Shown here one piece after another: positions 1-64,000 of a DNA stretch of 64,000 bases. The first letter of the stretch is position 1; the number at the start of each line of letters is the position of its first letter. A program made the position numbers and the translations under genes. The notes below the pieces were generated by a model, which did not search any database, was not told the DNA's origin, and saw nothing but the letters and a program-made list of their open reading frames with translations. Origin of the DNA: Eledone cirrhosa (Eukaryota); the NCBI GenBank assembly GCA_964016885.1, contig OZ024744.1, forward strand, positions 32,178,001-32,242,000. The letters run 5' to 3'.

Positions 1-682
1 GCTGCTGGTCCTTGAAAAAATCGGGTGGAGGTTTCAGGGAGACTCCATTGGCGCTTCTTGTCACCATGGCCCTTGCGACTGCCATCTCCTCCTCTGTGAC
101 TAATCCTGTCTCGATATTTCGGGCGACACCTGCAAAAGAAGTGGTCCCTTTTTCAGCAACACCACTATTGCTGCCGCTACTGGTCTTACTGGTGGTGCTG
201 AGATCGCTATTACAGGTATCGATGTCATTGTTGATGTTTTCGTTGGTACAGTTGTTGGTGTTGTTTTCGTTGATACTGTTGCTGTTTTTACTGTTATTGT
301 GGCTGTTGTTATTATTGTTGTTTTTGTTGATACTGTTCATACTATTATTGTTGTTGTGGCTGTTGTTATTGTCATTGTTATTGTCGTTCTCGACCTTACC
401 GCTGTTAGTTGTGTTATTGTCGTTTTCGACCTTACCGCTGTTATTTGTGTTATTGTCGTTCTCGACTTTACCGCTGTTATTTTTGGCGTTGTTGTTGGTG
501 ATGTTGTTGGTGTTATTGTTGGTGTTGTTTGTGTTAGAAATATTTGGTAATTTTAAATCTGTAACAATCTTCTTTTCCTTTGTAATATTTTCGTTTATAT
601 TTACCTCCGCTGGAACGCTGTCTTGTTGACATGCTGATAAAGTCTCCCTCTCTCTGTGTTGTCTGACAGCGCTCTCTTTCAA
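1..682 (-). CDS. Partial ORF1 (gag-like) of a Tx1-like LINE; TTG sits at the position of the expected start codon
   Basis: Manual translation gives LKESAVRQHRERETLSACQQDSVPAEVNINENITKEKK...(N/D/S-rich)...GTTSFAGVARNIETGLVTEEEMAVARAMVTRSANGVSLKPPPDFFKDQQ with no stop before the edge. It is absent from the ORF track, probably because it runs off the window. Confidence 0.6.
   Translation of the reverse strand, partial: MKESAVRQHRERETLSACQQDSVPAEVNINENITKEKKIVTDLKLPNISNTNNTNNNTNNITNNNAKNNSGKVENDNNTNNSGKVENDNNTTNSGKVENDNNNDNNNSHNNNNSMNSINKNNNNNNSHNNSKNSNSINENNTNNCTNENINNDIDTCNSDLSTTSKTSSGSNSGVAEKGTTSFAGVARNIETGLVTEEEMAVARAMVTRSANGVSLKPPPDFFKDQQ
374..481 (-). repeat. 36-bp tandem repeat x3 inside ORF1 (NNSGKVENDNNT)
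   Basis: Three copies of aataacagcggtaa(a/g)gtcga(g/a)aacgacaataacaca on the minus strand, offset 36 bp. Confidence 0.85.
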
Positions 683-883
683 AAAAAATAGTTTTACACA
701 AATACGAATACGACACCCCGTAAATGGGTGCCGTATTATTTACTAGTGAACCCCTGTATTAGGTGGGTCACTTCTTCTAAACTTTTATCAAATTTAAAAC
801 TTGAATAAAAGGTTTAGAACGGTTGAAAAAGAGGTAAAACGTTGAAAAAGACTGGAGGCGATAAGAAGCGTGGCTTCACCAAC

Positions 884-907
884 AATAATAATAATTATAA
901 TAATAAT
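884..907. repeat. (AAT)n microsatellite
   Basis: aataataataattataataataat. Confidence 0.9.
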
Positions 908-1621
908 GCCGTGTATGTAAAAAAACAACCAGAGACCATTGATCATATAATTTCAATGTGCAGTCCTATAGCTCCAACCGAATACCTAAACAGGCATGAC
1001 AGAGCTGCACAATACATACATTGGATAATGTGTAAGCATTTTGACCTGCCCGATCAAAAGAATTGGTGGGAGCATCAACCACCTCCCATACTTGAAAAAA
1101 ATCACATCTCAATCTTGTGGAACTTTAGCATCCAAACAGACCGAAAAATAGATGCAATTAGACCTGATATAATACTGAAGGACTTTAAAAAGAGGGTATG
1201 CCTGCTAATTGATATGTCCGTTCCAATAGACAATAATGTATCTATAAAAACATTTGAAAAATTGAGTATAAAGTATAAAGACCAGGAGATAGAAATTGGA
1301 AAAATGTGGAAATTGAGAACTAAAACAATACCAGTGGTTGTAGGCGCTCTAGGAATGATACCTAAGGGGTCTAATGATTACTTATCGCAAATCCCAGGAA
1401 ACCCGCGTATAGGAGAAATACAAAAGATAGTACTAATGGGAACTGCCCATATACTAAGGAATATTCTGTCAATATAAGTACATCACAAGTGTAAGCACCT
1501 AAAGATGCATGTGTGTGTATGTATGTTCTTTGTTGAACATGGCGGACCTTGTTGTCTCTTGAGGTCACTGGTTGTGACTTGGTGATAACTCGTATGAACA
1601 TAAAGCAAGATAAATGCAACT

Positions 1622-1622
<1 letters not shown>
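907..1622 (+). mobile_element. 5'-truncated R4/Dong-like LINE (CCHC finger, restriction-like endonuclease, 3' UTR)
   Basis: CRVC (+1 frameshift in an A7 run) QPETIDHIISMC...YLNRHD...W...RPDIIL...LIDMSVP...EKL..KY is the CCHC/RHD/PD..D signature of RLE-type LINEs. The ORF ends at 1477 and the fragment has (TAA)n on both sides. Confidence 0.85.

Positions 1623-1659
<37 letters not shown>
1623..1659. repeat. (TAA)12 microsatellite shared as the 3' terminus of two converging LINEs
   Basis: A perfect TAA run between the Dong-like 3' UTR (+) and the Tx1-like 3' end (-). Confidence 0.95.
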
Positions 1660-1661
<2 letters not shown>

Positions 1662-2790
1662 TTTCTTTATTGACCACAAGGGCTGACATCAAGAAAAACA
1701 TTACAGACGACACAGGACGGGACGATGTGGGTTTTGTGCGTGTAAAGATTTGTATTATTTATATAAGAAAAGAAAAAAAAAAGACATATAAACATATATA
1801 TATATATATAAACAATAAAAATGAAAATTGAAACAAGGAAAAGTTCCACGATAGGGAAAAAAACCTCTGAGGGTTACTCGTGGCGAAAACCACACAAAAG
1901 ACCACGGCCACCCTGACCACCAGGGCAAGCGCCTCCTCAATTTTTCCATTTGTCAAACTACAAGCGTATATTCAGAGCGTATATGGTTCACTCGGACCAT
2001 TCTCGCTACATTCACCGACCTTTCAACAAACTTGTTAGAAAACAGCACTTGCCTCTCCACCCTGATTTTCCTCTTCAAGAGAAACTTGAAAAAGTTAATT
2101 AGGGATTCGCCGAAGAGGAAAGTGTCTGTCTTTAACCCTTTCAACCTTGTCCACCACACAATCTCTTTCGCCATTGCCACCAGGCAGATGAAAACCACCT
2201 GCCCTTCCTCCTCAAAGGAAGACGGCGAGACCATCTGCACAATGGACTCAGTCAATTACCGGACCCGTCCTACACGCGACAGCAACTGTTCGACATAGCT
2301 CCACAAGTCAGCAATGCTCGGACACTGAATGAGTGCGTGCACGACGGTTTCGTCGCTCTGCGCGCATCTCGGACAGGCTCGGCTGACGGCACTTCCGTGC
2401 CTGTAGAGCTTATCTTGAACCGGCAACGCTCCCAGGTAGCTCTGCCAGGCCAGGGATTTTTGGAAGTTATACATAGGCCCCGGGCTGAAAGTTCTCCGGA
2501 AGAGAGCAAACAGCTGATCTTCTTCGACGCCCAGGATCTCTCCGAGAACGTCGTCGCTCTTCCCCTCCACTAGTCCTCTATAGAGCGCCGAGGTGGATGT
2601 TCCACCGATACTGGTGCCCTGCTGGCAGAGGGCAGTAAGCGCCTGGAGACATTCCAGTTTCCAAGCGCTATCCCTCGGTCTTTTCTTGACTCAGGACTGT
2701 AGCTCCGTCAAGGAGACGAGCTGTGGGAAAACGTGCCTGGCGAACGGCGACCATACCTTTTCACCGTCAAGGAAGCACCAGAGATGTCGC
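1660..2790 (-). mobile_element. 5'-truncated Tx1-like LINE (ORF2 C-terminus plus 3' UTR), decayed; a different family from 4763-16371
   Basis: NFQKSLAWQSYLGALPVQDKLYRHG...CPRCAQSDETVVHALIQCP...MAKEIVWWTRLKGLK is clearly homologous to the C-terminus of ORF2 6930-10367 and has an internal stop near 2256. The 3' end reads gcccttgtggtcAATAAAgaaatc(ATT)n and the truncated 5' end abuts (ATA)n at 2791. Confidence 0.9.
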
Positions 2791-2990
2791 ATAATAATAA
2801 TTGTTTCTACTTTAAGCCCAAGGCCAGTAATTTGAAGGTGGGGGAAAGTTGATTATCGACCTCAATGCTTACTGCTACTTTATTTTATCCACCCCGTAAT
2901 GATGAAGGGCAAAGCTAACCTCGGTGGGATTTGAACTCAGAACGGAAGGGCCATAACCCTATGCTGCAAAGCATAGCGTCTGACGCTCTA
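2791..2990 (-). mobile_element. tRNA-derived SINE, 5'-eroded, with (ATT)n tail (resembles a common octopus SINE)
   Basis: The minus strand has a Pol III B-box, gagttcaaatcc (2927-2938), and ends ggccttgggcttaaagtagaaacaattattattat. Related 3' pieces recur at ~3000-3032 and 17541-17610. The family is recognised from memory, not from a search. Confidence 0.7.
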
Positions 2991-2999
2991 CAGTGATGA

Positions 3000-3032
3000 T
3001 TTCTACTATAGGCACAAGACGAGCAATTTGGA
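3000..3032 (-). mobile_element. Short 3' stub of the same SINE family
   Basis: tttctactataggcacaagacgagcaattt resembles tttctactttaagcccaaggccagtaattt at 2804 and tttctactattggcacaaggccagcaaat at 17548. Confidence 0.55.
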
Positions 3033-3035
3033 TAA

Positions 3036-3980
3036 ATGTATGGTCAATTCGTACGTGAAATGCTTGATACAGTTGACAAAGACAGATACTGGAAAAGTGA
3101 CTTAAGGAAAAGTGACTTAAAAGTTGAAACTTATTTTTGCAGATCAGGATCAGGCAAGGCACTGAGAGTGAACTATATCAAGTTCAATATTGAAAAGTCA
3201 GTGAATTCCCCTTTTTTTAGGTTATGTGATAAGAAAAGTGAGACAATAAATCCCATTATTAGTGAATGTAAGATGTTTACACAGAAGGAGTACAGGAGAA
3301 GACACGACAACATTGCCAGATTGGTTCATTGGAAGCTCTGTCATAAGTATGATATGATTAGAAGGGAGAAATGGTATGAACACCAACAGGAAAGGGTGGT
3401 TGAAAAGAACCAGTATAAGATCTTGTGGAATATGACCATCCAGTGTGACAATTTTATCTTGGCCAGAAACCCTGGCTTTGTTGTCGTAGTAAAGAAGAAT
3501 AACAAGGCATGTTTTGTGGATATTGCTTCACGGTGGGACCACAAGGCGAATGAGAAAGTTGAGAAATACCAGGAGCCCAAGAGATAAATCAGGAAACTGG
3601 AAAATCAGATAAGTAGAAGTGGTACAGATTGTGGTTGGTACACTATATACAGCTAGTAGAAGGCTGGATACTTGGCTTGAGAGGCTAGGATTTCACCATC
3701 AGGACATGATTGTTACAGAAAACAGCCTTGTTAGGAACAGCAAGGGTTCTAAGGAGGGTGTTAGAAAGATGAAGGAGAAGGAATGACAACAGACGAAAAT
3801 AAGGCAGAATGAAAAATATTTTTTTAAAGGTGAAACAGTAAAAATCCTTTTTGAAAATAGAAGGAATAACGAAAGACACAGATCTCCATGGTCTTCAGCC
3901 GTTGAAATGGACTTTGGCAGTTTCGATCCCTATTGTTCTACCCGGAGTCACAGCATCTGACAAACAAGCCAAAGCACCGA
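3036..3980 (+). mobile_element. Second, older 5'-truncated R4/Dong-like LINE fragment (pseudogenised)
   Basis: MYGQFVRE...ALRVNYIK...RLCDKKSETINPIISECK...EYRRRHDNIARLVHWKLC...KWYEH...ILW...VDIA...EKVEKYQ. The CCHC and PD residues are degenerate. The remnant ORF ends near 3772 (LLQKTALLGTARVLRRVLER*). The extent of the 3' UTR up to the (AG)n is uncertain. Confidence 0.8.
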
Positions 3981-3986
3981 GAGAGG

Positions 3987-3991
<5 letters not shown>

Positions 3992-4070
<79 letters not shown>

Positions 4071-4072
4071 GG
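3992..4072. repeat. (GA)n microsatellite followed by a poly-G run
   Basis: Seen directly. Confidence 0.95.
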
Positions 4073-4604
4073 AGAAAAAAATAAATATGTAGATATACAA
4101 TACATTTAGCAAAGGCTTTGGAACATTACCTTCCGCCTCCTCTCTGTCTTTCATTTGGGTTCCATGAATTCTAAATTTTAAAAAATTAGAATATTTTTGA
4201 GAGAAGAAAAAAAAATGTTGAGTTATGATAGGTAATAGATAGATGAACTCGTCTTCCGCTTGTCAGAAAGTTGGTAACAAGTCAAAACATGTGACAACAT
4301 GGACACATCAATTCACCAACAAACAACAAATAAATCAACAATATCTAAATATCTTGTCACATTATCTCCTTACATGTTTTCAATGCTTCACTATATTTCC
4401 ACGACCGCCATCTTGTATATTCTATATCTTTACTGTTCTTTCACTCTTTAAGTGGTTATCTTCTTCTTCTTCTTCTTCTTTGTTCCTTTTTTCGTTCATT
4501 CTGCATTCCTTAATTTTTCTTTCATTTGGATTTTTGTTCTTCCTCCCTTATTTTCCCTTCGTTCATTTTTTATCCATGTCACATTTTCATTAATTCATTC
4601 GTTA

Positions 4605-4644
<40 letters not shown>
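4605..4644. repeat. (TATC)10 microsatellite
   Basis: Seen directly. Confidence 0.95.
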
Positions 4645-4717
4645 GTTTTTATTGTATGTAAACTTCCCCCTTTGTATTTGTCCCCTTCTTTTGTGCCCCT
4701 GTGGCTAATAAAGAAAT
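4645..4717 (+). mobile_element. ~73-bp 3'-terminal stub of the Tx1-like family at 4763-16371
   Basis: gtttttattgtatgtaaacttccccctttgtatttgtccccttcttttgtgcccctgtggctaataaagaaat is identical by eye to the 3' ends at ~10533-10605 and ~16298-16370. Confidence 0.9.
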
Positions 4718-4718
4718 A

Positions 4719-4751
<33 letters not shown>

Positions 4752-4762
4752 GTCTCTCTATC
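4718..4762. repeat. (TATC)n microsatellite between the stub and the full-length LINE
   Basis: About eight perfect units followed by degenerate tgtctctctatc. Confidence 0.9.
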
Positions 4763-4979
4763 AGTCGTGTGTCACTTCGCGGAGAAGTTTCCGTTAATTT
4801 ATGTAAGGAAAAAACGTGAGTTTTTAGTTCAATTTTATATCATTGTGTAACTTGACCACCCGTCTGGACCTTCAGGTGGTGGGTCAACTCATTTTCGCCC
4901 CTTCAGGGGCGGAATATCCATTTAAAAAATTTTTCTCCATCGAATCTTGGAAAAAATATTGTAAAATTTTGATTACGTT

Positions 4980-6896
4980 ATGAACGCTGCGTCCAACGAT
5001 AATGGTGGTGGAGAGGCGGTAAGACTACAAAGCTCGCAGTCAACAACGTCTTCTTCACTAGATACTATAGAGATGGAAAGACAAAATGAAAATAAAAAAA
5101 CGAATTCACATCCAAACAACACAAATGACACCAAACAGCTCAATGACAACAAAAATAACAGCAAAACCAATAATGATGATAAAAGCAACAATGATAACAA
5201 CAACAAAGAAAAAAATAAAGACAACGCCAATAACACCAGCATCAAAGACAACAACAACACCAAGGAAAATACGGATGATACCAACATCGGTGACAACAAG
5301 AATAACAACAAGAATAACAACAATAATGACAACACCACCAATACGGATTCCACAAAGAAACCAAAAATCTCCTTTGCGGAGAAAGTTCAAAAGAAAGAAC
5401 AATTGATATATCTCGACATAACAAATGCTGAACACCTTTTAAAGGACGCTAAGAGATATGTCACCTTCGAAAAAAATGGTGCTTTCAGCATCAATTCTCC
5501 GGTAGAAATTCGCAAGGAAACTGCTCTCAAAACGATAGTTTTTAGGACAGTTTCCAATTCTACCCGAAAACCAGTCCAATTGTCACAGAAAGATATTGAA
5601 CTGGTTTTCAAAGATTCAATGAATGATATTGCATTCATTCAAAGAAGCAAACTTTTTGGGAGTATTTCGGTACTGATGAAGGATCAATTGACGGCCCAAA
5701 ATTACTCTGTGTCGCCAATTGTATCCAACCTGTACACCTTTTTCCCTACATACATGGGAAAAAGGACACAAAAGATCAGAATCACAAGTGTCACACCAAA
5801 GGTGAACATATGGTGGATACTGTGCGGCTTCATCAATTTTGATGAAGACAGAATACTGTCAGTAGGCAAGTCCCCCAGAGATGTATTCAATGGGACTAGC
5901 ATTGAAGTTCTGGTGCAAATGAGCCCAGAGCGAATAGCTATGATCCCACAGCGTGTACTCCTGGACGGACTTACCTACATAAACCTTTCGGTTGAGGGTA
6001 GGCGGCCTTCATGTTACCATTGCTTTAGCAGGGGTCACCTGAGGGCTTCCTGTCCTAAACTAATGAACCAAAAAAAGGCTCTTCTGCCAACACCCATCAA
6101 AACAACACAACCACCAACACCACCACTACAACAACAACACCAACACACAAAAATAACCACAACAAACACAGTCCCACCCAACCTCACTCCACCTAAAACC
6201 ACTGCAAAATCACATACAGACACAACAGCTCCCCAAGACATACCCCTCCCCAATCACACAGACGATACAACAGATGAGGCTATCTCGCCATCACCCAGTG
6301 AAGACGAGGGAGAACCCCATCGCTCGAAAAGAAAGAAAAGACATCACAAAAGCAAAAAACCAGCAAACACTACCACAAACATACAACCACCAACACAAAC
6401 AACAAAAATATCACAAACAAAACCCCCACCTCCTGAAAACAAAATACCTACAACAAAACGAAAGCACACACAAGAACTACAGACAAAAACAAACACAACA
6501 CAAGAAAATTACACTTACACTTACATAAACACTGAAAACAAAACACTAATGGAGACCATTACGAACGACCCTTCGGTTTTCACCGAAGGGAAAACTTTCG
6601 CCCACTCTATAAAAAATAGCAAAAAAATGAACCTAAAACTGATTAGGGTCCCTATACAAACTTATAGGTCCCTAAAAGAAACATTTGAGAAGGATGTGGG
6701 GAATTCCTGCGTGAAACCACTCAACCGCGTCCTTCTCAAATGCCTCCCCACCCCAGACACCCCCATTCCACCAGACCCCACCCCACCAAACATCTGCGTC
6801 CCCACCCCGCCGGAAACCACCACCCATCCAGACAACCCCTCCAACACCCCCATGGAAATCGTGCGGCCTGGTCCCCAGGAGGCGAAGGGTGAGTGA
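4980..6896 (+). CDS. LINE ORF1, gag-like nucleic-acid-binding protein (638 aa)
   Basis: Asn-rich N-terminus, SFA motif, a single CX2CX4HX4C knuckle (CYHCFSRGHLRASC) and a Pro/Thr/Lys-rich C-terminal half, directly upstream of ORF2. Confidence 0.9.
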   Translation: MNAASNDNGGGEAVRLQSSQSTTSSSLDTIEMERQNENKKTNSHPNNTNDTKQLNDNKNNSKTNNDDKSNNDNNNKEKNKDNANNTSIKDNNNTKENTDDTNIGDNKNNNKNNNNNDNTTNTDSTKKPKISFAEKVQKKEQLIYLDITNAEHLLKDAKRYVTFEKNGAFSINSPVEIRKETALKTIVFRTVSNSTRKPVQLSQKDIELVFKDSMNDIAFIQRSKLFGSISVLMKDQLTAQNYSVSPIVSNLYTFFPTYMGKRTQKIRITSVTPKVNIWWILCGFINFDEDRILSVGKSPRDVFNGTSIEVLVQMSPERIAMIPQRVLLDGLTYINLSVEGRRPSCYHCFSRGHLRASCPKLMNQKKALLPTPIKTTQPPTPPLQQQHQHTKITTTNTVPPNLTPPKTTAKSHTDTTAPQDIPLPNHTDDTTDEAISPSPSEDEGEPHRSKRKKRHHKSKKPANTTTNIQPPTQTTKISQTKPPPPENKIPTTKRKHTQELQTKTNTTQENYTYTYINTENKTLMETITNDPSVFTEGKTFAHSIKNSKKMNLKLIRVPIQTYRSLKETFEKDVGNSCVKPLNRVLLKCLPTPDTPIPPDPTPPNICVPTPPETTTHPDNPSNTPMEIVRPGPQEAKGE

Positions 6897-6929
6897 TCTC
6901 TTTTCCTCTTTTAACTTTTCAGCACCAAC

Positions 6930-9900
6930 ATGGCCAATATAAGAGTTGGATGTGTGAACGTACGCGGCCTGGGGATGCCCTGGAAACAGGGCAAACTCTT
7001 AAACGACCTCAGGTCGCACAGTTTGGATGTGGTAGCCATTTGCGAGTCCAGGATCCACGGCGAGCGACAGCTGGCCCCCATCTTCGATGACTTTGAGATC
7101 TACGCATCTCTCTGTCAACCGGGGGGTGGGGGCGGAGTTGCCGTTTTGCTGCGGAAACACCTGGGCCTCGTAACACAGACGGTACATCTGGACCCGGAGG
7201 GTCGACTGGTGGTCCTAGACGTTGACGGTAGTGAAGGTGGAGCGTTCAGGCTGGTGGCCGCATATGCCCCATCCGGGACACCGCGGCCAGACTTCTTCAA
7301 ACGTCTAGAGACTTTTCTGGGAACGTCCCGCTCCTTGCTTTTAGTGGGGGACTGGAATGGAATCCTAGATGCACGTTGGGACTATGTGGGAGCATGTCCC
7401 GATAAAGGGGGGTGTAACAGCCTCAAACAGTTAATCGACCGATTTGACCTGGCCGATAGATATCGACTAGATTTTCCGACTGCGCCACTGTGGACGTGGA
7501 GTAATCGTAGCGGAACATCTAGATCGTACCGAGATAGGGTTCTAGTTAGAAATAAGGATAGGGACATGTTAAGCTGTCCACAAATGTTCATGGTTGCCTA
7601 TTCAGATCACAAACTAGTGACCTGCATGGCCAACCTTGATAGAACCCATAGACAAGGACCCGGCTACTGGAAGCTGAACTTGTCGTTACCGACAAGCAAA
7701 GCCTACAGTAGACGGATTAGCACTTTAGTTAAACAGCACTTGACAGGGGCCATTGTCAACAACAGATGGTGGTACTCTCTCAAGAGGGCAGTTAGATTAG
7801 ACTCGATAGTTTTTAGTAAAGAATTAGCGTTAGATAGAAATAGAACCGAGAAGGAACTGGTAGATAAAGTAGAAGAGGCTATTAGAAGTGGCAACGTAGC
7901 CAGCGTGCTAGCAACGAGAACGGCCTTGGACCAGTTCTTCGACGCAAAGCACGAGGGCTGCGTTGTCAGAAGCAAAATACGTGCTCTGGGAAACGAGGGA
8001 GCCAAAGCTGTTAGCTGGGCCCGAGTGACGGAGGCAAAAAGTGGCAACAAGTCCACGATTCGGTCTTTGAAGGACCAAAACGGACGCGTGATACGTGAGC
8101 CGAAGCAGATGTGTGCGGCTTTTCAGCGGCACTTTGCTCGGCTGTTCGGGGGGAGCGGCGCGCCGGGAGAGGCTATGGATTTCGGTCCATACCTCGACGG
8201 CCTACCGCGACTCTCGGACAGCGAGGCGAAGTTCTGCGAAAAGCCGATTTCAGCCACTGAGATAGGGGACGCGCTGAGCCAATGCGGCAAACGCAAATCT
8301 CCAGGTCTCGACGGTCTACCCTACGAATTTTACGTAGCAATGCCGGACTTATTCTCCGGTCTCCTGGAAGCGGTCTACTGCAACTGGCAACAGAACGGGA
8401 GAATTCCCAATTCTGTAACCGGGGGCGTGGTCACACTAATCAGGAAGGACGAGAATAAGGGGGATGACATAGGCAACTTCCGGCCCATAACTCTGCTAAA
8501 CACAGAGTTACAGATTTTGGCCAAGGTGTTGGCAAAGAGGCTGGCGCTTGTCGTCGAGAACCTGGTGGGAGAAGCGCAGACATGCGCGATCCCGACCAGG
8601 TCCATACACGACAACCTCCACCTCATGCGATACATCATAGAGAGGGTAGGGTGTAAACCCGGCTTCGGTGGGGCCCTGATCAACTTGGATCAGTCTAAGG
8701 CTTTCGATAGGGTTGACCATCGTTACCTGGATGCGGTGCTCGAGGCGGCAGGCTTCGGACCCGTGTTCAGGGGCTGGATTGCTGCAATGCACAACAGCAA
8801 CATCTGCTCAAGGGTCAAGGTGAACGGTTACCTCTCGGAGCCGTTCCATATTACGCGATCCATTCGACAGGGATGCCCTCTCTCCTCCCTTCTGTACGTA
8901 CTGACTCTCGAGCCACTACTGCGGAAGCTGGAGCTATTGCAGGGCATCCCTCTGGAACCGGGACTGCGGAAAGCGGCGTCGGCCTACGCCGACGACGTGA
9001 CAGTAATGGTGTCGAGCGCCTCGCAAATCGAGGAAGTCGGCACCTTACTAAAGGAATACGAAAGTCTCACAGGAGCAAAGCTGAACCGGGACAAGTCCAT
9101 CGGTTTGCAACTCGGATCGTGGAGAGGCAGACCGATGCCTTCCGATGGCGTCGTCGGACGCTGGACGGAAGGACCGGTAAAGCTGCTCGGGGTCTGGTTT
9201 GGTCCGGACCTCCAGGTGGAGAAGAACTGGAACGAAGTGACGGCCAAGGTGTTTGCACTCACCCAGAAGTGGGCCGAGTGCAAACTATCCTTGAAAGGTC
9301 GAGCGGAGGTGGCGAACACTTTTATAGCGTCCGCCATCTACTACCGCTTGACCGTCGTGCCTTGTCCAGCCAAAACGCTCGCCAAAATGGAGCGCGCCCT
9401 CTTCCGATTCCTTTGGAAGAGGCGGGCTCCTTTGGTAAGAAGATCCATCTGCTGCCAACACCCTTCTAACGGAGGGCTGGGGATGCCGTGGTTGACGATG
9501 CGCAAACACGCGCTCAGGCTGCGGCATCTCTACGTATTCCTCACCGGACAACCGGTGTGGGCCCCGTTCGTGAGGCGAGCCTTCCCACGACTCGTCTCGC
9601 TGACCGAGCTGCAGTCCTGGGTCAAGCAGAGACCGAGGAAAATGGGCGACTGGCACATCGAATGTGCTCAGGCGCTCACAGCCCTCTGGCAGGCGGACCC
9701 GGCGATCAGTGGAGACTCCACTTCGTCATTCTATAGAGGGTTGGTCCGCAGCAAGTGCGACGACGCGCTCGGTGAAACTCTAGGCGTGGAGGAAGATGAA
9801 CTGGCCAGTCTGTTCGGTAGGACCTTCCGCCCGGGACCGATGGACAACTTCCAAAAGTCCCTGGCCTGGCAGTGCTACCGAGGAGCTCTACCAGTTCGAG

Positions 9901-10367
9901 ACAAGCTCTACAGACATGGGCGCCCGGGCAGGGACCCTGCAAAAAAGATCTGTCCGAGGTGCGTGCGAGACGAAGAAACCGTCGCGCACGCATTCATACA
10001 CTGCCCGGGCGTCACTGACCTGTGGGGCTATGTGGAACGACTATTGTCGCGGGTGGGACCAATCCAGTTGACCACCGAGTCCATTGTCATGATCAAACCG
10101 CCACCCTCCTTCAAAAACGAAGGAGAGGCGGTTTTCCTTTGTGTGATAGCTATGGCGAAAGAGGTTGTATGGTGGACAAGGTTGAAAGGGCTGAGGTCAG
10201 ACACCTTTCTCTCCGGCCAACAACTGATTCTTTTTTTCAAATACCACTTTGGAAGAAGAATCAGGATGGAGAGAGAGGTGCTGTACCCCAGCAAGTTTTA
10301 TGAAAGGTGGGTGAAAGTGGCGAGAATGGCCCGAGTGAATGGGCCTTCTCTCTATATCAGCCTGTAG
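6930..10367 (+). CDS. LINE ORF2: APE endonuclease, reverse transcriptase and C-terminal zinc finger (1145 aa)
   Basis: APE motifs NVRGL, CES, YAP, GDWN, SDH; GPGYWKLN linker; RT motifs KSPGLDG, NFRPITLLN, DQSKAFDRV, RQGCPLS, YADD, KLLGV; GGLG; CPRC...ETVAHAFIHC. Confidence 0.97.
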   Translation: MANIRVGCVNVRGLGMPWKQGKLLNDLRSHSLDVVAICESRIHGERQLAPIFDDFEIYASLCQPGGGGGVAVLLRKHLGLVTQTVHLDPEGRLVVLDVDGSEGGAFRLVAAYAPSGTPRPDFFKRLETFLGTSRSLLLVGDWNGILDARWDYVGACPDKGGCNSLKQLIDRFDLADRYRLDFPTAPLWTWSNRSGTSRSYRDRVLVRNKDRDMLSCPQMFMVAYSDHKLVTCMANLDRTHRQGPGYWKLNLSLPTSKAYSRRISTLVKQHLTGAIVNNRWWYSLKRAVRLDSIVFSKELALDRNRTEKELVDKVEEAIRSGNVASVLATRTALDQFFDAKHEGCVVRSKIRALGNEGAKAVSWARVTEAKSGNKSTIRSLKDQNGRVIREPKQMCAAFQRHFARLFGGSGAPGEAMDFGPYLDGLPRLSDSEAKFCEKPISATEIGDALSQCGKRKSPGLDGLPYEFYVAMPDLFSGLLEAVYCNWQQNGRIPNSVTGGVVTLIRKDENKGDDIGNFRPITLLNTELQILAKVLAKRLALVVENLVGEAQTCAIPTRSIHDNLHLMRYIIERVGCKPGFGGALINLDQSKAFDRVDHRYLDAVLEAAGFGPVFRGWIAAMHNSNICSRVKVNGYLSEPFHITRSIRQGCPLSSLLYVLTLEPLLRKLELLQGIPLEPGLRKAASAYADDVTVMVSSASQIEEVGTLLKEYESLTGAKLNRDKSIGLQLGSWRGRPMPSDGVVGRWTEGPVKLLGVWFGPDLQVEKNWNEVTAKVFALTQKWAECKLSLKGRAEVANTFIASAIYYRLTVVPCPAKTLAKMERALFRFLWKRRAPLVRRSICCQHPSNGGLGMPWLTMRKHALRLRHLYVFLTGQPVWAPFVRRAFPRLVSLTELQSWVKQRPRKMGDWHIECAQALTALWQADPAISGDSTSSFYRGLVRSKCDDALGETLGVEEDELASLFGRTFRPGPMDNFQKSLAWQCYRGALPVRDKLYRHGRPGRDPAKKICPRCVRDEETVAHAFIHCPGVTDLWGYVERLLSRVGPIQLTTESIVMIKPPPSFKNEGEAVFLCVIAMAKEVVWWTRLKGLRSDTFLSGQQLILFFKYHFGRRIRMEREVLYPSKFYERWVKVARMARVNGPSLYISL

Positions 10368-10831
10368 GTTGAGGAAAAGGAGGAGGAGAGGAAAGGAGTA
10401 CAAGCTCTTCGTACTCCTGGAGATGAGGGTTGCACATTTTTTTCGGGGGTCTGTGTTACCCATATAAACTGTCTCCCTCTATTGGGGAAAATCGACTAAC
10501 TTTTAAATTCCATCTGTGATAACATTTTACACGTTTTTATTGTATGTAAACTTCCCCCTTTGTATTTGTCCCCTTCTTTTGTGCCCCTGTGGCTAATAAA
10601 GAAATATATCTATCAGATGTGTGTAACTTCGCGGAGAAGTTTCCGTTAATTTATGTAAGAAAAAAACGTGAGTTTTTAGTTAAATTTTATATCATTGTGT
10701 AACTTGACCCCCCGTCTGGAACTACAGGTGGTGGGTCAACGCATTTTCCCCCTACAGGGGCGGAATATCCATTTAAAAATTTTTTTCTCCATCGAATCTT
10801 GGAAAAAATATTGTAAAATTTTGATTACGTT

Positions 10832-12742
10832 ATGAACGCTGCGTCCAACGATAATGGTGGTGGAGAGGCGGTAAGACTACAAAGCTCGCAGTCAACAACG
10901 TCTTCTTCACAAGATACTATAGAGATGGAAAGACGAAATGAAAATGTAAAAACGAATTCATATCCAAACAACACAAATGACACCAAACAATTCAATGACA
11001 ACAAAAATAACAGCAACACCAATAATGATGATAAAAGTAACAATGATAACAACAACAAAGAAAAAAATTAAGACAACACCTATAACACCAGCATCAAAGA
11101 CAACAACACCAAGGAACATACGAATAATACCAACATCGGTGACAACAAGAATAACAACATCAATAACAACAATAATGACAACACCAACAACACGGATTCC
11201 ACAAAGAAACCAAAAATCTCCTTTGCAGAAAAGTTCAAAAAAAGGAGGAATTGATATATCTCGACATAACAAATGCTGAACAACTTTCAAAGGACGCTAA
11301 GAGATATGTCATTTTCGAAAAAATGGTGCTTTCAAGATCCATTCTCCGGTAGAAATTCGCAAGGAAACTGCTCTCAAAACGATAGTTTTTAGGACAGTTT
11401 CCAATTCTACCCGAAAACCATTCCAATTGTCACAGAAAGAAATTGAACTGGTTTTCAAAAATTCAATGAATGATATTGCATTCATTCAAAGAAACAAACT
11501 TTTTGGGAGTATTTCGGTACTCATGAAGGATCAATTGACGGCCCCAAATTACTCTGTGTCGCCAATTGTATCCAGCCTGTATACCTTTTTCCCTACATAC
11601 ATGGGAAAAAGGACACAAAAGATCAGAATCACGAGTGTCACACCAAAGGTGAACATATGGTGGATACTGTGCGGCTTCATCAATTTTGATCAAGACAGAA
11701 TACTGTCAGTAGAAAAGTCCCCCAGAGATGTATTCAATGGGACTAGCATTGAAGTTCTGGTGCAAATGAGCCCAGAGCGAATAGCTATGATCCCACAGCG
11801 TGTATTCCTGGACGGACTCACCTACATAAACGTTTCGGTTGAGGGTAAGCGGCCTTCATGTTACCATTGATTAGCAGGGGTCACCTGAGAGCTTCCTGTC
11901 CTAAATTAATGAACCAAAAAAAGGCTCTTCTGCCGACACCCATCAAAACAACACAACCACCAACACCACCACAACAACAACAACACCAACACACAAAAAT
12001 AACCACAACAAACACAGTCCCACCCAACCCCACTCCACCCAAAACCACTGCAAAATCACATACAGACACAACAGCTTCCCAAGACATAGCCCTCCCCAAT
12101 CACACAGACGATACAACAGATGAGGCTATCTCGCCATCACCCAGTGAAGACGAGGGAGAACCCCATCGCTCGAAAAGAAAGAAAAGACATCACAAAAGCA
12201 AAAAACCAGCAAGCACTACCACAAACATACAACCACCAACACTAACAACAAAAACATCACAAACAAAACCCCCACCTCCTGAAAACAAAATACCTACAAC
12301 AAAACGAAAGCACACACAAGAACTACAGATAAAAACAAACACAACACAAGAAAATTACACTTACACTTACATAAACACTGAAAACAAAACACTAATGGAG
12401 ACCATCACGAACGACCCTTCGGTGGAAACCGAAGGGAAAACTTTCGCCCACTCTATTAAAAATAGCAAAAAACTGAACCTAAACCTGATTAGGGTCCCTA
12501 TACAAACTTATAGGTCCCTAAAAGAAACATTTGAGAAGGATGTGGGAAATTCCTGCGTGAAACCACTCAACCGCGTCCTTCTCAAATGTCTCCCCACCCC
12601 AGACACCCCCATCCCACCAGACCCCACCCCACCAAACATCTCCGTCCCCACCCCGCCGGAAACCACCACCCATCCAGACAACCCCTCCAACACCCCCATG
12701 GAAATCGTGCGGCCTGGTCCCCAGGAGGCGAAGGGTGAGTGA
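10832..12742 (+). pseudogene. Disrupted ORF1 of copy 2
   Basis: The same protein as 4980-6896, broken into pieces (10832-11071, 11427-11870, 11858-12742) by stops and frameshifts. Confidence 0.92.
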
Positions 12743-12775
12743 TCTCTTTTCCTCTTTTAACTTTTCAGCACCAAC

Positions 12776-15700
12776 ATGGCCAATATAAGAGTTGGATGTG
12801 TGAACGTACGCGGCCTGGGGATGCCCTGGAAACAGGGCAAACTCTTAAACGACCTCAGGTCGCACAGTATGGGTGTGGTAGCCATTTGCGAGTCCAGGAT
12901 CCACAGCGAGCGACAGCTGGCCCCCATCTTCGATGACTTTGAGATCTACGCATCTCTCTGTCAAACGGGGGTTGGAGGCGGAGTTGCCGCTTTGCTGCGG
13001 AAACACCTGGGCCTCGTAACACAGACGGTACATCTGGACCCGGAGGGTCGACTGGTGGTCCTAGACGTTGACGGTAGTGAAGGTGGAGCCTTCAGGCTGG
13101 TGGCCGCATATGCCCCATCCGGGACACCGCGGCCAGACTTCTTCAAACGTCTAGAGACTTTTCTAGTAACGTTCCGCTACTTGCTTTTAGTGGGGGGACT
13201 GGAATGGAATCCTAGATGCACGTTGGGACTATGTGGGAGCATGTCCCGATAAAGGGGGGTGTAACAGCCTCAAACAGTTAATCGACCGATTTGACCTGGC
13301 CGATAGATATCGACTAGATTTTCCGACTGCGCCACTGTGGACGTGGAGTAATCGTAGCGGAACATCTAGATCGTACCTAGATAGGGTTCTAGTTAGAAAT
13401 AAGGATAGGGACATGTTAAGCTGTCCACAAATGTTCATGGTTGCCTATTCAGATCACAAACTAGTGACCTGCATGGCCAACCTTGATAGAACCCATAGAC
13501 AAGGACCCGGCTACTGGAAGCTGAACTTGTCGTTACCGACAAGCAAAGCCTACAGTAGACGGATTAGCACTTTAGTTAAACAACACTTGACAGGGGCCAT
13601 TGTCAACAACAGATGATGGTACTCTCTCAAGAGGGCAGTTAGATTAGACTCGATAGTTTTTAGTAAAGAATTAGCGTTAGATAGAAATAGAACCGAGAAG
13701 GAACTGGTAGATAAAGTAGAAGAGGCAATTAGAAGTGGCAACGTAGCCAGCGTGCTAGCAACGAGAACGGCCTTGGACCAGTTCTTCGACGCAAAGCACG
13801 AGGGCTGCGTTGTCAGAAGCAAAATACGTGCTCTGGGAAACGAGGGAGCCAAAGCTGTTAGCTGGGCCCGAGTGACGGAGGCAAAAAGTGGCAACAAGTC
13901 CACGATTCGGTCTTTGAAGGACCAAAACGGACGCGTGATACGTGAGCCGAAGCAGATGTGTGCGGCTTTTCAGCGGCACTTTGCTCAGCTGTTCGGGGGG
14001 GGGGAGGCTATGGATTTCGGTCCATACCTCGACGGCCTACCGCGACTCTCGGACAGCGAGGCAAAGTTCTGCGAAAAGCCGATTTCAGCCACTGAGATAG
14101 GGGACGCGCTGAGCCAATGCGGCAAACGAAAATCTCCAGGTCTCGACTGTCTACCCTACGAATTTTACGTAGCAATGTCGGACTTATTCTCCGGTCTCCT
14201 GGAAGCGGTCTACTGCAACTGGCAACAGAACGGGAGAATTCCCAGTTCTGTAACCAGGGGCGTGGTCACACTAATCAGGAAGGACGAGAATAAGGGGGAT
14301 GACATAGGCAACTTCCGGCCCATAACTCTGCTAAACACAGAGTTACAGATTTTGGCCAAGGTGTTGGCAAAGAGGCTGGCGCTTGTCGTCGAGAACCTGG
14401 TGGGAGAAGCGCAGACATGCGCAATCCCGACCAGGTCCATACACGACAACCTCCACCTCATGCGATACATCATAGAGAGGGTAGGGTGTAAACACGGCTT
14501 CGGTGGGGCCCTGATCAACTTGGATCAGTCTAAGGCTTTCGATAGGGTTGACCATCGTTACCTGGATGCGGTGCTCGAGGCGGCAGGCTTCGGACCTGTG
14601 TTCAGGGGCTGGATTACTGCAATGCACAGCAGCAACATCTGCTCAAGGGTCAAGGTGAACGGCTACCTCTCGGAGCCGTTCCATATTACGCGATCCATTC
14701 GACAGGGATGCCCTCTCTCCCCCCTTCTGTACGTACTGACTCTCGAGCCACTACTGCGGAAGCTGGAGCTATTGCAGGGCATCCCTTTGGAACCGAGACT
14801 GCGGAAAGTGGCGTCGGCACCTTACTGAAGGAATACGAAAGTCTCACATGAGCGACGCTGAACCGGGACAAGTCCATCGGTTTGCAACTCGGATCGTGGA
14901 GAGGCAAACCGATGCCTTCCGATGGCGTCGTCGGACGCTGGACGGAAGGACCGTTAAAGCTGCTCGGGGTCTGGTTTGGTCCGGACCTCCAGGTGGAGAA
15001 GAACTGGAACGAAGTGACGGCCAAGGTGTTTGCACTCACCCAGAAGTGGGCCGAGTGCAAACTATCCTTGAAAGGTCGAGCGGAGGTGGCGAACACTTTT
15101 ATAGCGTCCGCCATCTACTACCGCTTGACCGTCGTGGCTTGTCCAGCCAAAATGGAGCGCGCGCTCTTCCGATTCCTTTGGAAGAGGCGGGCTCCTTTGG
15201 TGAGAAGATCCATCTGCTGCCAACACCCTTCTAACGGAGGGCTGGGGATGCCGTGGTTGACGATGCGCAAACACGCGCTCAGGCTGCGGTATCTCTACGT
15301 ATTCCTCACCGGACAACCGGTGTGGGCCCCGTTCGTGAGGCGAGCCTTCCCACGACTCGTCTCACTGACCGAGCTGCAGTCCTGGGTCAAGCAAAGACCT
15401 AGGAAAATGGGCGACTGGCACATCGAATGTGCTCAGGGGCTCACAGCCCTCTGGCAGGCGGACCCGGCAATCAGTGGAGACTCCACTTCGTCATTCTATA
15501 GAGGGTTGGTCCGCAGCAAGTGCGACGACGCGCTCGGTGAAACTCTAGGCGTAGAGGAAGATGAACTGGCCAGTCTGTTCGGTAGGACCTTCCGCCCGGG
15601 ACCGATGGACAACTTCCAAAAGTCCCTGGCCTGGCAGTGCTACCGAGGACCTCTACCAGTTCGAGACAAGCTCTACAGACATGGGCGCCCGGGCAGGGAC

Positions 15701-16130
15701 CCTGCAAAAAAGATGTCCGAGGTGCGTGCGTAACGAAGAAACCGTCGCGCACGTATTCATACACTACCCGGGCGTCACTGACCTGTGGGGCTATGTTGAA
15801 CGACTATTGTCGCGGGTGGGACCAATCCAGTTGACCACCGAGTCCATTGTCATGATCAAACCGCCACCCTCCTTCAAAAACGAAGGAGAGGCGGTTTTCC
15901 TTTGTGTGATAGCTATGGCGAAAGAGGTTGTATGGTGGACAAGGTTGAAAGGGCTGAGGTCAGACACCTTTCTCTCCGGCCAACAACTGATTCTTTTTTT
16001 CAAATACCACTTTTGAAGAAGAATCAGGATGGAGAGAGAGGTGCTGTACCCCAGCAACTTTTATGAAAGGTGGGTGGAAGTGGCGAGAATGGCCCGAGTG
16101 AATGGGCCTTCTCTCTATATCAGCCTGTAG
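12776..16130 (+). pseudogene. Disrupted ORF2 of copy 2
   Basis: +1 G at ~13192, TGG>TGA at 13614, a 12-bp loss at ~14000, a 58-bp deletion of YADD at ~14813, a 12-bp deletion at ~15146, a 2-bp deletion at ~15715 and a stop at 16014. Confidence 0.95.
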
Positions 16131-16384
16131 GTTGAGGAAAAGGGGGAGGAGAGGAAAGGAGTACAAGCTCTTCGTACTCCTGGAGATGAGGGTTGCACAT
16201 TTTTTTTCGGGGGTATGTGTTACCCATATAAACTGTCTCCCTCTATTGGGGAAAATCGACTAACTTTTTAAATTCCATTTGTGATAACATTTTACACGTT
16301 TTTATTGTATGTAAACTTCCCCCTTTGTATTTGTCCCCTTCTTTTGTGCCCCTGTGGCTAATAAAGAAATATATCTATCTATAT

Positions 16385-16470
16385 TTCTTTCTTTCTTTTT
16401 CTTTCTTTATTTCTCCCTTTCTCTCCTTCTTTCTTTCTTTCTTTCTTTCTTTTTTCTGTCTTTCTTTCTC
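16385..16470. repeat. (CTTT)n-like pyrimidine low-complexity tract
   Basis: Seen directly. Confidence 0.8.
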
Positions 16471-16687
16471 ACTAAATCTCTTTAGCTTGTTTCTCTTTCA
16501 ATCTCTGCTACATTTACAGACACACATACACATACTCACAAATCACACTCACACATATACACAGGCATATAATGAACCATTTCCTTCCGAAACTCTAACA
16601 ATTCTTTCAAACCACCGCCTTTAGTGTAATAGCACATAATGACACATATCAATATATAAATTTTTGTGACTTTCGTCCGTTACACAA

Positions 16688-16723
16688 TGTGTGTGTGTGT
16701 GTTTGTGTGAATGTGTGTGTGTG
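16688..16723. repeat. Interrupted (TG)n microsatellite
   Basis: Seen directly. Confidence 0.85.
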
Positions 16724-16783
16724 TAAAAGGAAGGAAGGAGATGGTGAACAACTATAGCAAAACAGCAGCTTAGCGTTGCATTT

Positions 16784-17864
16784 GCCAAGCGAGACCAGCC
16801 AAGCTCATGGATGTTATCCAACAATCTCGCCTGCCAGTTGTTTTTGACCGTAAAATCTGTCCACTGATTCTTTCCTGAGACATTCAAACCACATGTCCAC
16901 AGTATCATAGCTGTGATCTCTCAATTTAGAGATTTAGTGACTCTACCTGAATTAACTCTGTGATCGCCGAGCTACACACTTTATTGAGTAACGTTACTAC
17001 AAAGACCCTTCGGATGAATCACATTTTGGCTGCTTACGTTCGTGATTGTATTATTTCAGTCATTACCCAAGATTCATGACCATAGGTAAGGGTTTGTACA
17101 TATACGAATTGAAGATAGCGAGTTTGGCTTTTACACCAGCTTCCCTTCTTCTGTTTACTGAATGCTGAAGCCGGTGCATTACTGCACCAACTGATGCAAT
17201 TCTTGCATTTAATTCAGCCACCTGCCTTCCATCACTCGTGAACACGGCTCCGAGATATTTTACCCTATCAAGCTACTTCAGTGAAACTCCATTCACGTGT
17301 AGCATGCACTGCGCAGGCTCCTTTGAGAGGATGAGTGTCTTAGTTTTCACAACACTGATTTTCATTTCAGCTATTATGTAACACTCGGCATCAAACCTAT
17401 CAAGTGCAAGTCGACGGTCATCTTCTCCCGAGTTGAGTAACAAACACCATGTCATCTGAAAATTCCAGCCGACTGATTTTACACACGTAGGTTCTGAAAC
17501 CACTTGCAATCGGCGGCATATGTCAATCCTTTTCATGTAAATAATTGTTTCTACTATTGGCACAAGGCCAGCAAATCTCAGTACATTACTGGTACTTTAT
17601 TTTATAGACCAATGCAGTGGAGAGGTAACAGTAAGCAAACTTGGCAGAGTCCGTCACCCCATTGAATGGTTTTATTTTAACACCATTTATCCGAACACAA
17701 ATACTCGGGCATTCGTGTAGACATCAGGGCAGCAAGGAACTGACCATCAATTCCATACACCAGCACAACCTTCCACAGCAGGCCCTGAAGAACGCAGTCA
17801 AATGCCTTCTCAAGGTAGACAAAGCAATAATATACTTATTGGAAATACTTCCACGATTTCTTGA
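16784..17864 (-). mobile_element. Decayed RTE-clade (Expander/Rex3-like) LINE fragment: RT core through C-terminal region
   Basis: Manual minus-strand translation across frameshifts: KKSWKY..VYYCFVYLEKAFD..LLW..YGIDG..VRING..GLCQVCLLLPL [SINE] IIYMKRI..FSDD..LALDRFDAEC..MKISVVKTK..YLGAVFTSDG..KAKLAIFNS..WVMTEIIQSR..AAKM..IRRV..TLLNKVCSSAITELIQVE..IERSQL*YCGHVV*MSQERI..LDNIHELGWSRL. Confidence 0.88.
17541..17610 (-). mobile_element. SINE 3' fragment inserted into the RTE RT domain
   Basis: It matches the 3' end of the SINE at 2791-2990 (ttgtttctact...caaggccag...tactggtactttattttat) and interrupts the RTE frame between the QGC..SPL-like motif and IIYM. Confidence 0.7.
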
Positions 17865-18212
17865 TGGTGGTGGTGGTGGTGGTGGTGGTGGTGGTGGTGG
17901 TATATGGTGGTGGTGGCGGTGGGGTATGGTGGTGGTGGGGTATGGTGGTGGTGGTATATGGTGGTGGTGGAGTATGGTCGTGGGGGGGGGGGGAATGGTG
18001 GTGGTGGTGTTGGTGTATGGTGGTGGTGGTGTATGGTGGTGGTGGTGGGGTATGGTGCTGGTGATGTATGGTGGTGGTGGGGTGGGGGTGGGGTGGAGTA
18101 TGGTGATGGTTGGGGTGGGGGTGGAGTATGGTGGTGGTGGGGTATGGTGGTGGTGGTAGTGGTGTATGGTGGCGGTGTATGGTGGTGGTGGTGGTGTGGT
18201 GGGGTGGTGGGT
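17865..18212. repeat. (GGT)n / GGTAT-rich low-complexity tract with G runs
   Basis: Seen directly. Confidence 0.9.
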
Positions 18213-18370
18213 TGTTAGGGGTTAGCTGAGAGTTTGGAAGGGTTGGGGAACAACTGGGTAGGAGAGATGCGTGATGTGAGGTGGGGTGGGGTGAGGTGGA
18301 TTAGGTTACAACCTGAATGTCGTGTCTGTCTGGAAGTCAATATTATTTTCCGTCTCTTGCTCCTTGTAAT

Positions 18371-19228
18371 CTACCACCACATCAACTACCACCTCACTAC
18401 CACTACCACCACAACTACCACCTGCACTGCCACCACAACTAGCACCGTACTACCACCACAACTAGCACCTCACTACCACCACAACTAACAACTCACTACC
18501 ACTACAACTACCACCTCACTACCACTACCACCACAACTAGCACCGTACTACCACCACAACTAGCACCTCACTACCACCACAACTAACAACTCACTGCCAC
18601 TACAACTACCACCTGCACTACCACCATATCTACCACCTCACTAACACCACCACAACTACCACCACAACTACCACCTGTACTACCGCTACAACTACCACCT
18701 CACTACCACCACGACCACAACTACCACCTGCACTACCACCACAACTAGCACCTTACTACCACCTGCACTACCGCCACAACTAGTACCTCACTACCACCAC
18801 AACTACCACCTGCACTACCACCACAACTACCACCTGCACTACCACCACATCTACCACCTGACTACCACCACCACCACTACCACCACAACTACCACCTGCA
18901 CTACCGCCACATCTACCACCTGCACTACTACCACAAATAGCACCTCACTACCACCACAACTATCCCCACAACTACCACAACTACCACCTGCACTACAGCC
19001 ACATCTACCACCTCACTACCACCACCACCACAACTACCACGTGCTCTACCTCTACAACTATCACCACCACTACCAACACCAATTCCACCACTACCACCAC
19101 CAAAACCACCACTACCACGACCATTACCACGACTACCACAACTACACCCTACAACAACACCACAACAACTAACACAACCACTACCAACACCATCACCAAT
19201 AACACCACAACCACATCAACAACAACTA
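18371..19228. repeat. ACC/ACT-rich degenerate minisatellite (~20-21-bp unit actaccaccacaactaccacct(g)c)
   Basis: The unit recurs throughout, and a ~60-bp block is duplicated at ~18438 and ~18536. Confidence 0.85.
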
Positions 19229-19231
19229 GTT

Positions 19232-19333
19232 ACTACTACTACTACTACTACAACTACTACTACTACTACTATAACAACAACAACAAATACTACTACTACT
19301 ACTACTGCTACTGCTATAACAACAACAACAACA

Positions 19334-19366
<33 letters not shown>
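19232..19366. repeat. Compound (ACT)n/(ACA)n microsatellite
   Basis: Seen directly. Confidence 0.95.
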
Positions 19367-19371
<5 letters not shown>

Positions 19372-19678
19372 CGTCCTCTCAAGAAGCTTACGCAGTGCAT
19401 TCTACATGTAAATGGAGTTCCACTGAAGCAGGTAGAGAAGTTCAAGTATCTCGGGGCAGTGTTCACGAGTGATGGAAGCAGGAGACTGAATAAGTGCAAG
19501 AATTGAAAAAGCAGGTGTAGTTATGCACCAGCTTCAGCATTCAGTAAACAGAAGTGAAGTAGGTGTTAAAGCCAAACTTACTGTCTTCAATGCGATATTC
19601 GTGCCAACTCTTCCTTATGGTCATGAATATTGGGTAATAACCGAAAGAATACGAGCGTGAATACACGCGGCCAAGTTT
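19367..19678 (+). mobile_element. Decayed RTE-clade LINE fragment leading directly into the satellite
   Basis: TQCILHVNGVPLKQVEKFKYLGAVFTSDG...ARIEKAGVVMHQLQHSVNRSEVGVKAKLTVFNAIFVPTLPYGHEYWVITERIRA*IHAA. It is roughly 80% identical by eye to the reverse complement of ~17025-17336. Confidence 0.9.
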
Positions 19679-22600
19679 AGAGAGCCACTCCAGGTAGAGC
19701 TGCTACATCTCCGAATTGGGAGATCACAGATCCGATACTATGGACATCTGGTTAGAATGTCTCAGGAGATCAGAGAGACAATCCAGGTAGAGCTGCTACT
19801 TCCCCGAATTGAGAGATCACAGATCCGATACTATGGACATCTGGTTAGAATGTCTCAGGAGATCAGAGAGTCACTCCAGGTAGAGCTGCTACTTCCCCGA
19901 ATTAAGAGATCACAGATCCGATACTATAGACATGTGGTTAGAATGTCTCAGGAGATCAGAGAGACAATCCAGGTAGAGCTGCTACTTCCCCGAATTGAGA
20001 GATCACAGATCCGATACTATGGACATCTGGTTAGAATGTCTCAGGAGATCAGAGAGACAATCCAGGTAGAGCTGCTACTTCCCCGAATTGAGAGATCACA
20101 GATCCGATACTATGGACATCTGGTTAGAATGTCTCAGGAGATCAGAGAGTCACTCCAGGTAGAGCTGCTACTTCCCCGAATTAAGAGATCACAGATCCGA
20201 TACTATAGACATGTGGTTAGAATGTCTCAGGAGATCAGAGAGACAATCCAGGTAGAGCTGCTACTTCTCTGAATTGAGAGATCACATCTCTGATATTATG
20301 GACATGTGGTTAGAATGTCTCAGGAGATCATAGAGTCACTCCAGGTAGAGCTGCTACTTCTCCACATTGAGAGATCACAGATCCGATACTATGGACATCT
20401 AGTTAGAATGTCTCAGGAGATCAGAGAGTCACTCCAGGTAGAGCTGCTACTTCCCCGAATTGAGAGATCAAAGATCCGATACTATGGACATGTGGTTAGA
20501 ATGTCTCATGAGATCAGAGAGTCACTCCAGGTTGAGCTGCTACTTCTCCGAATTGAGAGATCACAGATCCGATACTATGAACATCTGGTTAGAATGTCTC
20601 AGGAGATCAGAGAGTCAATCCAGGTAGAGCTGCTACTTCCCCGAATTGAGAGATCACAGATCCGATACTATGGACATGTGGTTAGAATGACTCAGGAGAT
20701 CAGAGAGTCATTCCAGGTTGAGATGCTACTTCTCCGAATTGAGAGATCACAGCTCTGATACTATTGATATGTGGTTAGAATGTCTCAGGATATCAGAGAG
20801 TCACTTCAGGTAGAGCTGCTACTTCTCTGACTTGAGAGATCACATCTCTGATACTATGGACATGCGGTTAGAATGTCTCAGGAGATCAGAGAGTCACTCC
20901 AGGTTGAGCTGCTACTTCTCCGATTTAAGAGATCACAGCTCCCATACTATGTACATCTAGTTAGAATGTCTCAGAAGATCAGAGAGTCACTCCAGGTAGA
21001 GCTGCTACGTCCCCTAATTGAGAGATCACAGATCCGATACAATGGACATGGGGTTAGAATGGCTCGGGAGATCAGAGAGTCATTCCAGGTAGAGATGCTA
21101 CTTCCACGAATTGAGAGATCACAGATCCGATACCATGGGCATGTGGTTAGAATGTCTCAGGATATCAGAGAGTCACTCCAGGTTCAGCTGCTACTTCTCT
21201 GATTTAAGAGATCACAGCTCTGATACTATGGACATGGGGTTAGAATATCTCAGGAGATCAGAGGGTCACTTCAGGTAGAGATGCTACTTCTCTGAATTGA
21301 GAGATCACAGATCCGATACTATGGTCATGGGGTTAGAATGTCTCAGGAGATCAGAGAGTCACTTCAGGTAGAGTTGCTACTTCTCTGAATTGAGAGATCA
21401 CAGATCCGATACTATGGTCATGTGGTTAGAATGTCTCAGGAGATCAGAGAGTCACTCCAGTTAGAGCTGCTACTTTTTCCGAATTGAGAGATCACAGATC
21501 TTATACTATGGACATGTGGTTAGAATGTCTCAGGAGATCAGAGAGTTATTCCAGGTTGAGCTGCTACTTCTCCGAATTGAGAGATCACAGATCCGATACT
21601 ATGGACATGTGGATAGAATGTCTCAGGCGATCAGAGATTCACTCCGGGTTGAGCTGCTACTTCTCCAATTTAAGAGATCACAGCTCCCATACTATGTACA
21701 TCTGGTTAGAATGTCTCAGGAGATCAGAGAGTCACTTCAGGTAGAGTTGCTACTTCTCTCAATTGAGAGATCACAGATCCGATACTATGTACATGTGGTT
21801 AGAATATCTCAGGAGATCAGAGAGTCACTCCGGGTTGAGTTGCTACTTCCCCGAATTGAGAGATCACAGATCTGATACTATGGGCATGTGGTTAGAATGT
21901 CATCAGGAGATCTGAGAGTCACAGCAGGTAGAGCTGCTACTTCTCCGAATTGAGAGATCACAGATCTGATACTATGGACATCTGGTTAGAATGTCTCAGG
22001 AGATCAGGGAGTCATTCCAGCTAGAGCTGCAACTTCTCTGAATTGAGAGATCACAGATCTGATACTATTGACACGCGGTTAGAATATCTCAGGAGATCAG
22101 AGAGTCACTTCAGGTAGAGATGCTACTTCTCTGAATTGAGAGATCACAGATCCGATACTATGGTCATGGGGTTAGAATGTCTCAGGAGATCAGAGAGTCA
22201 CTCCAGGTAGAGATGCTACTTCCCCGAATTGAGAGATCACAGACCCGATACTATGGACATGTGGTTAGAATGTCATCAGGAGATCTGAGAGTCACTCCAG
22301 GTAGAGCTGCTACTTCTCCGAATTGAGAGATCACAGATCTGATACTACGTACATGCGGCTATAATATCTCAGGAGATCAGAGAGTCACTTCAGGTAGAGA
22401 TGCTACTTCCCCGAATTGACAGATCACAGCTCTGATAATATGGACATGTGGTTAGAATGTCTCAGGAGATCAGAGAGTCACTCCAGGTAGAGATGCTCCT
22501 TCCCCGAATTGAGAGATCACAGATCCGATACTATGGACATCTGGTTAGAATGTATCATGCGATCAGAGAGTAAATCCAGGTAGAGATGCTACTTCTCCGA

Positions 22601-25600
22601 ATTGAGAGATCACAGCTCTGATACTATGGACATGTGGTTAGAATGTCTCAGGAGATCAGAGAGTGACTCCAGGTAGGGCTGCTACTTGTCTGAATTGAGT
22701 GATCACATCTCTGATACTTTGGACATGTGGTTAGAATGTCTCAGGAGATCAGAGAGTCACTCCGGGTTGAACTGCTACCTCTCCGAATTAAGAGATTACA
22801 GCTCCGATACTATGGACATCTGGTTAGAATGTCTCAGGAAATCAGAAAGTCACTCCAGGTAGAGCTGCTACTTCCCCGAATTGAGAGATCACAGATCCGG
22901 TACTATGGATATGTGTTTAGAATGTCTCAGGAGATCAGAGAGTCAATCCAGGTAGAGCTGCTACTTCCCCGAATTGAGAGATCACAGATCCGGTACTATG
23001 GATATGTGTTTAGAATGTCTCAGGAGATCAGAGTGTCACTCCAGATAGAGCTGCTATTTCCCCGAATTAAGAGATTACAGATCCGATACTATGGACATCG
23101 GGTTAGAATGTCTCAGGAGATCAGAGAGTAACTCCAGGTAGAGCTGCTACTTCCCCGAATTGAGAGATCACAGATCCGATACTATGGGCATGTGGTTAGA
23201 ATGTATCAGGAGATCAGAGAGTCATTCCAGGTTGAGCTGCAACTTCTCCAAATTGAGAGATCACAGCACTGATACTATTGATATGTGGTTAGAATATCTC
23301 AGGAGATCAGGGAGTCACTCCAGGTAGAGCTGCTACTTCTCCGAATTGAGAGATCACAGATCTGATTCTATTGATATGTGGTTAGAATGTCTAAGGATAT
23401 CAGAGATTCACTCCAGGTAGATCTGCTACTTCTCTGAATTGAGAGATCACAGACCCGATACTATGGACATCTCGTTAGAATGTCTCTGGAGATCAGACAG
23501 TCACTCCAGGTAGAGCTGCTACTTCCCCGAATTCAGAGATCAAAGATCCGATACTATTGATATGTGGTTAGAATGTCTCAGGATATCAGAGAGTCACTTC
23601 AGGTACAGCTGCTACATCCCCGAATTGAGAGATCACATCTCTGATACTATGGACATGTGGTTAGAATATCGCAGGAGATCAGAGAGTCACTCCGGGTTGA
23701 GCTGCTACTTCTCCGATTTAAGAGATCACAGCTCCCATACTATGTACATCTGGTTAGAATATCTCAGAAGATCAGAGTGTCACTCCAGGTAGGGCTGCTA
23801 CATCCCCGAATTGAGAGATCACAGATCTGATACTATGGACATGGGGTTAGAATATCTCAGGAGATCAGAGACTCACTTCAGGTTGAGTTGCTACTTCTCT
23901 GAATTGAGAGATCACAGATCTGATACTATGGTCATGAGGTTAGAATGTCTCAGGAGATCAGAGAGTCACTCCAGGTGGAGCTGCTACTTCTTTGAATTGA
24001 GAGATCACAGCTCCGAGACTATGGACATGTGGTTAGAATGTCTCAGGGGATCAGAGAGTTAATCCATGTAGAACTGCTACTTCTCCAAATTGAGAGATCA
24101 CTGCTCCAATACTATACACATGGGGTTAGAATATCTCAGGAGATCAGAGAGTCACTTCAGGTAGAGGTGCTACTTCTCTGAATTGAGAGATCACAGATCC
24201 GACACATTGGTCATGTGGTTAGAATGTCTCAGGAGATCAGAGAGTCACTTCAGGTATAGCTGCTACTTCTCCGAATTGAGAGATCACAGCTCTGATACTA
24301 TTGATATGTGGTTAGAATGTCTCAGGATATCAGAGAGTCACTTCAGGTAGAGTTGCTACTTCTCTGAATTGAGAGATCACAGCTCCCATACTATATACAT
24401 CTGGTTAGAATGTCTCAGAAGATCAGAGAGTCACACCAGGTAGAGCTGCTACGTCCCCGAATTAAGAGATCACAGATCCGATACTATGGACATCTGGTTA
24501 GAATGTCTCAGGAGATCAGGGAGTCACTCCCGGTAGAGCTGCTACTTCCCCGAATTGAGAGATCACAGCTCTGATACTATGGACATCTGGTTAGAATGTC
24601 TCAGGAGATCAGAGAGTCACTCCGGGTTGAACTGCTACCTCTCCGAATTAAGAGATTACAGCTCCGATACTATGGACATCTGGTTAGAATGTCTCAGGAA
24701 ATCAGAAAGTCACTCCAGGTAGAGCTGCTACTTCCCCGAATTGAGAGATCACAGATCCGGTACTATGGATATGTGTTTAGAATGTCTCAGGAGATCAGAG
24801 AGTCAATCCAGGTAGAGCTGCTACTTCCCCGAATTGAGAGATCACAGATCCGGTATTATGGACATGTGTTTAGAATGTCTCAGGAGATCAGAGTGTCACT
24901 CCAGGTAGAGCTGCTATTTCCCCGAATTAAGAGATTACAGATCCGATACTATGGACATCGGGTTAGAATGTCTCAGGAGATCAGAGAGTAACTCCAGGTA
25001 GAGCTGCTACTTCCCCGAATTGAGAGATCACAGATCCGATACTATGGGCATGTGGTTAGAATGTCTCAGGAGATCAGAGAGTCACTCCAGGTTGAGCTGC
25101 AACTTCTCCGAATTGAGAGATCACAGCACTGATACTATTGATATGTGGTTAGAATGTCTCAGGAGATCAGGGAATCACTCCAGGAAGAGCTGCTACGTCC
25201 CCGAATTGAGAGATCACAGATCCGATACTATGGACATCTGGTTAGAATGTCTCAGGAGATCAGGGAGTCACTCCCGGTAGAGCTGCTACTTCCCCGAATT
25301 GAGAGATCACAGCTCTGATACTATGGGCATGGGGATAGAATGTCATCAGGAGATCTGAGAGTTACTCCAGGTAGAGCTGCTACTTCTCCAAATTGAAAGA
25401 TCACAGATTTGATACTATGTACATGCGGCTAGAATAACTCAGGAGATCAGAGAGTCACTTCAGGTAGAGATGCTACTTCCCTGAATTGAGAGATCACATC
25501 ACTGTGACTATGGACATGTGGTTAGAATGTCTCAGGAGATCAGAGAGTCACTCCGGGTTGGGCTGCTACTTCTCCGAATTAAGAGATTACAGCTCCGATA

Positions 25601-28600
25601 CTATGGACATCTGGTTAGAATGTCTCAGGAGATCAGAGAGTCACTCCAGGTAGAGGTGCTATTTCCCCGAATTGAGAGATCACAGATCCGATAATATGCA
25701 CATCTGGTTAGAATGTCTCAGGAGATCAGAGAGTCAATCCAGGTAGAGCTGCTACTTCCCCGAATTGAGAGATCACAGATCCGGTACTATCGACATGTGT
25801 TTAGAATGTCTCAGGAGATCAGAGTGTCACTCCAGGTAGAGACTCTACTTCTCTGAATTGAGAGATCACAGCTCTGATACTATGGACATCGGGTTAGAAT
25901 GTCTCAGGAGGTCAGAGAGTCACTCCAGGTAGAGCTGCTACTTCCTTGAATTGAGGGATCACAGAACGGATACTATGGGCATGTGGTTAGAATGTCTCAG
26001 GATATCAGAGAGTCACTGCAGGTAGAGCTGTTACTTGTCTGAATTGAGAGATCAAAGATCCGATACTATTGATATATGGTTAGAATGTCTCAGGATATCA
26101 GAGAGTCACTTCAGGTAGAGCTGCTACTTCTCTGAATTGAGAGATCACAGATCTGATTCTATTGATATGTGGTTAGAATGTCTCAGGATATCAGAGAGTC
26201 ACTCCAGGTAGAGCTGCTACTTCCCCGAATTGAGAGATCACAGATCCGATACTATGGGCATGTGGTTAGAATGTCTCAGGAGATCAGAGAGTCATTCCAG
26301 GTTGAGCTGCTACTTCTCCGAATTGAGAGATCACAGCACTGATACTATTGATATGTGGTTAGAATGTCTCAGGAGATCAGGGAGTCACTCCAGGTAGAGC
26401 TGCTACTTATCCGAATTGAGAGATCACATCTCTGATTCTATTGATATGTGGTTAGAATGTCTCAGGATATCAGAGATTCACTCCAGGTGGATCTGCTACT
26501 TCTCTGAATTGAGAGATCACAGACCCGATACTATGGACATCTGATTAGAACGTCTCAGGAGATCAGAGAGTCACTCCAGGTAGAGCTGCTACTTCCCCGA
26601 ATTCAGAGATCAAAGATCCGATACTATTGATATATGGTTAGAATGTCTCAGGATATCAGAGAGTCACTTCAGGTAGAGCTGCTACTTCTCTGAATTGAGA
26701 GATCACAGATCTCATTCTATTGATATGTGGTTAGAATGTCTCAGGATATCAGAGAGTCACTCCAGGTAGAGCTGCTACTTCCCCGAATTGAGAGATCACA
26801 GATCCGATACTATGGGCATGTGGTTAGAATGTCTCAGGAGATCAGAGAGTCATTCCAGGTTGAGCTGCTACTTCTCCGAATTGAGAGATCACAGCACTGA
26901 TACTATTGATATGTGGTTAGAATGTCTCAGGAGATCAGGGAGTCACTCCAGGTAGAGCTGCTACTTATCCGAATTGAGAGATCACAGATCTGATTCTATT
27001 GATATGTGGTTAGAATGTCTCAGGATATCAGAGAGTCACTCCAGGTAGAGCTGCTACTTCTCTGAATTGAGAGATCACATCTCTGATACTATGGACATGT
27101 GGTTAGAATGTCTCAGGAGATCAGAGAGTAACTCCGGGTTGAGCTGCTACTTCTCCGATTTAAGAGATCACAGCTCCCATAGTATGTACATCTGGTTAGA
27201 ATATCTCATAAGATCAGAGAGTCACTCCAGGTAGAGCTGCTACTTCTCCGAATTGAGAGATCACATCTCTGATACTATTGACATGCGGTTAGAATATCGC
27301 AGGAGATCAGAGAGTCACTTGAGGTAGAGATGCTACTTCTCTGAATTGAGAGATCACAGATCCGATACTATGGACATGGGGTTAGAATGTCTCAGGAGAT
27401 CAGGGAGTCACTCCAGGTATAGATGCTACTTCCCAGAATTGAGAGATCACAGATCCGATACTATGGACATCTGGTTAGAATGTCTCAGGAGATCAGAGGA
27501 GTCACTCCAGGTAGAGCTGCTGCTTCTCTGAATTGAGAGATCACAGATCTGATACTATGTACATGTGCTTAGAATATCTCAGGAGATCAGAGAGTCACTC
27601 CAGGTAGAGCTGCTACTTCTCCGAATTGAGAGATCACAGATCCGATACTATGGACATCTGGTTAGAATGTCTCAGGAGATCAGAGGAGTCACTCCAGGTA
27701 GAGCTGCTACTTCCCCGAAATGAGAGATCACAGCTCTGATACTATGGACATGTGGTTAGAATGTCTCAGGATATCAGAGAGTCACTTCAGGTAGAGCTGC
27801 TACTTCCCCGAATTGAGAGATCACAGCTCTGATACTATGGACATGTGGTTAGAATGTCTCAGGATATCAGAGAGTCACTTCAGGTAGAGCTGCTACTTCC
27901 CCGAAATGAGAGATCACAGCTCTGATACTATGGACATGTGGTTAGAATGTCTCAGGAGATCAGAGAGTCATTCCAGGTAGAGCTGCTACTTCCCCGAATT
28001 GAGAGATCACAGCTCTGATACTATGGACATGTGGTTAGAATGTCTCAGGATATCAGAGAGTCACTTCAGGTAGAGCTGCTACTTCTCTGAATTGAGAGAT
28101 CACATCTCTGATACTATGGACATGGGTTAGAATGTCTCAGGAGATCAGAGATTCACTCCGGGTTGAGCTGCTACTTCTCCGATTTAAGAGATCACAGCTC
28201 CCATACTATGTACATCTGGTTAGAATGTCTCAGAAGATCAGAGAGTCACTCAAGGTAGAGCTGCTACGTGCCCGAATTGAGAGATCACATATCCGATACT
28301 ATGGGCATGTGGTTAGAATGTCATCAGGAGATCTGAGAGTCACTCCAGGTAGAGTTGCTACTTCTCCGAATTTAGAGATCACAGATCCGATACTATGCAC
28401 ATCTGGTTAGAATGTATCATGAGATCAGAGAGTCAATCCAGGTAGAGCTGCTACTTCTCCGAATTGAGAGATCACAGCTCTGATACTATGGACATGTGGT
28501 TAGAATGTCTCAGGAGATCAGAGAGTCACTCTGGGTTGAGCTGCTACTTCTCTCCGAATTAAGAGATTACAGCTCCGATACTATGGACATCTGGTTAGAA

Positions 28601-31600
28601 CGTCTCAGGAAATCAGAGAGTCACTCCAGGTAGAGCTGCTACTTCCCCGAATTGAGTGATCACAGATCCGGTACTATGGATATGTGTTTAGAATGTCTCA
28701 GGAGATCAGAGTGTCACTCCAGGTAGAGCTGCTATTTCCCCGAATTGAGAGATCACAGATCCGATAATATGGACATCTGGTTAGAATGTGTCAGGAGATC
28801 AGAGAGTCAATCCAGGTAGAGCTGCTACTTCCCCGAATTGAGAGATCACAGATCCGGTACTATGGACATGTGTTTAGAATGTCTCAGGAGATCAGAGTGT
28901 CAATCCAGGTAGAGCTGCTATTTCCCGAATTAAGAGATTACAGATCCGATACTATGGACATCGGTTTAGAATGTCTCTGGAGATCAGAGAGTCACTCCAG
29001 GTAGAGCTGCTACTTCCCCGAATTGAGAGATCACAGATCCGATACTATGGGCATGTGGTTAGAATGTCTCAGGACATCAGAGAGTCATTCCAGGTTGCGC
29101 TGCTACTTCTCCGAATTGAGAGATCACAGCACTGATACTATTGATATGTGGTTAGAATGTCTCAGGAGATCAGGGAGTCACTCCAGGTAGAGATGCTACT
29201 TCTCCGAATTGAGAGATCACAGATCTGATTCTATTGATATGTGGTTAGAATGTTTCAGGATATAAGAGATTCACTCCAGGTAGAGCTGCTACTTCTCTGA
29301 ATTGAGAGATCACAGACCCGATACTATGGACATCTGGTTAGAATGTCTCAGGAGATCAGACAGTCACTCCAGGTAGAGCTGCTACTTCCCCGAAATTCAG
29401 AGATCAAAGATCCGATACTTTTGATATGTGGTTAGAATGTCTCAGGATATCAGAGAGTCACTTCAGGTAAAGCTGCTACTTCTCTGAATTGAGAGATCAC
29501 ATCTCTGATACTATGGACATGTGGTTAGAATGTCTCAGGAGATCAGAGAGTCACTCCAGGTTGAGCTGCTAATTCTCCGATTTAAGAGATCACAGCTCCC
29601 ATACTATGTACATCTGGTTAGAATATCTCAGAAGATCAGAGAGTCACTCCAGGTAGAGCTGCTACGTCCCCGAATTGAGAGATCTCAGATCTGATACTAT
29701 GGACATGCGGTTAGAATATCGCAGGAGATCAGAGAGTCAATCCAGGTAGAGCTGCTACTTCTCCGAATTGAGAGATCACAGAATCCGATACTATGGTCAT
29801 GGGGTTAGAATGTCTTAGGGGATCAGAGAGTCACTCCAGGTATAGATGCTACTTCCCCGAATTGAGAGATCACAGATCCGATACTATGGACATCTGGTTA
29901 GAATGTCTCAGGAGATCAGGGAGTCACTCCAGGTAGAGCTGCTACTTCTCCGAATTGAGAGATCACACATCTGATACTATGTACATGTGGTTAGAATATC
30001 TCAGGAGATCAGAGAGTCACTCCAGGTAGAGCTGCTACTTCTCCGAATTGAGAGATCACACATCTGATATTATATACATGGGGTTAGAATATCTCAGGAG
30101 ATCAGAGACTCACTTCAGGTTGAGTTGCTACTTCTCTGAATTGAGAGATCACAGATCTGATACTATGGTCATGTGGTTAGAATGACTCAGGAGATCAGAG
30201 ATTCACTCCAGGTAGAGCTGCTACTTCTTTGAATTGAGAGATCACAGCTCCGATACAACGGACATGTGGTTAGAATGTCTCAGGGGATCAGAGAGTCACT
30301 CCAGGTAGAACTGCTACTTCTCCGAATTGAGAGATTACAAATCCGATACTATGGACATGTGGTTAGAATGTCTCAGGAGATAAGAGGAGTCACTCCAGGT
30401 AGAGCTGCTGCTTCTCTGAATTGAGAGATCACAGATCTGATACTATGTACATGTGGTTAGAATGTCTCAGGAGATCAGAGACTCACTTCAGGTTGAGTTG
30501 CTACTTCTCTGAATTGAGAGATCACAGATCTGATACTATGGTCATGTGGTTAGAATGTCTCAGGAGATCAGAGAGTCACTCCAGGTAGAGATGCTACTTC
30601 TTTGAATTGAGAGATCATAGCTCCGATACTATGGACATGTGGTTAGAATGTCTCAGGGGATCAGAGAGTCACTCCAGGTAGAACTGCTACTTCTCCGAAT
30701 TGAGAGATCACTGCTCCAATACTATACACATGGGGTTAGAATATCTCAGGAGATCAGAGAGTCACTTCAGGTAGAGTTGCTACTTCTCTGAATTGAGAGA
30801 TCACAGATCCGATACATTGGTCATGTGGTTAGAATGTCTCAGGAGATCAGAGAGTCACTCCAGGTAGAGCTGCAACTTCTCCGAATTGAGACATTACAGC
30901 TCCCATACTATGGACATGTGGTTAGAATGTCTCAAGAGATCAGAGAGTCACTCCAGGTAGAGCTGCAACTTCTCCGAATTGAGACATTACAGCTCCCATA
31001 CTATGGACATGTGGTTAGAATGTCTCGGGAGATCAGAGAGTCACTCCAGGTAGAGCTGGTACATCTCCGAATTGAGAGATCACAGCTCTGATACTATTGA
31101 TATGTGGTTAGAATGTCTCAGGATATCAGAGAGTCACTTCAGGTAGAGTTGCTACTTCTCTGAATTGAGAGATCACAGCTCCCATACTACGTACATCTAG
31201 TTAGAATGTCTCAGAAGATCAGAGAGTCACACCAGGTAGAGCTGCTACGTCCCCGAATTGAGAGATCACAGATCGGATACTATGGACATCTGGTTAGAAT
31301 GTCTCAGGAGATCAGGGAGTCACTCCAGGTAGAGCTGCTACTTCCCCGAATTGAGAGATCACAGATCCGGTACTATGGATATGTGTTTAGAATGTCTCAG
31401 GAGGTCAGAGTGTCACTCCAGGTAGAGCTGCTATTTCCCCGAATTGAGAGATCACAGATCCGATAATATGGACATCGGGTTAGAATGTCTCTGGAGATCA
31501 GAGAGTCACTCCAGATAGAGCTGCTACTTCCCCGAATTGATAGATCACAGATCCGATACTATGGGCATGTGGTTAGAATGTCTCAGGACATCAGAGAGTC

Positions 31601-34600
31601 ATTCCAGGTTGCGCTGCTACTTCTCCGAATTGAGAGATCACAGCACTGATACTATTGATATGTGGTTAGAATGTCTCAGGAGATCAGAGAGTCACTCCAG
31701 GTAGAGATGCTACTTCTCCGAATTGAGAGATCACAGATCTGATTCTATTGATATGTGGTTAGAATGTTTCAGGATATAAGAGATTCACTCCAGGTAGAGC
31801 TGCTACTTCTCTGAATTGAGAGATCACAGACCCGATACTATGGACATCTGGTTAGAATGTCTCAGGAGATCAGACAGTCACTCCAGGTAGAGCTGCTACT
31901 TCCCCGAAATTCAGAGATCAAAGATCCGATACTTTTGATATGTGGTTAGAATGTCTCAGGATATCAGAGAGTCACTTCAGGTAGAGCTGCTACTTCTCTG
32001 AATTGAGAGATCACATCTCTGATACTATGGACATGTGGTTAGTATGTCTCAGGAGATCAGAGAGTCACTCCAGGTAGTGCTGCTACTTCTCCGAATTGAG
32101 AGATCACACATCTGATATTATATACATGGGGTTAGAATATCTCAGGAGATCAGAGACTCACTTCAGGTTGAGATGCTACTTCTCTGAATTGAGAGATCAC
32201 AGATCTGATACTATGGTCATGTGGTTAGAATGACTCAGGAGATCAGAGATTCACTCCAGGTAGAGCTGCTACTTCTTTGAATTGAGAGATCACAGCTCCG
32301 ATACAATGGACATGTGGTTAGAATGTCTCAGGGGATCAGAGAGTCACTCCAGGTAGAACTGCTACTTCTCCGAATTGAGAGATTACAAATCCGATACTAT
32401 GGACATGTGGTTAGAATGTCTCAGGAGATAAGAGGAGTCATTCCAGGTAGAGCTGCTGCTTCTCTGAATTGAGAGATCACAGATCTGATACTATGTACAT
32501 GTGGTTAGAATGTCTCAGGAGATCAGAGAGTCACTCCAGGTAGAGATGCTACTTCTTTGAATTGAGAGATCACAGCTCCGATACTACGGACATGTGGTTA
32601 GAATGTCTCAGGGGATCAGAGAGTCACTCCAGGTAGAACTGCTACTTCTCCGAATTGAGAGATCACTGCTCCAATACTATACACATGGGGTTAGAATATC
32701 TCAGGAGATCAGAGAGTCACTCCAGGTAGAGCTGCTACTTCTCTGAATTGAGAGATCACAGATCCGATACATTGGTCATGTGGTTAGAATTTCTCAGGAG
32801 ATCAGAGAGTCACTCCAGGTAGAGCTGCAACTTCTCCGAATTGAGACATTACAGCTCCCATACTATGGACATGTGGTTAGAATGTCTCAGGAGATCAGAG
32901 AGTCACACCAGGTTGAGCTGCTACGTCCCTGAATTGAGAGATCACAGATCGGATACTATGGACATGTGGTTAGAATGTCTCAGGAGATCAGAGCGTCACT
33001 TCAGGTAGAGATGCTACTTCCCCGAATTGAGAGATCACAGCTCTGATAATATGGACATGTGGTTAGAATGTCTCAGGAGATCAGAGAGTCACTCCAGGTA
33101 GAGCTGCTACTTCTCCGAATTGAGAGATCACAGATCCGATACTATGGACATCTGGTTCGAATGTCTCAGGAGATCTGAGAGTCATTCCAGGTTGAGCTGC
33201 TACTTCTCCGAAATGAGAGATCGCAGCTCTGATACTATGAACAGGCGGTTAGAATGTCTCAGGAGATCAGAGAGTCACTCCAGGTTGAGCTGCTACTTCT
33301 CCGATTTAAGAGATCACAGCTCCCATACTATGTACATCTAGTTAGAATGTCTCAGAAGATCAGAGAGTCACTCCAGGTAGAGCTGCTACGTCCCCGAATT
33401 GAGAGATCACAGATCCGATACTATGGACATCTGGTTAGAATGTCTCAGGAGATCAGGGAGTCACTCCCGGTAGAGCTGCTACTTCCCCGAATTGAGAGAT
33501 CACTGCTCCAATACTATACACATGGGGTTAGAATATCTCAGGAGATCAGAGAGTCACTTCAGGTAGAGTTGCTACTTCTCTGAATTGAGAGATCACATCT
33601 CTGTTACTATGGACATGTGGTTAGAATGTCACAAGAGATCAGAGAGTCACTCCAGGTTGAGCTGCTACTTCTCCGAATTGAGAGATCACACCTCCCATAC
33701 TATGTACATCTGGTTAGAATGTCTCAGAAGATCAGAGAGTCACACCAGGTAGAGCTGCTACGTCCCCAAATTGAGAGATCTCATATCCGATACTATGGGC
33801 ATGGGGATAGAATGTCATCAGGAGATCTGAGAGTCACTCCAGGTAGAGCTGCTACTTCTCCGAATTGAGAGATCACATCTCTGTTACTATGGACATGGGG
33901 TTAGAATATCTCAGGAGATCAGAGACTCACTTCAGGTAGAGATGCTACTTCCCAGAATTGAGAGATCACAGATCCGATACAATGGACATGTGGTTAGAAT
34001 ATCTCAGGAGATCAGAGAGTCAGTCCGGGTTGAGCTGCTACGTCCCCTAATTGAGAGATCACAGATCCGATACTATGGACATGGGCTTAGAATGGTTCGG
34101 GAGATCAGAGAGTCATTCCAGGTAGAGATGCTACTTCAACGAATTGAGAGATCACAGATCCGATACTATGGACATCTGGTTAGAATGTCCCAGGAGATCA
34201 TGGAGTCACTCCAGGTAGAGTTGCTACTTCTCTGAATTGAGAGATCACAGATCCAATACTATGGTCATGTGGTTAGAATGTCTCAGGAGATCAGAGAGTC
34301 ACTCCAGGTTGAGCTGCTACTTCTCCGAATTGAGAGATCACAGATCCGATACTATGGACATGTGGTTAGAATGTCTTAGGAGATCAGAGAGTCACGTCAG
34401 GTAGAGTTGCTACTTCTCTGAATTGAGAGATCACAGATCCGATACTATGTACATGTGGTTAGAATGTCTCTGGAGATCAGAGAGTCAATCCAGGTAGAGC
34501 TGCTACTTCCCTGAAATGAGAGATCACAGATCCGATACAATGGACATGTGGTTAGAATGCCTCAGGAGATCAGAGAGTCATTCCAGGTTGAGCAGCTACT

Positions 34601-37600
34601 TCTCCGAAATGAGAGATCACAGCTCTGATACTATTGATATGTGGTTAGAATGTCTCAGGATATCAGAGAGTCATTTCAGGTAGAGCTGCTACTTCTCTGA
34701 ATTGAGAGATCACATCTCTGATACTATGGACATGTGGTTAGAATGTCTCCGGAGATCAGAGATTCACTCCGGGTTGAGCTGCTACTTCTCCGATTTAAGA
34801 GATCACAACTCCCATACTATGTACATCTGGTTAGAATGTCTCAGAAGATCAGAGAGTCACTCCAGGTAGAGCTGCTACGTCCCCTAATTGAGAGATCACA
34901 GATCCGATACTATGGACATGGGCTTAGAATGGCTCGGAAGATCAGAGAGTCATTCCAGGTAGAGATGCTAATTCCACGAATTGAGAGATCACAGATCCGA
35001 TACTATGGACATCTGGTTAGAATGTCTCAGGAGATCATGGAGTCACTCCAGGTAGAGCTGCTACTTCTCCGAATTGAGAGATCACAGATCTGATATTATG
35101 TACATGGGGTTAGAATATTTCAGGAGATCAGAGAGTCACTTCAGGTAGAGATGCTACTTCTCTGAATTGAGAGATCACAGATCCGATAATATGGTCATGG
35201 GGTTAGAATGTCTCAGGAGATCAGAGAGTCAATCCAGGTAGAGATGTTACTTCACCGAATTGAGAGATCACAGATCCGATACTATGGACATCTTGTTAGA
35301 ATGTCTCAGGAGATCAGGGAGTCAATCCAGGTAGAGCTGCTACTTCTCCGAATTGAGAGATCACAGATCTGATACAATGTACATGTAGTTAGAATGTCTT
35401 AGGAGATCAGAGAGTCACTTCAGGTAGAGCTGCTACTTCTCTGAATTGAGAGATCACAGATCCGATACTATGGTCATGTGGTTAGAATGTCTCAGGAGAT
35501 CAGAGAGTCACTTCAGGTAGAGTTGCTACTTCTCTGAATTGAGAGATCACAGATCCGATACTATGGTCATGTGGTTAGAATATCTCAGGAGATCAGAGAG
35601 TCACTCCGGGTTGAGTTGCTACTTCCCCGAATTGAGAGATCACAGATCTGATACTACGGGCATGTGGTTAGAATGTCATCAGGAGATCTGAGAGTCACAG
35701 CAGGTAGAGCTGCTACTTCTCCGAATTGAGAGATCACAGATCTGATACTATGGACACCTGGTTAGAATGTCTCAGGAGATCAGGGAGTCATTCCAGGTTG
35801 AGCTGCTACTTCTCCGAAATGAGAGATCACAGCTCTGATACTATTGACATGTGGTTAGAATGTCTCAGGAGATCAGAGATTCACTCCGGGTTGAGCTGCT
35901 ACTTCTCCGATTTAAGAGATCACAGCTCCCATACTATGTACATCTGGTTAGAATGTCTCAGGAGATCAGAGAGTCACTCCAGGTAGAGCTGCTACGTCCC
36001 CGAATTGTGAGATCACAGATCTGATACTATGGACATCTGGTTAGAATGTCATCAGGAGATCTGAGAGTCACTCCAGGTAGAGCTGTTACTTCCCCGAATT
36101 GAGAGATCACAGATCCGGTACTATGGACATGTGTTTAGATTGTCTCAGGAGATCAGAGTGTCACTCCAGGTAGAGGTGCTATTTCCCCGAATTGAGAGAT
36201 CACAGATCCGATAATATGGACGTCTGGTTAGAATGTCTCAGGAGATCAGAGTTTCATTCCAGGTGGAGCTGCTACTTCTCTGAATTGAGAGATCACAGAC
36301 CCGATACTATGGACATCTTGTTAGAATGTCTCAGGAGATCAGGGAGTCAATCCAGGTAGAGCTGCTACTTCTCCGAATTGAGAGATCACAGATCCGATAA
36401 TATGGTCATGGGGTTAGAATGTCTCAGGAGATCAGAGAGTCAATCCAGGTAGAGATGTTACTTCACCGAATTGAGAGATCACAGATCCGATACTATGGAC
36501 ATCTTGTTAGAATGTCTCAGGAGATCAGGGAGTCAATCCAGGTAGAGCTGCTACTTCTCCGAATTGAGAGATCACAGATCTGATACAATGTACATGTAGT
36601 TAGAATGTCTTAGGAGATCAGAGAGTCACTTCAGGTAGAGATGCTACTTCTCTGAATTGAGAGATCACAGATCCGATACTATGGTCATGCGGTTACAATA
36701 TCTCAGGAGATCAGAGAGTCACTCCGGGTTGAGTTGCTACTTCCCCGAATTGAGAGATCACAGATCTGATACTACGGGCATGTGGTTAGAATGTCATCAG
36801 GAGATCTGAGAGTCACAGCAGGTAGAGCTGCTACTTCTCCGAATTGAGAGATCACAGATCTGATACTATGGACACCTGGTTAGAATGTCTCAGGAGATCA
36901 GGGAGTCATTCCAGGTTGAGCTGCTACTTCTCCGAAATGAGAGATCACAGCTCTGATACTATTGATATGTGGTTAGAATGTCTCAGGATATCAGAGAGTC
37001 ATTTCAGGTAGAGCTGCTACTTCTCTGAATTGAGAGATCACATCTCTGATACTATTGACATGTGGTTAGAATGTCTCAGGCGATCAGAGATTCACTCCGG
37101 GTTGAGCTGCTACTTCTCCGATTTAAGAGATCACAGCTCCCATACTATGTACATCTGGTTAGAATGTCTCAGGAGATCAGAGAGTCACTCCAGGTAGAGC
37201 TGCTACGTCCCCGAATTGTAAGATCACAGATCTGATACTATGGACATCTGGTTAGAATGTCATCAGGAGATCTGAGAGTCACTCCAGGTAGAGCTGTTAC
37301 TTCCCCGAATTGAGAGATCACAGATCCGGTACTATGGACATGTGTTTAGATTGTCTCAGGAGATCAGAGTGTCACTCCAGGTAGAGGTGCTATTTCCCCG
37401 AATTGAGAGATCACAGATCCGATAATATGGACATCTGGTTAGAATGTCTCAGGAGATCAGAGAGTCAATCCAGGTAGAGCTGCTACTTCCCCGAATTGAG
37501 AGATCACAGATCCGGTACTATGGACATGTGTTTAGAATGTCTCAGGAGATCAGAGTGTCACTCCAGGTAGAGCTGCTATTTCCCCGAATTAAGAGATTAC

Positions 37601-40600
37601 AGATCCGATACTATGGACATCGGGTTAGAATGTCTCAGGAGGTCAGAGAGTCACTCCAGGTAGAGCTGCTACTTCCCCGAATTGAGAGATCACAGAACGG
37701 ATACTATGGGCATGTGGTTAGAATGTCTCAGGAGATCAGAGAGTCATTCCAGTTTGAGCTGCTACTTCTCCGAATTGAGAGATCACAGCTCTGATTCTAT
37801 TGATATGTGGTTAGAATGTCTCAGGATATCAGAGTTTCACTCCAGGTGGAGCTGCTACTTCTCTGAATTGAGAGATCACAGACCCGATACTATGGACATC
37901 TGGTTAGAATGACTCAGGAGATCAGACATTCACTCCAGGTAGAGCTGCTACTTCCGTGAATTCAGAGATCAAAGATCCGATACTATTGATATGTGGTTAG
38001 AATGTCTCAGGATATCAGAGAGTCACTTCAGGTAGAGCTGCTACTTCTCTGAATTGAGAGATCACGTCTCTGATACTATGGACATGTGGTTAGAATATCT
38101 CAGGAGATCAGAGAGTCACTCCGGGTTGAGCTGCTACTTCTCCGATTTAAGAGATCACAGCTCCCATACTATGTACATGCGGTTAGAATATCTCAGGAGA
38201 TCAGAGAGTCACTTCAGGTAGAGATGCTACTTCTCTGAATTGAGAGATCACAGATCAGATACTATGGACATGTGGGTAGACTGTCACAGGAGATCAGGGA
38301 GTCACTCCGGGTTGAGCTGCTACTTCTCTGAATTGAGAGATCACGGATCAGATACTATGGACATGTGGATAGAATGTCTCAGGAGATCAGATAGTCACTC
38401 CAGGTAGAGCCGCTACTTTTCTGAATTGAGAGATCACAGATCTGATACTATGGACATGTAGTTAGAATATCTCAGGAGATCAGAGTGTCACTCCAGGTAG
38501 AGTTGCTACTTCTCCGAATTGAGAGATCACAGATCCGATACTATGCACATCTGGTTAGAATGTATCATGAGATCAGAGATTCAATCCAGGTAGAGATGCT
38601 ACTTCTCCGAATTGAGAGATCACAGATCCGATACTATGGACATCTGGTTAGAATGTCTCAGGAGATCAGGGAGTCACTCCCGGTAGAGCTGCTACTTCCC
38701 CGAATTGAGAGATCACATATCCGATACTATGGGCATGTGGTTAGAATGTCTCAGGAGATCAGAGAGTCACTTCAGATAGAGATGCTACTTCCCCGAATTG
38801 AGAGATCACAGGTCTGATAATATGGACATGTGGTTAGAATGTCTCAGGAGATCAGAGAGTCACTCCAGGTTCAGCTGCTACTTCTCCGAAATGAGAGATC
38901 ACAGATCCGATACTATGGAAATGGTGTTAGAATGTCTCAGGAGATCAGAGACTCACTTCAGGTAGAGCTGCTACTTCTCTGAATTGAGAGATCACAGATC
39001 CGATACTATTGACATGTGGTTAGAATGTCTCAGGAGATCAGACAGTCATTCCAGGTAGAGCTGCTACTTCCCCGAATTCAGAGATCAAAGATCCGATACT
39101 ATGGACATCTGTTTAGAATGTCTCAGGAGATCAGAGAGTCACTCCAGGTTTAGCTGCTATGTCTCCGAATAGAGAGATCACAGCTCTGATACAATGGACA
39201 TTTGGTTAGAATGTCTCAGGAGATCAGAGAATCACTTCAGGTATAGCTGCTACTTCTCTGAACTGAGAGATCACAGATCCGATACAATGGACATGTGGTT
39301 AGAATGTCTCGGGAGATCAGAGAGTCACTCCAGGTAGAGCTGCTACTTCCCCGAATTGAGAAATCACAGATCTGATACTATGGACATCTGGTTAGAATGT
39401 CTCAGGAGATCAGGGAATCACTCCAGGTAGAGCTGCTACTTCTACGAATTGAGAGATCACAGATCTGATACTATGTACATGTGGTTAGAATATATCAGGA
39501 GATTAGAGAGTCACTTCAGGTAGAGTTGCTACTTCTCTGAATTGAGAGATCACAGATCCGATACTATGGTCATGTGGTTAGAATGTCTCAGGTGATCAGA
39601 GAGTTACTCCAGGTAGAGCTGCTACTTCTCCGAATTGAGAGATTACAACTCTCGATACTATGGACATTTGGTTAGAATGTCTCAGGAGATCAGACAGTCA
39701 CTCCAGGTAGAGCTGCTACTTCCCCGAATTCAGAGATCAAAGATCCGATACTGTGGCCATCTGGTTAGAATGTCTCAGGAGATCAGAGTGTCAATCCAGG
39801 TAGAGCTGCTACTTCCCTGAATTGAGAGATCACAGATCCGATACTATGGACATGTGGTTAGAATGTTTCAGCAGATCAGGGAGTCACTCCAGCTTGAGGT
39901 GCTACTTCTCTGAATTGAGAGATCACAGTTCTGATACTATGGACATGTGGTTAGAATGTCTCAGGAGATCAGAGAGTCACTCCAGGTAGAGCTGCTACTT
40001 CTCTGAATTGAGAGATCACAGATCAGATACTATGGACATGTGGTTAGAATGTCTCAGGAGATCAGAGAGTCACTCCAGGTAGAGTTGCTACTTCTCCGAA
40101 TTGAGAGATCACAGATCCGATACTATGCACATCTCGTTAGAATGTATCATGAGATCAGAGAGCTAATCTAGGTAGAGCTGCTAGTTCTCCGAATTGAGAG
40201 ATCACAGCTTTGATACTATGGACATGTGGTTAGAATGTCTCAGGAGATCAGGGAGTTACTCCGGGTTGAGCTGCTACTTCTCCGAATTAAGAGATTATAG
40301 CTCCGATACTATGGACATCTGGTTAGAATGTCTCAGGATATCAGAGAGTCACTCCAGGTAGAGCTGCTACTTCCCCGAATTGAGAGATCACAGATCCGGT
40401 ACTATGGACATGTGTTTAGAATGTCTCAGGAGATCAGAGTGTCACTCCAGGTAGAGCTGCTATTTCCCCGAATTGAGAGATCACAGATCCAATACCATGC
40501 ACATCTGGTTAGAATGTCTCAGGAGATCAGAGAATCACTCCAGGTAGAGCTGCTACTTCCCCGAATTGAGAGATCACAGATCTGATACTATGGTCATGTG

Positions 40601-43600
40601 ATTAGAATGTCTTAGGAGATCAGAGAGTCACTCCAGGTAGAGTTGCTACTTCCCCGAATTCTGAGATCACAGATCCGATACCATGCAAATCTGGTTAGAA
40701 TATCTCAGGAGATCAGAGAGTCAATCCAGGTAGAGCTGCTACTTCCCCGAAATGAGAGATCACAGCTCCGATACTATGGACATGTGGTTAGAATGTCTCA
40801 GTGTATCAGAGAGTCACTCCAGGTAGAGCTGCTACTTCTCCGAATTGAGAGATTACAGCTCCAATACTATGGACATGTGGTTAGAATGTCTCAGGAGATC
40901 AGAGGAGTCACTCCAGGTAGAGCTGCTGCTTCTCTGAATTGAGAGATCACAGATCTGATACTATGTACATGTGGTTAGAATATCTCAGGAGATCAGAGAG
41001 TCACTTCAGGTAGAGTTGCTACTTCACTGAATTGAGAGATCACAGATCCGATACTTTGGTCATGTAGTTAGAATGTCTCAAGAGATCAGAGAATCACTCC
41101 AGCTAGAGCTGCAACTTCTCCGAATTGAGAGATTACAGCTCCGATACTATGGACATGTGGTTAGAATGTCTCAGGATATCAGAGAGTCACTTCAGGTAGA
41201 GTTGCTACTTCGCTGAATTGAGAGATCACAGCTCCCATACTATGTACATTTGGTTAGAATGTCTCAGGAAATCAGAGAGTCACTCCAGGTAGAGCTGCTA
41301 TTTCTCCGAATTGAGAGATCACAGATCTGATACTATGGACATCTGGTTAGAATGTCTCAGGAGATCAGGGAATCACTCCAGGTAGAGCTGCTACTTCTAC
41401 GAATTGAGAGATCACAGATCTGATACTATGTACATGTGGTTAGAATATCTCAGGAGATTAGAGAGTCACTTCAGGTAGAGTTGCTACTTCTCTGAATTGA
41501 GAGATCACAGATCCGATACTATGGTCATGTGGTTAGAATGTCTCAGGTGATCAGAGAGTTACTCCAGGTAGAGCTGCTACTTCTCCGAATTGAGAGATTA
41601 CAACTCTCGATACTATGGACATTTGGTTAGAATGTCTCAGGAGATCAGACAGTCACTCCAGGTAGAGCTGCTACTTCCCCGAATTCAGAGATCAAAGATC
41701 CGATACTGTGGCCATCTGGTTAGAATGTCTCAGGAGATCAGAGAGTCACTCCAGGTAGAGTTGCTACTTCTCCGAATTGAGAGATCACAGATCCGATACT
41801 ATGCACATCTCGTTAGAATGTATCATGAGATCAGAGAGCTAATCTAGGTAGAGCTGCTAGTTCTCCGAATTGAGAGATCACAGCTTTGATACTATGGACA
41901 TGTGGTTAGAATGTCTCAGGAGATCAGAGAGTCACTCCAGTTAGGGCTGCTACTTCTCTGAATTGAGAGATCACATCTCTGATACTATGGACATGTGGTT
42001 AGAATGTTTCAGCAGATCAGGGAGTCACTCCAGCTTGAGGTGCTACTTCTCTGAATTGAGAGATCACAGTTCTGATACTATGGACATGTGGTTAGAATGT
42101 CTCAGGAGATCAGAGAGTCACTCCAGGTAGAGCTGCTACTTCTCTGAATTGAGAGATCACAGATCAGATACTATGGACATGTGGTTAGAATGTCTCAGGA
42201 GATCAGAGAGTCACTCCAGGTAGAGTTGCTACTTCTCCGAATTGAGAGATCACAGATCCGATACTATGCACATCTCGTTAGAATGTATCATGAGATCAGA
42301 GAGCTAATCTAGGTAGAGCTGCTAGTTCTCCGAATTGAGAGATCACAGCTTTGATACTATGGACATGTGGTTAGAATGTCTCAGGAGATCAGAGAGTCAC
42401 TCCAGTTAGGGCTGCTACTTCTCTGAATTGAGAGATCACATCTCTGATACTATGGACATGTGGTTAGAATGTCTCAGGATATCAGAGAGTCACTCCAGGT
42501 AGAGCTGCTACTTCCCCGAATTGAGAGATCACAGATCCGGTACTATGGACATGTGTTTAGAATGTCTCAGGAGATCAGAGTGTCACTCCAGGTAGAGCTG
42601 CTATTTCCCCGAATTGAGAGATCACAGATCCAATACCATGCACATCTGGTTAGAATGTCTCAGGAGATCAGAGAGTCACTCCAGGTAGAGCTGCTACTTC
42701 CCCGAATTGAGAGATCACAGATCTGATACTATGGTCATGTGATTAGAATGTCTTAGGAGATCAGAGAGTCACTCCAGGTAGAGTTGCTTCTTCCCCGAAT
42801 TGTGAGATCACAGATCCGATACCATGCAAATCTGGTTAGAATATCTCAGGAGATCAGAGAGTCAATCCAGGTAGAGCTGCTACTTCCCCGAAATGAGAGA
42901 TCACAGCTCCGATACTATGGACATGTGGTTAGAATGTCTCAGTGTATCAGAGAGTCACTCCAGGTAGAGCTGCTACTTCTCCGAATTGAGAGATTACAGC
43001 TCCAATACTATGGACATGTGGTTAGAATGTCTCAGGAGATCAGAGGAGTCACTTCAGGTAGAGCTGCTGCTTCTCTGAATTGAGAGATCACAGATCTGAT
43101 ACTATGTACATGTGGTTAGAATATCTCAGGAGATCAGAGAATCACTCCAGCTAGAGCTGCAACTTCTCCGAATTGAGAGATTACAGCTCTGATACTATGG
43201 ACATGTGGTTAGAATGTCTCAGGAGATCAGAGAGTCACTCCAGGTAGAGTTGCTACTTCTCTGAATTGAGAGATCACAGATCCGATACTATGGTGATGGG
43301 GTTAGAATGTCTTAGGAGTTCAGAGAGGCACTCCAGGTAGAGATGCTACTTCCCCGAATTGAGAGATCACAGATCCGATACAATGGACATGTGGTTAGAA
43401 TGCCTCAGGAGATCAGAGAGTCATTCCAGGTTGAGCTGCTACATCTCCGAATTGGAAGATCACAGCTCTGATACTATTGATATGTGGTTAGAATGTCTCA
43501 GGATATCAGAGAGTCACTTCAGGTAGAGTTGCTACTTCGCTGAATTGAGAGATCACAGCTCCCATACTATGTACATTTGGTTAGAATGTCTCAGGAAATC

Positions 43601-46600
43601 AGAGAGTCACTCCAGGTAGAGCTGCTATTTCTCCGAATTGAGAGATCACAGATCTGATACTATGTACATGCGGTTAGAATATCTCAGGAGATCAGAGAGT
43701 CACTTGAGGTAGAGATGCTACTTCTCTGAATTGAGAGATCACAGATCAGATACTATGGACATGTGGGTAGACTATCACAGGAGATCAGGGAGTCACTCCG
43801 GGTTGAGCTGCTACTTCTCTGAATTGAGAGATCACGGATCAGATACTATGGACATGTGGATAGAATGTCTCAGGAGATCAGATAGTCACTCCAGGTAGAG
43901 CCGCTCCTTTTCTGAATTGAGAGATCACAGATCTGATACTATGGACATGTAGTTAGTATATCTCAGGAGATCAGTGTGTCACTCCAGGTAGAGTTGCTAC
44001 TTCTCCGAATTGAGAGATCACAGATCCGATACTATGCACATCTGGTTAGAATGTATCATGAGATCAGAGATTCAATCCAGGTAGAGATGCTACTTCTCCG
44101 AATTGAGAGATCACAGATCCGATACTATGGATATCTGGTTAGAATGTCTCAGGAGATCAGGGAGTCACTCCCGGTAGAGCTGCTACTTCCCCGAATTGAG
44201 AGATCGCAGATCCGATAATATGGACATCTGGTTAGAATGTCATCAGGAGATCTGAGAGACACTCCAGGTAGAGCTGCTACTTCTCCGAATTGAGAGATCA
44301 CAGATCTGATACTATGGAAATGGTGTTAGAATATCTCAGGAGATCTGAGAGTCACTTCAGGTAGAGATGCTACTTCTCCGAATTGAGAGATCAAAGATCT
44401 GATAATATGAACATGTGGTTAGAATGTCTCAGGAGATCAGAGAGTCACTCCAGGTTCAGCTGCTACTTCTCCGAAATGAGAGATCACAGATCCGATACTA
44501 TGGAAATGGTGTTAGAATGTCTCAGGAGATCAGAGAGTCACTTCAGGTAGAGCTGCTACTTCTCTGAATTGAGATATCACAGATCCGATAATATTGACAT
44601 GTGGTTAGAATGTCTCAGGAGATCAGACAGTCATTCCAGGTAGAGCTGCTACTTCCCCGAATTCAGAGATCAAAGATCCGATACTATGGACATCTGTTTA
44701 GAATGTCTCAGGAGATCAGAGAGTCACTCCAGGTTTAGCTGCTACGTCTCCGAATAGAGAGATCACAGCTCTGAAACAATGGACATTTGGTTAAAATGTC
44801 TCAGGAGATCAGAGAATCACTTCAGGTATAGCTGCTACTTCTCTGAACTGAGAGATCACAGATCCGATACTATGGACATGTGGTTAGAATGTCTCGGGAG
44901 ATCAGAGAGTCACTCCAGGTAGAGCTGCTACTTCCCCAAATTGAGAGATCACAGATCTGATACTATGGACATCTGGTTAGAATGTCTCAGGAGATTAGAG
45001 AGTCACTTCAGGTAGAGTTGCTACTTCTCTGAATTGAGAGATCACAGATCCGATACTATGGTCATGTGGTTAGAATGTCTCAGGTGATCAGAGAGTTACT
45101 CCAGGTAGAGCTGCTACTTCTCCGAATTGAGAGATTACAACTCTCGATACTATGGACATCTGGTTAGAATGTCTCAGGAGATCAGACAGTCACTCCAGGT
45201 AGAGCTGCTACTCCCCCGAATTCAGAGATCAAAGATCCGATAATATTGATAACTGGTTAGAATGTCTCAGGAAATCAGAGAGTCACTTCAGGTAGAGCTG
45301 CTACTTCTCTGAATTGAGAGATCACATCTCTGATACTATGGACATCTGGTTAGAATGTCTCAGGAGATCAGAGAGTCACTCCAGGTAGAGTTGCTATTTC
45401 TCCGAATTGAGAGATCACAGAGCCGATACTATGGCCATCTGGTTAGAATGTCTCAGGAGATCAGAGTGTCAATCAAGGTAGAGCTGCTACTTCCGTGAAT
45501 TGAGAGATCACAGAGCCGATACTATGGACATGTGATTAGAATGTCTTAGGAGATCAGAGAGTCACTCCAAGTAGAGTTGCTACTTCCCCGAATTGAGAGA
45601 TCACAGATCCGATACCATGCAAATCTGGTTAGAATATCTCAGGAGATCAGAGAGTCAATCCAGGTAGAGCTGCTACTTCCCCGAAATGAGAGATCACAGA
45701 TCCGATACTATGGACATGGGGTTAGAATGTCTCAGCAGATCAGAGAGTCACTCCAGGTAGAGTTGCTACTTCTCCGAATTGAGAGATCACAGATCCGATA
45801 CTATGCACATCTGGTTAGAATGCATCAGGAAATCAGAGAGTCATTCCAGGTAGAGCTGCTTCTTCCCCGAATTGAGAGATCACAGATCCGTAACTATGGG
45901 CATGTGGTTAGAATGTCTCAGGAGATCAGAGAGTCACTCCAGGTTTAGCTGCTACTTCTCCGAATTGAGAGATCACAGCTCTGATACAATGGACATTTGG
46001 TTAGAATGTCTCAGGAGATCAGAGAATCACTTCAGGTATAGCTGCTACTTCTCTGAATTGAGAGATCACAGATCCGATACTATGGACATGTGGTTAGAAT
46101 GCCTCAGGAGATCAGAGAGTCACTCCAGGTAGAGTTGCTACTTCCCCGAATTGAGAGATCACAGATACGATACCATGCACATCTGGTTAGAATATCACAG
46201 CGGGATCAGAGAGTCAATCCAGGTAGGGCTGCTACTTCCCCGAAATGAGAGATCACAGATCCGATACTATGGACATGGTGTTAGAATGTCTCAGGAGATC
46301 AGAGAGTCACTTCAGGTAGAGCTGCTACTTCTCCGAATTGAGAGATCACAGATCCGATACTATTGACATGTGGTTAGAATGTCTCAGGAGATCAGACAGT
46401 CACTCCAGGTAGAGCTGCTACTTCCCCGAATTCAGAGATCAAAGATCCGATACTATGGACATGTGGTTAGAATATCTCAGTAGATCAGAGAGTCACTCCA
46501 GGTAGAGCTGCTACATCTCTGAATTGAGAGATCACAGATCCGATACTATGGAAATCTGTTTAGAATGTCTCAGGAGATCAGAGAGTCACTCCAGGTAGAG

Positions 46601-48769
46601 CTGCTACTTCCCCGAATTGAGAGATCAAAGATCCGATACTATGGACATGTGGTTAGAATGTCTCAGCAGATCAGAGAGTCACTCCAGGTAGAGCTGCTAC
46701 TTCCCCGAATTGAGAGATCACAAATCTGATACTATGGACATGTGATTAGAATGTCTCAGGAGATCAGAGAGTCACTCCAGGTAGAGTTGCTACTTCCCCG
46801 AATTGAGAGATCACAGATCCGATACCATGCAAATCTGGTTAGAATATCTCAGGAGATCAGAGAGTCAATCCAGGTAGAGCTGCTACTTCCCCGAAATGAG
46901 AGATCACAGATCCGATACTATGGACATGGGGTTAGAATGTCTCAGGAGATCAGAGATTCACTCCAGGTAGAGCTGCTACTTCCCCGAATTGAGAGATCAC
47001 AGATCTGATACTATCGACATGTGATTAGAATGTCTCAGGAGATCAGAGAGTCACTCCAGGTTGAGTTGCTACTTCCCCGAATTGAGAGATCACAGATCCG
47101 ATACCATGCAAATCTGGTTAGAATATCTCAGGAGATCAGAGAGTCAATCCAGGTAGAGCTGCTACTTCCCCGAAATGAGATATCACAGATCCGATACTAT
47201 GGACATGGGGTTAGAATGTCTCAGGAGATCAGAGTGTCACTTCAGGTAGAGCTGCTACTTCTCCGAATTGAGAGATCACAGATCCGATACTATTGACATG
47301 TGGTTAGAATGTCTCAGGAGATTAGACAGTCACTCCAGGTAGAGCTGCTACTTCCCCGATTTGAGAGATCAAAGATCCGATACTATGGACATGTGGTTAG
47401 AATATCTCAGCAGATCAGAGAGTCACTCCAGGTAGAGTTGCTACTTCTCCGAATTGAGAGATCACAGATCCGATACTATGCACATCTGGTTAGAATGCAT
47501 CAGGAAATCAGAGAGTCATTCCAGGTAGAGCTGCTTCTTCCCCGAATTGAGAGATCACAGATCCGTAACTATGGGCATGTGGTTAGAATGTCTCAGGAGA
47601 TCAGAGAGTCACTCCAGGTTTAGCTGCTACTTCTCCGAATTGAGAGATCACAGCTCTGATACAATGGACATTTGGTTAGAATGTCTCAGGAGATCAGAGA
47701 ATCACTTCAGGTTTAGCTGCTACTTCTCTGAATTGAGAGATCACAGATCCGATACTATGGACATGTGGTTAGAATAACTCAGGAGATCAGAGAGTCACTC
47801 CAGGTAGAGTTGCTACTTCCCCGAATTGAGAGATCACAGATACGATACCATGCACATCTGGTTAGAATATCACAGGGGGATCAGAGAGACAATCCATGTA
47901 GAGCTGCTACTTCCCCGAAATGAGAGATCACAGATCTGATACTATGGACATGGTGTTAGAATGTCTCAGGAGCTCAGAGAGTCACTTCAGGTAGAGCTGC
48001 TACTTCTCCGAATTGAGAGATCACAGGTCCGATACTATTGACATGTGGTTAGAATGTCTCAGGAGATCAGACAGTCACTCCAGGTAGAGCTGCTACCTCT
48101 CCGAATTCAGAGATCAAAGATCCGATACGATGGACATGTGGTTAGAATATCTCAGCAGATCAGAGAGTCACTCCAGGTAGAGCTGCTACATCTCTGAATT
48201 GAGAGATCACAGATCCGATACTACGGAAATCTGTTTAGAATGTCTCAGGATATCAGAGACTCACTCCAGGTAGAGCTGCTACTTCCCCGAATTGAGAGAT
48301 CAAAGATCCGATACTATGGACATGTGGTTAGAATGTCTCAGCAGATCAGAGAGTCACTCCAGGTAGAGCTGCTACTTCCCCGAATTGAGAGATCACAGAT
48401 CTGATACTATAGACATGTGATTAGAATATCTCAGGAGATCAGAGAGTCAATCCAGGTAGAGCTGCTACTTCCCCGAAATGAGAGCTCACAGATCCGATAC
48501 TATGGACATGGGGTTACAATGTCTCAGGAGATCAGAGTGTCACTTCAGGTAGAGCTGCTACTTCTCCGAATTGAGAGATCACAGATCCGATACTATTGAC
48601 ATGTGGTTAGAATGTCTCAGGAGATTAGACAGTCACTCCAGGTAGAGCTGCTACTTCCCCGATTTGAGAGATCAAAGATCCGATACTATGGACATGTGGT
48701 TAGAATGTCTCAGCAGATCAGAGAGTCACTCCAGGTAGAGTTGCTACTTCTCCGAATTGAGAGATCACA

Positions 48770-51700
48770 GATCCGATACTATGCACATCTGGTTAGAATG
48801 CATCAGGAAATCAGAGAGTCATTCCAGGTAGAGCTGCTTCTTCCCCGAATTGAGAGATCACAGATCCGTAACTATGGGCATGTGGTTAGAATGTCTCAGG
48901 AGATCAGAGAGTCACTCCAGGTTTAGCTGCTTCTTCTCCGAATTGAGAGATCACAGCTCTGATACAATGGACATTTGGTTAGAATGACTCAGGAGATCAG
49001 AGAATCACTTCAGGTATAGCTGCTACTTCTCTGAATTGAGAGATCACAGATCCGATACTATGGACATGTGGTTAGAATGCCTCAGGAGATCAGAGAGTCA
49101 CTCCAGGTAGAGCTGCTACTTCCCCGAATTGAGAGATCACAGATCTGATACTATGGACATGTGATTAGAATGTCTCAGGAGATCAGAGAGTCACTCCAGG
49201 TAGAGTTGCTACTTCCCCGAATTGAGAGATCACAGATCCGATACCATGCAAATCTGGTTAGAATATCTCAGGAGATCAGAGAGTCAATCCAGGTAGAGCT
49301 GCTACTTCCCCGAAATGAGAGATCACAGATCCGATACTATGGACATGGGGTTAGAATGTCTCAGGAGATCAGAGAGTTACTCCAGGTAGAGCTGCTACTT
49401 CCCCGAATTGAGAGATCACAGATATGATACTATGGACATGTGATTAGAATGTCTCAGGAGATCAGAGAGTCACTCCAGGAAGAGTTGCTACTTCCCCGAA
49501 TTGAGAGATCACAGATCCGATACCATTCAAATCTGGTTAGAATATCTCAGGAGATCAGAGAGTCAATCCAGGTAGAGCTGCTACTTCCCCGAAATGAGAG
49601 ATCACAGATCCGATACTATGGACATGGTGTTAGAATGTCTCAGGAGATCAGAGTGTCACTTCAGGTAGAGCTGCTACTTCTCCGAATTGAGAGATCACAG
49701 ATCCGATACTATTGACATGTGGTTAGAATGTCTCAGGAGATTAGACAGTCACTCCAGGTAGAGCTGCTACTTCCCCGAATTGAGAGATAAAAGATCCGAT
49801 ACTATGGACATGTGGTTAGAATGTCTCAGCACATCAGAGAGTCACTCCAGGTAGAGTTGCTACTTCTCCGAATTGAGAGATCACAGATCCGATACTATGC
49901 ACGTCTGGTTAGAATGCATCAGGAAATCAGAGAGTCATTCCAGGTAGAGCTGCTTCTTCCCCGATTTGAGAGATCACAGATCCGTAACTATGGGCATGTG
50001 GTTAGAATGTCTCAGGAGATCAGAGAGTCACTCCAGGTTTAGCTGCTACTTCTCCGAATTGAGAGATCACAGCTCTGATACAATGGTCATTTGGTTAGAA
50101 TGTCTCAGGAGATCAGAGAATCACTTCAGGTATAGCTGCTACTTCTCTGAATTGAGAGATCACAGATCCGATACTATGGACATGTGGTTAGAATGCCTCA
50201 GGAGATCAGAGAGTCACTCCAGGTAGAGTTGCTACTTCCCCGAATTGAAAGATCACAGATACGATACCATGCACATCTGGTTAGAATATCACAGGAGATC
50301 AGAGAGTCAATCCAGGTAGAGCTGCTACTTCCCCGAAATGAGAGATCACAGATCCGATACTATGGACATGGTGTTAGAATGTCTCAGGAGATCAGAGAGT
50401 CACTTCAGGTAGAGCTGCTACTTCTCCGAATTGAGAGATCACAGATCCGATACTATGGAAATCTGTTTAGAATGTCTCAGGATATCAGAGACTCACTCCA
50501 GGTAGAGCTGCTACTTCCCCGAATTGAGAGATCAAAGATCCGATACTATGGACATGTGGTTAGAATGTCTCAGCAGATCAGAGAGTCACTCCAGGTAGAG
50601 CTGCTACTTCCCCGAATTGAGAGATCACAGATCCGATACTATGAACATCTGTTTAGAATGTCTCAGGAGATCAGAGAGTCACTCCAGGTAGAGCTGCTAC
50701 TTCCCCGAATTGAGAGATCAAAGATCCGATACTATGGAGATGTGGTTAGAATGTCTCAGCAGATCAGAGAGTCACTCCAGGTAGAGTTGCTACCTCTCCA
50801 AATTGAGAGAACACAGATCCGATACTATGCACATCTGGTTAGAATGCATCAGGAAATCAGAGAGTCATTCCAGGTAGAGCTGCTTCTTCCCCGAATTGAG
50901 AGATCACAGATCCGTAACTATGGGCATGTGGTTAGAATGTCTCAGGAGATCAGAGAGTCACTCCAGGTTTAGCTGCTTCTTCTCCGAATTGAGAGATCAC
51001 AGCTCTGATACAATGGACATTTGGTTAGAATGTCTCAGGAGATCAGAGAATCACTTCAGGTATAGCTGCTACTTCTCTGAATTGAGAGATCACAGATCCG
51101 ATACTATGGACATGTGGTTAGAATGCCTCAGGAGATCAGAGAGTCACTCCAGGTAGAGCTGCTACTTCCCCGAATTGAGAGATCACAGATCTGATACTAT
51201 GGACATGTGATTAGAATGTCTCAGGAGATCAGAGAGTCACTCCAGGTAGAGTTGCTACTTCCCCGAATTGAGAGATCACAGATCCGATACCATGCAAATC
51301 TGGTTAGAATATCTCAGGAGATCAGAGAGTCAATCCAGGTAGAGCTGCTACTTCCCCGAAATGAGAGATCACAGATCCGATACTATGGACATGGGGTTAG
51401 AATGTCTCAGGAGATCAGAGAGTTACTCCAGGTAGAGCTGCTACTTCCCCGAATTGAGAGATCACAGATCTGATACTATGGACATGTGATTAGAATGTCT
51501 CAGGAGATCAGAGAGTCACTCCAGGAAGAGTTGCTACTTCCCCGAATTGAGAGATCACAGATCCGATACCATTCAAATCTGGTTAGAATATCTCAGGAGA
51601 TCAGAGAGTCAATCCAGGTAGAGCTGCTACTTCCCCGAAATGAGAGATCACAGATCCGATACTATGGACATGGTGTTAGAATGTCTCAGGAGATCAGAGT

Positions 51701-52890
51701 GTCACTTCAGGTAGAGCTGCTACTTCTCCGAATTGAGAGATCACAGATCCGATACTATTGACATGTGGTTAGAATGTCTCAGGAGATTAGACAGTCACTC
51801 CAGGTAGAGCTGCTACTTCCCCGAATTGAGAGATAAAAGATCCGATACTATGGACATGTGGTTAGAATGTCTCAGCAGATCAGAGAGTCACTCCAGGTAG
51901 AGTTGCTACTTCTCCGAATTGAGAGATCACAGATCCGATACTATGCACGTCTGGTTAGAATGCATCAGGAAATCAGAGAGTCATTCCAGGTAGAGCTGCT
52001 TCTTCCCCGATTTGAGAGATCACAGATCCGTAACTATGGGCATGTGGTTAGAATGTCTCAGGAGATCAGAGAGTCACTCCAGGTTTAGCTGCTACTTCTC
52101 CGAATTGAGAGATCACAGCTCTGATACAATGGACATTTGGTTAGAATGTCTCAGGAGATCAGAGAATCACTTCAGGTATAGCTGCTACTTCTCTGAATTG
52201 AGAGATCACAGATCCGATACTATGGACATGTGGTTAGAATGCCTCAGGAGATCAGAGAGTCACTCCAGGTAGAGTTGCTACTTCCCCGAATTGAAAGATC
52301 ACAGATACGATACCATGCACATCTGGTTAGAATATCACAGGAGATCAGAGAGTCAATCCAGGTAGAGCTGCTACTTCCCCGAAATGAGAGATCACAGATC
52401 CAATACTATGGACATGGTGTTAGAATGTCTCAGGAGATCAGAGAGTCACTTCAGGTAGAGCTGCTACTTCACCGAATTGAGAGATCACAGATCCGATACT
52501 ATGGAAATCTGTTTAGAATGTCTCAGGAGATCAGAGACTCACTCCAGGTAGAGCTGCTACTTCCCCGAATTGAGAGATCAAAGATCCGATACTATGGACA
52601 TGTGGTTAGAATGTCTCAGCAGATCAGAGAGTCACTCCAGGTAGAGCTGCTACTTCCCCGAATTGAGAGATCACAGATCCGATACTATGAACATCTGTTT
52701 AGAATGTCTCAGGAGATCAGAGAGTCACTCCAGGTAGAGCTGCTACTTCCCCGAATTGAGAGATCAAAGATCCGATACTATGGAGATGTGGTTAGAATGT
52801 CTCAGCAGATCAGAGAGTCACTCCAGGTAGAGTTGCTACCTCTCCAAATTGAGAGAACACAGATCCGATACTATGCACATCTGGTTAGAA
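48770..52890 (+). repeat. Higher-order tandem duplication, 2 x 2046 bp (22 monomers)
   Basis: ORF-track entries recur at +2046 with few differences: 49161/51207, 49440/51486, 49812/51858, 50184/52230. Confidence 0.88.
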
Positions 52891-55800
52891 TGCATCAGGA
52901 CATCAGAGAGTCATTCCAGGTAGAGCTGCTTCTTCCCCGAATTGAGAGATCACAGATCCGAAACTATGGGCATGTGGTTAGAATGTCTCAGGAGATCAGA
53001 GATTCACTCCAGGTTTAGCTGCTACTTCTCCGAATTGAGAGATCAGAGCTCTGATACAATGAACATTTGGTTAGAATGTCTCAGGAGATCAGAGAGTCAT
53101 TCCAGGTGGAGATGCTACTTCCACGAATTGAGAGATCACAGATCCGATACTATGGCCATCTGGTTAGAATGTCTCAGGAGATCAGATAGTCTCTCCAGGT
53201 AGAGCTGCTACTTCCCCGAATTGAGAGATCACAGATCTGATACTATGGACATCTGGTTAGAATGTCTCAGGAGATCAGGGAGTCACTCCAGGTAGAGCTG
53301 CTACTTCTATGAATTGAGAGATCACATCTCTGATACTATGGACATGTGGTTAGAATAACTCAGGAGATCACAGATTCACACATGGTGGAGCTGCTACTTC
53401 TCCGAATTGAGAGATCACAGATAGGATGCTTTGGTCATGTGGTTAGAATGTCTCAAGAGATCAGAGAATCACTCCAGCTAGAGCTGCAACTTCTCCGAAT
53501 TGAGAGATTACAGCTCCGATACTATGGACATGTGGTTAGAATGTCTCAGGAGATCAGAGAGTCACTCCAGGTAGAGCTGCTACTTCTCTGAATTGAGAGA
53601 TCACAGATCCGATACTATGGTGATGGGGTTAGAATGTCTTAGGAGATCAGATAGTCACTCCAGGTAGAGCCGCTACTTCTCTGAATTGAGAGATCACATC
53701 TCTGATACTATGGACATGTGGTTAGAATAACTCAGGAGATCACAGATTCACTCATGGTGGAGCTGCTACTTCTCCGAATTGAGAGATCACAGATCCGATA
53801 CTATGCACATCTGGTTAGAATGTATCATGAGATCAGAGAGTCAATCCAGGTAGGGCTGCTACTTCTCTGAATTGAGAGATCACATCTCTGATACTATGGA
53901 CATGTGGTTAGAATGTCTCAGGAGATCAGGGAGTCACTCCGGGTTGAGCTGCTACTTCTCCGAATTAAGAGATTACAGCTCCGATACTATGGACATCTGG
54001 TTAGAATGTCTCAGGAAATCAGAGAGTCACTCCAGGTAGAGCTGCTACTTCCCCGAATTGAGAGATCACAGATCCGGTACTATGGACATGTGTTTAGAAT
54101 GTCTCAGGAGATCAGAGTGTCACTCCAGGTAGAGCTGCTATTTCCCCGAATTGAGAGATCACAGATCCGATACTATGGACATCGGGTTAGAATGTCTCAG
54201 GAGATCAGAGAGTCACTCCAGGTAGAGCTGCTACTTCTCTGAATTGAGAGATCACAGATCCGATACCATGCACATCTGGTTAGAATGTCTCAGGAGATCA
54301 GAGAGTCAATCCAGGTAGAGCTGCTACTTCCCCGAAATGAGAGATCACAGATCCGATATAATGGACATGGTGTTAGAATGTCTCATGAGATCAGAGAGTC
54401 ACTTCAGGTATAGTTGTTACTTCTCCGAATTGAGAGATCACAGATCCGATACTATTGACATGTGGTTAGAATGTCTCAGGAGATCAGACAGTCACTCCAG
54501 GTAGAGCTGCTACTTCCCCGAATTCAGAGATCAAAGATCCGATACTATGGACATGTGGTTAGAATATCTCAGCAGATCAGAGATTCACTCCAGGTAGAGC
54601 TGTTTCATCTCCGAATTGAGGGATCACAGATCCGATACTATGGTCATGTGGTTAGAATGTCTCAGGTGATCAGAGAGTCACTCCAGGTAGAGCTGCTACT
54701 TCCCCGAATTGAGAGATCACAGATCCGATACTATGAACATCTGTTTAGAATGTCTCAGGAGATCAGAGAGTCACTCCAGGTAGAGCTGCTACTTCCCCGA
54801 ATTGAGAGATCAAAGATCCGATACTATGGAGATGTGGTTAGAATGTCTCAGCAGATCAGAGAGTCACTCCAGGTAGAGTTGCTACCTCTCCAAATTGAGA
54901 GAACACAGATCCGATACTATGCACATCTGGTTAGAATGCATCAGGAAATCAGAGAGTCATTCCAGGTAGAGCTGCTTCTTCCCCGAATTGAGAGATCACA
55001 GATCCGTAACTATGGGCATGTGGTTAGAATGTCTCAGGAGATCAGAGAGTCACTCCAGGTTTAGCTGCTTCTTCTCCGAATTGAGAGATCACAGCTCTGA
55101 TACAATGGACATTTGGTTAGAATGTCTCAGGAGATCAGAGAATCACTTCAGGTATAGCTGCTACTTCTCTGAATTGAGAGATCACAGATCCGATACTATG
55201 GACATGTGGTTAGAATGCCTCAGGAGATCAGAGAGTCACTCCAGGTAGAGCTGCTACTTCCCCGAATTGAGAGATCACAGATCTGATACTATGGACATGT
55301 GATTAGAATGTCTCAGGAGATCAGAGAGTCACTCCAGGTAGAGTTGCTACTTCCCCGAATTGAGAGATCACAGATCCGATACCATGCAAATCTGGTTAGA
55401 ATATCTCAGGAGATCAGAGAGTCAATCCAGGTAGAGCTGCTACTTCCCCGAAATGAGAGATCACAGATCCGATACTATGGACATGGGGTTAGAATGTCTC
55501 AGGAGATCAGAGAGTTACTCCAGGTAGAGCTGCTACTTCCCCGAATTGAGAGATCACAGATCTGATACTATGGACATGTGATTAGAATGTCTCAGGAGAT
55601 CAGAGAGTCACTCCAGGAAGAGTTGCTACTTCCCCGAATTGAGAGATCACAGATCCGATACCATTCAAATCTGGTTAGAATATCTCAGGAGATCAGAGAG
55701 TCAATCCAGGTAGAGCTGCTACTTCCCCGAAATGAGAGATCACAGATCCGATACTATGGACATGGTGTTAGAATGTCTCAGGAGATCAGAGTGTCACTTC

Positions 55801-58760
55801 AGGTAGAGCTGCTACTTCTCCGAATTGAGAGATCACAGATCCGATACTATTGACATGTGGTTAGAATGTCTCAGGAGATTAGACAGTCACTCCAGGTAGA
55901 GCTGCTACTTCCCCGAATTGAGAGATAAAAGATCCGATACTATGGACATGTGGTTAGAATGTCTCAGCAGATCAGAGAGTCACTCCAGGTAGAGTTGCTA
56001 CTTCTCCGAATTGAGAGATCACAGATCCGATACTATGCACGTCTGGTTAGAATGCATCAGGAAATCAGAGAGTCATTCCAGGTAGAGCTGCTTCTTCCCC
56101 GATTTGAGAGATCACAGATCCGTAACTATGGGCATGTGGTTAGAATGTCTCAGGAGATCAGAGAGTCACTCCAGGTTTAGCTGCTACTTCTCCGAATTGA
56201 GAGATCACAGCTCTGATACAATGGACATTTGGTTAGAATGTCTCAGGAGATCAGAGAATCACTTCAGGTATAGCTGCTACTTCTCTGAATTGAGAGATCA
56301 CAGATCCGATACTATGGACATGTGGTTAGAATGCCTCAGGAGATCAGAGAGTCACTCCAGGTAGAGTTGCTACTTCCCCGAATTGAAAGATCACAGATAC
56401 GATACCATGCACATCTGGTTAGAATATCACAGGAGATCAGAGAGTCAATCCAGGTAGAGCTGCTACTTCCCCGAAATGAGAGATCACAGATCCAATACTA
56501 TGGACATGGTGTTAGAATGTCTCAGGAGATCAGAGAGTCACTTCAGGTAGAGCTGCTACTTCACCGAATTGAGAGATCACAGATCCGATACTATGGAAAT
56601 CTGTTTAGAATGTCTCAGGAGATCAGAGACTCACTCCAGGTAGAGCTGCTACTTCCCCGAATTGAGAGATCAAAGATCCGATACTATGGACATGTGGTTA
56701 GAATGTCTCAGCAGATCAGAGAGTCACTCCAGGTAGAGCTGCTACTTCCCCGAATTGAGAGATCACAGATCCGATACTATGAACATCTGTTTAGAATGTC
56801 TCAGGAGATCAGAGAGTCACTCCAGGTAGAGCTGCTACTTCCCCGAATTGAGAGATCAAAGATCCGATACTATGGAGATGTGGTTAGAATGTCTCAGCAG
56901 ATCAGAGAGTCACTCCAGGTAGAGTTGCTACCTCTCCAAATTGAGAGAACACAGATCCGATACTATGCACATCTGGTTAGAATGCATCAGGACATCAGAG
57001 AGTCATTCCAGGTAGAGCTGCTTCTTCCCCGAATTGAGAGATCACAGATCCGAAACTATGGGCATGTGGTTAGAATGTCTCAGGAGATCAGAGATTCACT
57101 CCAGGTTTAGCTGCTACTTCTCCGAATTGAGAGATCAGAGCTCTGATACAATGAACATTTGGTTAGAATGTCTCAGGAGATCAGAGAGTCATTCCAGGTG
57201 GAGATGCTACTTCCACGAATTGAGAGATCACAGATCCGATACTATGGCCATCTGGTTAGAATGTCTCAGGAGATCAGATAGTCTCTCCAGGTAGAGCTGC
57301 TACTTCCCCGAATTGAGAGATCACAGATCTGATACTATGGACATCTGGTTAGAATGTCTCAGGAGATCAGGGAGTCACTCCAGGTAGAGCTGCTACTTCT
57401 ATGAATTGAGAGATCACATCTCTGATACTATGGACATGTGGTTAGAATAACTCAGGAGATCACAGATTCACACATGGTGGAGCTGCTACTTCTCCGAATT
57501 GAGAGATCACAGATAGGATGCTTTGGTCATGTGGTTAGAATGTCTCAAGAGATCAGAGAATCACTCCAGCTAGAGCTGCAACTTCTCCGAATTGAGAGAT
57601 TACAGCTCCGATACTATGGACATGTGGTTAGAATGTCTCAGGAGATCAGAGAGTCACTCCAGGTAGAGCTGCTACTTCTCTGAATTGAGAGATCACAGAT
57701 CCGATACTATGGTGATGGGGTTAGAATGTCTTAGGAGATCAGATAGTCACTCCAGGTAGAGCCGCTACTTCTCTGAATTGAGAGATCACATCTCTGATAC
57801 TATGGACATGTGGTTAGAATAACTCAGGAGATCACAGATTCACTCATGGTGGAGCTGCTACTTCTCCGAATTGAGAGATCACAGATCCGATACTATGCAC
57901 ATCTGGTTAGAATGTATCATGAGATCAGAGAGTCAATCCAGGTAGGGCTGCTACTTCTCTGAATTGAGAGATCACATCTCTGATACTATGGACATGTGGT
58001 TAGAATGTCTCAGGAGATCAGGGAGTCACTCCGGGTTGAGCTGCTACTTCTCCGAATTAAGAGATTACAGCTCCGATACTATGGACATCTGGTTAGAATG
58101 TCTCAGGAAATCAGAGAGTCACTCCAGGTAGAGCTGCTACTTCCCCGAATTGAGAGATCACAGATCCGGTACTATGGACATGTGTTTAGAATGTCTCAGG
58201 AGATCAGAGTGTCACTCCAGGTAGAGCTGCTATTTCCCCGAATTGAGAGATCACAGATCCGATACTATGGACATCGGGTTAGAATGTCTCAGGAGATCAG
58301 AGAGTCACTCCAGGTAGAGCTGCTACTTCTCTGAATTGAGAGATCACAGATCCGATACCATGCACATCTGGTTAGAATGTCTCAGGAGATCAGAGAGTCA
58401 ATCCAGGTAGAGCTGCTACTTCCCCGAAATGAGAGATCACAGATCCGATATAATGGACATGGTGTTAGAATGTCTCATGAGATCAGAGAGTCACTTCAGG
58501 TATAGTTGTTACTTCTCCGAATTGAGAGATCACAGATCCGATACTATTGACATGTGGTTAGAATGTCTCAGGAGATCAGACAGTCACTCCAGGTAGAGCT
58601 GCTACTTCCCCGAATTCAGAGATCAAAGATCCGATACTATGGACATGTGGTTAGAATATCTCAGCAGATCAGAGATTCACTCCAGGTAGAGCTGTTTCAT
58701 CTCCGAATTGAGGGATCACAGATCCGATACTATGGTCATGTGGTTAGAATGTCTCAGGTG
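50577..58760 (+). repeat. Higher-order tandem duplication, 2 x 4092 bp (44 monomers)
   Basis: ORF-track entries recur with identical translations at +4092: 51207/55299, 52230/56322, 53346/57438, 53904/57996. Confidence 0.92.
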
Positions 58761-61700
58761 ATCAGAGAGTCACTCCAGGTAGAGCTGCTACTTCTCCGAA
58801 TTGAGAGATTACAGCTCCGTTACTATGGACATCTGGTTAGAATGTCTCAGGAGATAAGACAATCACTCCAGGTAGAGCTGCTACCTCCCCAAATTCAGAG
58901 ATCAAAGATCCGATACTATGGACATCGTGTTAGAATGTCTCAGGATATCAGAGAGTCACTTCAGGTAGAGCTGCTACTTCTATGAATTGAGAGATCACAT
59001 CTCTGATACTATGGACATGTGGTTAGAATGTCTCAGGAGATCAGAGAGTCACTTCAAGTAGAGCTTCTACATATCTGAATTGAGAGATCACAGCTCTGAT
59101 ACTATGGACATCTGGTTAGAATGTCTCAGGAGATCAGACAGTCACTCCAGGTAGCGCTGCTGTTTCTCCGAATTGAGAGATCACAAAGCCGATACTATGG
59201 CCATCTGGTTAGAATGTCTCAGTAGATCAGAGATTCAATCCAGGTAGAGTTGCTACTTCTCCGAATTGAGAGATCACTGATCCGATACTATGGACATGTG
59301 GTTAGAATGTTTCAGCAGATCAGAGAGTCACTCCAGCTTGAGCTGCTACTTCTCTGAATTGAGAGATCACATTTCTGATACTATGGACATGTGGTTAGAA
59401 TGTCTCAGGAGATCAGAGAGTCACTCCAGGTAGAGCTGCTACTTCTCTGAATTGAGAGATCACAGAGCCGATACTATGGCCATCTGGTTAGAATGTCTCA
59501 GGAGATCAGAGAGTCAATCCAGGTAGAGTTGCTACTTCTCCGAATTGAGAGATCACAGATCCGATACTATGGACATGTGATTAGAATGTTTCAGCAGATC
59601 AGAGAGTCACTCCAGCTTGAGCTGCTACTTCTCTGAATTGAGAGATCACAGATCAGATACTATGGACATGTGGTTAGAATGTCTCAGGAGATCAGACAGT
59701 CACTCCAGGTAGAGTTGCTACTTCTCCGTATTGAGAGATCACAGATCCGATACTATGCACATCTCGTTAGAATTTATCATGAGATCAGAGAGTCAATCTA
59801 GGTAGAGCTGCTACTTCCCCGAATTGAGAGATCACAGCTTTGATACTATGGACATGTGGTTAGAATGTCTCAGGAGATTAGAGAGTCACTCCAGGTAGGG
59901 CTGCTACTTCTCTGAATTGAGAGATCACATCTCTGATACTATGGACATGTGGTTAGAATGTCTCAGGAGATCAGGGAGTCACTCCGGGTTGAGCTGCTAC
60001 TTCTCCGAATTAAGAGATTACAGCTCCGATACTATGGACATGTGGTTAGAATATCTCAGCAGATCAGAGAGTCACTCCAGGTAGAGCTGCTACATCTCCG
60101 AATTGAGAGATCACAGATCCGATACTATGGACATCTGTTTAGAATGTCTCAGGAGATCAGAGAGTCACTCCAGGTAGAGCTGCTACTTCCCAGAATTGAG
60201 AGATCAAAGATCCGATATTATGGACATGTGTTAGAATGTCTCAGCAGATCAGAGAGTCACTCCAGGTAGAGTTGCTACTTCTCCGAATTGAGAGATCACA
60301 GATCCGATACTATGCACATCTGGTTAGAATGCATCAGGACATCAGAGAGTCATTCCAGGTAGAGCTGCTTCTTCACCGAATTGAGAGATCACAGATCCGA
60401 AACTATGGGCATGTGGTTAGAATGTCTCAGCAGATCAGAGAGTCACTCCAGGTTTAGCTGCTACTTCTCCGAATTGAGAGATCACAGCTCTGATACAATG
60501 AACATTTGGTTAGAATGTCTCAGGAGATCAGAGAATTGCTTCAGGTATAGCTGCTACTTCTCTGAATTGAGAGATCACAGATCCGATACTATGGACATGG
60601 GGTTAGAATGTCTCGGGAGATCAGAGAGTCATTCCAGGTAGAGATGCTACTTCCCCGAATTGAGAGATCACAGATCTGATACTATGGACATCTGGTTAGC
60701 ATGTCTCAGGAGATCAGACAGTCACTCCAGGTAGAGCTGCTACTTCCCCGAATTCAGAGATCAAAGAACCGATACTATTGATATGTGGTTAGAATGTCTC
60801 AGGATATCAGAGAGTCACTTCAGGTAGAGCTGCTACTTCTCTGAATTGAGAGATCACATCTCTGATACTATGGACATGTGGTAAGAATGTCTCAGGAGAT
60901 CAGAGAGTCACTTCAAGTAGAGCTGCTACATATCTGAATTGAGAGATCACAGCTTTGATACTATGGACATCTGGTTAGAATGTCTCAGGAGATCAGACAG
61001 TCACTCCAGGTAGAGCTGCTACTTCCCCGAATTGAGAGATCACAGATCCGATACTATGGACATGTGGTTAGAATGTTTCAGCAGATCAGAGAGTCACTCC
61101 AGCTTGAGCTGCTACTTCTCCGAATTGAGAGATCACAGTTCTGATACTATGGACATGTGGTTAGAATGTCTCAGGAGATCAGAGAGTCACTCCAGTTTCA
61201 GCTGCTAATTTTCCGAATTGAGAGATCACAGCTCCGATACTATGGACATGTGGTTGGAATGTCTCAGCAGATCAGAGAGTCACTCCAGGTAGATCTGCTG
61301 CATCTCCCATTTGAGAGATCACAGACCCGATACTATGGACATCTGTTTAGTATGACTTAGGAGATCAGAGAGTCACTCCAGGTAGAGCTGCTACTTCCCC
61401 GAATTCAGAGATCAAAGATCCGATACTATGGACATATGGTTAGAATATCTCAGCAGATCAGAGAGTCACTCCAGGTAGATCTGCTGCATCTCCCATTTGA
61501 GAGATCACAGACCCGATACTATGGACATCTGTTTAGTATGACTTAGGAGATCAGAGAGTCACTCCAGGTAGAGCTGCTACTTCCCCGAATTGAGAGATCA
61601 AAGATCCGATACTATGGGCATGTGGTTAGAATGTCTCAGCAGATCAGAGAGACACTCCAGGTAGTGTTGCTACTTCTCCGAAATGAGAGATCACAGATCC

Positions 61701-64000
61701 GATACTATGCACATCTGGTTAGAATGCATCAGGACATCAGAGAGTCATACCAGGTAGAGCTGCTTCTTCCCCGAATTGAGAGATCACAGATCCGAAACTG
61801 TGGGCATGTGGTTAGAATGTCTCAGGAGATCAGAGAGTCACACCAGGTAGAGCTGCTACTATTCCGAATTGAGAGATCACAGCTCTGATACTATGGACAT
61901 GTTGTTAGAATGTCTCAGGAGATCAGAGAGTCACTCCAGGTTGAGCTGCGACTTCTCCGAATTGAGAGATCACAGCTCAGATACAATGGACATCTGGTTA
62001 GAATGTCTCAGGAGATCAGAGAGTCAGTTCAGGTAGAGTTGATACTTCTCTAAATTGAGAGATCACAGCTCCAATACTATGGACATGTGGTTAGAATATC
62101 TCAGGAGATCAGAGAGTCAGTTCAGGTTGAGCTGCTACTTCTCTGAATTGAGAGATCACAGCTCCTCTAATATGGACATCTGGTTACAATGTCTCAGGAG
62201 TTCAGAGAGTCACTCCAGTTAGAGCTGCTACTTCTCCGAATAAAGAGATCACAGCTCCGATACTATGGACATCTGGTTACAATGTCTGAGGAGATCAGAG
62301 AATCACTCCAGGTAGAGCTGCTACTTCTCCGAATTAAGAGATCACAGATCCGTTACTATGCACATGTGGTTAGAATGTCTCAGGAGGTTAGAGAGTCAAT
62401 TCAGGGAGAGTTGCTACTTCCCCGAATTGAGAGATCACAGATCCGTTACTATGGACATGTGGTTAGAATGTCTCAGGAGGTTAGAGAGTCAATTCAGGGA
62501 GAGTTGCTACTTCCCCGAATTGAGAGATCACAGATCCGTTACTATGGACATGTGGTTAGAATGTCTCAGGAGATCAGAGAGTCACTTCATGTAGAGCTGA
62601 AACTTTTCTGAATTGAGAGATCACAGCTCCGATGCTATGGACATCTGGTTAGAATGTCTCGGGAGATCAGAGCGTCACTCCAGGTAAAGCTACTACTTCC
62701 TCGATTTGAGAGATCACAGATCCGATACTATGGACATGTGGTTAGAATGTCTTAGGTGATCAGAGAGTCACTCCACGTAGAGCTGCTACTTCTCCAAATT
62801 GAGAGACCACAGCTCTGATACTCGGGACATGGGGTTAGAATCTCTCTGGAGATCAGAGAGTCACTTCAGTTAGAGCTGCTACTTCTCTGAATTGAGAGAT
62901 CACATCTCTGTTACTATGGACATGAGGTTAGAATGTCTCAGGAGATCAGAGAATCACTCCAGGTAGAGCACCTACTTCTCCGAATAAAGAGATCACAGCT
63001 CTGATTCTATGGACATGTGGTTGGAATATCTGTGAGCTGCTATTTCCCCGAATTGAAAGATCACAGCTCTGATACTATGCACATGGGGTTAGAATGTCTC
63101 AGGAGATCAGAGAGTCACTCCAGGTTGAGCTGCTACTGCTCCGAATTGAGAGCTCACAGCTCCGATACTATGGACATGTGGTTAGAATGTCTCAAGAGAT
63201 CAGAAAGTCACTTCAGTTAGAGCTGCTACTTCTCTGAATTGAGAGATCACATCTCTGTTACTATGGACATCTGGTTAGAATGTCTCGGGAGATCAGAGCA
63301 TCATTCCAGGTTGAGCTGCTACTGTTCCGAATTGAAAGCTCACAGCTCTGATACTATGGACATGTGGTTAGTATTTCTCAGGAGATCAGAGAGTCACTCC
63401 AGGTAGAGCTGCTACTTCTCTGAATTGAGAGATCACATCTCTGTTACTATGGACATCTGGTTAGAATGTCTCAGGAGATCAGAGAGTCACTCAAGGTAGA
63501 GCTGCTACTTCTCCGAATTTAAAGATCAGAGCTCTGATACTATGGACATGTGGTTAGAATATCTCAGGAGATCAGAGAGTCACCCCAGGTAGATCTGCTA
63601 CTTCTCAGATTTGAGAGATCACAGATCCAATACTATAGACATCTGGTTAGAATGGCTAAGGAGATCAGAGAGTCACTTTAGGTACAGCTGCTATTTCCTC
63701 GAATTGAAAGATCACAGCTCTGATACTATGCACGTGGGGTTAGAATGTCTCAGGAGATCAGAGAGTCACTTCAGGTTGAGCTGCTACTCTCTGAATTGAG
63801 AGATCACAGCTCCGATACTATGGACATCTGGTTAGAATGTCTCAGGAGATCAGAGAGTCACTCCAGGTAGAGCTACTACTTCCTAAAATTGAGAGATCAC
63901 AGATCCGATACTATGGACATGTGGTTAGAATGTCGCAGGAGATCAGAGAGTCAATCCAGTTTGAGCTGCTACTACTCCGAATTGAGAGATCACAGATCCG

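What the first reader, a model, noticed from the sequence alone, without database searches (positions are those of the whole stretch)
16872..16964. Unamplified single-copy homologue of the monomer with both native flanks, 2.7 kb from the array on the opposite strand
Seen: the reverse complement of 16872-16964 is exactly 93 bp and aligns without gaps to the satellite consensus (17 differences by my count, ~82%). Its context is ...gtgtgtagctcggcg|ATC...atgtctcaggaa|agaatcagtgg. This fixes the duplication breakpoints. The satellite junction cagGAGatc joins the downstream caggaa-a to the upstream tcggcg-atc. Inference: if the family consensus reads tcggaga and caggaga, a ~3-5-bp GGA(GA) microhomology 93 bp apart explains the founding duplication.
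Basis: partly seen in the sequence, partly recalled or inferred. Interest (0 to 1): 0.75.

Follow-up and report, generated by a model that had tools for sequence, protein, structure and literature searches.

The report
Satellite junctions spreading through LINE copies
The flagged 93-base copy is just one of thousands of decayed fragments of a retrotransposon, but that same short stretch of the element has become tandem-repeat (satellite) DNA at hundreds of places in this genome, likely because a few repeat junctions are copied from one fragment into another by recombination and then expand.

Summary
Observation confirmed: the reverse complement of 16872-16964 is 93 bp and gapless, with 17 differences from the array consensus. 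It is not special. It is one of thousands of dispersed copies of an RTE-type LINE, the most distant of 54 non-array copies from the satellite, and no closer to the array's host than others. The 80-kb array sits inside its own LINE host. The family consensus confirms a 3-bp GGA microhomology, not 5 bp. The wider finding is that the same ~125-bp coding segment is tandemly repeated at ≥231 exact-match sites. Units are 123, 99, 93, 65, 111 and 97 bp, with arrays up to 170 kb. The 93-bp junction occurs at 19 loci on 9 contigs; the commonest junction (123 bp) has no microhomology. Junctions ignore LINE subfamilies, favour small chromosomes and cluster locally by type. Array-specific variants turn up in unrelated host insertions. 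Most likely, rare junctions spread between LINE copies by ectopic recombination and then expand (0.5). Template jumps during insertion remain a live rival, especially for 2-4-unit seeds. An inverted neighbour beside arrays is not significantly enriched.

The parts
16872..16964 (-). Unduplicated 93-bp segment of a decayed dispersed RTE-type LINE copy (the finding); a bystander, not the array's parent
   Evidence: 17 differences to the array consensus, 15 to the family consensus; most distant of 54 non-array copies
16785..17442 (-). The 3'-truncated LINE fragment that holds it; RT-like reading frames continue to about 17860
   Evidence: 84% to the family consensus, positions -475..202 relative to monomer base 1; translation
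16965..16968 (-). Upstream breakpoint word: GGCG here, GGAG in the family (private change in this copy)
16873..16875 (-). Downstream GGA of the 3-bp microhomology, 93 bp from the upstream GGA
19367..19675 (+). 5' part of the array's own LINE host, joined to the first monomer across a ~60-bp deletion
19676..64000 (+). 93-bp satellite array; continues to window coordinate 99803 (859 monomers, ~80 kb) and runs straight into the host's native 3' end and (GAA)n tail; non-coding
   Evidence: 443 of 830 monomers carry a stop in the old reading frame, against 330 expected at random

Best explanation
The array is an 80-kb tandem expansion inside its own RTE-type LINE host, and its 93-bp junction is one of a handful of junctions that likely arose rarely and were then copied into other dispersed LINE copies by ectopic recombination before expanding in place. 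Shown: the host structure; recurrence of identical junctions in separate insertions; transfer of array-specific variants between unrelated hosts in two cases. Inferred: the first 93-bp duplication formed at the GGA microhomology somewhere in the genome. Inferred: spread was by synthesis-dependent gene conversion or by homologous integration of excised monomer circles, mostly while copies were young and alike. Inferred: expansion was by unequal exchange. The copy at 16872 is an unconverted bystander.
For: (1) The 14-unit array at window coordinate ~208 kb has monomers 0-4 differences from monomers of the big array. It carries that array's variants (A55 7/14, C73 6/14; singles 2/61, 0/64), although the two hosts differ by 19%. 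(2) A two-unit copy on C23 (L099) carries the three diagnostic changes of the C2 array in one unit only, the only carrier among 185 parsed loci; the hosts differ at 38 aligned positions. (3) The 123-bp junction has no microhomology, yet is identical in 40 records, so it cannot be independent in-place duplication. (4) Junction classes sit on both LINE subfamily backgrounds and share no excess 3'-flank variants (123 class 4.5 vs 4.4 per kb), so they are not single-source clades. (5) Junction type clusters within 5 Mb: 42% vs 18% shuffled, p=0.0004, also without C19, while flanks are not shared. (6) 15 of 231 junction hits lie on C1-C5, against 40 of 96 family copies (p=2e-13); for two-unit loci, 4 on C1-5 vs 12 on C12-19, against 40 vs 17 (p=0.003). 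(7) Junctions carry inherited-looking bases: T at 111>C in 8/38 123-junctions vs 2/68 singles, p=0.004; T at -11 in 9/9 last units of the 111 class vs 18/51. (8) 15 of 89 loci mix unit lengths; some of these may be small indels.
Against: Clustering by type is absent among loci of <=4 units (18% vs 20%, only 28 pairs). Neighbouring loci do not share more unit variants than shuffled (0.30 vs 0.25, p=0.24), so most transfers would have to be old. Two-unit loci share only 22% (95% interval 13-30%) of their non-CpG changes, as an insertion-time origin also predicts. The four commonest in-frame classes (123, 99, 93, 111) hint at passage through RNA, though 4 of 7 types is not significant. No polymorphism, eccDNA or recombination-rate data were available.
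Confidence: 0.5

Rival explanations
1. The LINE reverse transcriptase pauses in this zone during target-primed insertion and jumps back on its RNA at stereotyped sites, writing the junctions into new copies; DNA-level processes only expand and exchange them later.
For: The zone coincides with where single copies are 5'-truncated. Units of two-unit loci are nearly as diverged as independent copies (22% shared; cross-locus 9%). 30 of 81 loci start inside the first unit, and L318, L238 and L089/L237 have target-site duplications abutting such structures. Both subfamilies carry the same junctions. Upstream breakpoints lie at the 3' arm of a predicted RNA hairpin at -42..+3. R2 template jumping is mentioned in PMC2718515 (passages).
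Against: It does not predict the ~10-fold bias to small chromosomes, which holds for two-unit loci too, nor local clustering of types, nor array-private variants in foreign hosts. Conversion into an already truncated copy gives the same TSD-bounded structure, so that test does not discriminate.
Confidence: 0.25
2. A few active source elements carried in-frame tandem duplications and retrotransposed them, as with Ogre or LTR12 internal repeats.
For: 123, 99, 93 and 111 are multiples of three, and the 93-bp dimer is stop-free. An identical junction without microhomology fits a single origin.
Against: No class-specific flank variants and no excess sharing within classes; the subfamily marker at 195 segregates within classes as in singles (123: 10/30; singles 18/70). 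The chromosome bias and local clustering are unexplained.
Confidence: 0.15
3. One reading: each array began by an independent in-place microhomology duplication, with nearby inverted copies perhaps helping.
For: The GGA microhomology is real. 99, 97, 70 and 65 have 1-2 bp plus imperfect homology, and 65 shows several crossover points in one register. The C28 and C2 93-bp arrays have different diagnostic variants.
Against: The 123 junction has none, in 40 records. Units of two-unit loci share 22% of changes, not the ~50% expected for duplication at random times. 30 of 81 loci lack the upstream breakpoint in their first unit. An inverted neighbour within 4 kb was seen at 2 of 9 further large arrays vs 2 of 60 other loci, p=0.08.
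Confidence: 0.1

Closest known systems
Rsp-like satellite spreading into 1.688 clusters, Drosophila simulans clade (PMC7403614; passages read)
   Same: A microhomology-born junction spreads to loci holding an abundant homologous repeat, by interlocus conversion or eccDNA reintegration, then expands locally.
   Different: Here the landing pads are dispersed single LINE fragments rather than satellite clusters, the junction joins two points of the same LINE, and many unit lengths coexist across chromosomes.
Ogre LTR-retrotransposon-derived satellites of Lathyrus sativus (PMC7004042; passages read)
   Same: One retroelement family yields several satellites through short internal arrays that occasionally expand inside their host, with a regional bias.
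   Different: Ogre repeats are pre-existing 3'UTR arrays spread by the element. Here the source is unique coding sequence, most copies have one unit (0 of 30 control-ascertained copies had a junction), and junction classes are not clades.
LINE ORF-derived satellites: chicken CR1 HinfI, Phodopus PROsat, cetacean common satellite (as listed in review PMC9659126; passages and section 8 read)
   Same: Satellite monomer derived from LINE ORF2 or 3' sequence.
   Different: In the passages seen these are single satellite families; no series of unit lengths or junction spread among dispersed copies is described.
Human TE-derived minisatellites with hotspots in AluS and LTR12 (PMC3389668; passages read)
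   Same: Tandem repeats arise preferentially from particular TE segments, and most lack a known initiating mechanism.
   Different: Those arrays average 2-3 units for Alu; here arrays reach ~1,800 units with base-identical junctions across chromosomes.

Membership tests
APE-type non-LTR retrotransposon (LINE) | Reverse transcriptase domain | tested here: met
   RVT_1 in L014 (E 2.4e-8) and L350 (2.9e-10)
APE-type non-LTR retrotransposon (LINE) | Apurinic-like endonuclease upstream of RT | tested here: met
   Exo_endo_phos_2 E 6e-6 in one long copy, L347; 26.6 bits, just under the 27.4 cut-off
APE-type non-LTR retrotransposon (LINE) | Variable 5' truncation, fixed 3' end, target-site duplications | tested here: met
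   5' ends spread from -303 to +73; TSD-like matches >=8 bp in 8 of 38 singles and 10 of 66 junction copies, against 3-4% in shuffled pairs
RTE clade (Rex3/Expander-like) | 3' tail of short tandem repeats rather than poly(A) | tested here: met
   (GAA)n tails in consensus and hosts; that this marks RTE is recalled, not from a call
RTE clade (Rex3/Expander-like) | RT phylogeny groups with RTE references; single ORF | not tested
   No reference set was fetched; the label rests on recalled motif likeness and the tail
TE-derived satellite DNA | Long head-to-tail array whose monomer matches a TE segment | tested here: met
   859 monomers; consensus 4 of 93 bases from the family consensus
Microhomology-mediated tandem duplication | Short direct repeat at both breakpoints, one unit apart | tested here: met
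   GGA, 3 bp, for the 93 class; chance level 5.9%; not met for the 123 class
Parent or sister locus of the array | Closer to the array and its host than other copies | tested here: not met
   16/92 from the satellite, most distant of 54; 17.7% from host flanks
Satellite spread by interlocus conversion/eccDNA (Rsp-like type) | Donor-specific variants in unrelated acceptor loci | tested here: met
   208-kb array vs big array; L099 vs C2 array; two cases only
Satellite spread by interlocus conversion/eccDNA (Rsp-like type) | General excess of shared unit variants among neighbours | tested here: inconclusive
   Junction types cluster (p=0.0004), unit variants do not (p=0.24)
Satellite spread by interlocus conversion/eccDNA (Rsp-like type) | Monomers present on extrachromosomal circles; pre-conversion alleles | not testable with these tools
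   Needs eccDNA sequencing or several haplotypes

The most novel reading that the evidence does not exclude
Tandem junctions behave as infectious elements inside a dead LINE family. A few rare joins, one of them without any microhomology, spread by recombination through hundreds to thousands of dispersed copies and turn them into seeds of a whole satellite library (units 32-162 bp, arrays up to 170 kb), giving a genome-wide graded series from 1 to ~1,800 units.
Probability: 0.4. Interest if true: 0.72.

Novelty: new variant of a known kind. Interest (0 to 1): 0.5.

Why it matters
How satellite DNA starts and how it reaches new chromosomes are old questions that usually lack ancestral states. 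Here the unduplicated ancestor exists in thousands of copies, the breakpoints are known to the base, and every stage from two units to ~1,800 is present at many independent loci in one assembly. That makes birth, spread and expansion of satellites directly countable, and it separates junction origin from array growth. The flagged copy itself adds nothing beyond any other family member.

Tried and rejected
(1) Window copy as parent or close sister: rejected. (2) 5-bp microhomology: rejected. (3) Stray monomer: rejected; it has family bases at monomer positions 26, 55 and 93 and native flanks. The 92-column tree has 42 of 84 forks open and the monomers themselves are not one clade, so the tree alone is weak. 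(4) Inverted neighbour as trigger: 2 of 9 further arrays of >30 units vs 2 of 60, p=0.08; p=0.019 only if the discovery case is counted. Left out of the 9: the 14-unit array (has one at 3.6 kb), C1:211.5 Mb (25 units, none), C4:89.6 Mb (only 2.5 kb read), C18:2.3 Mb and C1:18.47 Mb (boundary not reached). (5) The two C28 inverted pairs as a segmental duplication: only LINE and short repeat matches between them. (6) Exceptional hairpin in the hot segment: a stem at 47-78 is predicted, but window z-scores are only -0.9 to -1.4. (7) Hairpin-perfecting mutation as a general rule: only positions 69, 66 and 67 fit, so sharing of 66C/67A among 65-bp arrays was not used as evidence of transfer. (8) Coding selection on the array: none. 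(9) TSD plus 5' end inside a unit as proof of RNA-level origin: does not discriminate. (10) One search's distance test failed for lack of coordinates and was rerun. (11) The scan's earlier findings returned nothing.

Full report
Observation. The reverse complement of 16872-16964 is 93 bp and matches the consensus of 468 window monomers without gaps, with 17 differences; monomers differ from that consensus by 6.9 on average. The best match of the consensus in window 1-16700 is 41/93, so the likeness is real. The copy lies in a decayed LINE fragment on the minus strand (16785-17442, 84% to the family consensus). Positions below count from monomer base 1.

It is not a unique copy. The window is G000:C28:32178001-32242000 in a 3.0-Gb genome. 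Searching with the fragment gave 9,414 candidates, and the 39 other listed matches were 79-83% identical. Single 28-mers have 7,622 and 2,905 exact matches. Relatives carry RT, an endonuclease domain just under the curated cut-off, (GAA)n tails, 5' truncations and TSDs. This is an APE-type LINE; the label RTE is recalled and was not tested by phylogeny.

The array has its own host. Left of the array, 19367-19675 is the same LINE, joined to the first monomer across a ~60-bp deletion. The array continues to window coordinate 99803 (859 monomers) and runs into the native 3' end and tail. The flagged copy is 17.7% from these host flanks, at the far end of 35 other copies (13-17.8%). It is the most distant of 54 non-array copies from the satellite consensus and groups with dispersed copies in a poorly resolved tree of 88 rows, which used 30 sampled monomers. 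It is a bystander.

Breakpoints. In 29 dispersed copies, chosen by likeness to the flagged copy, the upstream site reads GGAG (23, 25, 27, 25 of 29) and the downstream site GGAA (27, 29, 27, 29 of 29). The GGA microhomology is 3 bp, not 5. Chance gives >=3 bp at 5.9% of candidate breakpoint pairs. The satellite consensus differs from the family at 4 of 93 bases, one being the junction. The array is non-coding: 443 of 830 monomers have stops, against 330 expected.

The segment is a genome-wide source of tandem repeats. Nearby lie a 65-bp array of 482 units (window coordinates 159451-190777) and a 14-unit 93-bp array (207986-209288), each in its own host. The 93-bp junction has 1,622 exact matches. 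I found it at 19 separate loci on 9 contigs, after dropping two rows that were not 93-bp junctions (L090, L098). One is a ~170-kb array on C2 with different diagnostic variants. A pattern for array right ends gave 231 exact hits; I parsed 90 of the first 100 listed. With earlier loci, 113 records held a junction in this zone, one place counted twice and one misparsed: 123 bp in 40 records, 99 in 21, 93 in 17, 65 in 16, 111 in 10, 97 in 5. Other long arrays: 99 bp over >=55 kb on C18; 65 bp on C1; 97 and 99 bp on C2. A control word 70 bases downstream gave 22 tandem hits at 15 loci and none on C1 or C2, against 4,332 hits for the hot word with 9 loci on C1. Junction copies are still a minority: 0 of 30 copies picked by the control word and 4 of 28 picked by the hot word.

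Mechanism tests. Independent in-place duplication fails. The 123-bp junction is base-identical without microhomology, and in 30 two-unit loci the units share 22% (13-30%) of non-CpG changes, against 9% across loci and ~50% expected for random timing. That count still included a few CpG sites hidden in the consensus. A single source element fails too: real subfamilies exist (linkage of -138, -54, -16 and 195), but each junction class occurs on both, and classes share no excess flank variants. Insertion-time jumps fit the divergence, the 30 of 81 loci that start inside a unit (22.7 expected from singles' 5' ends) and three TSD-bounded cases. They do not predict the next three results. First, 15 of 231 junction hits lie on C1-C5 against 40 of 96 family copies, and the bias holds for two-unit loci (p=0.003); the 96 are least-diverged copies of one subfamily allele. 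Second, among 89 loci, pairs within 5 Mb share junction type in 42% of cases against 18% shuffled (p=0.0004; also within C12-20 and without C19). Only 14 of the 40 same-type pairs share any outer sequence, all short pieces that look like interspersed repeats. Third, array-private variants appear in foreign hosts: the 14-unit array matches monomers of the big array at 0-4 differences though hosts are 19% apart, and L099 on C23 carries the C2 array's three changes in one of two units. Against this reading, clustering is absent among loci of <=4 units (28 pairs), and neighbours do not share more unit variants than chance (p=0.24). I therefore favour rare junction birth, early ectopic copying between LINE copies and local expansion (0.5), with RT jumps at 0.25 and source elements at 0.15.

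Inverted neighbour. Both large C28 arrays and one C2 array have a divergent inverted copy 2-3 kb upstream. Beyond the discovery case the count is 2 of 9 large arrays vs 2 of 60 other loci, p=0.08. This is not established; arrays left out are listed under Tried and rejected.

Comparison. Each ingredient is known. LINE-derived satellites: PMC9659126 (passages and one section). Several satellites from one retroelement: PMC7004042 (passages). Hotspots of TE-derived repeats: PMC3389668 (passages). Spread of a microhomology-born junction by conversion or eccDNA: PMC7403614 (passages). RT template jumping: PMC2718515 (passages). Nine literature searches (listings and abstract starts only) showed no report of one LINE coding segment giving a series of unit lengths with identical junctions spread through dispersed copies. 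The library lacks most subscription journals, and no supplements were read.

Verdict. The flagged copy is ordinary, and its 3-bp microhomology is real but explains little. The system it points to is a new variant of known satellite-birth processes with unusually complete intermediates. Interest 0.5.

Noticed in passing
window 4644-16379 (+); ORFs 4965-6893 and 6915-10364: A different LINE in head-to-tail tandem (~5.85-kb unit, 96-97% identical). The first copy has a 643-aa and a stop-free 1150-aa frame with endonuclease, RT and zf-RVT domains; it is bordered by (TATC)n/TTTC-type repeats, so it may be a recently active, repeat-targeting element.
   Followed up: partly
L119/L356 (C1:18.468-18.479 Mb) and L340 (C4:89.62 Mb): A second source segment at about -237..-194 of the same LINE gives a 32-bp array (>=11 kb) and a 42-bp array (57 units). 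It coincides with the strongest predicted hairpin (z -4 to -7). The C4 element also holds a 36-bp array from the main zone.
   Followed up: partly
monomer position 69: G>A rises from 21/60 in singles to 30/43 in arrays of >=6 units, is unlinked to subfamily markers and would perfect a predicted stem. 66C/67A, shared by several 65-bp arrays on different chromosomes, would too. Unexplained.
   Followed up: partly
window coordinate ~156670 (-), beyond the window (L040): A dispersed copy 88/93 identical to the satellite consensus, 2.4 kb upstream of the 65-bp array and inverted; a far better monomer match than the flagged copy.
   Followed up: yes
L231 (C24:19.95 Mb), L232 (C24:20.49 Mb): Nested multi-junction copies such as [75..211][41..193][72..312], hard to explain by simple tandem duplication.
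   Followed up: no
L288 (C15:35.65 Mb), L271, L283, L318: Junction-bearing copies whose nearest neighbours within 4 kb also carry junctions, mostly of the same or a near unit length; fits local transfer.
   Followed up: no
L118 (C1:18.31 Mb) and L115: They share a 3' flank at 96% but differ at the 5' end; L118 has a short fold-back inversion at its 5' junction.
   Followed up: no
window 17545-17620 and flanks of the fetched region: Short interspersed repeats resembling, from recall only, octopod SINEs; not tested.
   Followed up: no
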